Source: Podarcis vaucheri (lineage: Eukaryota). Taken from it: a DNA stretch of 64,000 bases. The stretch is taken from the NCBI GenBank assembly GCA_965113315.1, contig OZ220368.1; one strand, given 5' to 3'. Positions 1 to 64,000 of the stretch are shown piece by piece. How positions within the stretch are numbered: the stretch's first letter is position 1; each line of letters opens with the position of its first letter. The notes under the pieces were generated by a model. It saw only the letters and a program-made list of their open reading frames with translations, had not been told where the DNA came from and searched no databases. Position numbers and translations under genes: made by a program.

Positions 1-140
1 GCACCCGGGGCAAGGCAAGTAATTTGCGCCCCCTAACCCTTGAATTTGCGCCCCCTAACCCGTGGATTTGAGCCCCCTAACCCCCAGATGTTGCGCCCAG
101 TGCGGCCGGCCCCCCCTGCACCCCCCACGCTACGCCACTG
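1..140. mobile_element. hAT-type MITE (truncated by the window edge), same family as 17667-17807
   Basis: Ends in TIR ...CACGCTACGCCACTG and is a near-identical reverse complement of 17667-17807, with one extra internal CCCCCTAACCC unit. Confidence 0.8.
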
Positions 141-1199
141 CCCTCTCCCCCCCCCCGCTGCTTACTCCAACGTTGTGGCTTTCTTGAGAGTAAGAGTAGC
201 GGATACACGAACCGCTGCGAACTCATTGCCCTGGTTATTTGTGCGTTGCTTTCCCAAATGACATCCCTTTTGTGTGCGCGCGTGTATATTTGTAGCCCCG
301 GGAAGATGCGTGTACCGAGGGGAGTGTGGGGATTATCTGGTGTCTATTCTTAGACGTGCAGCATGTCTTTCGCGGTGTGCCTCTGCAGATAGATCAGGAG
401 TGTCTGTTTACGGAAAGAGGTAGGTAGACCCAAGTATGTGCATATAAACGGGTACGAATAGGTGAGGGAGGTCTGGAGAAGTCAATCATGTATATATTTC
501 CCTGTGCAAAACGTATTTTCCCCAACTTTATCTCTTAATACGTATGCTGATGAACGGTATTGTGTATATAGCGCAGCACCTGTCTGGTCGTATCCTTCCT
601 TGTGAACCTGCCTCGATCTGCCTGGCAGCCCAGTCTCAAACTATATTCAGAGGTGAGGCATGGATCCGCTTGCCAATTCTTCCCCTGAGTTCAGCGGGAC
701 AGACTCCTAAGTGCATATTTCTTTCTAAGTCATGATTAGGATTTCAGCCTCCGAGTGCAATCCTAAAAACCCCTCGCTCCCTTATAAGCGAATAACTTAT
801 AAGTTAGCTTAAGTGAGTATGTTACTCACTTATAAATAACTAAATACCTCGGGGCCGATTTCTGGGTTGACAGACATGGAATCAGTCTGTTTATAAAACA
901 TGTGCCTACTCCGTCCATCTATGAAGCAGCAAAATGCACAGTTTGTGGGTTTGTCATGTGTGCGTATATATTACATATGTGTATATTAAGTTGCCAAGCG
1001 GGAAGCCTGCTGAGGAACACACGTTTTGTGTGTGCAAATGGCAAGGGTGATGTGTACCTTTTCAATGGGGCCGCCTCTAGAGAAGTCTCCGGACGCAATT
1101 GAAGGCTACGAACCTCATTACGCTTCCTTGAATTCCTCTGGCCTCCGTGGGCTCTGCAAATAAATAAATGCGTGTCAGAACGGGGTTTGTGCGTGTGAG

Positions 1200-4100
1200 A
1201 GAAATTGGGGCACTGTGCGCCCCAGAGTTAACAGCTGTCAAGCCCAGTTCATTTCAGTGGAGCTTCTAATAAGTCTTGTGTTTTACTCTCTTTTTGAAAA
1301 CTGCGGGACTTAAGAGCGTGGATCGTGTCCGCGCTCCTGTGTTGCCCATAACGATACTGAAAAGGCCCTCTCTCTCCCCTCCCTGGGTCTATATGACATT
1401 GCTGGCCAAGGAAACATTCAGCTTGGTTCCGGTCATATGAGCCGTTGTAGCCGCAGAGCGGCGGCTGTTTTGCCAGTATGGGCCTCCTGGCCTCCTGTGT
1501 CGCCTTCGCAGGATGCACAGATGCGTTATGGATAGATGCATGCACGCGTGCGTATGAACTGGTCACCCTCCTGTCTCTCTACGTTTGTGTGCACGTGTGA
1601 AGTCCCGAGAGAGAGGGTGCTGGAACAGATGTGCTCACGCGCCCTTTCCCCCCTGAACGCACAAACACGGGACCTGCCGCCGGCGTGTGGCAGAGGGCTG
1701 CGCATCTCTCTGTGTGCAGCCAGCAGGTGGTCGCGCATCTCCCGCTTGCTGTGCGCCCTCGCCTGCCCTTCCCGACTGCTGCTGCGCGCGTGGCACAAGT
1801 GCGCTACGCCGTGTTCTTCGCTGTTCCTTTCTCTTGCCCGCCGCTGCCTCTTGCTGCTATCCTTTGACTGCCTTGGCTGCTTTGGGCCGGTAAATCTACC
1901 TGGCTGCCTCGGAGGCTTTCGAAAGGGAGATCTTTAGTTTCAGAATTGAGCGCAGGGCAAGCAGCCCTCGACTTAGAGAAGGCTGACGCCGTATGTTTTG
2001 GCATCGCCCCGAAGCCAGTCTGGACTATGGAGAACCGAAGCCTGTTCATGCATACTCGGAAGTAAGGAAGCGCTCCATGGGCCTTAGTGTTCCCCCACCC
2101 CACGAAAATAATAATAACCCCCAGGGACTTCAATGCCGCCGCCATCCCCAAATCCGGTGAAACTGGGGGGCTGCGCTCCGGCACAATCCTATTCAAATCG
2201 ACAGTCTTAAGTGTAGCCTTAAGCTGGGGGCACTTACCTGTCTGCGTAATGGACCCATCCTGAGAGAGTACACTCATTTACATGAGGCCAAGAGAGTCTT
2301 TTTTTTAAAAGCCGAACGTTAATTTCCTAACAATTTCTGTCGGTAGGAACATTCCGTGGCTTCGATCCAGAAAACCTATTAACTAAGACGCGGGCATCGT
2401 GTTCTAAGCGGCGGGGATCCACGTGAGGCCCTGATCCGCATACCAGCCCAGCTAAGGCGGAGCAGGCTCCAGCCCACACACTTACTTGGGATCAAACCCC
2501 GTTGAACGCAGAGGGCCTTGCTTCCGCCTAAACTCACACGCAGAGCATTGGGCTGCTTTTGATTCCCTCTACGATGGCTTGATCTGCAATCATTCACGGC
2601 TCAACTTGCTTGCGGATAGTAGCCACGCGCGCAAACAATATGAGGCATTCCCGTTGCAAAGCGGGTTCTTGCTAGGCACAGCTTAAGGAACTGGCTTCCT
2701 AAAGGAACCAGAAAGCTAAGCAATTCCTTTAAGGCGGGCTTTGGGAGGAGTACAGCCGATACGCCCAAACCACGAGCCTTTCCAGTACAGACCCGACTGG
2801 AAAAAGCGGCTAGGATCCCTCTACCGCTCCAGGACCACAATCCTCAACTCCGCTACTTGAGAGTAAAACCCATTGAACACAATAACTTGCGAGTAAACGT
2901 GCATGCGCAGCCCAGTACCCGTGCCTGATTGAATACTCGGTTCCGCTGAGTGAAATGCGTAGAAAAATCCTAATGCGCATTTGGATACGCATCTTTGCTG
3001 AACTTGGCCTGCAGCCCAATTTGGACAACTGGGGAGCTGGATGAACCCCCGACCTGTCGTGTCAACTTAACACCCCTCGGAATGGAGCTTGCCCTTCCTC
3101 CAATATTGGGGGGGGGGCGCTACGGCGCAGCTACACGGGAATCCAACTTTAGATTTCCACCTAGAGAAGCCTACACCTTAAAAAAATGCGAATTGGGGAT
3201 GCGACAGCGCGTGGACGCAAACACTTAAATCCTATACTTTGCTATGTGGCTCTTCACCTTTGGCAAACTGGACTGTACCTCTTGCGGGAAAGAGCCTTAA
3301 ATTTGCTCTTTCGTCTGCGCCCCATTTATCCTCTTCGAGGACTTTCTCGCCCGCCGGTGGGCCACCGAGAATTATCTTTCGGTTAGGCTCCCGTCCCGTT
3401 TTTATTTCTTTCCGGAGCTGCTGCTCCTATTTTTCTAAAACCAAATTAAGGAAGGAAGGCAGGGCGGAAGGAAGGAAGGAAAGACGGGCTGACTGCATGC
3501 GGAAACATAGATCAGGAACTTGCTGCAAACCGTGTGCCCCAAATTTATAGCCTGGGTCACTGTTAGAGTATTTCTAATGGAGAGTCAATTGGTTTAATTC
3601 AATTAGGCCTAGAATATAACTCAGAAAGTCCGTTAAATTCCAATTATCTAACCGCTGGAGTGTGCGCGCGCGTGCGTCTGCATTCCCCCATTTCCCCCTT
3701 CCTTTCTTTCCATGTGTAGACAAACGTCAAAGTATTCATTTACATATTTATATCTCCCTGTTTTATCTCTCTCTGTCAACATTGGAATACGCAGAGGATT
3801 GCCCGCTCCTGGGCGGAGCTGGATGTGGTGTGCATTCAGTATTTTAGGTCGGCCCGCAAAAAAAAAAAACTATCCCGCCTCTAAATGCATTAAAAATAAA
3901 AGCACCATCTCTGCGCGCGCGGACGCAAAGGCCACAACCCGCGCAGAGCAAGGTGCTCTTAAGCCCATGGAAATCGGTGGAGATGATGCTATCTCTTTGC
4001 CGACTAGGCCTTCTCAGGTTCCCAGTTTGTTTGTTTATTCCTATAAATGTTTGGGCTGAAATCTCTATTCCATCTCGAAGTGCCCATGTTCTTCCTAATC

Positions 4101-7100
4101 CTTCCGATTTTTCTCTCGGGACTCTTTTTCCCCACGGGTTTTCTTCCTTTCCTCGATCCCATACATCCGATCGTGCGAATGCGTTCTTGCTTCCCTCCCC
4201 TCCTTTGCAAAGTCCCACCTGCCCAAATGCCTGCCGAGGAACTCTGGTCCCGGGACCCGAGTACACCTTCTCCCCTCTCTCTTTCCCAATTGATTCGACG
4301 AAGGAGGTCTCCTGATCCCGTCTGACTGGGGCGCACTTTTTTTAATGGAGGGTTTTTTTTTAAAGGCATCTTTTAATTTTTGTTGGAGCAGGTGGGGGAT
4401 TCCACCTAGGCGTTTCTGGAAAGAAGCAAAGGGCACCGCAAACGCTCGGAAGCTCTTTTCCTAATAGAGATGCGCAGGCGTTTAACCTGTTAAGGACGGC
4501 TGACTGCCGCCACCCGCCGCCACGTCTCCTTTTTCTGACTGCTCCCGTTTTGCGAGGCTCTGAGGACCCAGACGCCACTCAAATAAAGCACACTCCATTC
4601 TTTCCTCAGTATTGGGTGTGCCCCTCCACAGTCTCCTGTTTTTAAGAACAATTCTTCGCTCGGAGAATCTGTGGCAAAATGGCACTGCGCCTCTCACTTT
4701 ACCTTCACTAACGGTTTGCGTCGTCCTCTTTCCCTGCGCACCCCAATTTGGCTCATTTACCGTATTTCCAAAAAATGCAGGGGTTTCAACCCCACCCCTA
4801 GCAAACAGGCTAACGCGAAGGAAGGGAACGGATTTCCCTGGAAACCCAAGTTCCCAGGATAGACGGTGGTTCGAAGTCGAAGTGTGTTGTCAATTTCAAG
4901 TCAGTTGAGGAGAGAGAGGCGTTTTCTTTTTGTTTTGTTTTAAGGCAACTCTTTTCTCTGAACGGTTGACTAACCCATCACCTTTTCCGCAGTGATCCAG
5001 TCTGGAATTCACAGCCTCTTTAAAGTGGATGGGCTGTACCCGGATTAATAGGACGCAAATCGAATTAAATCCACGTTAGTTCGGATAACGTGGTGGTTTC
5101 GGATTCAAGCTATAAAATGCGCCTTCTTTTCCTTTTAGAAGTCTTCCTTCCTTCCCTCCCACCCCGACTCCCAATTCAGATTTCCCCACCCAGAAAATCG
5201 AATCTGGATTTGAGTGAAATTTGAGATAAGCTGAGAGGGTTCGGTTGCCCGTGCTTTGGTTCCCCCTCTCCAATGGTTTTGCGCTTTCTGGTTGTTCTTA
5301 CTAGGGGAAAACGAGGCAGGGTGCTGGGGGCCAGGAGCGGGAAAGATCCATGGTGTGATAGGTACGAAGAAGGTGCGGGTCTTGCTCCGATTCTCGGCTG
5401 TGACTTGATCCGATTTCTTTGTCGAGTGAATTCATTCTCTCTCCTGGGGACCGTAAGGAGAGAAACGAAGTCACCTCTTATCATGGGGATATATCCCTGG
5501 CCTCCTCTCTGTCTTTTCTCGGCCTTCTCCAATTCACTCAAGGCGGGGAAGCGTCGTTCTCTGTCAACGTCCCTACCTCGCTTGCACCACGAGAGACTTC
5601 GGTTTCCTGACCGGACTGGAGCCGCCTTTCCTTTGGGAGGGGGCGGGCGGAGAGGGTGAACTGGGTAGCCCGACCCCCCCCCCCCCATCCCTCGAGACTG
5701 ACTGGGCTGTGATGGGGAATATCTATGTTGTTGCGTCCAGCAGCAAATCCTCTTTTCCCCACCGTGTCGAAATGTAACTTGAGTATGGAACCTCGGCGCA
5801 GAGGGGAGCCCAGATCTGGACCCAAAGGGGGTTGGTTGCAAGGTGTGTGTGTGTGTTCCTTTCCCTTCCTTGGATTTGAGGAGACAGGAACTCGCCCTCG
5901 TCGCCGGTTGCCGAGCGAAAGGCGACGCTTTGGGCTAAGAACGAAAAGACAGGTTTTCTAAATTCGGAGTGGCAAGCCCCGATTTCTCTCGCCTCCTTTG
6001 TCCGCACCGCTGATGTTTTCCATATCAAGGAGTTTTCTCTTCCCGAAATGGGGTTAGAATTTTACGCAGCCTGCCTATGCACACAGGCACGAGAATTGTG
6101 CGACAGTGATTATATATTATAATGCATTTTATGAATGTGGTTTTGTATAAAACCGTTTTTAGCATGCCCTGCGCGTCACCATTCGTATACCACGTAGTGC
6201 AAACAGTTTCCTGATCACTAAACACCTAAAAGTAATTGAAAGGAGCAAGTAAATAACCAAAAGGGGGGGGGGGGAGAGAGACAGATAAACAGGAAGGGAG
6301 AGGGGAGGGGTAAAAGTGCGGAGGGAGAGGCGGAGGATAGAAAATTTAAAGAGGATTTTGCGTGGGCTATAGAAATACAAGCTTCTGGATAATATGCAAA
6401 TAATTTGAATCTTAAGCTCGGATGGTAATGCGCATTTTCTGCGGCGCTTATATTATTTTCTGTGACGCTTGCGCAGGAGAAAGGGCAGGTGCGCTGCGTC
6501 TTTCGCAGGTGTGGGAAGCGTGCTTAACCGCAGATTAGGCAGATGAAATGGTTAAGTGGCCCGTGTGGGGAAGTGTCCTCAGGGTTCCTTGTTTTCAAGT
6601 GTCTGTACCCAGAGGGGCACGGAGACTGTGGTCGAGAGGTGGGGGGCTGAATGTTTGCGCCCCATCGATTTGCTGTCGTGATGGGACCAAGCCCTGGCAA
6701 GCAGCGGCCTCTGGAGATGCAGGTTTTCTCGCGGTCTTGTTTGCGCGCCAGAGCGCGGGCGCCTTTTCCGACGCTCGGCTTTAATCTCTTTGCGCGCTTT
6801 CCAGAGATCTGTCGCGGATTCCCACTTTCCGCGCGCGCGTAGCTGGGGACAGACAAATAACCCTTTCTTCCCCCTTTACCCTAACTTCCGCTGCCTTCTG
6901 CGTGAACATCAGCCGCTCCTGTTGGAGTCTGTCAGGAAATAAGCCAAACAGGACTTCAGACCATAAACAAAATACAAACACTCGATTTTGCATTTAAGGG
7001 CATTTTGTTATTTTACATCTAGGGACATTTTAAATTCCGTTTAACTGCACCTCTTCTACACTGATGAGCGAAGAAAAAACAAATTACTGACACCGACTTA

Positions 7101-8900
7101 AATGGTCTGGGTGTCTCTGTTCTGCCGTGATTTTTGATGGCCCCCTCACTCCTTGTCCGGCGCGGGGGGGAGGGGGGAGAGAACAAAGCATTCCTGCATT
7201 TTTAAAATCTCCAGAAAATCAGCAGCCTCTTGCATTTTCGAACCACTAATTTAAAGACACAAAAATGACGGTTTCCTCACTTTCTTTTACTCGTTTTTTT
7301 AATACAGTTGCTGGGTTTTTGTGTGTGTGTTTTCTACAGCTCCAACAAAAATACAGCCACCATTCTTCCGCCCACTCCCTCCAGTTGAGACAAATAGAAA
7401 ACCATCTATAAAGTGGAAAACAACAACTTTCATTGCATTCTGTTGCTTAAAGCAAATCTCTGCTTGGCTGCTTGCCTTGTTGAAGTGGGGGAGGGGGGTG
7501 GTGGCCGGATCCTAGGAAAGCAAAAGGCACCGGGGACCCCTTTTTTGTTTTTTTTGGGTACCTACCTTCTTCGTCATTTTGGAAGCTCAGTGGAGAGAGA
7601 GGACGAAGAGACCCTCCAGTTTTGATCTCTCCTTCGGAATCTGCGTGGCTCCCACCCCCGTTTTCTTTCCCGTGGTGGGATCCCCTAGGGAGGGAGTGTG
7701 CTCTCCTAATTCCATTATATCAACTGGAGGAAAACTCGTTCTCCAGCGCCCTCCCTCTCTCCCTTCCCGTGCAATGTACTGCGCCGCAGGCAGCAGCCTC
7801 GCGTCTCCCTTCGCGGGTATGTCTTCCCTTTCCAAGTACTGCGTCTTGTATAAGTGGATCTTGCCACCGGTGGGCGAGCAAATTGTCGCCCTAAGGCATC
7901 CCAGGCGCAGACCGGATTTCAAGCCGTTTGTTCCCAACCTTTCCCTGGAAAAACTGCGAGGTAAATAACGACAGCCTCCTCCTCCTCCCGTTGTTCCTGG
8001 GCGATGATGTGAGTCCCAGCTTTGGGCCAGGTGGCTGCTGCGACAACGTGGTCGCAGGAAAAGGATCCTCAGTGGATCGCCAGAACAAGGTCCCTAACCT
8101 GAGGTCTTGGACGCAAAATAACTAGGACGCTTTTGTTGGCCACAACTCCAAGAAACTTAGTTTTTGCGGCACTCCAAAGCCGGCGTGGAACTGCATTAAA
8201 CGGAATTAATTCGCATCACCTCCGCTCGCTTAGCGTTGCACCTGGCTGTTGGGGACTGAGACGATGTTTAGCCTTCCCCATCCCCTGGCCCAGCCGTCCC
8301 CAGGGTTGCTATGTATACCCAGAGCATTTTCGCTTTATTTTGTGATATTTCCCCATTAAATTTATTCTTGTTTCGGCAAAGGGAATGAGTGGGGAAAGTT
8401 GCACAGCGCCAGCTTTTGAGGAAAATTAAGAAAGATTGCTCTCCCCTCCGCGCATCGTAGATGTGAAAATAATAACCTATGATTTGTGGTTTAGGAGAGA
8501 GATTGCTGATGGTGGTCTTAATGTAGACACCCATCATCACACCAGGGTCATCACACCAGGTGCGCAGGTTTTGAAGGTTGCATTGTGTGGTTGGTGTTCT
8601 TAAAAAGAAAAGAAAAAACGGTGTGTGTCCATAGGCCATGGGAAGCAAAGACTCTCTCGAACCACTTTCAGCTCTCGTAGAAATTATCTTTTGTCTCTGG
8701 TGGTTTCCTATCAAATGCGCCTCTAACCTCGAAAGGTTCTGGAACCCGAATCCGTGTAAAAGGCAGCATTTTGTGATGTTTTTGGCAGAGCACAGCGCAG
8801 CTCTGTTCGTGCCTGCTCAGAAGCAAGCCTCACTGAGTTGAATGGGGCTTACTCCCAGGCAAACAGGCATAGCGTTGCAGCCTTTAACTCCCACTGCGAA
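1200..8900. promoter_or_regulatory. Extended CpG-island-like, TE-depleted region (5' region / proximal intron 1 of LHX4)
   Basis: High CpG density (many CGCG/GCGC runs) and no recognisable young SINE or LINE, in contrast to the rest of the window. Typical of developmental transcription-factor loci. Boundaries approximate. Confidence 0.7.
7774..7960 (+). CDS. Candidate alternative first coding exon of LHX4 (donor at 7816 or 7960)
   Basis: ATG at 7774 (G at -3) inside the CpG island. Two phase-1 donors, CGG|GTATGT (after 7816) and GAG|GTAAAT (after 7960), both join in frame to exon 2, giving ...SPFA-E-IPQC or ...LEKLR-E-IPQC. No transcript evidence. Confidence 0.4.
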
Positions 8901-11900
8901 GGGTAAAATCTTCGGGAAACTCCTGATCCGCTTTTCCCATGCGCTGAATTTCTATGGCAATATCGCATAGCAGAAATTAAATCAATGCAACGTTGCTATT
9001 GTTGTTTTCCGTGGTTTTAAAAGGGCAGAAATTTAGAGCATGTCTTTTTCAGATCACTGAAGAGATCCTTTTCTATACATCTCTTGAGCCCACTCTGGGC
9101 TTCTCTGAATTCGTGTGCTCTAGCCCGATATTCAGTGCGCGATCCAGCCAAAGTTAATGGGAGTCCCACCGATTTTAACGAGAGAGAAACCACCACGTTC
9201 TTAACTTCTGGATTGAAATAAACGAAATTCACGGTTTAATGGCTTGGTCATGTATACTAATTGTTGCTATTTATTATTATTTTTTGTCACATAACCACTT
9301 TACTACAATTTGCTTCAAAACAATGAAAAACAGCGTTGACACACGTTATTTAAAGCCCTTGCAAAATTTGCTGAAATGAGCACTTTGTATGTAGGTTTGT
9401 GCTGCAATTTTTGCTTGCCTCCTTTTCCTTTACCCCCTTGCTTTTAAAACATCGGGGGGTGTGTGTATGTGTTTTTAAAAAACGACAGCACAGTTCTAAC
9501 CCCTTGTTATCTTGCTCTCCTCCTTTGAAACATGCAGGATTCAAATCCATTATCAGACGCCCATCTCCTCTCTATTCCAGAAAAGCCTGCCCTGGTTCAA
9601 ATAACCAAAATATGCAGGAGTAAAATGAAAATAAACAAATAAATAGATAGATACTGATGAAAGGCACATTATCCAGCCGTTGGTATGGGGATTTGTCCCT
9701 TTGTTCCCAGTACAGAGAGTAGGAGGCACACTAGGCGAGAAAAGATAATTTAAACTTTAAATTTTTCTATGCTTTAAAGTTTCAGTGACACAGCCATTTA
9801 ATGTACAATAATTTTTTTTAAAAAAATTGGTGTATCTGGAAAGACTTACACATTAGCCTTAGAAGAAACCAGTCCAGTACAAGGTAACAGCTTAGCAATT
9901 TTATATCCTCTCGTGTGTGTGTTTGTGTGTGTGTGTGTGTGTGAATCAAAATTCTGAGTATATATAGTATTCACTTTTGAATTCTGGAGAATGAATTTGC
10001 TTCATTACCTCTAAATGTGAATATGAACAGCAGCATTTATATATGCCTTCGAGAGGTAATAAATAACAATATACATTTTGCTAAGTTACTGAGCTTTCAG
10101 TATTGCAGCAATTTTACAAAAGGCAACTAAGGTTAAGAGGCAGTGAATTAATCACTCAGTGGGTCTATGGTGGAGATTAAATTTGGACTGGGATCCCTCT
10201 TAGCTTAGCACTCCAGGTACTGAATCACATTCTTTAACACTGCAGTTTTGAAAAATAGCGCACTTCTATCTTAGTGGACCACAACTATATAGGAAAATCA
10301 ACTTGAAATTGTTTGACTGTTGTGACATTTCTCTCCAAGCAATATTGGGATTATTATAGCTGAGCATAGGGTGGGAGGGACGTAGGTTGTCTCCCCAACA
10401 TAGGACTCCTATCTCTTTTGCAAAAGTATGATTACTAGGCTCTCTTGAAGAGCAGCAATATGCAGTGAAAATATCAAGAATGTTGGACAAATGCGTCTGT
10501 TTGGGACCCTAGGGCCAAGGAACAGGGTAGTCGTTCTGTTTATTGTGGATGCGGGGACATGCGTGCCAAGGACAAACTTTTAGGATTAAGCCATGGAAGT
10601 GTTTATTTAACCTGGTTTTGTCAAAGCATTGCCTGTTGTGTTTAATATCTTAAAGGCTTTTCATGCTTGGTTCTGTTCTTGGACTATGTTCTGAAACATT
10701 GCTTTTATGCACACATGTGTCTTCTTCAGAGGTGCATTGTTGTAACTTTTGAAGAGTTACTTGCATGCCTGTTTCTCTACTGAGACTTCCATAAATTGGA
10801 GCTGATTTGTTGTGGCTGCAGATTGTGTTTGTGGTGGGACAGGGGTTGCGGGAGCACAGCTTTCCACAGGGCTATTCCAGGTTCCTTCCCTAAATGTTCA
10901 GCTTCAATTAAACAAAGCTATGGACATAGCATTCTAGCCCAGGGCTCACCAATGCAGTGCTCTCCCAGGTGGTGCTAGAATCCAGCTCCCCTCTGTCTCA
11001 TCCAACATGGTCAATTGTTGGGGATGATGGGCGTTGATATTCAGCAACCTCTGAAGGTCACCAGTTTGGCTCTCCCTATTCTAGGTCCTGCTGCTGTTTT
11101 AAGACAATAAAAGGGGGTGTTCCCATGTTCTGACAAATGAGCAAAAAGCTCATTTGAAGCAGAAATGCTGTGTACTTTAAAAATGATTAAATTAAATGTA
11201 CATTTTTTAAAAAAAATTAAAATTACGGGATAACTTTTAAAATGCAACGCATATTACCTTACATTTTAAAATATTTTAAATATAAGAAAGAATTAGGAAA
11301 CCCTGGTAGCTAACAATAAAAAAGCAATCCATATTCACCTATGTTGTGTGTAGGTTTTCTTGGGCTTTGGCTTAAGGTTCCTCTCCTGCCCTACATCACC
11401 AAAATGGGAACTAGATTTTTGGATGAAAGGCAGAATAAAATAAAATGCACACATAACAAATATAAATTTAAGGAACCACGGGCAATCAGAATACATGGGT
11501 CTCAAAATGCATACCTCTCAGGGATATAGACTGCTATTTTGCAAAGGAAGGAAACAAAAAAAACAACAACCCACCTCCCTAAAATACTTGATTTTCATTG
11601 TGTTGAAGTGGCACCAGCTGTTTTTTTTTATTCAAAGTACTTTAAATCACACCATGTTCTAGTAACTTTACACCAAATTAAACTGCTCAATGGGACCTTT
11701 AATCACGTTTGTTGCTGTAAAAAAATATATACTTAGATTTAGTTTCAGGGCTAGCCCATTTTGGTGTGGTGAAAAATCCCAACGACATCTTTCCTGCTTC
11801 CACTAATTAGCGTGAGGCACAATCCATAAGGGATGCTCTCCTGTGCTGGTCTGCTTGAAATGAACAGCATCTGGGGAAACTGTTGCCTTGCAGCACGATC

Positions 11901-12717
11901 CTAAATGCTTTCACCAACATGATCTTGGCCAGCCTTGGCCAACCTGGTCCCCTCCATATGTGTTGGACTACAACTTCCTTTAGCCCCACGGATGGCAGCT
12001 GTAGTACAAGACCTGCAGGGCACCACATTGGTGATGGCTGATCCTGGCAAACACCAAAACACTTCACTGAGGCTTGTGGAACTTCCCAGGGCATTGTGTA
12101 TCAGAGGCTGATCGCCCTCTTTGCTACTCTTGATGGCCAGGGGGTAGTGTTTTGGGTTCCCATGAGGGCAGGGAAGAGGTTTCATTATGTGCATTGGGTG
12201 GTGGTGGTGATGTGTGTGTATGGAAAGAGTCACTGCAAGGTTTGGAAGCCTGTTAGAACTCCATTTTATACAAACACCTCCCAAAAATAGTAAGGAGCGA
12301 AGTGTAGTAGGAAATATTTCTCACATTGGTAGTTCAGGCTATCTGTTGTTACTTTCTTCTAACATAAATAACTAATATAAAGATATATTTAACTGCTGCA
12401 ATATGACCTGAAATATAGGGAAAGGAAGGGAACGGTGACACCCATTGCTCCACCCTAAGAGACCTGTGTTAATGGCGCCTCAAATCTACTGTCTGCTGTA
12501 GGCTCACCTCCGTTCAGTTCTATTTAGTCATTCTGCGCATGTAACACCTTCTGTGCATAGTGTTTTCAAGGAAATAAAACATGCACCAGAAAACACTTTT
12601 TGTGTATAGCTATATAGCTAAATAAAGCCTGTCCTTTATTAGCGTGGTGTGAGGGCCCTCTTTCAGACTTCTAGAGTTAGGAGGATCAGTCCTGCTTGGA
12701 AAGGTATCAATGAAATT

Positions 12718-12770
<53 letters not shown>

Positions 12771-12880
12771 TTTTATTTATATCCCGCCCTCCCCAGCCGA
12801 AGCTGGGCTCAGGGCGGCTAACAACAATAAAACAGTACAAAAGTACAGCACAAACAACACTCTAAAATCATTCATTATAA
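12718..12880 (-). mobile_element. Short L2 3' end with an expanded (TAA)n tail
   Basis: CCCGCCCTCCCCAGCC...GGGCTCAGGGCGGCTAACAA is shared with the 37430 element. (ATA)n at 12719-12770. Confidence 0.7.
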
Positions 12881-13720
12881 AAGCATGGAACAATGACTTT
12901 TGAGGTCCCTTCCAACCCTTTAATTCTATGTTTCTGTGATTAGGGACAGTTCACAAAAGGATGCAGAGAAACCTGTGGGTTTCCTGCATTTTGCCACTAT
13001 TGGGATATATTAGTTGCCACTAATATTGCATTTAGCACTTTTAATCCAGGAGCAAGGGAGGCAATCTAATAAATGAAGCACCGCTGACTGACACTTACAA
13101 ATGGCAAGCATTTCACCAATGTTCCCATGATTATTCCCTTTGACTATGGTGAGGCAGCTAAACCATCTTATTAGTGGCATGTGAATCGGAGTCCTGGAAA
13201 TTCTGATAGAACCCCAAATGCCTCCTATGATTTGCTGGCATAATTCAGAATCGTGCTGCCTTGCTCTGCCAATACAATCAGCAAAATAAAGAGTGCTAGA
13301 ACCAGCTTTCTTGAATGCCTGTCTATCTTTAGGACCAATTCAATTTATAACTGGATATTCCTGAGGTTTAGACATGTTAATCTGTGGCAGTGAAATCAAC
13401 AAAGAGTATTGCAGCGCCATAAAGATTAGCAGAAATTGTGGCATACAATTTCATGTCCCAGAGCTTGTTTCATAAGATTTATCAATTTGCGGGATATACA
13501 TGGCCACATGTGTGAACACTGAGATGAAGAGACCATGAAATAGAAAAGATACAGCAGGCCTCTGATATTTATATGTGGATTTATGTGTTTGTTGTTTGTG
13601 TGTATTTATACATAGTAAGATCAGTGAGCATCTATAACAATAGTCACTGGGCAGAACTCATTCTTTCTATATTACCTGTAGTGGAAGAAAAAAGCCCTGC
13701 TCTTGAGTAAAACCCAAATG

Positions 13721-13893
13721 CAGTGCTTTTTATGGGGGTACGCGGGGGTACGCATACCCTAAATATTGTGTAAATCTTTGTACTTTTCCATTTACTGTAT
13801 TTATTTTCCCCTATTTGAACTATAAAAAGGTAATTTTCTTTAGTCAAAATGAGAGCACCCATAAACATTTTTAAAGGGGGGGAAAAGGCACTG
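13721..13893. mobile_element. hAT-type MITE
   Basis: TIRs CAGTGCTTTT / AAAAGGCACTG. The 8-bp TSD is degenerate. Confidence 0.55.
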
Positions 13894-13973
13894 CCTAGAA
13901 GATGAATAGAACCAAATTTGCTGCTATTGTTGTTTCTGCCCCAGAATGAGAAGGTCAAAAAGCCATTCTTTGT

Positions 13974-14064
13974 GGTTGCTGGGCAACCACCGCCGCCCCC
14001 GGAAGCAGACGCGGCGCCGCGCTTCCGGTGCGGGCAGCGCCGTGCCCTCACCAAAGATGGCGGC
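13974..14064 (+). promoter_or_regulatory. Promoter-like motif cluster at the 5' end of the URM1 retrocopy
   Basis: X-box-like palindrome GGTTGCTGGGCAACC (13974-13988), inverted ETS/GABP pair CCGGAAGC (13999-14006) and GCTTCCGG (14021-14028), and YY1 motif AAGATGGCGGC (14054-14064). CpG-rich. Confidence 0.55.
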
Positions 14065-14362
14065 GCCCTTGTCCCTGCTGCTGGAGTGCGGAGGTGGAGC
14101 AGAGCTCTTGTTCGGCGGGATCAGGAAGCAGCGGGTGACTCTGCCCAGCCAGCAAGGACCTTGGGATGTCCGAAAGTTGCTGGTGTGGATGAAAGAGAAC
14201 CTGCTGAAAGAGAGGCCGGAACTGTTCGTGCAGGGAGAGTCTGTGCGGCCGGGAATCTTGGTGCTGATCAATGGGGCAGATTGGGAGTTGATGGGCGAGT
14301 TGGACTACCTGCTCCAAGACCAGGATAACGTCGTTTTCATCTCCACCTTGCATGGTGGATAG
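14057..14362 (+). CDS. URM1: URM1 (ubiquitin-related modifier 1) intronless retrocopy, intact 101-aa ORF
   Basis: [21 protein letters not shown]...[51 protein letters not shown]. Same length as vertebrate URM1, retains the C-terminal GG, strong Kozak context (AAGATGG), no introns. Confidence 0.93.
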
Positions 14363-17300
14363 ACTGCTGGGAGTATGGAAAAGAACATTTGTGCTGGTGG
14401 GCAGAGGGCATAAACATGCCTTGCTCTCCTGGCTGTCACCCCAGATCAGAGTCGGTTTCTCATTAGCTTCTTTTCTTAATGAAGTCTGCCCTTTCGACGC
14501 TTGGCTCCTCCCACCCAGTGGTTCAGCTCTCTCCTCTTTTGTCCCAGAAGGAGATCGAAATCCTTTCTGCACCTGGTCACCCTCTTCCCTGCTCCAAGAG
14601 GTTCATGCCATGGGACAAGTGGCTGGAAAGGAGCCGCTTTGCACGTGGCTGTCGCCCTTGTTTGCTTTCTTCTCCTTGGCGGCAGGGAAATGCCTGTGAT
14701 CAAAGAGGGGATCTCCCTTTCCTTCCAATCCAAGCCTTGGATCTGGTTGCAGCCATTAACAGTCATTAAGGGATATGGGGCGCATGCAAGGAAGATGGCA
14801 GATGCAAGACTCCCTCAGCCTATCTGCTCTTGATTTGCCATGCATGGATTTCAGTTCTGTGACTCAGTTTTGAAAAGTACCCAGCTAGAACCAGCTCACA
14901 AATGGTTACTTTGAATTTTGATGACTAATGAAGTATACTTTTGCCTGCCTTTTTTTTAAAGAAGAAGAAACTTGATGACCCTCAGAGTCCGTTCCAGCTC
15001 TACAGTTCTATGATGCTCTATTTTTTAATCTTCTGGTGGCACTGCCTGATCCTGTTCTGCCACAGCTGCTGTGTATGCATGCGATTGATTTCCCTTTCCA
15101 AATTGTCTGCTCTGCACTGTTCTGTCGCAAAGTGTTTTGCAATGTGTTGCAGAAGACGGAGTGCTTCATTTGAAGCTGGGTGTTCCGGACTCAGGTTCTG
15201 CCTCAGTCATGTACTTACTTCACTGGGTGGCCTTGAGCAAGTTGCGCTCTCTGTTAACTTCAGTTCCACATGTGTAAAGTGAGATTTGAAATGATTGACT
15301 CTGCAGGATGGTTTTGACAATAAACAATAAAAGTTGTGGAAACAAAAACAACACAAAATTCATTCTTTGTCAATGGTCAATTGTAATTAATTTAATGCAT
15401 GTTTTGAACATGCAACTTTGGTTATGTATTTAATTATTTGCAAAAATCAAATAGGCTATGTTGTTTGTACCTATTTGAATCTGTGAAGGACATACATAAT
15501 ATCAAATAGGTTATGGCTTTCAGAATGAAGGCTGAGTGGGTGGTTGCTAATTTCCAAATTGTGCAAAAGTGGAAGAATGACACAACTTTAATTGAAGGCG
15601 TGGAAGATGCTAATAATGGATAAAGTATTGCACCAATGGAAGGTAGCATTTTAACCCCAGATTTAATTATTGGAAAAAGGATTCCTGTTTCTAACTGAGC
15701 AGCTTGGAACAATAATAGACCACCCAGACTCTCATCCACGAGGATTTACTGAATTGAATATTGCCGTTGTCACTTGACCTTTGGTTTATGTACCTGAATA
15801 AATCACTAATTTTACTTCAAGTATTATGTTACTTTATAGATCTGCAAGGGATGCTGTTTAGGTGAAAATTTTTATGAAATCCCAAAGAGCTAAAAAGGAC
15901 AACAAATTCTAAAAAGCTAAGGCAAGGTGTTATCTTTTATATATAACCTGAAACAGATTCACCCTGCTCAGTGAAAAATGAATGCAGTTTGAACAGTCTA
16001 GAAAAACCTCCTATAAGAGTCTCAGAACTTGCTGTTTCTGTAGGAGAAATAAGTTATGAGAATGTCTTTCCAGCTGTCCTTGTTGCATGAACTTGACCAC
16101 ATGTCATAAAGAGAATGTTTCTCACAAAACATAATATGTAAAGGAAAGTAGGGGAGAGATGTAACCCTCAGACAGGGAATCTGGGGTGAAAGTCACTTAG
16201 GGATTTGTAAGGAATCCCTCATCCTTTGGATCACTTAACCTATAATAAAATTCATCTAAATTTGGCACCAAGAAAGCCACAATTCTGCACTTCAGACAAA
16301 AGAATGGCACTAACAAGCAGCATGCAGACACCTGATTTGTGGCTTTGTAACTGAGTTGTTGCAAGAAGGAATTGTGTTGGAGGGGAGCAGGGGGAAAGGC
16401 AGAGAAATAAGGAATGGGAGGTAAAAATGATGGATGATGGATGGTATGGATGTGCTTATAGCTGAGAGCCTAGAGGAAGTTTCACATTTCAAAGCAGGGG
16501 CCAGAATCTCTGGCCCTGAGAACTGGGGCCATTTCTAGAGGCAGCTTGTATGTTTTCAAGCACAATCTCGTTAGTCCTCATTAGCGACGCAAACCAATCC
16601 AGAGTCCAGGACACTCACATTTACCCCAGCTGCCTTCATCCTCTAAATTTAAATTTGAGGGCAGACAGCTGTGTTTTGCTTTTGTTATCCTTTAGAATAC
16701 CATTTTACATGGACGGTGTTCCATAAATACATAGTGTACTATAAGGTAATAATTATTATTAATAATATAATTCCATAAACATTTGGGAAAGTTTGAAAGT
16801 GAGATTAGATCCTGCAGAATCCATGGCCAATGTCAGATTCTGTCCCAGACCTCAGAAGATCTGTACATGGAAAAATCATAGAAGATAAACAACTCTGTCA
16901 TGGGGGTGGGGGTGAGTGGGTCAAGCCCAGCACCTTAAATCATAGCCCTGCAGAAAGCTCCAGATTAGGACACCACAGCAGATTGTGTTGACATAGGATG
17001 CTCTTGACAACTGGTCCTGTTTAGCAGGCATGTTCCACAATGCAACGCAGGAAAGTCTCCTGAAAATCCATGGGTACCTGATATGATCCATGCTACGCCT
17101 TCTTTGTGGAACCAGAGCAGTTAAGATGCGATTGATCAGCAGGTTGTATTGCCATCACAGCTTCTCTGCATGCTACTTCAAAGGCAAAGGCAATGTCATG
17201 AGGCGGAGGGAAGGAGGCTGCCTTGTGAATTATGGCATCATTATTATGCAAATAAACAGCACTTCTTTGGGAATTGATAGGATTTTGCGCAGGATCATTA

Positions 17301-17666
17301 TAAAATGAAGGTGACTGTGCATGGGAAACACAATGCAGAAGGTGGCAGTTCTTTTATAAATTTTGAGGTGATTTGGTTTGGTTTTAGGAAGAGTTTTTGC
17401 TCGTTGTGGTCCAGGCCCATTAGTCACAAGGGGGCTTTCCTCCTCTCCTGTGAATTTTCAGCATTTTTGTATTTTGCCCTTTTTCTTGTAGAAATAGAAG
17501 GGGAAATGTGCAGATAATATTGCTCACTTTGAAAAAACCCAGCTCCCATATGCCACTGTTTTTGTTCACATGAACAAAGTTACTGGACACAGGTTTCGGG
17601 ACACTGGGCCCTTAACAGTTATTACCATCTTATTTAAATGAAATGAATTAAAAATGAACATAGACA

Positions 17667-17807
17667 CAGTGGCTTAGCGTGGGGGGTGCAGGGGGGGTCG
17701 GCCGCACTGGGCGCAACATCTGGGGGTTAGGGGGCACAAATCCACGGGTTAGGGGGCGCAAATTACTTGCCTTGCCCCGGGTGCTGACAACCCACGCTAC
17801 GCCACTG
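17667..17807. mobile_element. hAT-type MITE
   Basis: TIRs CAGTGGCTTAGCGTGGG / CCCACGCTACGCCACTG and perfect 8-bp TSD CATAGACA. Confidence 0.9.
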
Positions 17808-18006
17808 CATAGACAAATGTTCAGATCTGGGTTTTCATTGTTGTGCATCAACTTGATGTACACGTTACCTTGGCCATTGGCCCTTCTCTCCATCTCTCCC
17901 TGGCTATGGGCTTTGTACCCCTTTAGAAGAACTGGCAAATAACTGCTGCAGTATCCAGCCCATTGTGTCATAATAAGGATTTCAACCAAGCCCTTAAACA
18001 CATGAC

Positions 18007-18348
18007 CATAGGCGCCGACTCCATGGGGCCTGAGGGGGCCCGAGCCCCCTCAAAAATTCGTTTGGGGGGGCTCTGCCCCCCAATAATCTCGGGCGCCCCT
18101 CCAGCAGAGCGCCACCGCCGCCCCTCCCCCAGCCCAAAATGCACAGGGTCGGGCTGCATGCCTCCTGCCCTCCCTCCCGAGCAAAAGCTCCACCCAATTT
18201 CCTTCGGAGCTGATTAATAGGCGCAGCACGCTCTCCCCTATTCGCTCACGAGGAGGCGGCGGCACTTTATCTGCATATTCATGAGCTTATTTATTATTCA
18301 TGAGCTTTCGCGGGCTCCCCCAATATTTTTTATAAGTCAGCGCCCCTG
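18007..18348. mobile_element. hAT-type MITE
   Basis: TIRs CATAGGCGCCGACT / AGTCAGCGCCCCTG and perfect 8-bp TSD CACATGAC. Confidence 0.88.
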
Positions 18349-19636
18349 CACATGACAACTGTGTTGGAGGAGTCACTTTTCCGACAGTAAATCTCATTCC
18401 CAAAAGCCAGGCATTCTGTTTCCAAGAGTAATCAGCTGAATGACTCTGGGGTGTTTGCAAGCCCTCATTGTTTGTCTCCAGCATGTGGTTTTCTGTGTTT
18501 AGAGGTTGTATAGAGCTCTCCTTGCTGATAACTGATGATAGAGCTGCTCTGCTGTTTTTTAGGATCAGTTGTGTGACGCTAAACTCTCTCTCTCCTCTTG
18601 CTATGTCTCCTATCAGTTTTCCCAGGTTAGTAGAGTTGTTCTTAATTCCTTCTGCTTAATGCTTCCTTTCCAGAACTTGAAGAAATGATGTTTAAGGATG
18701 CAAAGTTAAGTAAATAAAAAGCAAATTGATTTTCGAGGATTATCTGAACTTGAAAAAGTGTGAAAAAAACCATAATCAATCTGATTTAAACCCAACAACC
18801 CTTTAATTGCTTCCACGCTTTGATCTCCTAGCCAGGGGTAACATTTTTAGGGTTGAATTATGAACCTCTCCATTATGGAAACACTGACAGAATCTTAACT
18901 AGAGTGGCATGGGTGGATCTGTGATGATCAATGGAGGATAGAATTGTACCATGCAACTCTAGTTGAGATTCAGTTGAAGTCAGTTTGCGCATTGCATCAA
19001 TGATGACTGGGAGTTGTTTAATAATCACAATCACAATCTTTTCTACATTCAGATATACTCACAGCACTGTTGCAATATGCAAGTTTGGCAGTGGTGATGA
19101 CGGTGATGTTCAGCCTTAGGCTGGCGAGTTGCCAATTTTGCATGTGATGGATGGCATTCCCCCCCCCAAAGGACAACCTGCATGCCTTGTGTGTTCTCCT
19201 GGACCCTGAATTGCTGCTGGATTTTCAGGTGCTGGCAGTGCCCACGGCTGCTTCTCTTTGATAAAGATTTGGCTGTGAATCACCTATGCGTTCGTAATAT
19301 CTCATGTTGACTATTGCAAGGTGAGCTGTTGCCAGATGGAGGTACTGCCTTTCAAGATGGCTCAGGACCTTCAGCTATTGCAGAATTCCATGTCTCTCCT
19401 CTTGTAAGAGTGGCCACGCAGCATTTCACCCACAATCTTGCTCAGCTCTGTGTATTAGCTTCCAGGCCCGGCTCAAAGTGCTGGTGGTGATCTTTAAAAT
19501 TGGCTTGGTCTGTGGCCTCTCTATGTTTTAGAGATGCCACTTCCTGGGGAATCCCTCAGATCTGCTGGGGAAGCTTTTTTTTAGAGAGAAGTGAAGCCTC
19601 TAAAGGTATAGGAAGCGATACTTTTACCCGCACTCT

Positions 19637-19902
19637 GCCAGTGTGGTGTAGTGGTTCAGAGCGGTGGACTCGTAATCTGGTGAACCAGGTTCGCTTCCCC
19701 ACTCCGCCACGTGTAGCTGCTGGGTGACCTTGGGCCAGTCACACTTCTTTGAAGTTTCTCAGCCCCACTCAGTGTTTGTTGTGGGGGAGGAAGGGAAAGG
19801 AGAATGTTAGCCGCTTTGAGACTCCTTCGGGTAGTGATAAAGCGGGATATCAAATCCAAACTCCTCCTCCTCCTCCTCCTCCTCCTCCTCTTCTTCTTCT
19901 TC
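19637..19902 (+). mobile_element. Squam3 SINE
   Basis: tRNA-like head GCCAGTGTGGTGTAGTGG, body ending GATATCAAATCCAAAC, (CCT/CTT)n tail. Confidence 0.85.
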
Positions 19903-20286
19903 CACAATACCTTGCCGGCAGAGGCATTTTCGCCGTCATTCCAGTGATTAAATAAAAAATGGCTTTGTAAGCAAGGCTTCTGTGGCTTTCAGTGTGAAGC
20001 TGGCTTCTCCCTCTACCACTGGGATTCTGTTGACCTTTCTATGGATGTTTTAGTACAGATTGTTTGACTTGCTGATTTGTGTTTCAAATTGCGTTTTAAA
20101 ATTTGTTTCATTACTGTGATTTATTGTTGTTTTACTCGTATCGTACATTGCCTCAAGTGCCAAACTGTAGGCAGAGAATGCACACTTTCTATCTATCTAT
20201 GGCCCACTATACAATACCATTGTACAGATTTCTCTGGTAATGTATAGAAAGGACTCTGAATGCTCAAAGCACTATATAAATGTTTA

Positions 20287-20639
20287 GGTAAAGGTAAAGG
20301 GACCCCTAACCATTAGGTCCAGTCGGGGACGACTCTGGGGTTGTGGCGCTCATCTCGCTTTATTGGCTGAGGGAGCCGGCGTACAGCTTCTGGGTCATGT
20401 GGCCAGAATGACTAAGCCGCTTCTGGTGAACCAGAGATGTGCATGCAAACGCCGTTTACCTTCCTGTCGGAGCGGTACCTATTTATCTACTTGCACTTTG
20501 ATGTGCTGTCGAACTGCTAGGTGAGCAGCAGCTGGGACTGAGCAACAGGAGCTCACCCCGTCATGGGGATTCGAACCGCCGACCTTCTGATCGACAAGTC
20601 CTAGGCTCTGTGGTTTAACCCACAGGCCACCCATGTCCC
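20287..20639 (-). mobile_element. Sauria SINE (Squam1)
   Basis: tRNA-derived head, conserved body, (ACCTTT)n tail. Confidence 0.9.
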
Positions 20640-20941
20640 TTCCGTGTTTAGTTGCTATTAAAATAGGCGTCTACAATAAATCAAGTTATTTTTAAAATTC
20701 TGTTGATTAAATTATGCAGCTCTAATTTTTTATTTTATTTGTACATCTTTAATTTCAAGCACAGTAAGTCACAATAGACTGATTATGCCATCAGTATGCT
20801 TCATTGTGTGTTCTGTACACGGCAACTTCCTGCAACTGATTAGGATCAAATTCTGCAACTGTGTTACGGGAGATGCTTCCCCTTGCTTAAGTCAGCACTT
20901 TAGGGCATCATTGAAGTTCTGCCCACTTGATTGACATCACT

Positions 20942-20955
20942 GTTTCCATGGCAAC
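20942..20955. promoter_or_regulatory. RFX X-box motif
   Basis: GTTTCCATGGCAAC is a near-perfect X-box palindrome in unique sequence. Confidence 0.4.
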
Positions 20956-21404
20956 TAATGCACTTCAAGGAGAAAACAGAGCATGGTTTTATTTTCTTTT
21001 TTTTAAAGGGGGACTAAAATCAGTAGCATAAACAAAATCCGCAGTGTTGGGGATGCTATAAAGTTTTCATTGCCACTTATTGGGGAAAGCTGCATAACTC
21101 ACTGACATTTCGGGAGCCTACGCAGTCTCAACTAGCTCAGGGCAATAAAAAATTTATAGGGCCCAAGTCTGCATTAATTATGGCTTGCACACAACACTTC
21201 CCATTGAAATGCATGGGCGGGCTGAGTAAATAAGGAAGTTTCGCATCAGGACCAGTGCAATCCATCTCTCTAGGGAAAGGAGAAGAGTTGAAATGTATGC
21301 TGGGCAGTTAAAGAGGTGGACATCTAGTGGGGAGTGCATATATATAATGTTTATAGAAGCTTCTGGAAATCAGCCAGACAGAAGTCAGTCTGCCTCTTTG
21401 ACAG

Positions 21405-21845
21405 TCTTCTTCTTCTTTGGTGATCACTCGTAGCTGAGTAAGATTGTCTTCCATGAACACAGTCTTAACAGTGAGTCCGTAAGTGACTGTGGAGGCCAAG
21501 TCTGGATCCACACATCCTTCCACAGGCAGGAGTTTCCAGGCAGGAGTTGATCACAGTGAGGGTTTGCCAAGCATGCCTTCCTCTTAGCTTGTTTCTCCCT
21601 TTCGTCCCGAGTTCGAGCGTCTTCAAAGTCCACAACACCTTTGGTAAAGGCTGTTCTCCAACTGGAGCGCTCGCAGGCCAGTGTTTCCCAGTTGTCGGTG
21701 TTTATACTACATTTTTTTAGGTTTGCCTTGAGAAAGCCTTTGAACCTCTTTTGTTGACCACCAGCATTACGCTTTCCATTTTTAAGTAGTTGCTTTGGAA
21801 GACGATCATCAGGCATCCGAACAACATGACCAGTCCAATGAGTTG
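21405..21845 (-). mobile_element. RTE-clade LINE 3' fragment with (GAA)n tail
   Basis: Translates to WTGHVVRMPDDRLPKQLL...GGQQKRFK...LKKCSINTDNWETLACERSSWR. Confidence 0.85.
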
Positions 21846-22280
21846 CTGCCTAGGGACAGGTGGAGCTTCTCAGCTTGCCTTAATGTCCTGAGGACACATG
21901 CTTGCACTTGGTCTGGTGTATAGATTCTGAAGAACAAAGGTCCACATGCAGAAACAGTTGAATCTGACTTCAGTGCTGGCAATGAGCCAACAGCCTCCAT
22001 TGCTCTTGAGAGCAGTGCCTTAGTTTAGGGGCCGGGGTGCGCACAGGTCTGTAGTCCAACAGAGTGGAACAGCTGAAGAACTAATGCTGTTCCCCTCAGC
22101 CCCCCCCCCCGGGATCTGTCTCCTGAGGCAGCTGCTTCACTCTGCCAATTGGTAGAGCTGCCCCTATTTCCAAGGCAAGGGGTACAAGCATGAGTGTTGC
22201 CTCAGTAATAGTCTTCCATGAATATGTCCTGATGTGTGGGTCCAGTTACAGATAGGTAGCCGTGTTGGTCTGCCATAGTA

Positions 22281-22469
22281 AAAATAAAAAAATTCCTTCC
22301 AGTAGCACCTTAAAGACCAACTAAGTCAGTTCTTGGTATGAGCTTTCGTGTGCATGCACACTTGTTCAGATACCTGGTATCTGAACAAGTGTGCATGCAC
22401 ACGAAAGCTCATACCAAGAACTGACTTAGTTGGTCTTTAAGGTGCTACTGGAAGGAATTTTTTTATTTT
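22281..22469. repeat. Perfect palindrome (94-bp arms, 1-nt loop at 22375) from a Penelope-like element terminus
   Basis: 22281-22374 is the exact reverse complement of 22376-22469. It is preceded by GGTAGCCGTGTTGGTCTG, typical of the termini of squamate Penelope-like elements. Confidence 0.85.
22376..22415 (+). ncRNA. Minimal type-I hammerhead ribozyme motif with a variant core (mirror copy on the - strand at 22335-22374)
   Basis: Stem I GGTAT/ATACC, core CTGAACA (canonical CUGANGA), stem II GTGTG-CATG-CACAC, GAAA, then GC-TC cleavage site. Confidence 0.6.
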
Positions 22470-22600
22470 GGCTGATGTGTGGGGTATGAGAGAAAGAGGG
22501 GTTCGGTAGGCAATGCCACCAACTGAAGAGGTTTGTTTTAAAAGGGTTGCTTTTGGTGATGCTACAATATTGCTATTGTTACCAGGTGCACCAACTCTGT

Positions 22601-22944
22601 GGGACACGGGTGGCGCCGTGGGTTAAACCACAGAGCCTAGGACTTGCCGATCAGAAGGTCAGTGGTTCGAATCCCCGCGACGGGGTGAGCTCCCGTTGCT
22701 CGGTCCCTGCTCCTGCCCACCTAGCAGTTCGAAAGCGTGCAGTGCAAGTAGATAAATAGGTACCACTCTGGTGGCAAGGTAAACTGCGTTTCCGTGCGCT
22801 GCTCTGGTTCCTCAGAAGCGGCTTAGTCATGCTGGCCACATGACCCGGAAGCTGTATGCCGGCTCCCTCGGCCAATAAAGCGAGATGAACGCCGCAACCC
22901 CAGAGTCGGTCACAACTGGACCTAATGGTCCCTTTACCTTTACC
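22601..22944 (+). mobile_element. Sauria SINE
   Basis: Full length, with TSD TGCACCAACTCT(G/A)T. Confidence 0.92.
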
Positions 22945-23114
22945 TGCACCAACTCTATGGGGCTGAGGCCTCTCCCGGTGTGACAGTTGTCACACGTGTG
23001 ATGTGTGTAATGGCACACACAATGTGTGCAGGATTTCAGCCCCCCCCCCATCAATGTTGGGTACATCTCAGCGCCTGTGGTTATCATTTTCTCAGAGGCC
23101 AGAAAAGCCTAGAG

Positions 23115-23252
23115 CAGCCTTTCTCAACCTGTGGGTCCCCAGATGTTGTTGAACTACAACTCCCATCACCCCTAGCTAGCAAGGCCAGAGCTCAGGGATG
23201 ATTGGAGTTGTAGTCCAACAACATCTGGGGACCCACAAGTTGAGAACTGCTG
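23115..23252. mobile_element. Palindromic hAT/Charlie-type MITE
   Basis: Nearly fully self-complementary (ACTACAACTCCCATCA...TGATTGGAGTTGTAGT), with 8-bp TSD GCCTAGAG. Confidence 0.88.
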
Positions 23253-23936
23253 GCCTAGAGCCTAGACCCTAGCTTTTAGATGCTGTGCTGAACTGACTGG
23301 GAATTCTGGCACCTTTCCCCACCCTCCTTTCAGATTATCTCCTCACTCAAACAGTTGTGGGGCTCAATGAAAATGTTGTTTGAACAGGTTGTTAAAAGAG
23401 AGGACATTGTCTTGTGTCGTCTTCTGAATCATGCAAGGACCCTTCTTCCAGCACTTAGCTTCTCTGAAAGACACTGACTTAGGGTTAAAGGAGTAGGTCC
23501 ATTAGCTGGTAACCTAATCAGATCTGTGGCTGCTGAAAGCAAGCTCAGCTACACATGAGAGAGAGATTGAGAGGATGGAGGAGACTACCTAAGTGCTCAT
23601 AAGTTGGACAAAGGAGGGAGATAACAAGGTTCATATTAGTTAAGCGAGGAAAAATGTTCCCTTGATGTAAATAAATGGCAACAGACTCCCAAATCTCAGC
23701 TTGATGCACAGCTGTTGCTGCTTCTAGGCCAGATTATCAGGTGCAATTTGTTACAGTTTGAAGAGGCGATTAATATTTGCTAGTGCAAGGTTACGCAGCT
23801 TTTGAGTTTTCTCTGAATGTGTTGTTTCACTGCCTTTGGGATGCTGATGAAGAATTCTGAGAACAAGGCACATACTAAAGTTGATTCAGTAAGCCTTACT
23901 TATGTTGCATTTCATAATTTTATTCTGTGGAGCTTG

Positions 23937-24306
23937 TGTTATGTACTGAGTTGAATAGGATCCAAACTGCAGCAGTCTGATTGGTCCTAGAACAATAGGA
24001 TTCAGAATGCAGCAGTCTGATTGGTCCTAGAACAATAGGATTCAGAATGCAGCAGTCTGATTGGTCCTAGAACAATGCAGCAGTATGATTGGTTGGCAGG
24101 AACCACCCAATCCTGCTCCAGATAGAAGTGAATCCACAACCTGATTGGCTTACAGTAGAATTCCAGAATTAGCCAATCATGTGCAGCCCACTGTGTAAAT
24201 AATGTATATAAAGCAGATACTTTGAGGGGACTTTCATTCATTCCTCCTCACCACTATGAGCTGAATAAAGAGCATGAAATCACTTTGCGACTCTGAGTAT
24301 ATTTCA
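23937..24306 (+). mobile_element. Solo LTR
   Basis: TG...CA termini, 5-bp TSD GCTTG, ~3 tandem 40-bp units containing ATTGG (CCAAT box), TATATAAA at 24205 and AATAAA at 24264. Confidence 0.85.
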
Positions 24307-24840
24307 GCTTGTTTTGTACATATGCAGTTCAGTGAAATAGTACTCCTACAATGAGATAGGTGGTTCAGGGAATTAAGGAGAGCATGAGCGTTTTGAGTTA
24401 GACTGATGCAGAAGTAGAGCTGCCTTTGGTAGTACCCATGTTTCATGAGTGGTTGGAGGCAGGGTTCTGACATGTGTTTTGATGCACAGTTAAGCACCTA
24501 TTTGTGAGCAATGGAGAAGGTGGGCAGGAATGGGGAGGGAGAGTTATCTATCCAGATTCATAACTGAGCTTAACACTGTTTCACACATACATGCTTCTCA
24601 GGCGATGACAATAGCAAGGGATGAACTGCATGTGAAACGGCTACTACAGGCAGAACTTTCATATCACCTTGGAATCAGAAAAACAGTTGGCTGGATTAAA
24701 CTAACCTGGCAGGCTAGTAGGAGCCATCACAAGGGCTCATTTTTATGCATTTAGCACCGTCATATTTTTGGTCAGGGCGTCTTCTAGGAGCCATAGGGGA
24801 GAGCTATGTAATGGATACCAACTACATATTTTTGGTCATA

Positions 24841-25204
24841 AAGGTAAAGGTCAAGGTACCCCTGACCATTAGGTCCAGTCGTGGACGACTCTGGGGTTGC
24901 ACGCTCATCTCGCTTTACTGGCCGAGGGAACTGGCGTTTGTCTGCAGACAGCTTCCGGGTCATGTGGCCAGCATGACTAAGCCGCTTCTGGTGAAACCAG
25001 AACAGAACACGGAAATGCCATTTACCTTTCTGCCGGAGCGGTACCTATTTATCTACTTGCACTTTGACGTGCTTTTGAACTGCTAGGTGGACAGGAGCTG
25101 GGACCAAACAACGGGAGCTCACCCTGTTGCGGGGATTCGAACCACCGACCTTCTGATCTGCAAGCCCTAGGCTCTGTGGTTTAGACTACAGCGCCACCCG
25201 CGTC
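24841..25204 (-). mobile_element. Sauria SINE
   Basis: High similarity to the other copies, with ACCTTT tail. Confidence 0.9.
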
Positions 25205-25266
25205 ATGTTAATTTGGGTAAATGAGTAGGGCCCCCCCGCAAAGGGCTGAACACATGGCCCCACATA

Positions 25267-25499
25267 CAGTGGTACCTCGGATTACAGACGCTTCAGGTTA
25301 CAGACTCTTCAGGTTGCAGACTCTGCTAACCCAGATATAGTACCTTTGGTTAAGAACTTTGCTTCAGGATGAAACAGAAATCGTCCAACGGTGGCAGCAG
25401 GAGGTCCCATTAGCTAAAGTGGTACTTCAGATTAAGAACACTTTTAGGTTAGGATCGGACCTCCGGAACTAATTAGGTTCTTAACCCGAGGTACCACTG
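25267..25499. mobile_element. Tc1/mariner (Tigger-like) MITE
   Basis: TA|CAGTGGTACCTCGG...CCGAGGTACCACTG|TA. Confidence 0.88.
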
Positions 25500-25654
25500 T
25501 ACCATAAACCATCCACTCGCCACCAACATGCAACAGAAACAGGCTGGCAGTTCCTGCCATATGGTCCACACCATTGCAGTTTAAGCAATATTGAAGTGCT
25601 AACTGGGGATCCCATTTTTCCTGTGTCAAATTATTGCAGTTTGCGTTGCTGGGG

Positions 25655-25657
<3 letters not shown>

Positions 25658-25696
<39 letters not shown>
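25658..25696. repeat. (GT)n microsatellite
   Basis: Seen directly. Other microsatellites: (GT)n ~9913-9942, (ATT)n ~40330-40378 and ~47184-47228, (CA)n ~55058-55082. Confidence 0.95.
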
Positions 25697-25697
<1 letters not shown>

Positions 25698-26293
25698 TGA
25701 TATTCTTCCAAAATAAGAGTTTCCACAAGGAAAGCATTCAGATCTCCCTACTCTCCATTGCTTATCAGATGTTTATTTCATGTGCTGAACCTGAAAGGTC
25801 CCAAGAGTCTTAAGAAACAATTCTAAAATGTGTTTGGAGCACCAAGCAAATTCTCTGCCCAGGCAGTTTCAGTTTCTCTGAAGGACAATGAAACACTTTG
25901 AAGTTTCAGGAGCAAAGTACTCAGGATGTTCTGATATTAATGATGTGCAAAGTGCCCGATTAAGACATTTTCCAAATCCCTAGTCAATTCCGAGAATCCT
26001 GGAGAGTCATTAATCTCTCTCATATTTAGCACTCTAACATTTTAAGGTATTGCTTCCTATTTTTTCCACAATACTGGTCAAGAGTCAGATTGAAAAGAGC
26101 CAAACACATAAAAGCTTCTAAGGCTATTCCTGGGGCCTTAAAAAAGCCCCACTTTAAAAAAAAATATTTGTAATATAAGAGGCTTATGAAATAATTATAG
26201 GCCTGTAAGGTGTGCCAAAGCCATATGAAAAATTTCCCCTAATTTTATTGAAATTCCTTCACCTCCTCTTTCCTAAATATGTTTCATCTAAGC

Positions 26294-26448
26294 CAGGAAT
26301 GGCCAAACTTGGCGCTCTGCTCCAGATGTTTTGGGCCTCCAGATGTTTTGGGACAACTCCCATCATCCCTAGCTAACAGGACCAATGATCAGGGATGATG
26401 GGAATTGTAGTCCCAAAACATCTGGAGGGCCAAGTTTGGCCATGCCTG
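26294..26448. mobile_element. Palindromic hAT/Charlie-type MITE
   Basis: TIRs CAGGAATGGCCAAACTTGGC / GCCAAGTTTGGCCATGCCTG and TSD ATCTAAGC. Confidence 0.85.
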
Positions 26449-26973
26449 ATCTAAGCAGAGCCTTCCAAATTCTCCTTATATTGTATTTTACCATTTTTAA
26501 AAAGCCCTTCTCAAATTACCTACAGATGTTTCATGCAATAGTTTCACATACCCTCCAACATTTCTCTGATGAAACTAGGTGTCAGAGACCAGGCTGAGGA
26601 GTATAACTCTGTTGAGGAATGGCCTGCTCATGGCTATGATCCTGAAACTCCACAGGAGCAGTGGAGTAGTGTTGATTTGGAACAATGGTTTGCTGAGGGG
26701 CACAGATCGGAGGACTATAGCTGGGCATAACTGGGAGGTGAACAGCAAGAAGAACGGGAAGAGAGTGAGCTAACCGACTCTTACTGGAAGATGTGCAGCC
26801 TCTCAGTCCCAAGGCTAGGAGATTAGATACTTAACAAAAGGTTCAGTGGTTGAGAATTTTTACTATTTATACCCCTTTTATACATCTTACTGGGTTGCCC
26901 CAGCCACTCTGGGCAGCTTCTAACATATATAAAAACATAATAAAACATTAAACATTAAGAAAATTTCCCTATA

Positions 26974-27215
26974 CAGTGGTACCTCCGGTTACATACGCTT
27001 CAGGTTACATACGCTTCAGGTTACAGACTCTGCTAACCCAGAAATAGTGCTTCAGGTTAAGAACTTTGCTTCAGGATGAGAACAGAAATTGTGCTCCGGC
27101 GGCACGACGGCAGCAGAAGGCCCCATTAGCTAAAGTGGTGCTTCAGGTTAAGAACAGTTTCAGGTTAAGAACAGACCTCTGGAACGAATTAAGTACTTAA
27201 CGCGAGGTACCACTG
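26974..27215. mobile_element. Tc1/mariner (Tigger-like) MITE, same family as 25267
   Basis: TA TSD, CAGTGGTACCTC TIRs, inserted in an older repeat. Confidence 0.88.
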
Positions 27216-27540
27216 TACAGGATTGCCTTCAGACAGCTTGGGGATCAGATAACTCTGACATTTCGCCAATGGAAATAGGGACATCCTAAGGAAAAGCGGG
27301 ACATTCTGGGATCAAATGAGAAACTGGGATGGCTTCTCTAAATCAAGGACGTCCCTGCAAAATAGACTTGGTCTGGTTTCAGGGCCAAGGGCTCAAGGCA
27401 CTATAGCAGTAAATGTGCATTATGTGGGGCTGCCCTTGAATTTGGTCTGGAAGCATCAGCTAGTACAGAATACTGCTGCACAGTTACTTTGTGGGGCGTC
27501 CCATCACCACTGTTAAAAGCATTGTGCTAGTTGCTAATCT

Positions 27541-27966
27541 TAGTGATGTATGGAAGTGAGAGCTGGACCATAAAGAAGGCTGATCACAGAAGAATTGATG
27601 CTTTTGAATTATGGTGCTGGAGGAGACTCTTGAGAGTCCCATGGACTGCAAGAAGATCAAGCCTCTCCATTCTGAAGGAAATCAGCCCTGAGTGCTCACT
27701 GGAAGGACAGATCCTGAAGCTGAGGCTCCAGTACTTTGGCCACCTCGTGAGAAGAGAAGACTCCCTGGAAAAGACCCTGATGTTGGGAAGGATGGAGGGC
27801 GCAAGGAGAAGGGGACGACAGAGGACGAGATGGTTGGACAGTGTTCTCGAAGCTACCAGCATGAGTTTGACCAAACTGCGGGAGGCAGTGGAAGACAGGA
27901 GTGCCTGGCGTGCTCTGGTCCAGGGGGTCACAAAGAGTCGGACACGACTAAACGACTAAACAACAA
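27541..27966 (+). mobile_element. Bov-B LINE 3' fragment (inserted in an old L2 fragment)
   Basis: Translates to MYGSESWTIKKADHRRIDAFELWCWRRLLRVPWTARRS...VTKSRTRLND. CAA tail and 12-bp TSD AGTTGCTAATCT. Confidence 0.92.
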
Positions 27967-28177
27967 AGTTGCTAATCTGCTACTGAACTACATTCAAGGT
28001 ACGGAAAGCCCTCTATTGTTCTGCAGGAGGGTATCTGAAAAGCCACCTCTTCTCCACATCCTAACTCGGATACTTTGACCTGTGAATGAAAATCCGTCGA
28101 TTGTGCCACATGCCACTTTAGATAAAGCATGCTGTGATTTGAGCATATGCTTCCAGTATTGTGGTACCAGTTCATTA

Positions 28178-28540
28178 GCGACACGGGTGGCGTTGTGGGT
28201 TAAACCACAGAGCCTAGGACTTGCTGATCAGAAGGTTGGCGGTTCAAATCCCTGCGACGGGGTGAGCTCCTGTTGCTCGGTCCCAGCTCCTGCCCACCTA
28301 GCAGTTCGAAGCCAAGTCAAAGTGCAAGTAGATAAATAGGTACCGCTCTGGCGGGAAGGTAAACGGTGTTTCCGTGTGCTGTTCTGGTTCGCCAGAAGCG
28401 GCTTAGTCATGCTGGCCACATGACCCGGAAGCTGTACGCCGGCTCCCTCAGCCTATAGAGCGAGATGAGCGCCGCAACCCCAGAGTCAGTCACGACTGGA
28501 CCTAATGGTCAGGGGTCCCTTTACGTTTACCTTTACCTTT
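28178..28540 (+). mobile_element. Sauria SINE
   Basis: Full length, with TSD CCAGTTCATT. Confidence 0.92.
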
Positions 28541-29000
28541 GCCAGTTCATTTGCTGAAAACTTATTTTCTCCCAAACCTTCTCAAATTAGGCCGTAAACC
28601 TAACCCCCAGAGCAAGCCCCAACAAATTTAATAGGATTTACTCCTGAGAAGACACAATTAGGATCGCACTGCCAGTCTATTTTATTTCTGCAGTTTTACA
28701 TTCCAGTTCAATTTTTATATTTCAGTACTGTTTTATATTCCACTTCTGTACACTGTATGTTTTCTGAATGTAGAGCAGTTTTCGAACCCTTAAGAAACAC
28801 AAATAATAAACAAAATAGAAGGGATGGTTAATTTCTGTTGCCTTTTTGTACAAGACTAGTTCAAAAGCTTATTACCTCTCTACTGTGGATCCACCAACAT
28901 GATTCAATTGGGGGGGGCACGTGCTGAGATTCCCGTATTGGAGGGGGTTGGACTAGATTACCCTTGGGATCCCTCGTCAATTCTATGTTTCTTTTTTTTT

Positions 29001-29205
29001 AAGGAATCTCAAAGCGGCTAACAATCTCCTTTTCCCTTCCTCCCCCACAACAAACACTCTGTGAGGGGACTGAGGCTGAGAGACTTCAGAGAAGTGTGAC
29101 TGGCCCAAGGTCACCCAGCAGCTGCATGTGGAGGAGCGGGGAATCAAACCCGGTTCACCAGATTATGAGTCCACCGCTCTTAACCACTACACCACACTGG
29201 CTCTC
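29001..29205 (-). mobile_element. Squam3 SINE (3'-truncated), inserted in a CR1 3' tail remnant
   Basis: Similar to the other Squam3 copies and flanked by the CAATTCTATG duplication. Confidence 0.8.
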
Positions 29206-30021
29206 CAATTCTATGATTCTATGATTCTAAGTCGCCTCCTTTTCCTGTACATTCTGTGATCTTGGCAAGTCCTGGAGGTGTGTCTGGGGTGGGCGAGTGG
29301 GAAGGTGCATGAGGACAAACGAGGGAAATGAATTTGTAGCTAGTCAGTTAAGCGGCAACGCTAATCCAATTACGTATTGTGCTGCATGTCTACTGAGAGG
29401 CAAATGCAGAGGAAACATATTTATTTTAATAAGATGGGTGTTAGCTCAGAGGTGAATTGGAGACATTTGTTGCTTTAAAGCGCTAGACTCTAATCTGGTC
29501 ACTATGCAGAATTCCATTAACATGATTCCTGTTATGTTAAATAATTTAGTTAAAATAAATTAGATAAATGAAAGCTGTTTGCCAGGCATATGATAGCAGT
29601 GGGAGAGTTGGCGTGGCAGCCATTCACACAAAAGACAATTCTATTTAAGAAGACAAAGCGGGCGTATAGATTTTTTATTGACTCCTGCTTATTTTAGTCT
29701 TTCACCGATCAAGCTAGGGAGGCATTTTGCCACATTTTGGTGGGCTTCCATTTTGTGACATGTGGGGCAACGAGGTGGGATGGATTAGGAAAGCAACAAT
29801 CAATACCCCTTGGGCAGGGCCATTCCATCTAATGTGATTGACTGTTTTAATTTTAAATTTCGTTATTGTGAGCTATTGTAAGAGTAAAGCAGAATCTCAG
29901 CATTGCAATAAACAAACAAATAGTGATGGAGAGGGGCTCAGTTATTGTTTTGGAGGTCAGTGGGGAGGACATTGAAGACTCGGCTACATTAGTAAAGGAA
30001 AAGCGTTTTATAACACAGTGA

Positions 30022-30036
30022 CACCAGATGGCGCTG
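30022..30036 (+). promoter_or_regulatory. CTCF-like motif
   Basis: CACCAGATGGCGCTG resembles the CTCF core consensus. It lies in a TE-free, locally CpG-retaining segment. Confidence 0.45.
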
Positions 30037-30259
30037 TGGAGTCCCGTCGTTCGCCAACGTGATTTCCCGTTATGAAGTTTACAACGAGTTTTCCTGAAAC
30101 GCATTTTTGATGGGTCTAGATCCAGCCTGAGATCTAACGCAAAGCAGCAGTCTTGCCAAACAGCAGAGGCAAAGCTTTTCCTGAACTCACCGCTCCAGTC
30201 TGCTGCTGCCTGAAATATTCCATGCTATTAACACTCTTTTGTCAAGTCAAATACTTTGA

Positions 30260-30595
30260 GTAAAGGTAAAGGGACCATTAGGTCCAGTCGTGGACGACTC
30301 TGGGGTTGCAGCGCTCATCTCGTTTTATTGGCCGAGGGAGCCGGCGTACAGCTTCCGGGTCATGTGGCCAGCAGGACTAAGCTGCTTCTGGCGAACCAGA
30401 GCAGTGCATGGGAACACCATTTACCTTCCCGCCGGAGCGGTCCCTATTTATCTACTTGTACTTTGATGTGCTTTTGAACTGCTAGGTTGGCAGGAGCAGA
30501 GACCGAGCAACAGGAGCTCACTCCGTCGCGGGGATTCGAACCGCCGACCTTCTGATCGGCAAGCCCTAAGCTCTGTGGTTTAACCCACAGCGCCA
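30260..30595 (-). mobile_element. Sauria SINE
   Basis: Similar to the other copies, slightly 5'-truncated. Confidence 0.88.
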
Positions 30596-31440
30596 ATTCC
30601 CATGGTGCCTGACCATTGGCCATGCTGGCTGGAACTGATGGGAACTGGAGTGCCACAGGCTCTGGAGGCTACCACATTGACTACCCCTGACTTAAGGAAT
30701 CTCACAGAGATAGTCCTGTTTTTAGAAATCTGATAGTAAAACCCTCCTTCAGCCCCCCATAGGTGGTGTTGGGGCTGCCTTCATAGTTGACTTTGAATAG
30801 GCTTGCATCAGCAGTCTTTCTTGGTAGTCAAACAACTAAGGAGGACAGTGTACGACTTATGTACTACATCCCATTTAAAAAATGGCAACAATCTAATTAA
30901 AATGTTCTTGTGCAACTTGGTGGCTGACTCATTCAACGAACGCTCCCTTTTGGCATTAGTTATCCCTGGACGAGGGCACAGCACTAACCCCAACCTTCTC
31001 CACAACAATGTTTTTCTGCATATTGGATTTACTTAGCACCACTTCCTAGCCACATTGCTGGGACGCGTGGCTGGGGTTGCTATACTGCAGTGGCTTGGTT
31101 AAGAACAGCATGACCTCCACTGAGTCATCTGAAAAACCACTGGTTTCTCTCCTTTCTAAAAAAATAAAAATAAATTGGCCTTGCCAGAGTCATCAGACAG
31201 CTTCGGAGCCGTTCAGCTGGTGGCTTGCTGGAAAGGACCATTCTGTTTGATCAAAGATTTGCAGCGGCAGCCTAGTTGAACTTGGGTAGGACATGGTCAG
31301 AAGCACTCTTTTTATTTTTCACTTAAGTGCTGCCTCTGGGAAAAGGCTGCAGCTGAGCGCATGGTATTGTGCATGGCTTCGCATGCGGGAAGGTCTCTTG
31401 GCATCGCCTGATAGGACAACTGAGGTGCTGCCAGTCAGAG

Positions 31441-31794
31441 AGGTAAAGGTAAAGGGACCCCTGACCATTAGGTCCAGTCGTGACCGACTCTGGGGTTGTG
31501 GCGCTCATCTCGCTTTATTGGCCGAGGGAGCCGGCGTACAGCTTCCAGGTCATGTGGCCAGCAGGACTAAGCCGCTTCTGGCGAACCAGAGCAGCGCATG
31601 GAAACGCCATTTACCTTCCCGCCAGAGCAATACCTATTTATCTACTTGCACTTTGACGTGCTTTCGAACTGCTAGGTTGGCAGGAGCAGGGACCAAGCAA
31701 CGGGAGCTCACCCCATCACGGGGATTCGAACCGCCGACCTTCTGATCGGCAAGCCCTAGGCTCTGTGGTTTAACCCACAGCACCACCCGCGTCC
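31441..31794 (-). mobile_element. Sauria SINE
   Basis: Full length, with TSD GCCAGTCAGA. Confidence 0.92.
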
Positions 31795-32084
31795 AGCCAG
31801 TCAGAAAATACTGAGCTAAATCCACCACTGGTCCAACTTGGTCTAGGCAGCTTCCTATGCTTTTCTAATCTTTTGAACCTGAAAACAGAACAAAGCGTTT
31901 GGTGGAGGAGACAGGAGGAACAGCAGGGCAATCTAGAAGTGAACTGCATTCATCTGTGGATTCTGGAACTGAATGTGCTCTGTTAATCATGATGAGTTTA
32001 AATAGCATTTTCCACAGGTCTTTTAAAAAAGCCTCAGTTCTTGATGGTTGGTGCCTTTGTGTTTAGAGTAGGAGACAGTTGCTC

Positions 32085-32365
32085 TGAAAAGCTGAAGGTA
32101 GTTTGATACAGGTATACGATGGGGGAAATATACAATTTACCTTAAAAAGCATTGTAAACTATTAAAACTATTGAAATAGCACTTGTAGTTCAATGCTGAA
32201 TTTTGGTTATAATGGAAATTTAAGAGATGTGGATTAATAGACAGGATGCAGGAGGAAAAGGTTAAAAGTCCAGGAGATTCTTCGGAATTCTCTTTTTATG
32301 TTGGTTGTTTGGTAATTGTTTGTAAATTTCAAAATACAGAAAAACTAAATAATTTTTTTAAAAAA
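32085..32365 (+). mobile_element. Degenerate L1 3' end
   Basis: Encodes WGKYTIYLKKHCK, similar to the WKKFKIYLKKYCK terminus of the 44101 L1. A-rich end. Confidence 0.55.
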
Positions 32366-33148
32366 TAGATGCAGGTATACAATATAGTATACCCATTGTT
32401 TCCTTTGTCCCATGGTCATCTCTGGAGAAAGATGTCTTGTGAGTTTTTGATGGACTACAGACCCTTGTGTGCTCTCTGACTCCAGAGACAGTGGTTGGTT
32501 ATGTCTGTACAGCAGGGGCAGCCATGGGTCTATCATTCCACCTTCAGTTCTCTTCAAAACCAATGCCTGTCTCCAGCAATAGAGGGCTCCTCAATAAATA
32601 AGCCAATCAGCTTGGCTGTTTCATTTGGATTCCAATACAAAAGGTTCCATCGCTCTTGCTCCTGAAAAGTCTTTCCCGGCCATCCAGAGGATTTGTAGCA
32701 GCATCAAACGGCAACAAATCCTTGATATTTACTGTGAGCCAGTCTCCTGCCACTCCATCGCTACCCAAGAGGATAGCAAAACAGGAAGACTCTGATGCAT
32801 AAACATCTCTTGCAATATTACACTAAACCTGCTCTGCCGTTCGACTCCTCAGAAATCAATCTTCCTTCAGGCATGTATATCAGAATTTATGCGCATTGCT
32901 TTTACTGGGTAATCTCCCTTGGCAGATTTTTACAACACATTCCATTATTTCGAACTATAGGCGGATAGAAATAGAGACGAACACACAGATATGCACATCA
33001 GTATTACCTGTTCTGCCTGCAGACAGACAGTTTATATATAGGCAGAAGCCCTCTTTAGTTGTTGGGCTTCAACTGGGGAGGGGAATGGCAGTCCTATCTA
33101 GATCTACTTATAACAACTTATTTGGACATATATATTTAATTATACAGC

Positions 33149-33519
33149 GGGACGCGGGTGGCGCTGTGGGTAAAAGCCTCAGTGCCTAGGGCTTGCCGAT
33201 CGAAAGGTCGGCGGTTCGAATCCCCGCGGCGGGGTGCGCTCCCGCTGCTCGGTCCCAGCGCCTGCCAACCTAGCAGTTCGAAAGCACCCCCGGGTGCAAG
33301 TAGATAAATAGGTACCGCTTACCAGCGGGAAGGTAAACGGCGTTTCCGTGTGCGGCTCTGGTTCGCCAGATGCAGCGATGTCACGCTGGCCACGTGACCC
33401 GGAAGTGTCTCCGGACAGCGCTGGCCCCTGGCCTATAGATGTGAGATGGGCGCACAAACCCCAGAGTCTGTCAAGACTGGCCCGCTCGGGCAGGGGTACC
33501 TTTACCTTTACCTTTACCT
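33149..33519 (+). mobile_element. Sauria SINE, distinct CpG-rich subfamily
   Basis: Diagnostic differences (GGTAAAAGCCTCAGTGCC head, altered 3' half) and TSD TATTTAATTATACAG. Confidence 0.88.
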
Positions 33520-34074
33520 TATTTAATTATACAGGCCTTTCCACCCGGTGCCAGCCAGCCCATGAGGCTCAGTGAGGCGGTCAACCTTGAGCGGCAAGCT
33601 AGGGACAGCTGGGGGGCGGGCAGCAAATCTGGGCCCCCCAAAGGATCTTGCCACTCGCCACCTCCAGCGCTTGTCACCCATTGCCACGGCCTCCCCCACC
33701 CGGCTGCTCCTCTCTATTTGATTCAATTGGTGTATATATGGGACAAAGCTGTTAAATGGGTGCAATATTTGGATGCCCCATTCAGACGATGATGATTTGT
33801 TTACAGGTATAATAACCAATAATTTAATTGTTTACAAGTATAATAACCAATGATATGAACCTCAAAAGACAAACATTTTTAAAATGAAAATATATACGCA
33901 ATAAAGCAATCCTATTATATAAGCACCCATAATTAAAATATGCCAAATATGCCATAAAACAACAGCAGCAGGAGACTTGGGCTACAAGATCCAGGGCGTG
34001 CCTGTTTTAATATTCACCACAATTCCTGCAAGTCACAGGGATGGGTTTTCACAATTAATTCTGTGTCACAGTTC

Positions 34075-34380
34075 TTCTCCAGCGCCGAGGGCCTTCTGGC
34101 GGTTCCCTCATTGCGAGAAGTAAGGTTACAGGGAACCAGACAGAGGGCCTTCTCGGTAGTGGCGCCCGGCCTGTGGAACGCCCTCCCAGCAGATGTCAAG
34201 GCAATAAACAACTATTTTACTTTTAAAAGACAACTGAAGGCAGCCTTCTTTAGGGAAGTTTTAAATGTCTGATGCTGTACTGTTTTTAATATTCAGTTGG
34301 AAGCTGCCCAGAGTGGCTGGGGAAACCCAGCCAGATGGGCGGGGTATAAATAATAAATTATTATTATTATATTATTATTA
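34075..34380 (+). mobile_element. L2-clade LINE 3' fragment
   Basis: Translates to RAFSVVAPGLWNALP...FKRQLKA, with (TTA)n tail. Confidence 0.82.
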
Positions 34381-34637
34381 CTCGCTACTAGCTCCTACAA
34401 GCTGTGTGGCAGCTCTCCCGAGCCAGTTTGAGGCTAGTTCATGTAGAGAACTGAGAGAAATGGCCAAATTGGTACGGATGGTAAGTCCAGACAGAGAAAT
34501 GGTGTGCGAACAGCAAAGGAATATGAGATATCCTTTTGTTAGGAGCGCTGTTTGTTATACATGTTGAACCAGCAGTTCCAATGTACCCACTTCAGTTGTT
34601 CAAGCAACAGATTAGGTTGCTGCCATTATCCCTCTAG

Positions 34638-34904
<267 letters not shown>

Positions 34905-35509
34905 TAGGTGCAGAGAACTTTCCACTTTCGCCTTGGGGAGTTTGCTAGCCCTCTAAGTAGCTGCAGGATATGCAGTCTCACTTCCTTTCAAAGGAGGTGT
35001 TTGCTGATACTTGAAAATACAATTTTCGCTTGGAATAATTGAGAGATCACATAGTGACTGAAAGGGCAAGCAGGCAAACCATGATGATGAAAATGCAGAC
35101 TCACCATACAGGGTTGCTGTAGATATTACTGTTATGAAATTCTTTATAAAAGTGCTATATGAAATCTTGGTACAGTATTTTTAATATCATATTCTGATTC
35201 TGTGGCAGTGGTATTTATTTTATGCAGATATATAGATATATATCCTGCTTGCTTCACAGAAAGCTCCAGTTTTCCTCCCTTGACGTAATTATTGCCAATG
35301 TAATTGTTTTTCTGTCCAACACACCTACTTCCTTACAGTCAGATGGGGGCAGCAAAAGCAGTATGTATTTTCCAGCCAACATTTTCTTCTTGGGAGGATT
35401 GAAATAGCTATTGAGAACTTACTTCTGAGCAGACATGTTTAGCCCTATGCAAATAACTTATGCTGGGACACTTCTCCCTGTTTTCCCAGTTCTAATGTTC
35501 TTTACCCTA

Positions 35510-35680
35510 GGTAAAGGGACCCCAGACCATTAGGTCCAGTCGTGGCCGACTCTCGGGTTGCGGCGCTCACCTTGCTTTACTGGCCGAGGGAGCCGGCGTA
35601 CAGCTTCCGGGTCGTATGCGTTGCAACCCCCGAGTCGTCCGCAACTGGACCTAATGGTCAGGGGTCCCTTTACCTTTACC
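35510..35680. mobile_element. Rearranged Sauria SINE: two 3' ends joined in inverted orientation
   Basis: A minus-strand 3' fragment (35510-~35615) is fused to a plus-strand 3' fragment (~35623-35680). Confidence 0.8.
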
Positions 35681-36608
35681 TATTTACATATTCAATTTGT
35701 ATGCAGCCCTTCATCCGAAGATCTCAGGGAAGTTCACAGCATCAAAATGCACAATAAAAACACTCTCTTGTTGAGAGCTCCCTCTGTGTCTCCCCAAAGC
35801 TTTGAAGGGTCAAGGAAGCATTTCCAAGAGCAACAACAGGGAGCATATTACTACAGTCAAATAAATGAATAAATACAAATTCCCTCTGGGGTTTCGTCAT
35901 CAGCTTTGTGCATCTCGTATTTTGGGCCCCAGCTACAGAGCATGATGGTGCACTGCCATGGCTTCCTCAAGTTGTTGTGTTTTCTCCCTCAATCCCTTCA
36001 GCAGCTTCTGTTTCCATTCTAATAACTCATCCTAGGGTTGATGAGAAGGCAGATAATAACTATTCTGGGCCCTGCCAATAGGGAGCTACAGTGCCTATAG
36101 ATTCCTCCCCGGTTATAGCGAAGAATGATTCTGGAAGAGCTACAGAGATTGACCTTGTCTTCTGCTGCTAGTTGGTTGGGCTGGTAAGCTCATCTCAGCC
36201 ACTTAGTCGTCGAGGGGAAAGAAAATTGTACTACTCTTCTTCTCTGGCGATCACTCGTGGCTGAGTAAGATTGTCTGCCAGGAACACGGTCTTAACAGTC
36301 AGTCTGTAAGGAACTGTGAAGGCCAATTCTGCATCCACACATCCACAGCGGGGACATTGGTTTCTGGGCGGGAGTTGGTCATGGTGTGGATTTGCCAAGC
36401 GTGCCTTCCTCCCTTGTGTCCTGAGTTCGAGCGTCTTCAAAGTCCACAACACCTTTGGTAAGGGCTGTTCTCCAACTGGAGCGCTCGCAGACCAGTGTTT
36501 CCCAGTTGTCAGTGTTTATACTTCATTTTTTTAGATTTGCCTTGAGAGAGTCTTTAAACCTCTTTTGCTGACCACCAGCATTATGCTTTCCATGTTAAGT
36601 TCAGAATA

Positions 36609-36781
36609 CAGTGGACCCTCTAGAACTTAATTCGTTCCGGGGGTCTGTACGTATCCCAAAAAGTCCGCATCTCGAGGTGCCGCTTCTGTGCACATGTGCG
36701 ACAAAAACCAGAAGTATACACTTCCGGTTTTGCCGTGTTCTCAACGCGAAAGTTACGTTACCCGTAACCAAAGGTCCACTG
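36609..36781. mobile_element. Tc1/mariner MITE nested in an RTE LINE
   Basis: TA|CAGTGGACC...GGTCCACTG|TA. It splits the RTE coding segment PKQLLY/SEL. Confidence 0.8.
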
Positions 36782-36964
36782 TAGAGTAGTTGCTTTGGAA
36801 GACGATCATCAGGCATCCGCACAACATGACCAGTCCAACGAAGTTGATGTTGAAGAATCATCGTTTCAACACTGGTGATCTTTGCTGGCATTAGTTTGCC
36901 TATCTTTGCAAGTGATGGATAATTTTTTGGGAGACACTGTTGATGGAATCTTTTGAGGAGTTGG

Positions 36965-37202
36965 TGTTAAGTTGTGGGTGAACATGACACAGTGATTCTT
37001 CAAACAGCTCGTTTATTCACAGGCCAGAACAGAACTGAACTGAAGGGTTCAGTCAGCTTGCTTATATAGAGCTCCAGTACAATGTAACTGTAACAATTTC
37101 CTAAAACTATTCAATCACTGAACGTCACTTTCAATCCTTTATTTGCATAACTATCTACAGTATCCCCCTGCTGGCCCAGGGTGAGAACTTCAGTACATAA
37201 CA
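36965..37202 (-). mobile_element. Solo LTR nested in an RTE LINE fragment
   Basis: TG...CA termini. The minus-strand 5' end TGTTATGTACTGA is identical to the start of the LTR at 23937. CTATATAAG and AATAAA on the minus strand. It interrupts RTE sequence. Confidence 0.7.
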
Positions 37203-37429
37203 CCTGGAGATGGCGTTTATAAGTGGTCCATGTTTCACAAGCATACAGCAAGAAAATTATACACTTCTAGGCCATCTACCTGGGTGTGAAATCTTTGTTT
37301 TTGGGTTCAGGACAGGTGTTTGTGAAGGCCTGCTTGAGCGTCATGCTGCTCATCACTTTGGCTGGCCAGTGATAGACCTCTTTGCAAATTTAGTCACTGC
37401 ACTGTAGCATCAGGAAGGGAACTTAGAAG

Positions 37430-37893
37430 TAATAATAATAAGAATTTTTAATTTTTACCCCGCCCTCCCCAGCCAAGGCCGGGCTCAGGGCGGCTAACAA
37501 GCAATAATAAAAACAAGTTGAACCAATACAACTTAAAAACAAGATTAAAATACAACATTAAAATATTAAAATATTGAAATGCAGCCTCATCACAGGAGGA
37601 GAAAGGAAAAAGAAAGTGGGGGAGGGAATCAAATTGGCTCCAAGCCAAAGGCCAAACGGAACAACTCTGTCTTACAGGCCCTGTGGAAAGAAATCAGATC
37701 CTGCAGGGCCCTGGTCTCATGAGGCAGAGCGTTCCACCAGGCCGGAGCCAGTGCTGAAAAGGCCCTGGCTCTGGTTGAGGCTAATCTGACTTCCTTAGGG
37801 CCCAGGACCACTAGGGTGTTGCTGTTTATGGACCTTGAGGCTCTCCGTGGGGCATACCGGGAGAGGGGGTCCCGTAGGTACGAGGGTCCTAGG
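37430..37893 (-). mobile_element. L2-clade LINE 3' fragment
   Basis: Translates to TRARAFSALAPAWWNALP...FHRACKTELFRLAF. Confidence 0.82.
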
Positions 37894-39284
37894 CACTAAG
37901 TAGCGGTGCTTTCAGTAGTTAAAGGAGCGTCAAAGGAGTAACACAAACGCCTTTCCTGGACAGATTCATGCAGTGGCTTAACCTAAGACACCCTCCAGCA
38001 TATAACAATCCCTCCAAGCTGTTTTGCATTAGAAATAAATCCCTTTTAACTTTAATATTTCTCCTAATCAAAACCTGATCTGCTCCTTGCAGCTGCTTTG
38101 CTTCAGTTGTGGGAGTGGGGAACCTAGGGATGGCATGGATTGGACTGATGGAACGAGGGCATAGCGCCTCTGGGATCAGTTCCAGGTACAGTATCTCAGG
38201 CTGCAGCCCTGTGCAAAGCTACCTGAGAGTAAGCCTCATTTAAAACAGATGGACTTTATTCTGAGTAAGCATGCACAGGATTGTAGCCTCAGTGACCCAG
38301 TTAGTTTGGTAGACAGCTGGTGCCCTGTCTGCCTGCTGTGGGGACTGACGGCAGGGGCAGAGTGTGGGGAGGACACAGAATAGTCATGGCAATACACATT
38401 GCACTGGACCCATTTCTGTGGGCAAAAGAGCATGCGGACTTTTGAATTACATTGAGAAAAGGAGGAAAACAGGTAATTCTCAGTTATGTGTAAGGAGATG
38501 CATGCATATTCTGTTGTTTAAGAAACAGAAAATTGCTTAATCATGAAATGTTTAATTCTTCAAACACATCTAACATGGCTTCCAGGAAGGACTGAGGTAA
38601 AAACTGGCAGATTTTAAGAGCTATTCTAGCTGGTTCTTCACACACAGTGTGAACTCAGCACCATAGCTTGCCTTATACATTGACAAATCCTGGATGAGCC
38701 TTGTCCCTTCTGTTATGTATTGAGTGACGGTCCATATGGGAAGGTCTTGCACTTATTTAGGCAGGCGGTCTATCTACCCCCATATTGGCTGACAATTGGG
38801 CAGAGAGGTCCTTTTAAGTCTTGCTGTCCGAGGTCTTTTATTTGGAGATCTGAGAGACTGAACCATGGAACCTCTTCTGGTTTTTTTTATATAAGCAGCT
38901 CGTATTCGTTGATTTACCTAAAAGAAAACAAAATTGAAGGTTTGCTTTTGTTTTTAATGCAATCATTTAAAAGAGAACTATACCATACCTCCTCTGGGAA
39001 TTGTGTTGTCGATGGGATTGGTGCTAGCCAGTAGGTGCCCTCCACAGCTGGGATTAAACTAAAAGACACCGAAAAACTGCAGAACTGGGTTTTTCCCCCT
39101 AGCACCTATTCCAGAGAAAAAAGATGCATTGAATTACTGTGGTGCATTGTCAAGCTGCCTCTGCTACTCTTAAAAATATCTGACTTCACATTTAATGTCA
39201 GTACAGTAGTTCTTAAATTTTGTTGTGCTAAGGATACATATCCTGGATTTCTTCTTGCTTGAGGCCCACCAGAGATTTATTCTT

Positions 39285-39744
39285 TCTTTTTTTAAAATGA
39301 TATTTTATTAAAGTTTCCAAATTATAACAAGACAAATGAAAAAACAAAAAAACCCATAGAAAATAGAAACAGTTAAAAACACATTAATTTTCGTAACATA
39401 TCTTCATACACTTATTTCCCCAGACCTCCTCATCCCTCCCTTTTTTGTATTTCAGTTCAATTTGTTAGTTCAGCAAATCCTTACCATCAAATTTTTACCC
39501 TATTCTAATCCTTCATTACATTACCTTACTCTATTCTCCTCACTGTCTTATAAAGAACCTTAACCTAAATTTTATTTTTGATAACTTCCCTTAACCGTTG
39601 TATTCTTTCCTAATCCCTTAAACTTTTATACCAGAGCCAAGCAATTTCATTTCATGCATCCTTCTAATATTCATCAATTATATAAAATTGTCCTAATAAC
39701 AACGTCCCTTCCCCTAGGTCCCGGGTTTGTCAGTCCATTTATCC
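39285..39744 (-). mobile_element. L1-like 3'UTR fragment
   Basis: AATAAA plus A-tail on the minus strand, 16-bp TSD CCAG(A/G)GATTTATTCTT, and similarity to the 3'UTR of the 44101 element. Confidence 0.75.
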
Positions 39745-40328
39745 CCAGGGATTTATTCTTACTGATATGGCCAACCTATGAGAGGCTTGAAAGGCTTCCA
39801 GACTAAAACTCAGCTTCTATATTTGTCCCCCAAAGATATATGCACACACAGCCAGGAGGTTCTTTGATGTTTACAGCTACTTGCATGTGGAAGAGGCAAG
39901 TTGTTTTTAATTTTACATTTTAACTGAAAAGTGGCTTGCTCTTTGACATGTGGTGGAAACCTTAGAAAAAGATCAATTTTTCCAACTGTTTTCTATATTA
40001 GTTTCACTGCAATCTCATGAACCCCAAGGGGACACCAGAGCCTCTGGGGCTGAGCATTAAAACAGCTCAGTTTGGGGTTTGGATAATTACTACCAGTCAT
40101 CATTAATAAATAACCTTGCTATAGCTTTTCCCACCTTTTTCTCAATTTGATCCTTTTACATGGTTTTGTATGTTCTGCCATATTTTATGCATGTGACTTG
40201 CCATTCTTTTTATTGATTATAGTTTAGTAATTCTTTATTGCAATTGTTAAGTGAAAACTGTTTAATTATTATTTGCTGATTTTTAATTTTACTCTTTACC
40301 CAGCTAGATGGGCAGGGTATAAGTAATA

Positions 40329-40380
<52 letters not shown>

Positions 40381-41018
40381 AGATTTTTGTATGGCTTTGT
40401 TTGATGCAAGTTGTTTATTTTAAAGTTATGTTTTTAATATGACTTTTTGTGTATTGGATCAGATTGTTATTGGGTATGTGGTCTTTGCTGCCCATTTTGT
40501 TGTTTCTTCAGCTTGTAAATCACCTTGTTTTTAATAACATAGAAAAGCGGCGTACAAATTAAAAATGAAACGTGTGTAGGTAGATCTAAAGTCTGGACTC
40601 CTTCACCAAATGAAGTTACTCTAATTAAAAAATGTATCACTTTCCCCCTCTCTCTGTCTCCCTCTTTTAAACCCCAGCTCATATAATGCCCCCTCTGCAA
40701 GCCCTTTGGCTTCTAATATTGCATCTCTAAGTTGCCTTTTATTTACTTTTCCAGCCTTGTGGGAGCAACTTATCTGTAAATGACTCAGCTATGTGAGTGA
40801 GTCCTAATCATGCAGGCCGGGACTATGGAATAAGCACCCGAATTCCATAGTCTCCAATTGCCACGAAAATGCTGGGACCTTCACAAAACCCCTTAACCCT
40901 TGTGCATTTGGGTGAAGGGAAATCCCAGGACAGCTGGGGGAGGAAATGCCTGGGGGTGTGTGTGTCTGTATAGCTGATGCATCCAGAATTCACCAAAGCA
41001 CCAGGATGCTCCAGTTGG

Positions 41019-41534
41019 TTTGTTGTTTAGTCGTTTAGTCGTGTCCGACTCTTCGTGACCCCCTGGACCAGAGCACGTCAGGCACTCCTGTCTTCCACTG
41101 CCTCCCGCAGTTTGGTCAGACTCACGCTGGTAGCTTCAAGAACACCGTCCCACCATCTCGTCCTCTGTTGTCCCCTTCTCCTTGTGCCCTCCATCTTTCC
41201 CAACATCAGGGTCTTTTCCAGGGAGTCTTCTCTTCTCATGAGGTGGCCAAAGTCTTGGAGCCTCAGCTTCACAATCTGTCCTTCCAGTGAGCACTCAGGG
41301 CTGATTTCCTTCAGAATGGATCGGTCTGATCTTCTTGCAGTCCATGGGACTCTCAAGACTCTCCTCCAGCACCATAATTCAAAAGCATCAATTCTTTGGC
41401 GATCAGCCTTCTTTATGGTCCAGCTCTCACTTCCGTACATCACTACTGGGAAAACCATAGTTTTAACTATATGGACCTTTGTCAGCAAGGTGATGTCTCT
41501 GCTTTTTAAGATGCTGTCTAGGTTTGTCATTGCT
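41019..41534 (-). mobile_element. Bov-B LINE 3' fragment
   Basis: ORF MTNLDSILKSRDITLLTKVHIVKTMVFPVVMYGSESW..., with CAA tail. Confidence 0.92.
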
Positions 41535-42513
41535 CCTCAGTACAAAAATAAAAAATGGTGTCTGAGCTGCAGAGCACAGATATGCACATGAGGTCATCTT
41601 GGAAGTGCGCTGAAAAAGGAGGAGGCTGTCAGGGCAGGAAGGAAGAATGTCGTGTTACGGTTTCCTGCTGAGGCAGGCAAAGGAAGTGATCTCACAGAGT
41701 TCTCTCTAGCAGATTTTACAGGAAAGCTCTGTGAGCCTCAGCCCCTTCATGTGTCTGTCTGGCAAAGCATGAATTGTTGGTTTGACTGCGATAATGTGCC
41801 ACAGATATGTCCTTATGCTATGTGCTAGTAGACGGGAGGAAATTCAGATTTGGGGGAAATGGAACGGGTTGGGGAGAAGGTAGATGTCATGGGAAAGAGA
41901 CTCTGTATAAGACAAGCAGGTGATGTGTGGGAAAATACTGGATCATTTTTTAAATGGAGTAGAATCTCCAAGCATGTAATAAAGGGAATTTTGTCCTGCT
42001 CTAGAGCTCTCACAGGGTGAATGCTATTTGTGGGAATTTAACCTTCTTAGAGACCCAAATCCCTCTAATACACCCTTCCCCCCCCACTGCGTTTTTAAGC
42101 CCAAATTGGACTATTGCTTTGTCTGATTTTAATCTCTCTTGCCCACATCAAGCACATCTGTTCTGTGCCAGAGGGCAGGAAGCCCCCCACAAAAATGCCC
42201 ATTCTTGATTGCCCTCCTGTTTCCTCCTGATCTTTCCCAAACACATTTGTTGTACGGCAGACTGAAGCAGTGAGATGTGCCTGGGAACCAGCAGAAAGTT
42301 TTAGCATGCCAATATTAAATACAGCATAGCTAGTGTCGGGTGAGCCTATTTTTAAAAACCTTGGTGGGGAGTATTAAACACACTGCGTTATTTAAGAGGT
42401 GCTCCTAAATTGTTTAAGTGCACGCTTAACAATTTAAGCGTGTTTCCTGGCATGCATATCCTGCTACCTTTGTCAGGGACCAGTGGTAGGCTACAGCTCC
42501 TTCTTTAAGTGTA

Positions 42514-42680
42514 CCATGTTTTTCCATGTATAAGACTAGGTTTTTTAACCAAAAAATTAGGTTTAAAATTGGGGCTCGTCTTATACATGGGTAGTGCTGA
42601 GGGGTGTTTTCTTAATTTGGAGTCCCCCAAAATATGAGGTGTCTTATACATGGGGGCATCTTATACATGGAAAAATACGG
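42514..42680. mobile_element. Tc1/mariner (Tc2/pogo-like, CCGTATTT TIR) MITE
   Basis: TA|CCATGTTTTTCCATGTATAAGA...TCTTATACATGGAAAAATACGG|TA. Confidence 0.75.
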
Positions 42681-42728
42681 TATATCTGGTGCCAAACCCA
42701 GGCTTGCCTTGTGAAATAGTCTTTAGAT

Positions 42729-42972
42729 CAGGGGTCAGCAACCTTTTTCAGCCGTGGGCCGGTCCACCGTCCCTCAGACCATGTGGTGGGCCAGACTATA
42801 TTTTGAAAAAAATAAATGAAGGAATTCCTATGCCCCACAAATAACCCAGGGATGCATTTTATATAAAAGGATACTTACATAAAAACACGCCGATTCCTGG
42901 ACCGTCCGCAGGCCGGATTTAGAAGGTGATTGGGCTGCATCCGGCCCCTGGCCCTTAGGTTGCCTATTCCTG
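42729..42972. mobile_element. hAT/Charlie-type MITE
   Basis: TIRs CAGGGGTCAGCAACCT / AGGTTGCCTATTCCTG and TSD CTTTAGAT/CTTTAGAC. Confidence 0.82.
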
Positions 42973-43222
42973 CTTTAGACTGATGCTGACATATGGCAGA
43001 CTAGTGCCACAGATTCCTCTGCAGAAAGTTGTTAGGAAAGCCCTGCTCCGCTCACGGAACTACAATTCCCAGAGTTGTTTTAACAATCTCTTCACAGGCA
43101 AACTCGAGGGGTGGTAGTTCTTTGGGGGGGGGAATAGGATTGCCTAGCAAACTCTCTGCACCCTTAACAAACTACAGCTCACAGAATTCTTTGGCGGAAA
43201 CCATGGCCAAGGGGTATCATAA

Positions 43223-43573
43223 AAGGTAAAGGGACCCCTGACCATTAGGTCCAGTCGTGGCCGACTCTGGGGTTGCGGTGCTCATCTTGCTTTATTGGCC
43301 GAGGGAGCCGGCGTACAGCTTCCGGGTCATGTGGCCAGCATGACTAAGCCACTTCTGGCGAAACCAGAGCAGCGCACGGAAACGGCGTTTACCTTCCCAC
43401 CGGAGTGGTACCTATTTATCTACTTGCACTTTGACGTGCTTTCGAACTGCTAGGTTGGCAGGAGCAGGGACCGAGCAACGGGAGCTCACCCCGTCGCGGG
43501 GATTCGAACAGCTAACCTTCTAATCCGCAAGTCCTAGGCTCTGTGGTTTAACACACAGCGCCACCCGCATTCC
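43223..43573 (-). mobile_element. Sauria SINE
   Basis: Full length, with TSD GGTATCATAA. Confidence 0.92.
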
Positions 43574-44100
43574 TAGTGGTATCATAAGGAGCTTCAAATG
43601 TGAGGTGTGACTGTTGTTATAGTCTTCCCATTTTGATTGTGGGTTTGTTTGCGGCTCTTGGGATGAAACCTGATACTTCTCCCTGCCGTATCTTTTTTTT
43701 GCCATTAGCGGCTGAGGAACATGTAATAGGCCAGATGCTCAATTAACATGGATCATTTGAAGCCATAATGTAGAGAGTGGGGGGTTGTGTTTATGCAAGG
43801 GATTACAGCAACAGGAAGAGGACAGCTAATGGTTCCCTGGGGATGGTGTTTGCTGCATCTATTTTTTTTATTTTGTAAACCGTCTTTAGAGATTATGGGT
43901 AGTGTTCAGCTAAATTTTACTCGTAGTAAACCCATTTAAATTAATGAACATGATTCAAATAGGTCTTACTAATTTTAGCGGGCCTACTCTGAGTAGAACC
44001 TATGCTGTGTACACAATATATACATTTGAAGGGGGCGCACACACCCCGTCAAAGAATTCTGGGAGCTGAAAACAAGTGATTGCTTAGAAATAGCCATTTC

Positions 44101-44650
44101 TTTTTTATATATATAAAATTTTATTGATTTTTCACAAATTTTATAAACACAGACAATACACAATACAAACAAACAAACACATAAACAAACATGTATAATT
44201 TCAAATCCTTTTTTCCCCTTAAGCCTTACTTCACCGACTTCCCCATACCTCCCCTTTCTGCATCCCAGTTTCAACTTTGTTTCAGCAAATCCTGCCCCTT
44301 GGTTTAATCAAATTTTCCCTTATTCTTTTCTTCTACTTAATCTTTTACCGCTGTAATCCCCCTTTTTCTTAAACCTCAACATTTTAACATTCATTAATTT
44401 TACAATATTTCTTAAGATAGATTTTAAATTTCTTCCAATCTTCTTCCGCCGTCTCTTTCCCCTGGTCCCGGATTCTGCCAGTCATCTCTGCCAGTCCCAT
44501 ATAGTCCATCACCTTCATCTGCCATTCTTCCAGAGTGGGTAGATCCTGTGTCTTCCAATACTTTGCAATAAGAATTCTTGCTGCTGTTGTGGCATACATG
44601 AAAAAAGTCCTGTCCTTCTTTAACACCAGTTGGCCGGCCATACCCAAAAA
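44101..44650 (-). mobile_element. L1-clade LINE 3' fragment (ORF2 C-terminus + 3'UTR)
   Basis: Translates to YATTAARILIAKYWKTQDLPTLEEW...WKKFKIYLKKYCK. A-rich tail and perfect 15-bp TSD AGAAATAGCCATTTC. Confidence 0.88.
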
Positions 44651-44749
44651 AGAAATAGCCATTTCACCAAATAACTTGAAAACTGGCCCCTTTCAGGCTT
44701 GATTTAGGGTGACTCGCAAGGATGGCAAAAATGAAGAATCCCCTATTAG

Positions 44750-45275
44750 CATAGGAGCCAACTCCTAGGGGCCAAGGTTGTGTCAGCACCCCCAATAAAT
44801 ATTTGAGGGCCTCCCCACAAGTTGAGGGTGTGCATGCACATCTTGTGATTATGCATGGCAGGGCTTAAAAGGTAAAGGTAAAGGGACCCCTGACCATTAG
44901 GTCCAGTTGCGGACGACTCTGGGGTTGCGGCGCTCATCTCGCTTTACTGGCTGAGGGAGCCAGCATGCAGCTCCCAGGTCATGTGGCCAGCATGACTAAG
45001 CCGCTTCTGGCGAACCAGAGCAGCGCACGGAAATGCTGTTTACCTTCCCGCCGGAGCAGTAACTATTTATCTACTTGCACTTTTTGGCGTGCTTTTGAAC
45101 TCCTAGGTGGGCAGGAGCAGGGACCGAGCAACGGGAGCTCACCCCGTCGCGGGGATTCGAACCGCTGACCTTCTGATCGGCAAGTCCTAGGCTCTGTGGT
45201 TTAACCCACAGCACCACCCGCGTCCCTTAGGGCAGGGCTTACCCCCCCCCTATTTTATTCATGTTGGCACACCTG
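44750..45275. mobile_element. hAT-type MITE interrupted by a Sauria SINE
   Basis: TIRs CATAGGAGCCAAC / GTTGGCACACCTG. The SINE at 44868-45226 is flanked by the duplication GGCAGGGCTTA. Confidence 0.7.
44868..45226 (-). mobile_element. Sauria SINE (nested in a MITE)
   Basis: Full length, with TSD GGCAGGGCTTA. Confidence 0.9.
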
Positions 45276-46026
45276 CTTGTTAGCATTCATATCTCATTCT
45301 CTGGACACCCAAAAACCACATAATGTTTGGCTGGCTGGCTGTGCAAAACCTGTGCAGCTTTCAAAGCTCCCAGTGGCATGTCGTAAGATAATATTTTGCT
45401 CTGCGGACCTCCCTCCGGTGCTCCTTTGTTGGCATTAATGAGCTTTTTAATCCAACAGTTAATATCCCCCCTCATTTCGCCAGTTGTTTGGATCTCTCTC
45501 GAGTGGTGAAATGGCTGCTTGATCTGCCCTGCAGAAATGAGTGTTTTTGCTTTTAGTTAAAACCTCTTTAATGGCATTACATAAGCAGGTTTTAAAGGAA
45601 GAAACGGCTCTCGTGTGGGCATCACTCAGCAGGATAAGCCTTGGAGCCAATTCTACTGTAATATTCTGCCCCCCCCCATGGAAGAACACCCTTGAAGGCA
45701 TAGACATGAAATGCAGAGTCCATGCGGAATTTGCAGGAAAGATAGAAGGCAGCCGAGTCTCTGGTCTGAGGATCTTCCTTGCAAATGAGTTTGTATTCTC
45801 TTGACATTCTTCTGTCTTGGACTCCAGGGAGCCACCACAGAAAAGGCCCGTTCTCATGTTGACACCTTCCGGACCTCTGAATTGGAGATTGAGCAGTAAA
45901 GAGGGAGTTTTCCCAGGGAAACAGAAAACTGCTTGGACCTGTAGTTTCTCGGCACAGCACAAGTGGAAGTGTAGATGAGCCCTTAATAGCAAACTCAATT
46001 GGTCAGGTGCCTTTCAGTATAGAAGT

Positions 46027-46154
46027 NNNNNNNNNNNNNNNNNNNNNNNNNNNNNNNNNNNNNNNNNNNNNNNNNNNNNNNNNNNNNNNNNNNNNNNNNN
46101 NNNNNNNNNNNNNNNNNNNNNNNNNNNNNNNNNNNNNNNNNNNNNNNNNNNNNN
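46027..46154. other. Assembly gap (128 N)
   Basis: Run of N. Confidence 1.
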
Positions 46155-46231
46155 TAGAGTGGGACAAAAATAGAAAAAGCTAAAAATGTAGAAAAGATAG
46201 TCATTAGAAGGTCATTAAAAATACTAATGAA

Positions 46232-46582
46232 GGGATGCGGGTGGTGCAGTGGGTTAAACCACAGAGCCTAGGGCTTGCTGATCAGAAGGTCGGTGGTTCG
46301 AATCCCCGCAACGGGTTGAGCTCCTGTTGCTCGGTCCCTGCTCCTGCCAACCTAGCAGTTCAAAAGCACATCAAAGTGCAAGTAGATAAATAGGTACCGC
46401 TCTGGCGGGAAGGTAAACGGCGTTTCCGTGCACTGCTCTGGTTCGCCAGAAGCAGATTAGTCCTGCTGGCCACAAGACTTGGAAGCTGTACGCCGGCTCC
46501 CTCGGCCAATAAAGCAAGATGAGCGCCGCAACCCCAGAGTCGGTCACGGCTGGACCTAATGGTCAGGGGTCCCTTTACCTTT
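46232..46582 (+). mobile_element. Sauria SINE
   Basis: Full length, with TSD AAAAA(T/C)ACTAAT. Confidence 0.9.
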
Positions 46583-47183
46583 AAAAACACTAATAGAATT
46601 AAAACAATGTTTTAAAAATCTATTAAAAATACAGATAATAACAATTTTTAAAAGTTAGTGCTTTCTATATAGGGAGACTCATTAGATGTTTCAAGTTGGC
46701 AACATATTTAAGAGGTTTTTAGAAGTCTCCAGAATGGCCCTGTGAGCTTCTGCATCCTGTGGAATGTTCAGGTCACCCTGATAAGATAATACAAGAGTAA
46801 ATGACATCATTTTCTGGGCAGGGAACTTCTGCGCTCACCTAACATAGAAATTCTTGTCTGTGCTGCTACCGTACATTGTGGGGTGGGGAGCTACACTGCC
46901 ACCCAATCACAATTACCTGGATTCATTCAACTTTTTTTCCATGAGCAGCAGAACCAGGAGCTGATACTTGAGCAGGTCTCCAAAAGGGGTACAGAAAATA
47001 AAGGAAAGCAAGGTACCATAAAATGGGGAGGAGAAGTGCAGTGGTGAAGCAAGGGGGGGGGCAAACTGGAGTAGGACAATGGAAGGGGGGGTGAGGAGAG
47101 GGAATGTGCCACTCTCTTCTCAGGTACAGTTGCTGGGAACATGACCCACTGTATAGCATCCTACCCAATAACTCAGATTATCC

Positions 47184-47229
<46 letters not shown>

Positions 47230-48322
47230 CACCCTTCATCTGAAGATCCCAGGTCCATTCACAACAGAAAGATGCAAAATATATAGTAAAACAAGAACAA
47301 GCCAACGCCCCCCCAACACATTTAAAAAGCCATAGTTGAAGAGAAATGTTTTCTGAGTCTTGTTTCTCAACCATCCTTAGATCCTTTTGCTGTTTTATTG
47401 TCTGTGAGTTTCAACTTCCTGGGTTCTTTTAATGCTATTTTTAGCATGGTAACATACCTGTTATTTACATAGATATTTTAAATAATTTGGGCTGTTGTTA
47501 TATTTACTTTGATTTTTTTGCTGATTCTATCTGGTTGACATCTCCACTGGAAGGGGAAAGCAGGAGAGATATCTTAGAATTAATAATAATAATAAATAAT
47601 AACAACAGATCCATGTGATAAAGGATGCCCTTGATCTTTTGTAAGATCCCGGAATCAAATGAAATCATATGAAGGCATTCACAAGGAAATAATGAATCTT
47701 GCCTAGTCCTGTTAAATTCCTAATTGCTTATGGCACACATAATTGCCTATTTCGCTGTTTGTTTTGTGAAGACAATAAGCAATGATTTAAAAAGGATGGT
47801 CTTGGAGTAGCACCCAACCTCGTGCTCGCCAGATGTTTTAGACTATGACTCCCATCAGCCCAGCCATCACAGGGGTTGTAGTCTAAAACATCTGGAAAAC
47901 ATCAGGTTGGGGAAGGCTAAGGGCACTTCCTGGCTCCCTCTTCTTCCAGTCAGGCCGCTGTCACCTTCAGCCATGAGTCATATGGATGGGATGAATCACA
48001 GAAGACGACTGAGAGATTTAGATGCAAGATGAAGAGGTAAAGCGTGGAGCCACGGTCCTAAAGCATGGATTTCAGCTAGGGCAGCAGGAGGGAGGCAAAC
48101 ACCTGGCTTGTGTCCTTCCTCCTTGCTGTTGAACAGAAAGGATGCTTTTGATATCAAGAAAAACCACATTGCATTTGGTGTCATGTGCGATAAGGCCAAT
48201 ATCTTAAATATTAGGGTGTGGTGGGTGAATGGTAGTTGTATTGATATTTATTGTCGGCATTTACAAATATAAAGCTGGCATTGCACAGAGGTAGATAATT
48301 GGGCCATTATATAGCCTAACAT

Positions 48323-48673
48323 GGGACGCGGGTGGTGCTGTGGGTTAAACCACAAAGCCTAGGGCTTGCTGATCAGAAGGTTGGCGGTTCGAATCCCCGC
48401 GACGGGGTGAGCTCCTGTTGCTCGGTCCCTGCTCCTGCCAACCTAGCAGTTCAAAAGCACGTCAAAATGCAAGTAGATAAATAGGTACCACTCCGGCAGG
48501 AAGGTAAACAGCGTTTCCGTGCGCTGCTCTGGTTTCCCCAGAAGCGGCTTAGTCCTGCTGGCCACATGACCCGGAAGCTGTACGCCGGCTCCCTCGGCCA
48601 ATAAAGTGAGATGAGCGCTTCAACCCCAGAGTCGGTCACGACTGGACCTGATGGTCAGGGGTCCCTTTACCTT
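48323..48673 (+). mobile_element. Sauria SINE
   Basis: Full length, with TSD TATAGCCTA(A/C)CAT. Confidence 0.92.
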
Positions 48674-49066
48674 TATAGCCTACCATGACTATATAATCTC
48701 AGGTAGGGGTTCTCTCCCCAAAAAAGGTTTTGCCTCTATGATTCTATGATTCCATTGCGAATAAAATGCTGGAGAGTTACAGTCATAGAAATTGATATTT
48801 AATATTCCATAAAATAAATTCTACAAACACATGTTTATAAAGCATTCCTGCACCCTATTTATAAGATACAGTCTAATTAAAATTGGAATGGTCAGATACA
48901 TTTCAACTTTTAGTCTTCATCAGTGGCCTCCCTTTTGAGCATTTTATCCTTAACTCCATGGTCATTTTCTCTTCAGGAGAACATATCTTTCCCCCCTCAT
49001 GCTTGTCAGCTTAGCCTACCTCACAGGGTAGTTAAGAGGGTAAAATGGGAAGAGGAAGAACCGTTT

Positions 49067-50008
49067 CATAGAATCATAGAATCATAGAGTTGGAAGAGAC
49101 CACAAGGGCCATCGAGTCCAACCCCCTGCCAAGCAGGAAACACCATCAGAGCACTCCTGACATATGGTTGTCAAGCCTCTGCTTAAAGACCTCCAAAGTA
49201 GGAGACTCCACCACACTCCTTGGCAGCAAATTCCACTGTCGAACAGCTCTTACTGTCAGGAAGTTCTTCCTCATGTTTAGGTGGAATCTTCTTTCTTGTA
49301 GTTTGGATCCATTGCTCCGTGTCCGCTTCTCTGGAGCAGCAGAAAACAACCTTTCTCCCTCCTCTATATGACATCCTTTTATATATTTGAACATGGCTAT
49401 CATATCACCCCTTAACCTCCTCTTCTCCAGGCTAAACATGCCCAGCTCCCTTAGCCGTTCCTCATAAGGCATCGTTTCCAGGCCTTTGACCATTTCGGTT
49501 GCCCTCCTCTGGACACGTTCCAGTTTGTCAGTGTCTTTCTTGAACTGTGGTGCCCAGAACTGGACACAGTACTCCAGGTGAGGTCTGACCAGAGCAGAAT
49601 ACAGTGGCACTATTACTTCCCTTGATCTAGATGCTATACTCCTATTGATGTGGCCCAGAATTGCATTGGCTTTTTTAGCTGCCGCGTCACACTGTTGGCT
49701 CATGTCAAGTTTGTGGTCAACCAAGACTCCTAGATCCTTTTCACATGTACTGCTCTCAAGCCAGGTGTCACCCATCTTGTATTTGTGCCTCTCATTTTTT
49801 TTTGCCCAAGTGCAAAACTTTACATTTCTCCCTGTTAAAATTCATCTTGTTTGTTTTGGCCCAGTTCTCTAATCTGTCAAGGTCGTTTTGAAGTGTGATC
49901 CTGTCCTCTGGGGTGTTAGCCACCCCTCCCAGTTTGGTGTCATCTGCAAATTTGATCAGGATGCCCTTGAGTCCATCATCCAAGTCGTTGATAAAGATGT
50001 TGAATAAG
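49067..50008 (-). mobile_element. CR1 LINE 3' fragment (RT C-terminus)
   Basis: Motifs [28 protein letters not shown] and [12 protein letters not shown]-like, with (ATTCTATG)n tail. One frameshift in the T-run near 49795-49803. Confidence 0.93.
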
Positions 50009-50888
50009 TTTGTACCACCTTGAGCTCCTTGGAGGAAAGGCGAGATATAAATGTAAAAACAGCGTGAGCAACACCACAATGCCAGAGAAAAACAAACAAA
50101 ACAAAGGCCCTCCAAAACATATTCAAAAGCTTTTGCTATCAAAATGAAACAGTGGTTGTGTTAGGGCTGCCTTTAGCCATTTCAGCAACTCTGAAAAGCA
50201 TTTAAAAATTGTGCCTCCCCGTTCTTTCCACAACGCCAGCAGCCTTTTCACACTGGTCCAAAAAGCCCTGTGGCTTCTCCGTCCCCCGTGGGAGCAACTG
50301 AAGTGGTTGCCATGGAGCTCATGTCTGCCATGAATTCCTTCCGGTGCTTCAAACTGTTAAGTTGCACACAGCTTTTGGAAGTTGCTTGTCTGACACCCCC
50401 GGCCTCTGGAACAGAATGTACTTTCAGTGCACTAACTGGAGCTCTTACCAGCACTGCCAAGACTCTTCCTGAAGTTCTTTACAGAGCAGGTTGGTGAGCG
50501 CCAAGTCTTCACGTCAAGACTGTTGCTTTCAGTTTTATTTAGTCATCTTTTGGACTTTGGGTAGGTTGAGACTCCAAAGATCAGATCCAACTGCTGGGCA
50601 CTACTGCAAGCCAGATATGTTTCAAGCATCAATGCTTCTCCGGATAATACATAAATGCTAATAATGTCATGGGGTGGAGGACATTTCATAGAATTGGAAG
50701 GGAGCCTGAGGATCATCTCGTCTGTTCCACTGTCGAACAGCTCTTACTGTCCGATGCTTCCTGATGTTTAGTCGGAATCAGGGGTGCCAATATGAATAAA
50801 ATATTTGGGGGGGGGGAGGTAATCCCTGCCTCACATAATTGTTCACATGACACAGCACTTGCACACCATTTGAATGACACTACCACGA

Positions 50889-51242
50889 GGGACATGAGTG
50901 GCGCTGTGGGTTAAACCACAGAGCCTAGGGCTTGCTGATCAGAAGGTCGGCGGTTCAAATCCCTGTGATGGGGTGAGCTCCTGTTGCTCAGTCCCTGCTC
51001 CTGCCAACCTAGCAGTTCGAAAGCATGTCAAAGTACAAGTAGATAAATAGGTACTGCTCCTGCGGGAACGTAAACGGCGTTTCCATGCGCTGTTCTGGTT
51101 CGCCAGAAGCGGCTTAGTCATGCTGGCCACATGACCCGGAAGCTGTATGCCGGCTCTCTCAGCCAATAAAGCGAGATTAGCACCACAACCCCAGAGTCGT
51201 CCGCGACTGGACCTAATGATCAGGGGTCCCTTTAACTTTACC
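50889..51242 (+). mobile_element. Sauria SINE (within a hAT-MITE remnant starting ~50779)
   Basis: Full-length similarity to the other copies. Confidence 0.88.
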
Positions 51243-52026
51243 CATCAACTGGGGCTGGGGGGGGGCTGGTGAAAAGTCAGTGCAGGGATTTGAGGAGGAA
51301 TGTTGGACTGCAATTCTTGAAAATGTATGCTGTTTTAAAACTGGTTAGCCTCAAAAAGTGGGTTAGTTGACTCAGACTTTAAATAACCAAAGGGCTTGCT
51401 TTGCATCCACAATGTACTTGTTTAAACGCTCACTTGAAACGTTTTAGGTTGTACACCAAACATTTAATGTGCGAAGAGGCCCTTTGACTGACATCACAGT
51501 CCTGCCATATCCCTGCAAACCCCATGGCTGCCAAATGCAGCAATATTAGCGCTGAAGCTAGCAATTCTCTTTAGGTGAGAACCTGGCTTCTCTTCTATTA
51601 CTCACAGAGACATCCAACTGGGGGAGGAATGGAATGAATTCCCCATGTTAATGTGTTTATGCCGCCACGTATCCTTTTATTAATTTGCCTTTTAAAAACT
51701 GATTGATCTGATGTCCAGCAATTGCTGTTGCTGCCTTCGGTAACAAATTGCGTGTTTACTTAGCCACATTTCCAGACTGCTGATAGTCTCTGACAGGTGC
51801 CATTAAAGAACATGTTTTTTACGAGAGCGGAACATTTTTCATGCAACGTGAATAGAGGCAAAAAGATGTATTAAAGTGTAATCATGGTGCTTGGAAGGTT
51901 CTGGCAGGAGACTGGCCACCATGTAGGGAGGACTGCATTTAATCCTGTGTTCTGAGCAGGGCGTATGACTCTGAGAGGAGCAGGGACAGAATTTTTGAGG
52001 GGTTCCCCATTCACTATACCATGTGC

Positions 52027-52738
52027 CAGAGGTTTTCAACCTTTCTGAGTCCAAGGCTCCCTTGACCAACTATATTCTTTCTGTGGCACCCCTGTGGGGC
52101 TCAGGGGCCCAGTTATGTCACCCCTTGCCTGCAGCCTCTCATCCTTTCTTGAACACCCTCCTTTGTAGAGAGCCAGTGTGGTGTAGTAGTTAAGAGCAGT
52201 GGACTCGTAATCTGGTGAACTGGGTTTGATTCCCTGCTCCTCCACATGAAGCTGCTGGGTGACTTTGAGCTAGTCACGCTTCTCTGAAGTCTCTCAGCCT
52301 CACTCACCTCACAGGGTGTTTGTGGTGGGGCAGGAAGGGAAAGGAGAATGTTAGCCTCTTTGAAACTCCTTAGGGTAGCGATAAAGCGGGATATCAAATC
52401 CAAACTTCTTCTTCTTCTTGGGTGTTCCCTCAGCCTCCTCTCCTCTCCCTTCTCCTTGGGAGTCCTCCGGGCAGCTGTTGCTTGCCCCCCCCGGTCTCTG
52501 AGCTGCCCCTCCACCCCAAAAGAGGTTCCCCCTCACATTGCCCCACAGGGGCCTGGGGAGCTTGTGGCCAGGGCTGCTGCAACAAACAGCTGTGCAAGCC
52601 TTTGGGAGGCAGAGACGCAAGAGGGCATCAGAGGAGGGAGGAAAGGAAAGAAGGACAGAGGCCAGTGTTGCCCGTGGCACCCCTGACCATCACTGAAGGC
52701 ACCCCAGGGTGCCATGGCACACTGGTTGAAAACCTCTG
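52027..52738. mobile_element. hAT-type non-autonomous element with a nested Squam3 SINE
   Basis: TIRs CAGAGGTTTTCAACC / GGTTGAAAACCTCTG and 8-bp TSD CCATGTGC. Confidence 0.88.
52168..52420 (+). mobile_element. Squam3 SINE
   Basis: Full length, with (CTT)n tail. Confidence 0.88.
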
Positions 52739-53954
52739 CCATGTGCTAACGCCATTCTCTATGTGCTAACGCCATTCGCCTCTAGCTGTGAAAACCCCCA
52801 AAGAGAGAAAATGTGCATGCAATCCATTAAAAAGCATATTGATTTGATGTCAGAAAGAGTGTGTTAAGATATGCCTCTAGAATTTGAAGACAATTTTATA
52901 AAGTTCGCTTGCAAACATGCCTTGAGTCCTTCTGCATCTGGGATCCATAAACAAACACAAACAAATCTAAGGAATATATTTATACACAATGACAAACCAC
53001 ATTCAGATTACTGTAGATGTTACATTACTGTAGGAAATTTGGGTGGCGCTCAACATCGGGCACTATTACAATTGCCCATCAGTGTAAACATTTTTGTTTG
53101 CCAGGCAGAACAATCTCCTGTCTCCTCCCCCCCTTGCTGTTTTGGGGGATCTCTTGACTCTTCCAAGCAGATTTTGGGGGAGGCATTGGGCATAGAGGGG
53201 GGAGGAGAAGCTCACAGTGTGCTACTGGGAGTCCTTGCACTGGCTTCTGCCAGCACGCAAGGTTAGTTGAATCCGGCCTTGGATAACTTATTCTTCTGAG
53301 CAGCAAAATCAGCAATGAGATTATCAGGAGACATTTCTCTCTAAAATCTTATTCTGTAGGGAGAACAGATAACGATCACAGCCTTGACTGCTGCATTGCT
53401 TACCATAATTTACTTTTCATAAGATATGATTTAGAGAATTCTCTTTCTCCTTCACCGTTTGAAATAGGCAGAGTTAGTTAAAGATTATCATCAGCTATGA
53501 TACATTTTGGAAACACCTCTACCAGGTTCTTACTCTAAGTGATCTTCAAACGACTTTATGCAATAATCCCAGGTCCATTACATCCTTCTGCAGTATCCAA
53601 GAAGAAAATGAAATATTTCAGATCAGGGAACAGAGATTTGAAGATCTTTTAGGTAAGCTCTCACTAAAGCTACTGCATTCCTTTTCGAGTGTAGCGTTAT
53701 TTTGGGAAGAGTGATAAAGTCTTGTCTGGAATTGAATTAAACTCACAATTTCTGGGGAAACCCAGCTCTTGTTCAGTTCCACTTGAGAGATTGTAGTATG
53801 TTCGAACCATTCATTTGTCTCTGCCAGTTAGCTTGCCATCACCTGGGAAAAGTGATTTGTGTTTCCATGTTGTTCCTCTTTCATCTGTTAGGATTTTGTT
53901 GACACAGTCAAATCTTTGAAGGACTTTATGCCCAAATTGCTGCCATGAAATGTA

Positions 53955-54213
53955 CCGTATTTTTTGCTCTATAAGACTCACTTTTCCCCTCCTAAAAAGT
54001 AAGGGGAAATGTGTGTGCGTCTTATGGAGCGAATGCAGGCTGTGCAGCTATCCCAGAAGCCAGAACAGCAAGAGGGATCGCTGCTTTCACTGCACAGCGA
54101 TCCCTCTTGCTGTTCTGGCTTCTGAGATTCAGAATATTTTCCCCCTTGTTTTCCTCCTCCAAAAACTAGGTGCGTCTTGTGGTCTGGTGCATCTTATAGA
54201 GCGAAAAATACGG
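53955..54213. mobile_element. Tc1/mariner (Tc2/pogo-like) MITE
   Basis: TA|CCGTATTTTTTGCTCTATAAGA...TCTTATAGAGCGAAAAATACGG|TA. Confidence 0.88.
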
Positions 54214-54810
54214 TATTTCAAATATATTTCAAATATTTGGTAAAAACAAAGAGTTTGCCTCCTATTTAAACTGCCACCTTATCATTGACACTGCCACTCA
54301 TTGACAATTTTCATGTTGAAATCTTCAAAATTCCCTGTCACAGGACAAGAGGAACCTGTGCGGCTGGTTCTACAAAGGACTATCTTGTTTGCGACAGATT
54401 TTTCAAAGTGAACTTTTGGATGATTATTTTGAATCAATGGTCAATGTTGCCTTCCCTCTTCTGGCAGTGTCAAGTTAGAACGGATCCTCCTCTCCTGGCA
54501 GCAGGGGGAGTAGAGGGCCAGAGGAGTATCCTGGTACCATCTTGGATGGAAGGGGGTTGTTCACAGTTTGAGAAAACAAGGGCTTGTTGGCCCTTGAGAA
54601 ATGGCCCTTGTGACCCAACCGATCTAGAAGTGACTTTCATGGAACTGAAAGCTGTTAAATATACAGGGCGGAGCCTTGGCCTTCACGATCCAAGCTGTCA
54701 CTTCTGTTGGGACAGATAGGCCCTATTGATACCAGAAAGATGGCACTACTGCCCCTTATGCTCGCAAAAGTATGTTTAATAATTGTTGAAAATGATATGT
54801 TAAAAAACTA

Positions 54811-55052
54811 CCGTATTTTTTGCTCTATAAGACGCACCAGACCACAAGATGCACCTAGTTTTTGGAGGAGGAAAACAAGAGAAAAAAAATATTCTGGATC
54901 CCAGAAGCCAGAACAGCAAGAGGGATCGCTGCCCTCTTGCTGTTCTGGCTTCTGTGATAGCTGCGCAGCCTGCATTCGCTCCATAAGATGCACACACATT
55001 TCCCCTTACTTTTTAGGAGGGAAAATTGAGTCTTATAGAGCAAAAAATACAG
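54811..55052. mobile_element. Tc1/mariner (Tc2/pogo-like) MITE, inverted relative to 53955-54213
   Basis: Same TIRs and TA TSD, with the internal sequence reverse-complemented. Confidence 0.88.
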
Positions 55053-55360
55053 TAATTACACACACACACACACACACACACAGTGTAGGCAATACTCAGG
55101 AGCAGTGGGCTTATGGATGATCCCCCTAGGATGGCTTTGTACATTATGTTAGTTGTGAAGCACTCCGTTAATATTGTTATGAGTTTGTGGGTACCAGACT
55201 CTTAGTCCCTGCACCCAGCAGATGTTAAAAGTTAAATAAGGCAGGCAGTTTCCTCTTGAGGTGAGCCATTTAGAGAATATAATGAAGGTGATCAGCCATG
55301 AAGAAAGCCAAAGAGAGAGGACTCAGAGTTAGTTAGAAGGCAAAGGCAGAGTTTGTAGTA

Positions 55361-55624
55361 CAGTGGTGCCTCGCAAGACGAAATTAATTCGTTCTGCGAG
55401 TTTTTTCATCTTGCGAATTTTTCGTCTTGAGAAGCACGGTTTCCCATAGGAATGCATTGAAACGGTTTCCCATAGAAAAAAGAAAACAAACTTGCAAGAC
55501 GTTTTCGTCTTGTGAAGCAAGCCCATAGGGAAATTCGTCTTGCGAAGCAACTCAAAAAACGAAAAACTCTTTCGTCTTGCGAGTTTTTCGTCTGGCAAGG
55601 CATTCGTCTTGCGAGGTACCACTG
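55361..55624. mobile_element. Tc1/mariner (Tigger-like) MITE
   Basis: TA|CAGTGGTGCCTCGCAAGACGAA...TTCGTCTTGCGAGGTACCACTG|TA, with internal TCGTCTTGCGA repeats. Confidence 0.88.
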
Positions 55625-55767
55625 TAGATATTTTTAGAGCAAGCTGGAGAGAGGGGCAGAGCACGATGCCTGATATTTGCTTAGATCCAGAGCTGTGCCT
55701 ATGGGAAAAGCAACACCCTCTCGGAGTGTTAACGCTGTGAACCCCTCCATCATGGGCTTAGGTTGTA

Positions 55768-56009
55768 CAGTGGTACCTCTAGTTACAAACTTAATTTGTT
55801 CCGGAGGTCCATTCTTAAGCTGAAACCGTTCTTATCCTGAGGCACGCTTTCACTAACAGGGCCTCCCGCTGTGCACATGCCTCCGGTGTGAAATTTCCGT
55901 TCGCATCCTGGGGCAAAGATCACAGCCAGGAGCAGCTACTTCTGGGTTAGCGGAGCTCATAACCTGAAGCGTTTGTAACCAGAAGCATTTGTAACCAGAG
56001 GTACCACTG
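55768..56009. mobile_element. Tc1/mariner (Tigger-like) MITE
   Basis: CAGTGGTACCTC TIRs. The right end was the target of a Bov-B insertion. Confidence 0.82.
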
Positions 56010-56010
56010 T

Positions 56011-56286
56011 TGTTGTTTAGTCGTTTAGTTGTGTCCGACTCTTTGTGACCCCATGGACCAGAGCACGCCAGGCACTCCTGTCTTCCACTGCCTCCTGCAG
56101 TTTGGTCAAACCCATGCTGGTAGCTTCAAGAACACTGTCCAACCATCTCATCCTCTGTCATCCCCTTCTCCTTGTGCCCTCAATCTTTCCCAACATCAGG
56201 GTCTTTTCCAGAGGTCTTCTCTTCTCATGAGGTGGCCAAAGTATTGGAGCCTCAGCTTCACGATCTGTCCTTCCAGTGAGCACTCA
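56011..56286 (-). mobile_element. Bov-B LINE 3' fragment
   Basis: Similar to the 41019 copy. Apparent TSD GT(A/G)CCACTGT at 56001-56010 and 56295-56304. Confidence 0.88.
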
Positions 56287-57611
56287 ATATATGTGTGCCA
56301 CTGTATAATGTGTAAATGAACCATATATCATAAAGACACCGCAGTCACACCCTGGGTGAGCACGCCTGGAACCCCTGGAATCTCGCACCGCTCAGAGATT
56401 GGGGTGGCATGCAACAACAGTTCTCTTCCACCGCCATTCCATGCTGTACACCTGCTTATGCATTCCTGATTTGTTAGAACCAAAAAAGGTCCCTGATTAA
56501 AAGAAGAAATACAATGGGTGGAATTCAAATGGGTTGCGCTCTTCCAGTCATTCCAACTGCACAAGCATTTCAGCTGATCAACCAGAATGATCCCACGTCT
56601 CCTTTATTCCCCCTCCATGCCGTTCCCTCTTTATTTTGGGGGATGCATTTTCCTTTTTGGGACAATGCATAAGTGCCCAGGCCCCCGCTGTCTGCAGCTT
56701 ACAGAAGTTGACAAAATGCAGCAGTGCCAATGCTGAATATGCTCTCTTGTGTATGAGGCCCCTCCATGCAGAAAACCCTGGGGCAATTGCCCCCAGTACC
56801 CCTCTCTTGCAAAGCCCCTGGTTCTAAGGATTGGGTGTACGACTGGGGTGGAAGGAACCGATGTCCTATTTCCGGTTATAAAATCAAGACCAGCATGCTG
56901 ACTAGAAGGCCGGTGGTGGAAGCTGTTTAAAGAAAAGGCAAAGATGGGAATAGAGGGCAGCAGGGTCAGAAGGAGAAGTAGTATGAATACAAAGAGAGCC
57001 CAAATGTCAATGAATGAGGCCTGATCTAAACACCCCAGGCCAATTGTTTTTCATTGTATTGCGAGGACATCCATTCATGCTGCAAAACAATACAATATTA
57101 TTTTCAGCCAAAAAGGTGGTTATCATGGAGAAGGCCTGGAGATTTATTTACCTCTACTCTCCCATCTTTATGTTGTTATTGTTGTAGGACAGTAGTCTGC
57201 GGGTGTGCATGAATTGCAAAAGATAGCGAGTGAATGTTTTTTGCTTTTGCTACTAACCAGAACTCACGTGTCGACGCTTAGAAAAACCGAGAGGTGAATT
57301 TCTGCAAGTAGCTTTTATGCTCTTTCCTGCATTTGCAGATTGATTAGCTGCAGTTTAGGTTTGGGAAGGTAGGCCATAAAATCAAGTGGCTGCATGGCTG
57401 AACTGTGATGCTATGACTCTGCTTTTCCGGCACTTAAAATAAATGTGGCTCCTTAATGTTGCCTTAATGTGACTTTATGGGTATATGCTGTCCCAGAATA
57501 TAGGAGCACAGTCTCTTTCTCTCTCTCTGCGATGCAGAGGACACTGGAAACTGAATGCAAGCTACAAATCAGGCAGATGGGAACACCGGCATTTCTCGGG
57601 ATGCTCTAACA

Positions 57612-57747
57612 CAGTGTTTACCAAGCTTTGGTCTCCAGCTGTTTTTGGACTACAACTCCCATCATCCCTAGCTAGCAAGACCAGTGGCCAGGGGTGATGG
57701 GAATTGTAGTCCGAAAAGAGCTGGAGACCCAAGGTTGGGAAACACTG
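57612..57747. mobile_element. Palindromic hAT/Charlie-type MITE
   Basis: Self-complementary, with TSD CTCTAACA. Confidence 0.85.
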
Positions 57748-57913
57748 CTCTAACAGAGAAGGGCACTTTAAGGGTTGAACTGCACATTATGTTTTCTGCG
57801 GGTGTAGACCTGAGATGTTTTAAGTATACATCTGAAAATAACCAAAAGGAGAAGAAACCCAATAAGCAAAACCCAAAAGGAGCTGTGGGAGCCTTTTTGC
57901 AGTCACCTGCTGG

Positions 57914-58559
57914 CAGGGCCATCTGAAGCATATCTGGTGCCGTGGTGCAAAGAAGAAGAAGAGTTTGGATTTGATATCCTGTTTTATCACTACCTTAAGG
58001 AGTCTCAAAGCGGCTAACATTCTCCTTTCCCTTCCTCCCCCACAACAAACACTCTGTGAGGTGAGTGGGGCTGAGAGACTTCAAAGAAGTGTGACTAGCC
58101 CAAGGTCACCCAGCAGCTGCATGTGGAGGAGAGGAGACGCGAACCCGGTTCACCAGATTACGAGTCCACCGCTCTTAACCACTACACCACACTGGCTTTC
58201 AAAGCTCCCTCCGGCGCACCCCCCCCCCGCTTCCCAGAGTTTTTTAGGGAGGACAGTGCTGCCGACGGGGCTGAAGGAGGCGGGCAGCGGCTGGAGGGCG
58301 GCTCCTCTGGTGGGGAAGAGGCAGAGGCTGGATGTGGCACTTCCTGGCTCAACTAGCCACTTCGTGCCACGGCGGCCATGGCAGACGGAGGCTCCAGGCG
58401 CAGTGCTGCTTTGGCGCAGGCAGCATGGCGGAGGCGGGCGAGGGTGGCGAGCTGATGATGGGAGGCGCTGCATCCAGCCTCTGCCTCCTCCCTGGCGCCC
58501 TCCAGAACTTGGCACCCTGACGCCCTGCGCCACTAGCCTCTATGGATAAGATGCCACTG
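57914..58559. mobile_element. hAT-type element with a nested Squam3 SINE
   Basis: Imperfect TIRs CAGGGCCATCT / AGATGCCACTG and TSD CCTGCTGG/CCTGCCGG. Confidence 0.7.
57950..58200 (-). mobile_element. Squam3 SINE
   Basis: Full length, with the (CTT)n tail on the minus strand. Confidence 0.88.
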
Positions 58560-59614
58560 CCTGCCGGTTGGAGTACAAATCTGCTGCTGGTAAACATTGC
58601 AATGTACTGAATGTGTTGTTACTTGCTAGAGCAGTTTGTGCACCCTCAACTTTCTTGCAACTTTGTGGGAAGAGACCCCACAATTCACATCCTTGAATTC
58701 CAAGGGCGTAAACATCTACTGCACAGGATTGGGACTCTGCCGATTATGTTCACATTGTCATGCTGGCATGCTTTGGCTGCACTCCCTCCCAAGACTGTTA
58801 TCTGTCTTGGGCACTGATTCATAGCACAGCTTTTAACACTCCCTTATAGACCATTAGGGCCCAACTCACATGCAGGGGGACAATATCTCACCCAGGATGC
58901 GTTTCCTTCCTCCCTTTCCCCTACGCAGCAGGTGTGCTGTGCTCAGTATTATTGGCGCATGCAAGACCCCATCATTCTAAATTAATTCTGTATTCATCAT
59001 CCCAGCTATAATTTATTTATTTAGCCGTAATTAATTTAGACTTAATGTGGATGAAATATGTACTGTCCTCGCGGGGGCAACTGCACGGCCCACATAGGCT
59101 TTAGTTAAAAGGACCATTAAGACCAACCCTTCCTGCGATCCATTAGGCCAGTCTCTCTCCAGTGAAGAAGATTAAGCCCTGCTGTGTGAAATGTCATGCA
59201 TAATTGGGTCGATTGCTGCTTTAAACTCTGCCCCTTCGTCCACATCCCTTTCTCTTCATTTTGAGTACTTCTCTTCTTCAGAAGATCTCTTGGCCTCCCT
59301 TGCTCAGAACAGTGACTCACTCCATCCTGGTTTTCTGCCGCAGGCAGAGCTGTGTACATCCCACCCTTAAAATAAAAATTGGTGCCCAGGTAATCCATAC
59401 TATGTACGACCAAGAAAAGCTGCATGCATTGTGCCAATCTGCATTCCCTTTTTTACCTAATTTATTCTAGTTTTGCTGGTCCTTGGAAGGGGCAAATACC
59501 TATACAGGGCTCTGAAACCCTGCCTTCCACTTCTCAAAAGTGGATATAGGAATGGCTCTGGCTTCTGAGATTTCAGCAGGCATTACCCATACACTCTAGG
59601 CTAGTTCTCAAGAG

Positions 59615-60075
59615 CATAGCTGTCAGCTTACAGATTTGAAAATAAGGGATCAGCAGCCAAAATAAGGGATTTTCCAGGCACAGGTATGTTCAACTTCTGA
59701 GCCCCTCCGAGCCAAAGGCAGAAAGCCCAGCCGGCAGCCAAACGAAGCCTCAAGCAGTGGTTCCCACAGCGCAGCAACGGGGATGCAGCAAGGAAAACCA
59801 CCGTCACCTCTCCGCTGGGAAGCGCTGAGCAAAGGCGAGTCCCCAGGCAATGCGGCCGATTTGATCGGCACAAGGCATGCAAGCTCCACCCCCCAGTTGT
59901 TCTTAGACTCCTTGTTGGGTGAGCAACGCAGCCAAGCAACACAGTTGGAGCCTCCCTCCTCCCTGGCCGGCAGGGAGGGAGGGAGAGGAGCTGCTTCCTT
60001 TGAAACCCGGGAAATTTAAGGGACATCATCAATAAGGGACTTTCCCCCCCAAATAAGGGACAGTTGACCGCTATG
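59615..60075. mobile_element. hAT-type non-autonomous element 140 bp upstream of LHX4 exon 3
   Basis: TIRs CATAGCTGTCAGCT / AGTTGACCGCTATG, perfect TSD CTCAAGAG and repeated AATAAGGGA subterminal motifs. Confidence 0.85.
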
Positions 60076-60215
60076 CTCAAGAGTCGTATGAGCAAAAAAT
60101 TGTGTTCAGCTGAAATCTTTGCCTAATGCTACTTTCTGTGCTTTTTTTCTGCACCAAGTACAGTATATATATTGCTCTGGTTATAGGCATAGTCTTTTTT
60201 TGTTCTCCTCTGCAG

Positions 60216-60418
60216 GCGTTTTGGTACAAAATGTACAGCGTGCCAGCAGGGGATTCCACCCACACAGGTGGTCAGGAAAGCCCAGGACTTCGTCTATCAC
60301 CTGCACTGCTTTGCCTGCATCATCTGCAATCGCCAACTGGCCACAGGTGATGAGTTCTACCTCATGGAAGACGGACGCCTGGTGTGCAAGGAAGACTATG
60401 AGACGGCCAAGCAGAACG
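60216..60418 (+). CDS. LHX4: LHX4 coding exon (exon 3, LIM domain 2)
   Basis: Acceptor ttctcctctgcag| and donor G|GTAGGG. 203 nt, in phase with exon 2. Encodes [67 protein letters not shown]. Confidence 0.97.
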
Positions 60419-60724
60419 GTAGGGATTCAGCAAACATGCCAGGTGTTCCTCTGTGGCAAGATACAGTTGCTTCTGGACAAACAGACAAGAGAACTTGTGT
60501 GAATTAGGAAAAAAAATGGTTCTTTTTCTTTCAGGTGAACATCAGTGGTGGCCAGGGAAGGGGGCAGGTGCAGGAAGGGCAAAGGATATTTCTAGGTTGG
60601 CAAGGTATGAAAGAAAATTATGTTAATGACAGGAGTCCAGCAGTGGGGGGCAAGCTCCTTATTTTTTGGGGGGGCACTTGCTTCTCTTTTCTCCTCTGGC
60701 ACCACCTAGTGTTAGCATTAAGTA

Positions 60725-61212
60725 CCATATTGTTCGCCGTATAGGACACACTTTTCCCCCTCCAAAAATGAAGGGGAAATGTGTGTGCGTCCTATGGGGC
60801 AAATGCAGGCTTTCGCTGAAGCCTGGAGAGCGAGAGGGGTCGGTGCGCACCGACCCCTCTCCTCTCCAGGCTTCAGGAAGCTATCCGCAAGCCTTGGGAG
60901 CCCACGGGAGTTTTTGCCGGTCTTCCAAGGCTTGCGGAGAGCTGTCTGTATCCCGAAGCCCAGGGCGCGCTGAGTAGCGCACCCCTTGGCTTCGGGCAGA
61001 TATCCGCAAACCTGGGGAGACCGGTGCGACTTCCCGCCGGGCTCCCTAGGCTTGCGGATAGCAGCCTGTTCTGGGGGCTGGGGTCGGGGGAAGCTTGGGC
61101 TTTCCCCGCCCCAGCCCTGTGCCTGGGGGGAAATAATTTTTTTCCTTTACCCCCCCAAAAAAAACTAGGTGCGCCCTATGGGCCGGTGCACCCTATGGGG
61201 CGAAAAATACGG
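60725..61212. mobile_element. Tc1/mariner (Tc2/pogo-like) MITE, longer GC-rich variant
   Basis: TA|CCATATTGTTCGCC...GGCGAAAAATACGG|TA. Shares AAGGGGAAATGTGTGTGCGTC with the 53955 copy. Confidence 0.8.
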
Positions 61213-63653
61213 TACACGTGAGCAGAAAAGGTAGCAAACCTGTTTATGGGAAATGACAATTGAAATTTGTTTGCAAGGCAGGAACTGAACCCTCTGGGAA
61301 CCTGGGATCCAATCCTGGCACATGGATACACATACGGGACATCAGTTCTGGCTAGTTTCATTTGCAAGTGTGCCGTGAATGGAAGTGAAACCAAATGCCG
61401 GTACCACTCTAGGGTGTACACCCTGTACCGTGGGGTGGCTTGCCTGAGCTGGGGAATGGAGAGTCGTGCCATGAGCTCTCCTGCTCTTCTCCAATCGTGT
61501 CACCCCTCCTGCTGCCTTGGGCCACTTGATGTTGTTGCCCAAACGTTGCAGGCTGGCTCCTTCTGCTGTGCAAGGTCTGGAGCAAAGCGCTGCTGCGTTC
61601 CAGCTCAAAACTCCATACTCCAGACACAAAGCCTGGCCTTGTTTCTTGGGGAGATTTCTATGTCTCAGGAAAGGAGGAATGCCTTGGACGAACAGTGCTA
61701 AGAGACAGCAAGGACATGGCCAGGTGGCAGCTAAGCCTGGACGCCGAACTTTGCAGTTTGTAGCTTTCCCATTTGAATGATGTACCTGCTTCCCTTGGAT
61801 TTCAAGGGCTGTCCTACTGAAACCATGTCTTCTCGAGATTTAATGTACCTCACCAAATCTCCTTCTGGAGTTCTGTGCACACAAAACTTCTTTTTCCTTA
61901 TCGCACAAGGAGTTGCAGTAGATGGGCATATTACCAAGCGAACACACATCCTACTGGAATGGACAGTATTACCTGAAAAAACACAGGTGCAGGGAACTGG
62001 GAAAAGGCAGCCAGAACCTGCCCATTTCACTAGGCATGAACAACGGCCTGGCTCTTTCCTGCCACCCTAGGATCTCCACCTCTTTTCCAGCACATTGTTT
62101 TCTCTCTTGCTGTTAGCCTCCTCAGCCTGAATCTCTTTGCATAACATCATCTTTGGCACATCCTCAGCTTGGGCAAAATGGCTGTGCCAGGGTACATGGA
62201 AGCACGGAGCAGGGGCAGGTCTTGAGCATCTAATTGTTCAGTTCCTCCCGCAAGCTCCCGGAACTGGGCCAAATATTTGGTCCCCCCATGTATCTCCAAA
62301 AAGAATCTTATATTCCCAGGGGATTGATGAGCAACAGAGGGATGCATGCCATCTATTTTCTGTTTAAGATGCTCTGCATGAAGGAACATCAAGAGCCAAA
62401 AGCAACCCCCCCCCAAGCTCAGCTCTGCTTGAGGCAACAGAGTTGTATCTTACACAGCAGCTTAATCTGGCCCTTAACCCAAAGAGTCTCCCATTTTTCA
62501 TCCCGAGGTCTAAAATGCCAATATTTACTGTAGGTGAAAAACCCAGAATTGGGGGTGGGTTGAGGCAAGCGAGACAGAAAGAGGCTATAGATCACCAAAC
62601 ACTAATGAATCCACAGAGACTGCCAAACAGTGCCTGACTGAAATTAAAACTGAACTGGTCTTTAATGGATTTCATGTTGACAAGCCCTGACTTCTCATTA
62701 ATTAAGGACTCTATTTTGACCTAATCAATTTAGCTAGGGTGATGCAATGCCTATTTGTGCTAAGGGGATTGGTTTGGGGGGCAGGGCTAAGAGATCAGAG
62801 ATTGAATATTGCTCAATTTCTATTATTGACTCAGCGTTATCGATGGCTACAGTGTCATAAAGTTTTGCAGCCCTATGGGCTGCAAAGTAAGAGAGGAGGA
62901 ATTCCAAGGCGTGGACCAAACAGGATGGCTAAACTGTCTATATATGAAGGAAGGGGAGACTTGTGTTTCTAAAGAAATACATTTTGTTATCAGAGTACGT
63001 AGGATATTCTGTGGAGCATTTTTGGCTTTGGCAGTTATGCTTCTTCCAGAACATGCACTCTGTCCTTCAAGAAAAGAAAAAAGCTACTGTTAGAATGGCT
63101 GCTATATTGCGAGAGTTCAGAAATAAAGACAGGCACTTTTTACCCATTTCAGCCTGGCAACTTCAACCAGAGAGTATCCTCACACTAGCATTTTTATTGC
63201 TGATCTGATGATAGAGGCTGTTGCTGCTCTCCTTGAAATTCATAGGCAATTATCTGAGACTAAATCAGATTTGGGAGTCTGTTTATACATTTGTTTTAAC
63301 TGCAGAAAATTGCACGTGCTACTGCTTGCAGAACCAACTGACAGTGAGATCCATGATTTCTAGTTGAAGTGTTACTTAATTATAGAATCAAAAGCATGAG
63401 ACAGATGATAACAAACAAGGTCTGGGTTCTCTTATTTGTGTGCTTTTGCAAGCTGTGCAATCAAATGGCTCTAAATTGCCATTCAATAGCGTCAACCTAC
63501 TGTTAAAAGGACAGTGCAGGCTGGTTTTACCTTGTTCTCATTCCTGAGACAGCTTCCACTTTCAAAACTCACGGCACACATATACCTATATTCTGCCTAA
63601 GCTTCCGTTTCATGCTCTGTGTGCCAAAATAAAAGGAAACTGTTCTGTTACAG

Positions 63654-63808
63654 ACGATTCAGAAGCTGGAGCTAAGAGGCCTCGAACCACCATCACAGCC
63701 AAACAGTTGGAAACATTAAAAAATGCCTATAAAAACTCCCCCAAACCAGCAAGGCATGTGCGGGAGCAGCTGTCTTCTGAAACTGGATTGGACATGCGGG
63801 TTGTACAG
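63654..63808 (+). CDS. LHX4: LHX4 coding exon (exon 4, N-terminal part of the homeodomain); the gene continues beyond the window
   Basis: Acceptor ttctgttacag| and donor CAG|GTGAGC. 155 nt, in phase with exon 3. Encodes [51 protein letters not shown]. Too short to appear in the ORF track. Confidence 0.96.
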
Positions 63809-64000
63809 GTGAGCCAAATGGCACAGTGCAGATGCTGTCCTCAACTAAGTAATTGATTGATCTACAGCATTAATTACTTGCCATTAATTACTTGCCAGGT
63901 GGCATTAGCTGAGCTCATGCAGGAGAAATTTGTGTGTGCAAGAAGGAGGCAGCGGAGGTCCCTTTACCCGTGGGTTAAAATTCCACAATCCTGCACTTCA

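Follow-up and report, generated by a model that had tools for sequence, protein, structure and literature searches.

The window, that is the whole 64,000-nucleotide stretch of DNA analysed here, contains at 13974-15358 a processed, L1-type retrocopy of the URM1 gene (Table 1). Its open reading frame matches the Pfam Urm1 family (PF09138; E=3.3e-35) over profile positions 3-96 of 96, i.e. the full-length domain, and aligns from end to end with the mouse URM1 structures 1WGK and 1XO3 at ~76% identity, bearing out the intronless 101-residue URM1 frame with C-terminal Gly-Gly proposed in the initial annotation of this DNA. This C-terminal Gly-Gly is needed by URM1 for adenylation and thiocarboxylation. 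The other hallmarks listed by the annotation (a 3' UTR of ~1 kb, two AATAAA signals, an A-tail and 16-bp target-site duplications differing at 2 of 16 positions) are likewise all present in the sequence. The duplications (direct repeat D4), identical at 14/16 positions, bracket exactly the cDNA-derived part, and their 10-nt core is found at these two borders only within the 64 kb, for 0.3 occurrences expected by chance. The repeat fragment lying within the 3' UTR reaches a DNA word depth of ~16000 vs ~25 nearby, with loose ends on both sides. CpG retention, which had also been claimed, is clearest at the 5' end of the copy, with observed/expected ratios of 1.03 in the 82-nt 5' UTR, 0.58 in the coding sequence and 0.28 in the 3' UTR, vs 0.16-0.24 in the flanks.

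Table 1. Features of the URM1 retrocopy and its surroundings (positions in the window).
Feature	Position	Strand	Description
Mini-exon (candidate)	10023-10055	+	11 codons then GT donor; tblastn of P0091 N-terminus, E=0.009
5' target-site duplication	13958-13973	+	16 nt; partner at 15355-15370
Retrocopied 5' UTR	13974-14056	+	76% GC; similarity to parent exon 1 contig from 13975
Inverted ETS-core motif pair (CCGGAAG / CTTCCGG)	13999-14028	+	One match in the window vs 0 in 100 shuffles; inside the copied 5' UTR
AAGATGGCGGC, taken to be a YY1-like motif	14054-14064	+	Overlaps the start codon; one exact match
URM1 ORF	14057-14362	+	101 codons + stop; C-terminal LHGG then stop
Retrocopied 3' UTR	14363-15339	+	~980 nt; parent-type mRNA contigs align with ~7-11% difference and several small indels
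High-copy interspersed repeat fragment	14970-15014	+	Inside the 3' UTR
Two AATAAA polyadenylation signals	15319-15324 and 15326-15331	+	From the sequence
Decayed poly(A) tail	15340-15358	+	A-rich 19-mer after the AATAAA signals
3' target-site duplication	15355-15370	+	Pairs with 13958-13973
LHX4 exon 2 (LIM domain 1)	34732-34903	+	96-98% identical to LHX4 fragments of the representative library
LHX4 exon 3	~60.2 kb	+	Downstream, same strand as the copy

The copy and LHX4 exon 2, which is found ~20 kb downstream of it, are read in the same direction. Placement of the copy in LHX4 intron 1 is consistent with this arrangement but unproven, since the canonical exon 1 peptide, as represented by P0135, had no tblastn match above chance level in the window, where motif searches also failed; the representative search for LHX4 returned mostly fragments with intron-derived N-termini. 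Further upstream, the Podarcis lilfordi gene model joins a mini-exon to an acceptor at 13943-13944, just before the copy, and in the window species the corresponding segment is, by sequence similarity, a candidate exon.

The parent URM1 is a multi-exon gene whose introns are lacking from the copy. In DNA run X19, from a related species, parent-type similarity is limited to three pieces, 13975-14091 (in a 1733-nt contig), a second starting at 14293 (position 400 of a 652-nt contig) and 15047-15291, so that it stops at 14091 and restarts at 14293 inside longer contigs, as the multi-exon parent put forward at the outset should do; copy-type contigs of the same run are continuous and extend into both flanks. 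Human URM1 lies at 9q34. In lacertids, the parent is carried by contigs of 47-51 Mb, and in X19 its contigs are found at 0.3-0.6 of autosomal depth. The Z chromosome of P. lilfordi measures 50.7 Mb (PMC10214862), and the lacertid Z corresponds to chicken chromosomes 4p and 17 and to human chromosomes 9 and X (PMC6534595). Together, these sizes, depths and synteny suggest that the parent is probably Z-linked and the copy autosomal.

The locus is already known to RefSeq, in the form of automatically annotated "ubiquitin-related modifier 1-like" models from Podarcis raffonei (XP_053247310) and Lacerta agilis (XP_033007203), which belong to the same 101-residue family, bear copy-specific replacements and come without a published description; our literature search brought up no pertinent account of a URM1 retrogene. 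The window's own protein was absent from the protein collection searched, and no P. muralis URM1-like protein appeared among the protein matches. The window ORF is 98% identical to the P. raffonei model, 89-90% to lacertid parent URM1 and 74-77% to mammalian URM1, while the L. agilis model, which falls in the same 90% cluster, differs from it at 7 of 101 residues (~93% identity). Six replacements (F11C, D20G, Q26R, R34G, N40K and D73G) are common to L. agilis URM1-like and the Podarcis copies. Judging from these protein sequences, the RefSeq models and the window ORF almost certainly go back to one insertion, which, given the six shared replacements, would predate the Lacerta/Podarcis split. 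The UTRs diverge by 7-11% between copy and parent, vs 1-3% at the same locus between Podarcis species, and the old insertion initially suggested is upheld by this divergence and by the sharing with L. agilis.

Zootoca vivipara has an intact 101-aa URM1 paralogue as well (XP_034989264), located on a chromosome of 98 Mb vs 95-100 Mb for the others. However, it has none of the six clade-defining replacements, and avoidance of conserved sites is not seen among its five private changes. Its sequence may represent an independent, younger retrocopy.

Transcription of the copy was assessed in X1 and X3, which we infer to be RNA assemblies because their continuous parent-type contigs span parent exon junctions (records 3 and 17), and in X23, a set of raw single-cell RNA reads. 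Copy-type contigs occur in both assemblies, with 1 difference over 217 nt at a depth of 4.7 vs 10.2 for the parent (record 4) and 13 differences over 479 nt at a depth of 41.6 vs 68 (record 18), i.e. ~0.5-0.6 of the parent depth. Among the X23 reads at 15132, a parent-specific 2-nt deletion is present in 5 of 11, about half of the reads near the 3' end being copy-type, and some of these reads show 0-1 additional differences from the copy. No RNA covers the bin 13937-14027, which is made up of flank, 5' target-site duplication and the initial 50-odd nucleotides of the copied 5' UTR, and RNA depth stops at ~15300, near the AATAAA signals. Because copy-type RNA contigs lack the upstream flank and copy-type raw reads are found in addition, the copy is transcribed as its own unit in three Podarcis species, two represented by the RNA assemblies and the third by raw reads. 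The expression suggested as a possibility by the initial annotation, which had proposed read mapping by copy-specific differences, is thus observed.

Two other readings of these reads were weighed. The copy could be a silent, dead pseudogene, its apparent transcripts being mis-assigned parent reads or DNA contamination, and indeed no listed run is both recorded as RNA and indexed as containing the stretch. Yet copy-type and parent-type contigs differ at dozens of diagnostic places, where the former agree with the DNA of the copy locus, and contaminating DNA would cover the flanks too; the diagnostic differences and the uncovered upstream flank led us to reject an unexpressed pseudogene as the main explanation, and we regard this reading as extremely improbable. 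The copy-type RNA could also stem from LHX4 pre-mRNA or from upstream read-through, perhaps primed on the A-rich tail. The position of the copy, before LHX4 exon 2 and in the sense direction, would allow it, one X3 contig continues beyond the poly(A) site as far as 15764 (depth 9.7), the P. lilfordi model includes a spliced upstream exon, and the copy-type reads of X23 lie near the 3' end only. By contrast, none of the three RNA runs has any depth at 13300-13663 or 13937-14027, the sole upstream RNA signal (13664-13936) sits on a high-copy repeat, and coverage over the copy body amounts to roughly half that of a housekeeping mRNA. LHX4 being a narrowly expressed transcription factor, its intron should not attain such RNA depth. 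The zero upstream depth combined with the high depth of the copy body led us to reject LHX4 intronic reads as the main explanation, leaving host-derived RNA a very unlikely source.

Transcription of the copy as an autonomous unit probably proceeds from core-promoter motifs in the copied 5' UTR, namely the inverted ETS pair and AAGATGGCGGC, which we take to be a YY1-like site and for which ~1 match with at most one mismatch is expected by chance. This putative promoter role is suggested by the motifs, the CpG retention and the contig ends, contigs of parent and of copy both beginning at 14038-14051; the argument is a weak one, as contig ends are not equivalent to transcript starts.

Whether the protein itself is conserved is a more delicate question, on which the evidence is divided. 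The alternative to a functional gene is here a transcribed processed pseudogene, for which the promoter was carried along, the protein is dispensable and the short frame stayed open largely by chance before being broken in P. lilfordi. Copy and parent show a strong rate asymmetry, with 7-10 unique replacements in the copy vs 0-1 in the parent. The copy differs from the lacertid parent by 10-11 replacements, including F11C and I45M, the two losses in Podarcis among 39 positions that do not vary across 75 vertebrate URM1 sequences (the other 37 being retained); the L. agilis protein carries G13S at another such position. These replaced invariant sites (F11, I45 and G13) favour the pseudogene, as does the replacement count, since the 10 replacements of the window lineage equal the neutral expectation for d=0.045-0.06. 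The preserved ORF, initially offered as a sign of function, proves weak evidence alone, a 303-nt frame having a probability of ~0.07-0.25 of surviving the neutral divergence of the copy in a single lineage; in the window lineage the intact frame carries no weight, because the finding was chosen for its open ORF. Rough pairwise dN/dS values of ~0.3-0.7 (from record-level counts, 40 of 237 difference rows) are not distinguishable from 0.5, the value that a neutral copy compared with a constrained parent should give.

Orthologues give a mixed answer on whether the frame has escaped stops and frameshifts. At the protein level it is open in L. agilis, P. raffonei and the species of P0002, and the copy contigs contain no indel across the whole coding sequence in organism B and over the first 204 nt in organism A (indels, not stops, being scored). 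The P. lilfordi model, on the other hand, switches frame at codon 23-24, pointing to the loss of 1 bp and, in consequence, to a stop at ancestral codon 27. That assembly is Nanopore-based (PMC10214862) and the indel could be an error.

The distribution of replacements argues against a purely dead pseudogene. The 17 inferred replacements favour variable positions, with a mean entropy of 1.22 vs 0.60-0.66 under the null (p=0.001-0.002), a tendency that persists when sites 33 and 34 are left out (p=0.02-0.03). Only 6 replacements fall at positions conserved at ≥90%, vs 10.4 expected (p=0.03), and the avoidance of conserved sites holds for the time before the Lacerta/Podarcis split as well as for the time after it (p ~0.01 and 0.03). 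Furthermore, the last 28 residues, ending with the Gly-Gly, are unchanged in all Podarcis copies. The transcribed pseudogene is a tenable reading of the locus, although in our judgement less likely than not. The proposal of an expressed second gene instead of a dead pseudogene can be retained in part: transcription and the avoidance of conserved sites stand on its side; the use of the ORF as evidence, the neutral replacement count, the losses at F11, I45 and G13, and the P. lilfordi frameshift stand against it. Our verdict is that of an expressed retrogene under relaxed constraint, with a weakly conserved protein.

We therefore lean, with somewhat better than even confidence, towards a self-transcribed L1-type URM1 retrogene whose coding sequence is under relaxed but present purifying selection. 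In this scenario, the mRNA of the multi-exon, probably Z-linked URM1 would have been retrocopied by L1-type machinery and inserted in sense upstream of LHX4 exon 2 before Lacerta and Podarcis separated. The source mRNA apparently started upstream of the main start site of the parent, and the copy would therefore have carried along a CpG-rich piece of core promoter, including the inverted ETS pair and the YY1-like site at the ATG. Its transcription would then be autonomous, with polyadenylation directed by the AATAAA signals of the copy. The product, if any is translated, would be a 101-aa beta-grasp URM1 paralogue ending in Gly-Gly, which could be activated by MOCS3 and then serve tRNA U34 thiolation or urmylation like the parent. 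A coding-sequence omega of roughly 0.5-0.6 would correspond to purifying selection that is relaxed, not absent.

A bolder extension would see in the copy an "out-of-Z" retrogene, that is a duplicate, on an autosome and with its own promoter, of a housekeeping gene for tRNA thiolation residing on the Z, kept for the benefit of single-copy ZW females or in response to germline Z silencing. With an independent Zootoca copy, such a duplicate may have originated twice within Lacertini; were the Zootoca copy orthologous, the six replacements on the stem of the Lacerta/Podarcis copy would be more than a short internode allows and would suggest that change was concentrated soon after the insertion. 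We hold this extension to be unlikely.

That new genes arise as retrogenes is well known, and there is nothing surprising in a URM1 copy as such. The usefulness of this locus comes from the combination of a probably Z-linked parent, a seemingly own core promoter, an expression comparable to that of the parent in several species and a history that can be dated through Lacerta and Podarcis, perhaps also Zootoca. It could thus provide a tractable case for asking whether genes are exported from the Z in ZW systems, and for how long constraint on a redundant housekeeping paralogue stays relaxed. On a practical level, the two loci differ by ~8-11% only, so that reads can cross-map, and quantification of URM1 by RNA-seq in lacertids should separate them.

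Compared with parental vertebrate URM1, the copy has retained the full-length beta-grasp Urm1 domain and the C-terminal Gly-Gly, but it is intron-less, lies on another chromosome and evolves many times faster. Retrogenes that inherit part of a parental CpG promoter are reportedly discussed by Carelli et al. (2016); in the copy, too, the 5' end is rich in CpG and contains motifs resembling core-promoter elements, and here expression appears, from contig ends and CpG retention alone, to start inside the copy. As for sex chromosomes, one study of birds and Lepidoptera reports no excess gene movement off the Z (PMC3242482). The URM1 copy would resemble the out-of-X retrogenes of mammals and Drosophila in having a parent that is probably on a differentiated sex chromosome and in being itself autosomal, with the difference that the lizard system is ZW.

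Window positions 13974-15358 (+) are a complete processed copy of the URM1 mRNA, and every element listed by the initial annotation (the 101-aa ORF ending in GG, the ~1 kb 3' UTR, two AATAAA signals, the A-tail and the 16-bp target-site duplications) was found at 13958-15370. The ORF covers the whole Pfam Urm1 profile (E=3.3e-35) and aligns end to end with mouse URM1 structures. Throughout the 64 kb, the 10-nt core of the duplication was found at just the two border sites. In P0002, a contig protein of a related species, the N-terminal extension reads as if the 5' repeat still carried the letters of the 3' repeat, which fits a true duplication that decayed later. Reading is also open in frame through the 5' UTR from a flank ATG (13946-14362, 138-aa ORF), P0002 being a 153-aa version that starts yet further upstream; as RNA contigs begin downstream of 13946, this extended ORF is probably not translated. 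The 3' UTR includes a 45-nt piece of a high-copy repeat (14970-15014, DNA depth ~16,000), distinct from the SINE-like one upstream of the copy; as parent and copy contigs are both interrupted at this piece, it is probably present in the parent's UTR as well.

Features of the URM1 retrocopy and of the neighbouring LHX4 exons, in window coordinates
Feature	Position	Strand or orientation	Remarks
Copied 5' UTR	13974-14056	+	~83 nt, 76% GC
URM1 frame	14057-14362	+	101 codons, GG directly before the stop
Copied 3' UTR	ends before the A-rich tail	+	~980 nt
AATAAA signals, two	15319-15331	+	within the 3' UTR of the copy
A-rich tail	3' end of the copy (unit ends 15358)	+	19 nt
Target-site duplications	13958-13973 and 15355-15370	direct repeat, 16 nt	14/16 positions match
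LHX4 exon 2 (LIM1)	34732-34903	+	same strand as the copy, downstream
LHX4 exon 3 (LIM2)	~60.2 kb	+	same strand as the copy, downstream

The multi-exon parent expected by the initial annotation was recognized in DNA sequenced from a related species (run X19). Here copy-type contigs, 0.8-1.9% off the window sequence, continue into both flanks, whereas parent-type pieces (8-13% off) are confined to 13975-14091, 14293 onward and 15047-15291, each embedded in a longer contig without other match to the window; introns thus interrupt the parental CDS after nucleotide 35 and ahead of nucleotide 237. Parental likeness begins within the first bases 3' of the 5' duplication, so the copy took in nothing from 5' of the parental transcript. 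At a likeness of at least 85%, the run revealed no third URM1 locus. Lacertid parent URM1 proteins (89-90% identity to the window's ORF) are encoded on 47-51 Mb contigs, and human URM1 lies at 9q34. Chicken 4p and 17 and human 9 and X are the counterparts of the lacertid Z, whose genes include HSPA5, LRRC8A and ANGPTL2 (PMC6534595); the P. lilfordi Z measures 50.7 Mb and can be aligned to its equivalents in P. muralis and L. agilis (PMC10214862). Word depth in X19 was 7-15 on parent contigs against 21-27 on the copy and its flanks, a ratio of 0.3-0.6, as for a Z-linked gene in a ZW female. Taken together, Z size, Z homology, the location of human URM1 and this depth make it likely that the parent resides on the Z chromosome.

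The locus of the copy carries RefSeq 'URM1-like' models in P. raffonei (XP_053247310, 98% identical) and L. agilis (XP_033007203), and likewise a gene model in the P. lilfordi annotation. L. agilis and Podarcis copies have F11C, D20G, Q26R, R34G, N40K and D73G in common against all lacertid parents; the insertion is thus older than the Lacerta/Podarcis split, which bears out its initial description as not brand new. UTR divergence between copy and parent reaches ~7-11%, and the copy locus differs by 1-3% between Podarcis species. Zootoca vivipara also possesses an intact URM1 paralogue (XP_034989264) on a 98-Mb chromosome. None of the six replacements occurs in it; R64L affects an invariant position, and G12R one at which 63 of 75 vertebrates have G. 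Judging from its sequence, it may be a second, independent retrocopy.

Three species transcribe the copy, as a unit whose start lies within the copy or at its 5' end. Two assemblies tentatively labelled as RNA (X1 and X3) hold continuous parent-type contigs across parent exon junctions and therefore contain cDNA. Their copy-type contigs show 1 difference in 217 nt (X1, depth 4.7 vs 10.2 for the parent) and 13 in 479 nt (X3, 41.6 vs 68), contig depth being a poor gauge of expression level. Other copy-type RNA pieces extend to ~15295, and one X3 contig passes the copy's end to 15764 (depth 9.7). Raw single-cell RNA reads (X23) all run in the sense direction: those at 14688-14837 are exclusively parent-type, while near the 3' end a parent-specific 2-nt deletion at 15132 is present in 5 of 11 reads and absent from the rest, and some reads are copy-like apart from 0-1 further differences. 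RNA depth was zero in the bin 13937-14027 (flank, 5' duplication and first 50-odd nt of the 5' UTR), which, with these copy-type contigs and reads, argues for a start within the copy or at its 5' end.

Contigs of parent and copy alike begin at 14038-14051, contig ends being no proof of a transcription start site. The source mRNA would have begun 5' of the main start site of the parent, and the copy would thereby have carried the core promoter along. The copied 5' UTR contains an inverted pair of ETS cores (13999-14028) reproduced by no shuffle; a YY1-like motif lies on the ATG, a match this good being expected about once by chance. The CpG retention seen initially is pronounced here: observed/expected is 1.03, while flanks and 3' UTR have 0.16-0.28. 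A ratio kept so high over such a time span suggests an island that is unmethylated in the germline.

The copy lies 20.4 kb upstream of LHX4 exon 2, and its location inside LHX4 intron 1 is plausible provided that exon 1 precedes the window start, the conserved exon 1 peptide having not been found in the 64-kb window. Upstream of exon 2, many short CpG-island-like stretches occupy 1-8100 and 18000-33600 (e.g. 1301-2100, 6501-6900, 33101-33600); none of them holds a canonical LHX4 exon 1. Just upstream of the copy, a SINE-like high-copy interspersed repeat (13718-13872) reaches a DNA word depth of ~187,000 vs ~25 nearby, with RNA reads on both strands and abundant loose ends at 13787 and 13872. 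At 3.9 kb upstream of the copy stands a mini-exon of 11 codons (10023-10055) followed by a good GT donor, and a polypyrimidine/AG acceptor is present at 13943-13944, 14 nt 5' of the 5' duplication. The P. lilfordi gene model splices one to the other and so reaches its apparently frameshifted copy; none of the three RNA runs supported this splice. The window also contains a (TG)n microsatellite (9911-9944) and a run of 128 N (46027-46154; assembly gap or masking).

Evidence on the protein points both ways. The preserved ORF was initially read as a hint of a possible second gene, but a 303-nt frame would survive by chance at such divergence with a probability of 0.07-0.25, and since the finding was picked for its open frame, the intact frame of this lineage cannot count as evidence. 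Replacements unique to the copy number 7-10, those unique to the parent 0-1 (exact p 0.002-0.07 by outgroup), ten being the yield of neutral drift at d=0.045-0.06, half of the UTR divergence. Podarcis copies have replaced F11 and I45, both invariant in 75 vertebrate URM1 sequences, and the L. agilis copy G13 and the nearly invariant D37. In P. lilfordi the protein corresponds to the +1 frame of the window up to codon 23 and to the URM1 frame from there on, implying a putative 1-bp deletion after which the ancestral frame would stop at codon 27; this deletion needs confirming as that assembly is Nanopore-based, if Illumina-polished (PMC10214862). Conversely, the 17 replacements inferred for the Lacerta and Podarcis copies together sit at positions variable in other vertebrates (mean entropy 1.22 vs a null of 0.60-0.66, p=0.001-0.002; p=0.02-0.03 minus sites 33 and 34), a bias present before and after the split. 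Positions at least 90% conserved change ~3x slower than the remaining ones, and the last 28 residues are unaltered in all Podarcis copies. Weighing both sides, we lean slightly towards a copy whose protein is under constraint that is loosened yet still acting, at an omega of about 0.5-0.6. The suggested expressed second URM1 gene is upheld in part: the copy is expressed and old, and its protein is weakly constrained. The literature searched gave no description of a URM1 retrogene; the copy is already in automatic annotation and is a retrogene of a familiar kind.

Follow-up and report, generated by a model that had tools for sequence, protein, structure and literature searches.

The locus described here raises the question of whether a processed gene copy can bring its own promoter to a new genomic site and, if so, what that promoter does there. 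It lies in a window of 64,000 nucleotides (the whole stretch of DNA analyzed) from Podarcis vaucheri. Our best explanation, to which we assign a probability of about 70%, is that an intact autosomal retrogene of URM1 took its first 83 bases from the CpG-island promoter region of a likely Z-linked parent and is likely transcribed from this inherited partial promoter.

A processed URM1 copy and its parent

Positions 13975–15343 of the window comprise a processed, intron-less copy of URM1, whose parent was located by a search of the same genome on contig C42, where its five exons are spread over about 35 kb. All five exons are joined in the copy, the four GT-AG introns of the parent being missing, and similarity to the parent begins at 13975. 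The insert is bracketed by a target-site duplication (TSD) with 14/16 identical positions (15/16 in the relatives labeled organisms A and E, which have a T at 13962), and its A-initiated 5′ copy is what we take to be an L1-type target. At the 3′ end, the insert terminates in a decayed A-rich tail that is absent from the genomic sequence of the parent. The processed origin is established by these sequence features. The base at the 5′ junction, G13974, is unlike both the parental base and the base following the 3′ TSD (C in either case), and is the same in organisms A and E; either it was added without a template, possibly from the cap, or it arose by a later C>G change. The features of the insert are as follows:

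13958–13973, + strand: 5′ TSD of 16 bp, opening with an A run (identity to 15355–15370)
13974, + strand: extra G at the 5′ junction (differs from the parental C)
13975–13988, + strand: X-box (RFX-type) motif, the first copied bases (one difference from the parent, at 13981)
13975–14362, no strand: strongly AT-to-GC-biased stretch with retained CpGs (31:0 in its first 300 bp)
13999–14006, + strand: ETS-type site 1, inherited (parent differs at the first base)
14021–14028, − strand: ETS-type site 2, inverted and inherited (parent differs at both end bases)
14039–14051, + strand: start zone of copy-type contigs in four RNA-like runs from 3 studies and 2 organisms (14039, 14044, 14046, 14051)
14054–14063, + strand: YY1-type motif over the Kozak context and ATG (identical in the parent)
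14057–14362, + strand: intact URM1 coding sequence without introns, encoding 101 aa with a C-terminal Gly-Gly (Pfam Urm1, 3e-35)
14363–15343, + strand: parental 3′UTR with two AATAAA signals (15319, 15326)
15344–15358, + strand: decayed poly(A) tail, overlapping the A run of the 3′ TSD (absent from the parent)
15355–15370, + strand: 3′ TSD (from the TSD comparison)

No further URM1 copy was found in the genome among the candidates scored (40/268 and 5/5); with this single copy besides the parent, the genome offers no internal outgroup. The parental 3′UTR contains about 630–650 bp (C42, about 48933140–48933770) without a counterpart in the copy, at window position 15060, and the contigs of organism A break at this very point of the 3′UTR; thus, the parent likely acquired the extra segment by a later insertion. 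A repeat fragment of roughly 50 bp (14955–15025) within the 3′UTR matches dozens of places in the genome and is also found in the parent. Elsewhere in the window, we observed a reverse-transcriptase fragment at 49795–50160 on the − strand (Pfam RVT_1, 1.5e-8), likely a LINE remnant, and further CpG-rich patches at 1300–2100, 6500–6900 and 33100–33600, which gave no Pfam match and probably represent regulatory islands or repeats of young age.

The copy is on the 108-Mb contig C25. C42 (53 Mb) carries the single ADD_ATRX match and both Ctr matches of the genome, the genes of which presumably occupy positions on chicken 4p and 17; URM1 itself belongs to the part equivalent to chicken 17 and human 9. 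As described in two studies, the lacertid Z corresponds to GGA4p plus GGA17 (PMC6534595, PMC8622242). Hence, C42 is likely the Z, which would place the parent on the lacertid Z and the copy on an autosome. In both DNA-like runs examined, the contig depth of the parent is about half that of the copy (12.5 vs 22.5; 64.7 vs 106–135), a hint of parental hemizygosity. A comparable partition is seen in P. raffonei, L. agilis and P. lilfordi, where the URM1-like models are on sequences of 95–100 Mb and URM1 is on sequences of 47–51 Mb. Lacertids are not known to balance the dosage of Z-linked genes.

The inherited 5′ region, transcription and selection

The preliminary description of this DNA, made from the sequence alone, had pointed to two inverted ETS sites and a YY1 motif over the ATG, in a CpG-rich setting and with all motifs inside the TSDs. 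Each of these observations is borne out: CCGGAAGC occurs at 13999–14006 (+) and 14021–14028 (−), as an identical pair exclusive to the copy (the parent differs at 13999, 14021 and 14028); the coding ATG at 14057 is inside the YY1-like stretch; the 91 bp from 13974 to 14064 contain 13 CpGs (o/e 1.0, GC 76%), against an o/e of 0.23 and 0.10 in the 1-kb flanks; and the TSDs enclose all of them. The YY1 match is not an independent signal because it overlaps the Kozak context and the Met-Ala-Ala codons. The statement that the insert starts exactly at a palindromic X-box needs to be qualified: the motif is present at 13974–13988, but the palindrome is imperfect, with 6-bp arms and a 3-nt spacer, and parental similarity starts one base further in. 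In 20,000 dinucleotide shuffles of 13974–14066, the X-box was seen 65 times, two ETS cores three times, YY1 19 times and all three never, with the motif patterns being consensus forms that were picked after the sequence had been seen.

A comparison with the parental URM1 promoter region, as proposed in the preliminary description, aligns 82/82 bases of 13975–14056 without a gap and with 12 differences, and reveals the X-box, both ETS sites and the YY1/Kozak stretch at unchanged spacing in the parent, whose CpG island spans the stretch matching the copied 5′ bases. Upstream of the first copied base, the parent has a GC-box at a distance of 29 bases and, between the two, a third ETS core, neither of which was copied; hence, what the copy carried was a partial promoter. 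The motif identity and spacing, and the loss of the GC-box and the third ETS core, are established by this alignment. Thus, the earlier claim that the copy carried its own promoter stands as far as parental CpG-island sequence with the same spacing is concerned, but has to be narrowed to part of the promoter, devoid of the GC-box and one ETS site. Relative to the parent, motifs and spacers did not differ significantly in conservation (4/40 vs 8/49 positions differing, p=0.54). DNA contigs of organisms A and E cross both the junction and the 5′ cassette with all four motifs unchanged; the three positions differing in these two relatives across 13974–14064 (13995, 14009, 14017) are all outside the motifs and are too few for a test. 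None of the motifs was found in the upstream flank (13000–13973), nor was there a CpG-rich 300-bp window between about 8100 and 13900 or a CpG-rich window within 5 kb upstream of the insert. A repeat element just upstream of the insert (13727–13893) is covered by many RNA contigs and reads with loose ends and might in principle contribute promoter activity.

Evidence for transcription comes from relatives, for which we found contigs of 16 runs guessed to be RNA (3 organisms, 5 studies) and of six DNA-like runs, as well as two raw RNA runs; five, two and one of these, respectively, were examined. Copy-type contigs were recovered in 5/5 of the RNA-like runs examined (of 16 listed), representing four studies and three organisms, with their RNA status being guessed and none of the listed contig sets with this stretch recorded as RNA; they show 1 difference in 217 bp, 13 in 480, 5 in 203, and 10 and 14 in about 380, for comparison with 38/400 between parent and copy. 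Beyond the four runs that define the start zone listed above, the contig of the fifth begins at 14088. In all five, 13906–14006 is uncovered and no loose 5′ ends were seen, while the DNA contigs run through. These observations offer a weak hint of a main start at or a little above 14039–14051, below the X-box and the ETS pair, with the proviso that contig ends cannot show a transcription start and that GC-rich 5′ ends drop out. In a raw single-cell RNA run, every read over 14007–15319 is on the + strand; 6/10 reads at 15132 are without the parent's deletion and parental alleles are seen in 9/9 reads at 14781 and 6/6 at 15251, positions at which the copy sequence of organism E is not known, in a set of reads selected by a likeness filter that favors the copy. 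Thus, the copy appears to be transcribed in relatives and, by analogy with its housekeeping parent, its expression is probably broad. One RNA-like contig of organism B continues into the 3′ flank over 15344–15764, roughly 400 bp beyond the poly(A) site, which suggests read-through or a longer 3′ end. A scan of the 138 frames of 62–109 aa in positions 1–30000 yielded no Pfam match above the cut-off (three weak matches), with the 172 listed frames of this size beyond 30000 being outside the scan, and the one recognizable product among the 66 frames of at least 110 aa is the reverse-transcriptase fragment.

The URM1 frame of the copy is intact. As such an outcome is found in 36% of frames simulated with 15 random substitutions, frame survival is weak evidence, and the claim of selection is carried by the dN/dS of 0.19 between copy and parent (Fisher p=9e-6) and by the indels relative to the parent (none in the 306-bp coding sequence vs 20 in about 970 bp of 3′UTR, p about 0.002). 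Read from the alignment, these two measures establish purifying selection on the frame. The copy differs at near-invariant residues, namely I45M (Ile in 118/118 other homologues), D73G (Asp in 110/118) and F11C (Phe in 109/118). Its protein is 98% identical to the Podarcis raffonei URM1-like model XP_053247310.1, and derived residues are common to the copy, this model and Lacerta agilis XP_033007203.1, as well as to the P. lilfordi model. A 138-aa frame from an ATG at 13946 was considered as an N-terminal extension and rejected, as it begins in flank DNA and its start is out of frame in P0002. In the P. lilfordi model P0091, the 5′ cassette is read in another frame that joins the URM1 frame near codon 23–24; the 1-base indel that this would imply, which speaks against uniform constraint, is either a loss or an artifact of that assembly.

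CpG retention and AT-to-GC skew

The first 388 bp of the copy have kept 16/17 parental CpGs, as opposed to 4/11 in the 3′UTR (Fisher p=0.002), and now contain 26 CpGs. Over the same stretch, copy–parent differences, counted pairwise, favor GC in the copy by 34:1 vs 47:26 in the 3′UTR (p=1e-4), the latter being a mild skew in itself (p=0.019). Of the 34:1 skew, 24 are outside CpG, and exon 1, where the parent is a CpG island too, displays a skew of 12:0. CpG retention and skew are thereby established for this alignment. Some of the pairwise signal stems from the parent, with the amino-acid differences at 33 and 34 including GC-to-AT changes on its lineage. When lacertid and outgroup proteins are used to polarize the weak/strong amino-acid changes, all of those assigned to the copy lineage (8/8) run from AT to GC (p=0.008), I45M, D73G and F11C among them. 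Lacerta agilis has five of these eight changes, the other three being later; hence, the bias spans two periods.

Together, the CpG retention and the AT-to-GC skew point to unmethylated, recombining germline chromatin. The pattern of the skew is what GC-biased gene conversion at a hotspot leaves; judged from these substitutions, a new hotspot of recombination likely came into being together with the promoter. We propose the following course of events: a full-length transcript that initiated at an upstream start, at the X-box, would have been retroposed by an L1-type element, such that the X-box and the ETS pair came to lie upstream of a new, downstream start near 14030–14050. Binding of ETS, RFX and YY1 factors would then have kept the small island unmethylated at an AT-rich, CpG-poor site; the resulting open germline chromatin might have attracted meiotic recombination, and GC-biased gene conversion could have fixed AT-to-GC changes, some of them at near-invariant URM1 residues.

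A contrasting picture is seen in Zootoca vivipara, whose URM1-like protein P0011, on a 98-Mb sequence, has none of the derived residues of the copy. Its own changes relative to the parental codons (inferred from the protein) comprise five GC-to-AT and no AT-to-GC changes, the converse of the 8:0 seen in the copy (Fisher p=0.0008); three of the five are at CpGs, one of these being within the YY1/Kozak stretch. This gene could represent either an independent copy or the insertion described here after a divergent history. If it is orthologous, the inherited cassette is not enough everywhere, which tempers the idea that the copy was competent from the start.

The loss of PRDM9 was considered as an explanation of the skew and ruled out, as a PRDM9-like gene is present on contig C26 (12356000–12402000, L016–L021), with exons of KRAB-like, SSXRD and PR type and with 12 zinc fingers, identified by pattern matching, in tandem; hence, a PRDM9 hotspot is possible. 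A second, near-identical copy starts about 31 kb further on, indicating a tandem duplication, with LINE-type frames both inside it and between the two copies. Our literature search found nothing on point for PRDM9 in lacertids. A study of snakes that keep PRDM9 reports that promoter-like features recombine there and that GC* peaks are conserved across lineages, and that PRDM9 hotspots turn over quickly (10.1101/2023.07.11.548536); a mammalian study reports that such promoter-like hotspots follow germline hypomethylation (PMC11161765). The putative hotspot at the P. vaucheri locus resembles these PRDM9-independent hotspots in the local AT-to-GC excess on a CpG-rich, promoter-like stretch, in its persistence across lineages and in a genomic background with a PRDM9-like gene, but differs in that the feature is newly made by retroposition.

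Alternative explanations, parallels and significance

One may ask whether the copied 83 bases were just an inherited 5′UTR or a weak seed, with the working promoter arising later from the flank or by substitutions such as those that gained the CCGGAA cores. This reading, which we consider unlikely, draws on the upstream GC-box and ETS site left behind, the difference of both ETS sites from the parent, motifs that are no more conserved than their spacers, the apparent decay of the Zootoca copy at CpGs and, in a mammalian survey, the new origin of about 86% of the promoters of expressed retrocopies (PMC4772013). Set against it, the flank has 38% GC, a CpG o/e of 0.23 and none of the motifs; contigs start inside the insert, below the motifs; and the survival of 16/17 CpGs argues against a long methylated phase. 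A separate challenge concerns the skew alone, which might have nothing to do with the promoter and instead reflect one or more PRDM9-directed hotspots or AT drift of the parent on a less-recombining Z. We regard this as doubtful, though a more serious contender than the foregoing: the PRDM9-like locus, the mild skew of the 3′UTR (47:26, p=0.019), the parent-lineage GC-to-AT changes at codons 33–34 and three L. agilis-specific amino-acid changes that are not AT-to-GC are all in its favor; yet the skew is strongest over the inherited island (31:0 across 300 bp), is 8:0 once polarized, and acted both before and after the Lacerta split, when PRDM9 hotspots, according to the snake study cited above, turn over quickly. 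A skew that has lasted and is centered on the imported island would be better explained by a promoter hotspot than by a short-lived PRDM9 site.

The preliminary description had further raised the possibility that the copy, by virtue of its X-box, is under RFX2 control with gonad-biased expression. The X-box is indeed present and kept, and the CpG and GC patterns speak for open chromatin in the germline; however, the X-box is simply that of the parent, several RFX factors are broadly expressed, such germline openness is common to all CpG-island promoters, and the copy-type contigs come from four studies and three organisms without tissue labels. Even granting that retrocopies are most often testis-expressed in the mammalian survey (PMC4772013), we find this suggestion slightly less credible again than a promoter of later origin. 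Least plausible by far is that the copy piggybacks on the transcription of a host or neighboring gene. One contig does cross the 3′ junction to 15764, and small host exons without a Pfam match, or in the unscanned 62–109 aa frames beyond 30000, could escape; but the unique upstream flank is uncovered, without loose 5′ ends, in 5/5 RNA-like runs, no recognizable exon is nearby among the frames scanned, and no CpG-rich window exists within 5 kb upstream. We favor transcription of the copy from its inherited partial promoter.

The notion that retrocopies might inherit promoters reportedly goes back to Okamura and Nakai 2008, as credited by Carelli et al. 2016. In that later survey, inheritance via mRNA initiated upstream accounts for 6/230 human and 7/243 mouse expressed retrocopies, or about 3% (PMC4772013; restated in PMC9834230), while about 86% of mammalian expressed retrocopies gain new promoters (PMC4772013). 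By its sequence features, the P. vaucheri locus belongs to this known, uncommon kind. As in the cases detailed there (PMC4772013; e.g., hsa_retrop24247), an mRNA from an upstream start would have brought downstream promoter elements, and parental sequence lies upstream of the apparent start of the copy; unlike those CAGE-defined human and mouse cases, the host is a lizard, the start is hinted at by contig ends alone, and only part of the parent's motif set was transferred. A second parallel is with the therian out-of-X retrogenes (PMC4772013): here too, an intact autosomal copy of a housekeeping gene has a parent that is likely on a sex chromosome, and the lacertid sex chromosome is partly homologous to the mammalian X on which the therian parents reside. 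Unlike those retrogenes, this one is found in a ZW system, its parental gene falls in the portion equivalent to chicken 17 and human 9, and it is known from its sequence, not from testis-specific compensation or meiotic silencing. At the protein level, the copy has the C-terminal Gly-Gly in common with URM1 (PF09138) and the models XP_053247310.1 and XP_033007203.1. Relatives already carry automatic annotations of the URM1-like gene; the literature searched gave nothing on its retro-origin, promoter or GC skew, and no paper dealing with retrogenes of URM1, with a lizard retrogene that left the Z or with an X-box at URM1, most subscription papers being outside the reach of the search. What the present locus adds to the known kind is thus a candidate out-of-Z origin and a hotspot that was likely born with the promoter.

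A more far-reaching scenario can be put forward only tentatively, as we lean against it in its entirety. Retroposition might have moved a working mini-promoter off the Z, giving rise to a second expressed URM1 and to a lasting PRDM9-independent hotspot at a blank autosomal site, where conversion overrode selection at residues that hardly vary among vertebrates; the copy might then restore the URM1 dose in ZW females, and the Zootoca gene would be the same insertion with its island methylated. Were this true, Zootoca and Podarcis would constitute a natural on/off experiment for a promoter-made hotspot.

Retrocopies rarely inherit promoters, and the mapping of such cases has centered on mammals. 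In the lizard case, the genome that harbors the copy also has the parent, the insertion site is dated and had no earlier CpG island, and several lacertids have orthologues; the locus is also a candidate out-of-Z retrogene in a ZW lizard. Its minimal motif set, consisting of an X-box, two ETS sites and YY1 without a GC-box, may suffice to hold a small island open. As the imported island is where the skew is found, this locus could lend itself to a test of whether a new promoter-like feature alone attracts recombination in a reptile with PRDM9, and, likewise, whether conversion pushes harmful changes into a conserved protein.

Follow-up and report, generated by a model that had tools for sequence, protein, structure and literature searches.

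An intact, probably functional retrocopy of Z-linked URM1 in the first intron of autosomal LHX4 in a lacertid lizard

We identified an intact, intron-less copy of URM1 in intron 1 of LHX4, on an autosome of a lacertid genome whose spliced URM1 gene lies on the contig assigned here to the Z chromosome. On balance, we regard it as probable that this copy is a likely transcribed and moderately constrained retrogene that would add URM1 in both sexes and is not kept for the sake of females. It is a real retrogene whose kind is already familiar, and probably a functional one; our literature search found no description of a URM1 retrocopy or retrogene in lizards or lacertids, and in three species its database entries carry the label 'URM1-like'.

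The window, meaning the whole 64-kb stretch of DNA analysed, was placed by genome DNA search at G000:C25:11,098,001-11,162,000, and its features are collected in Table 1. Two URM1 loci stand among the matches listed by protein and DNA searches of the genome, the window copy and a spliced gene on contig C42. The DNA search scored 40 of its 268 candidates, and a 50-bp UTR repeat accounts for 35 of the 42 matches that it listed. The parental gene has five exons (C42 48,967,316-48,932,848, minus strand) and introns of 5654, 22169, 3870 and 730 bp, all GT-AG. Aligned to the parental exons, the window copy lacks all four introns exactly (4/4). Homology to the parent runs over 13975-15341, with 86 mismatches in 961 aligned columns of the 3' UTR, and is followed by an A-rich tail; the longest word common to both flanks is a 10-bp one, duplicated exactly on either side. 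On the strength of the exact intron loss, the A-rich tail and the target-site duplication, 13975-15341 is a processed retrocopy of URM1, of reverse-transcribed origin. Exact intron loss, the target-site duplication and the existence of orthologues rule out a DNA duplication or an assembly artefact. At the left junction, a pyrimidine/A-run resembles a LINE-1 endonuclease site, with other LINEs also possible. A run of 128 Ns lies far from the retrocopy, at 46027-46154.

Table 1. Features of the URM1 retrocopy and of its host gene in the window
Feature	Position	Strand	Remarks
Left target-site duplication	13964..13973	+	10 bp exact; ~16 bp with two mismatches
Copied parental 5' UTR	13975..14056	+	86% identity to parent exon 1; GC 0.76, 12 CpG
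URM1 ORF, 101 aa, C-terminal GG, intact	14057..14362	+	12 aa differences from parent
Copied parental 3' UTR	14363..15341	+	84-91% identity to parent exon 5; AATAAA at 15319, 15326
Decayed poly(A) tail	15342..15360	+	missing from the parent's genomic 3' flank
Right target-site duplication	15361..15370	+	matches left duplication
Host-intron sequence, likely extended 3' end of copy transcript	15371..15802	+	junction-spanning contig; AATAAA 15797
LHX4 second coding exon (LIM1)	34731..34904	+	138-bit Lhx4 match
LHX4 LIM2 exon, ends approximate	60214..60420	+	translation
LHX4 homeodomain exon, ends approximate	63650..63811	+	Pfam Homeodomain and translation

The copied 5' UTR contains CCGGAAG words at 13999 and 14022 (other strand), which we take to be ETS/YY1 motifs; the parent has neither at these places. 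This CpG-rich 5' UTR is likely to be the promoter of the copy. The reading frame is uninterrupted over 101 codons, ends Gly-Gly-stop, and matches Pfam Urm1 (PF09138) at 120.8 bits (cut-off 21.8; E 3e-35) and the mouse URM1 structures 1wgk and 1xo3 at E 3e-49. According to PMC12645042, in part, the C-terminal GG is needed for both URM1 functions. Because it has kept the GG and does not differ from the parent in its final 28 residues, the copy is predicted to encode a thiocarboxylatable protein.

The host gene is LHX4, as the LIM1 exon scores 138 bits to Lhx4 against 107 to Lhx3, which rules out LHX3 (presumably also Z-linked, by synteny). The first coding exon of LHX4 is found 658-733 bp before the window starts; the retrocopy sits in sense orientation within the 35-kb intron 1. 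The start of this intron is covered by a CpG island of ~9 kb (window 1-9500), which stops 4.5 kb short of the retrocopy on its upstream side and may help to keep chromatin open at the copy. Just downstream of LHX4, 14-21 kb past the window end, is a Ty3/Gypsy-type LTR retrotransposon (L015:4200 to L016:830) whose gag-like (388 aa) and pol-like (1564 aa) frames are both open. Contig C25, on which LHX4 lies, is 108 Mb long, ranks sixth among the 18 size-ordered autosomes and also carries three more LRRC8 genes.

The genome was identified as lacertid from its nearest proteins, which come from Podarcis, Lacerta and Zootoca, and the parental translation is identical to Podarcis lilfordi protein P0007. 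Of its 20 large contigs, 18 stand in falling size order and are followed by C41 (41.3 Mb) and C42 (53.4 Mb), in agreement with a lacertid karyotype of 18 autosome pairs plus ZW; the lacertid Eremias has 19 bivalents (PMC6529369, in part). PGK1, UTP14A, RPL36A, RPL35 and COQ4 are all found on C42. So are LRRC8A and a MARS2-like methionyl-tRNA synthetase, which we take to be mitochondrial MARS2. Both genes have been used as lacertid Z-specific markers (PMC6534595, in part), and by this marker content we assign C42 as the Z chromosome. C41 is assigned as the W chromosome, since it carries spliced partners of UTP14A and RPL36A and its ends are rich in telomere repeats. The original prediction, made before the species was known, was that the genome might be lacertid, with the parental URM1 on the Z and the copy, in LHX4, on an autosome, and all of this agrees with what we found. 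In other lacertids, parents lie on sequences of 47-51 Mb, whose size suggests that they are Z chromosomes, and copies on sequences of 95-100 Mb.

Neither URM1 (protein and DNA searches of the genome) nor COQ4 has a match on the W contig among the matches listed. URM1 is 4.4 Mb away from the nearer C42 end, and for it a missing W match would also fit a pseudoautosomal location. Telling against such a location are the ordinary GC around the gene (0.42-0.48), the near-identical W/Z repeats at the opposite end of C42 and, in Eremias, the very small physical extent of the pairing region (PMC6529369, in part). To fix the pseudoautosomal boundary, genes on the distal side of URM1 were searched for W partners: COQ4 showed none among the matches listed, the NAP search returned no SET and the L11 search a single gene on C38; RPL35 is proximal.

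Several further features of the parental gene and the sex chromosomes were recorded. The parental 3' UTR contains a 632-bp dispersed repeat (L005:3140-3771) with long inverted arms and a 14-bp duplication, which supplies an AATAAA-like signal to the parent and matches 40 of the 40 candidates scored in a genome search; it is absent from the retrocopy and therefore entered the parent after retroposition. Two W copies of RPL36A (L066 and L067; C41, 3.88 and 3.90 Mb) are 92-95% identical, introns included, to the Z copy (L065; C42, 18.85 Mb), which is young for sex chromosomes older than 85 My and possibly reflects a recent stratum, conversion or Z-to-W duplication. The W partner of UTP14A (C41:17.77-17.81 Mb) has open exons and spans ~2.6 times the length of the Z copy. 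A long satellite is common to the Z start and both W ends at up to 99% (L073, L084 and L085 versus L078-L083), and 1230 telomere words occur within 10 kb at C42:52.80 Mb (L094), ~0.55 Mb inside the Z end. Three exon matches at 19.0 Mb (L038, L039) show that the likely MARS2 gene of the Z is spliced. Human MARS2 is intron-less and autosomal, and the mammalian gene possibly moved out of the X.

Copies from Lacerta agilis (P0122) and Podarcis raffonei (P0002), together with P0003 and the window copy, formed one clade (4/4 rows, support 100/97) in a tree of 15 rows, from which P0092 was excluded for its shifted N-terminus. Four of the five copies have an intact ORF; the P. lilfordi model P0092 shifts frame near codon 23, through either a real loss or an assembly error. 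The N-termini of P0003 and P0092 derive from flank that matches the upstream flank of the window copy, which places both at the same insertion site. The Lacerta and Podarcis copies have six derived residues in common (C11, G20, R26, G34, K40 and G73), and all show L85, the lacertid residue, in place of the Q of Rhineura. Together with the clade, these residues suggest insertion after the lacertid/amphisbaenian split and before the Lacerta/Podarcis split. Lacertid Z differentiation has been dated to 150-85 My (PMC6534595, in part), and with a 3' UTR divergence of 9.5% between copy and parent, the retrocopy probably arose later than the sex chromosomes. No orthologous copy for Zootoca or P. muralis stood among the best 120 of 1267 protein matches. 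A URM1-like protein of Zootoca (P0012) is a separate duplicate on a 98-Mb sequence; it has 0/6 of the common residues and falls outside the retrogene clade, which rules it out as an orthologue, and it is possibly a second independent exit from the Z.

Transcription was assessed in sequencing runs at a likeness threshold of 95%, which 0% of 90-bp parental windows pass. Copy-type sequence was present in 4/4 runs, two of them RNA by record (one sample) and two RNA by guess, drawn from 16 such runs in a run search whose listing contained no holder recorded as RNA; none of the four bears a sex or tissue label. In X3 (RNA by guess), contigs covered 12 of 30 bins between 14051 and 15764 and had the copy's letters at sites diagnostic between parent and copy; no X3 contig lay in the intron flanking the retrocopy. 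One of them (15210-15764) crosses the 3' junction into the host intron and ends 33 bases before the AATAAA at 15797. X1 (RNA by guess) gave short copy pieces at a depth of ~5, including a 217-bp CDS piece with one other letter; the parent is represented there by a single 95-bp contig of depth 12.5, against 4.7-6.2 for copy contigs, too weak a basis for a ratio. X23 and X24 (raw single-cell RNA from one sample, 12% read) contributed 22 and 17 reads from 17.8 and 15.3 million, mostly on the sense strand at 15014-15315; by depth these amount to ~25, less than 1 per million, with some on a repeat. Priming on LHX4 pre-mRNA could give the same signal as copy-driven X23/X24 reads. Copy-specific RNA is present, as the expectation of an expressed retrocopy had it, and the copy itself is likely transcribed.

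Differences between parent and copy are skewed towards G and C. Set against the reverse, changes from parental A/T to G/C in the copy stand at 9:0 for the 5' UTR and 25:1 for the CDS, which makes 34:1 for the 5' part (5' UTR plus CDS), and at 46:28 for the 3' UTR. The copy's CDS has 14 CpGs where the parent's has 7, and its GC at third positions is 0.75 against 0.58. Dead Z-derived copies of PGK1 show ratios of 40:45 and 32:40 with CpG loss, and the URM1 copy departs from the like-diverged one (40:45) at p 2e-6, so a general AT drift of Z parents is ruled out as the cause. Methylated pseudogenes lose CpG. Among nine replacements polarised to the copy branch by outgroup proteins, seven run from A/T to G/C, two are neutral and none is reverse; the polarised differences to X3 stand at 15:7. 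GC-biased gene conversion acts at promoter-like, hypomethylated hotspots in mammals (PMC11161765, in part), and recombination is biased to such hotspots in snakes (PMC10369914, in part). Conversion of this type at a hypomethylated, promoter-like 5' end is the likely source of the skew, with selection on codon use or on promoter strength as a possible alternative.

Constraint on the copy was evaluated with this skew in mind. Against the parental CDS, dN is 0.056, dS 0.29 and dN/dS 0.19, a ratio that flatters the copy because its dS is inflated by the GC skew; on the 3' UTR rate, 12.5 replacements compare with 20.7 expected, which is marginal (Poisson p 0.03, Fisher p 0.08). Against the X3 orthologue, seven of the eight CDS differences listed are silent and one is a replacement (Fisher p 2e-4); 12 of the contig's 13 differences are listed, and p becomes 8e-4 if the unlisted one is a replacement. 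The copy CDS aligns to the parent without a gap over 306 bp, compared with 18 gap events in the 3' UTR. Selection thus appears to keep the frame and the C-terminal half, less strongly than in the parent: the Lacerta copy and the window copy are 7 aa apart, the two parents 2 aa apart. The copy has F11C, I45M and D73G where F, I and D are found in 108/117, 117/117 and 109/117 other homologues, and given these changes its full URM1 activity would not be assured; the remaining near-invariant vertebrate residues are retained. An 'acidic cluster' role considered for D73 found no support in the literature searched and was dropped.

A transcribed pseudogene or decaying copy, whose frame would owe its survival to its shortness and to the few stops that GC-biased conversion makes, and whose protein is impaired or not made, has a small chance of being the right description. 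The replaced residues at conserved F11, I45 and D73 would suit it, as would those at conserved G13 and E81 in Lacerta, the frameshifted P. lilfordi model, the marginal replacement deficit relative to the UTR rate and the low single-cell read count. However, decay sits poorly with the 7:1 silent excess between orthologues, the indel-free 306 bp next to 18 gap events in the 3' UTR and the gain rather than loss of CpGs, and a PGK1 copy of similar divergence has been broken by frameshifts.

We think it very unlikely that the copy is a specialised paralogue, serving for example testis or brain, or only one URM1 job (tRNA thiolation or protein urmylation), in which the six common residues were fixed early and then kept. 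That those residues are common to Lacerta and Podarcis copies would agree with specialisation, as would the long stem branch of the copy clade and the wide difference in signal among runs, with contig depth ~40 in X3 and ~5 in X1. The two functions of URM1 are experimentally separable (PMC12645042, in part), and retrogenes tend to male germ-line expression (PMC5470649). Yet most of the common changes run from A/T to G/C, as non-adaptive conversion predicts, no role for these residues appeared in the literature searched, and contig depth is a poor measure.

We return to a moderately constrained retrogene and propose the following course for it. LINE-1-type priming would have made the URM1 retrocopy, which would then be transcribed from the CpG-rich 5' UTR that it imported. 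Its unmethylated 5' end would be likely to attract recombination, and GC-biased gene conversion there would push silent and amino-acid changes alike towards G/C, leaving the copy in a conversion-driven drift under moderate constraint. Any expressed copy on an autosome would, as a side effect, bring the male and female doses closer together. Provided that the Z lacks dosage balance, having two such copies would lift the female/male ratio above 0.5, so mild buffering may be expected whatever the reason for retention.

The original prediction had gone further and proposed a ZW analogue of mammalian out-of-X retrogenes that buffers dosage in females or germ-line silencing. The Z-to-autosome geography stands, and the proposed purpose found no direct support. 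In full, this alternative holds that the copy was kept for the single URM1 dose of ZW females or for Z silencing in oocytes, with female- or ovary-biased expression complementary to the parent, and we allow it a rather small chance. The parent is on the Z and has no W copy among the matches listed, while other genes keep W partners, and the copy is retained and likely transcribed. Out-of-Z movement has reportedly been described in the silkworm (Wang et al. 2012, going by the title). Further points in its favour are that Z differentiation at 150-85 My is probably older than the copy (PMC6534595, in part) and that the pseudoautosomal region of Eremias is very short (PMC6529369, in part). Against it, no out-of-Z excess is reported in birds or silkworm in the consulted part of PMC3242482, nor in birds in that of bioRxiv 2026.06.26.734816, and in Eremias diplotene oocytes the Z resembles other chromosomes and the W is transcribed (PMC6529369, in part). 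Going by length, 0.97 of Z-derived copies would reach an autosome simply by chance. A faithful backup should moreover keep conserved residues, whereas this copy changes some, evolves faster than its parent and is frameshifted in the P. lilfordi model. No meiotic silencing is documented for lacertids in the literature searched, and the consulted parts of the reviews searched contain no dosage data on lacertids. We doubt strongly that this is the first vertebrate out-of-Z compensator, carrying its own CpG-island promoter and rewritten by GC-biased conversion into a distinct URM1 isoform.

Other Z-derived copies are mostly dead, which also weighs against the proposed purpose. Four of the eight Z genes looked at have processed autosomal copies (Z genes only): URM1 one, intact; PGK1 two, broken; RPL36A three, broken; and RPL35 one, with an intact frame. 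The PGK1 copies, L068 (C39:11,178,036-11,179,200) and L069 (C29:51,977,100-51,978,000), are ~8% and 15% diverged, and the matches listed include no intact lizard analogue of PGK2. The RPL36A copies lie on C31 and C26. The RPL35 copy (L097:1480-1851; C10, 25.21 Mb) has a full open frame, a poly(A) tail, a 12-bp duplication and one Arg-to-Trp change at a likely CpG, and is a second candidate Z-to-autosome retrogene.

The locus is a clean multi-species candidate for the long-open question of whether ZW vertebrates export Z genes as mammals export X genes. Birds are a poor test, as few retrocopies are made there; lacertids make retrocopies freely and have a Z that corresponds in part to the mammalian X. 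A single gene shows no trend; it does give a specific locus for allele-aware RNA tests in males and females. If the compensator reading were true, lacertids would directly test whether the flight of genes from a sex chromosome needs male meiotic silencing. The GC skew offers a small natural experiment on how a CpG-rich 5' end, once imported, can activate a retrocopy and at the same time distort the protein that it encodes, and a warning that dN/dS flatters such copies.

Mammalian out-of-X retrogenes include PGK2, UTP14B/C and their kin. The pattern, reviewed in PMC5470649, resembles the present case in pairing an intact intron-less autosomal daughter with a sex-linked housekeeping parent that lacks a partner copy (for URM1, among the matches listed), and the lacertid Z and mammalian X share the chicken-4p block (PMC6534595, in part). 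The case differs in that URM1 lies in the chicken-17 block, heterogamety is ZW so that the single-dose sex is female, and no meiotic silencing is documented; unlike in mammals, both PGK1 copies are dead in the lizard, and UTP14A has a W partner instead. Surveys of out-of-Z movement in birds and silkworm (Toups et al. 2011, PMC3242482; bioRxiv 2026.06.26.734816; both in part) asked the same question under ZW heterogamety, and their consulted parts name no lizard case; in contrast to birds, retrocopies are readily made in this lizard, and lacertids give more power. The predicted protein is like the URM1/Urm1 sulfur carrier (PF09138; mouse 1wgk and 1xo3) in length and C-terminal GG, and unlike URM1 elsewhere in its changes at three near-invariant vertebrate positions. 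In comparison with known hotspots of GC-biased conversion, the CpG-rich element of the copy was imported by retroposition and overlaps the coding frame; it resembles them in its local excess of A/T-to-G/C changes, centred on the CpG-rich 5' end and fading in the 3' direction.
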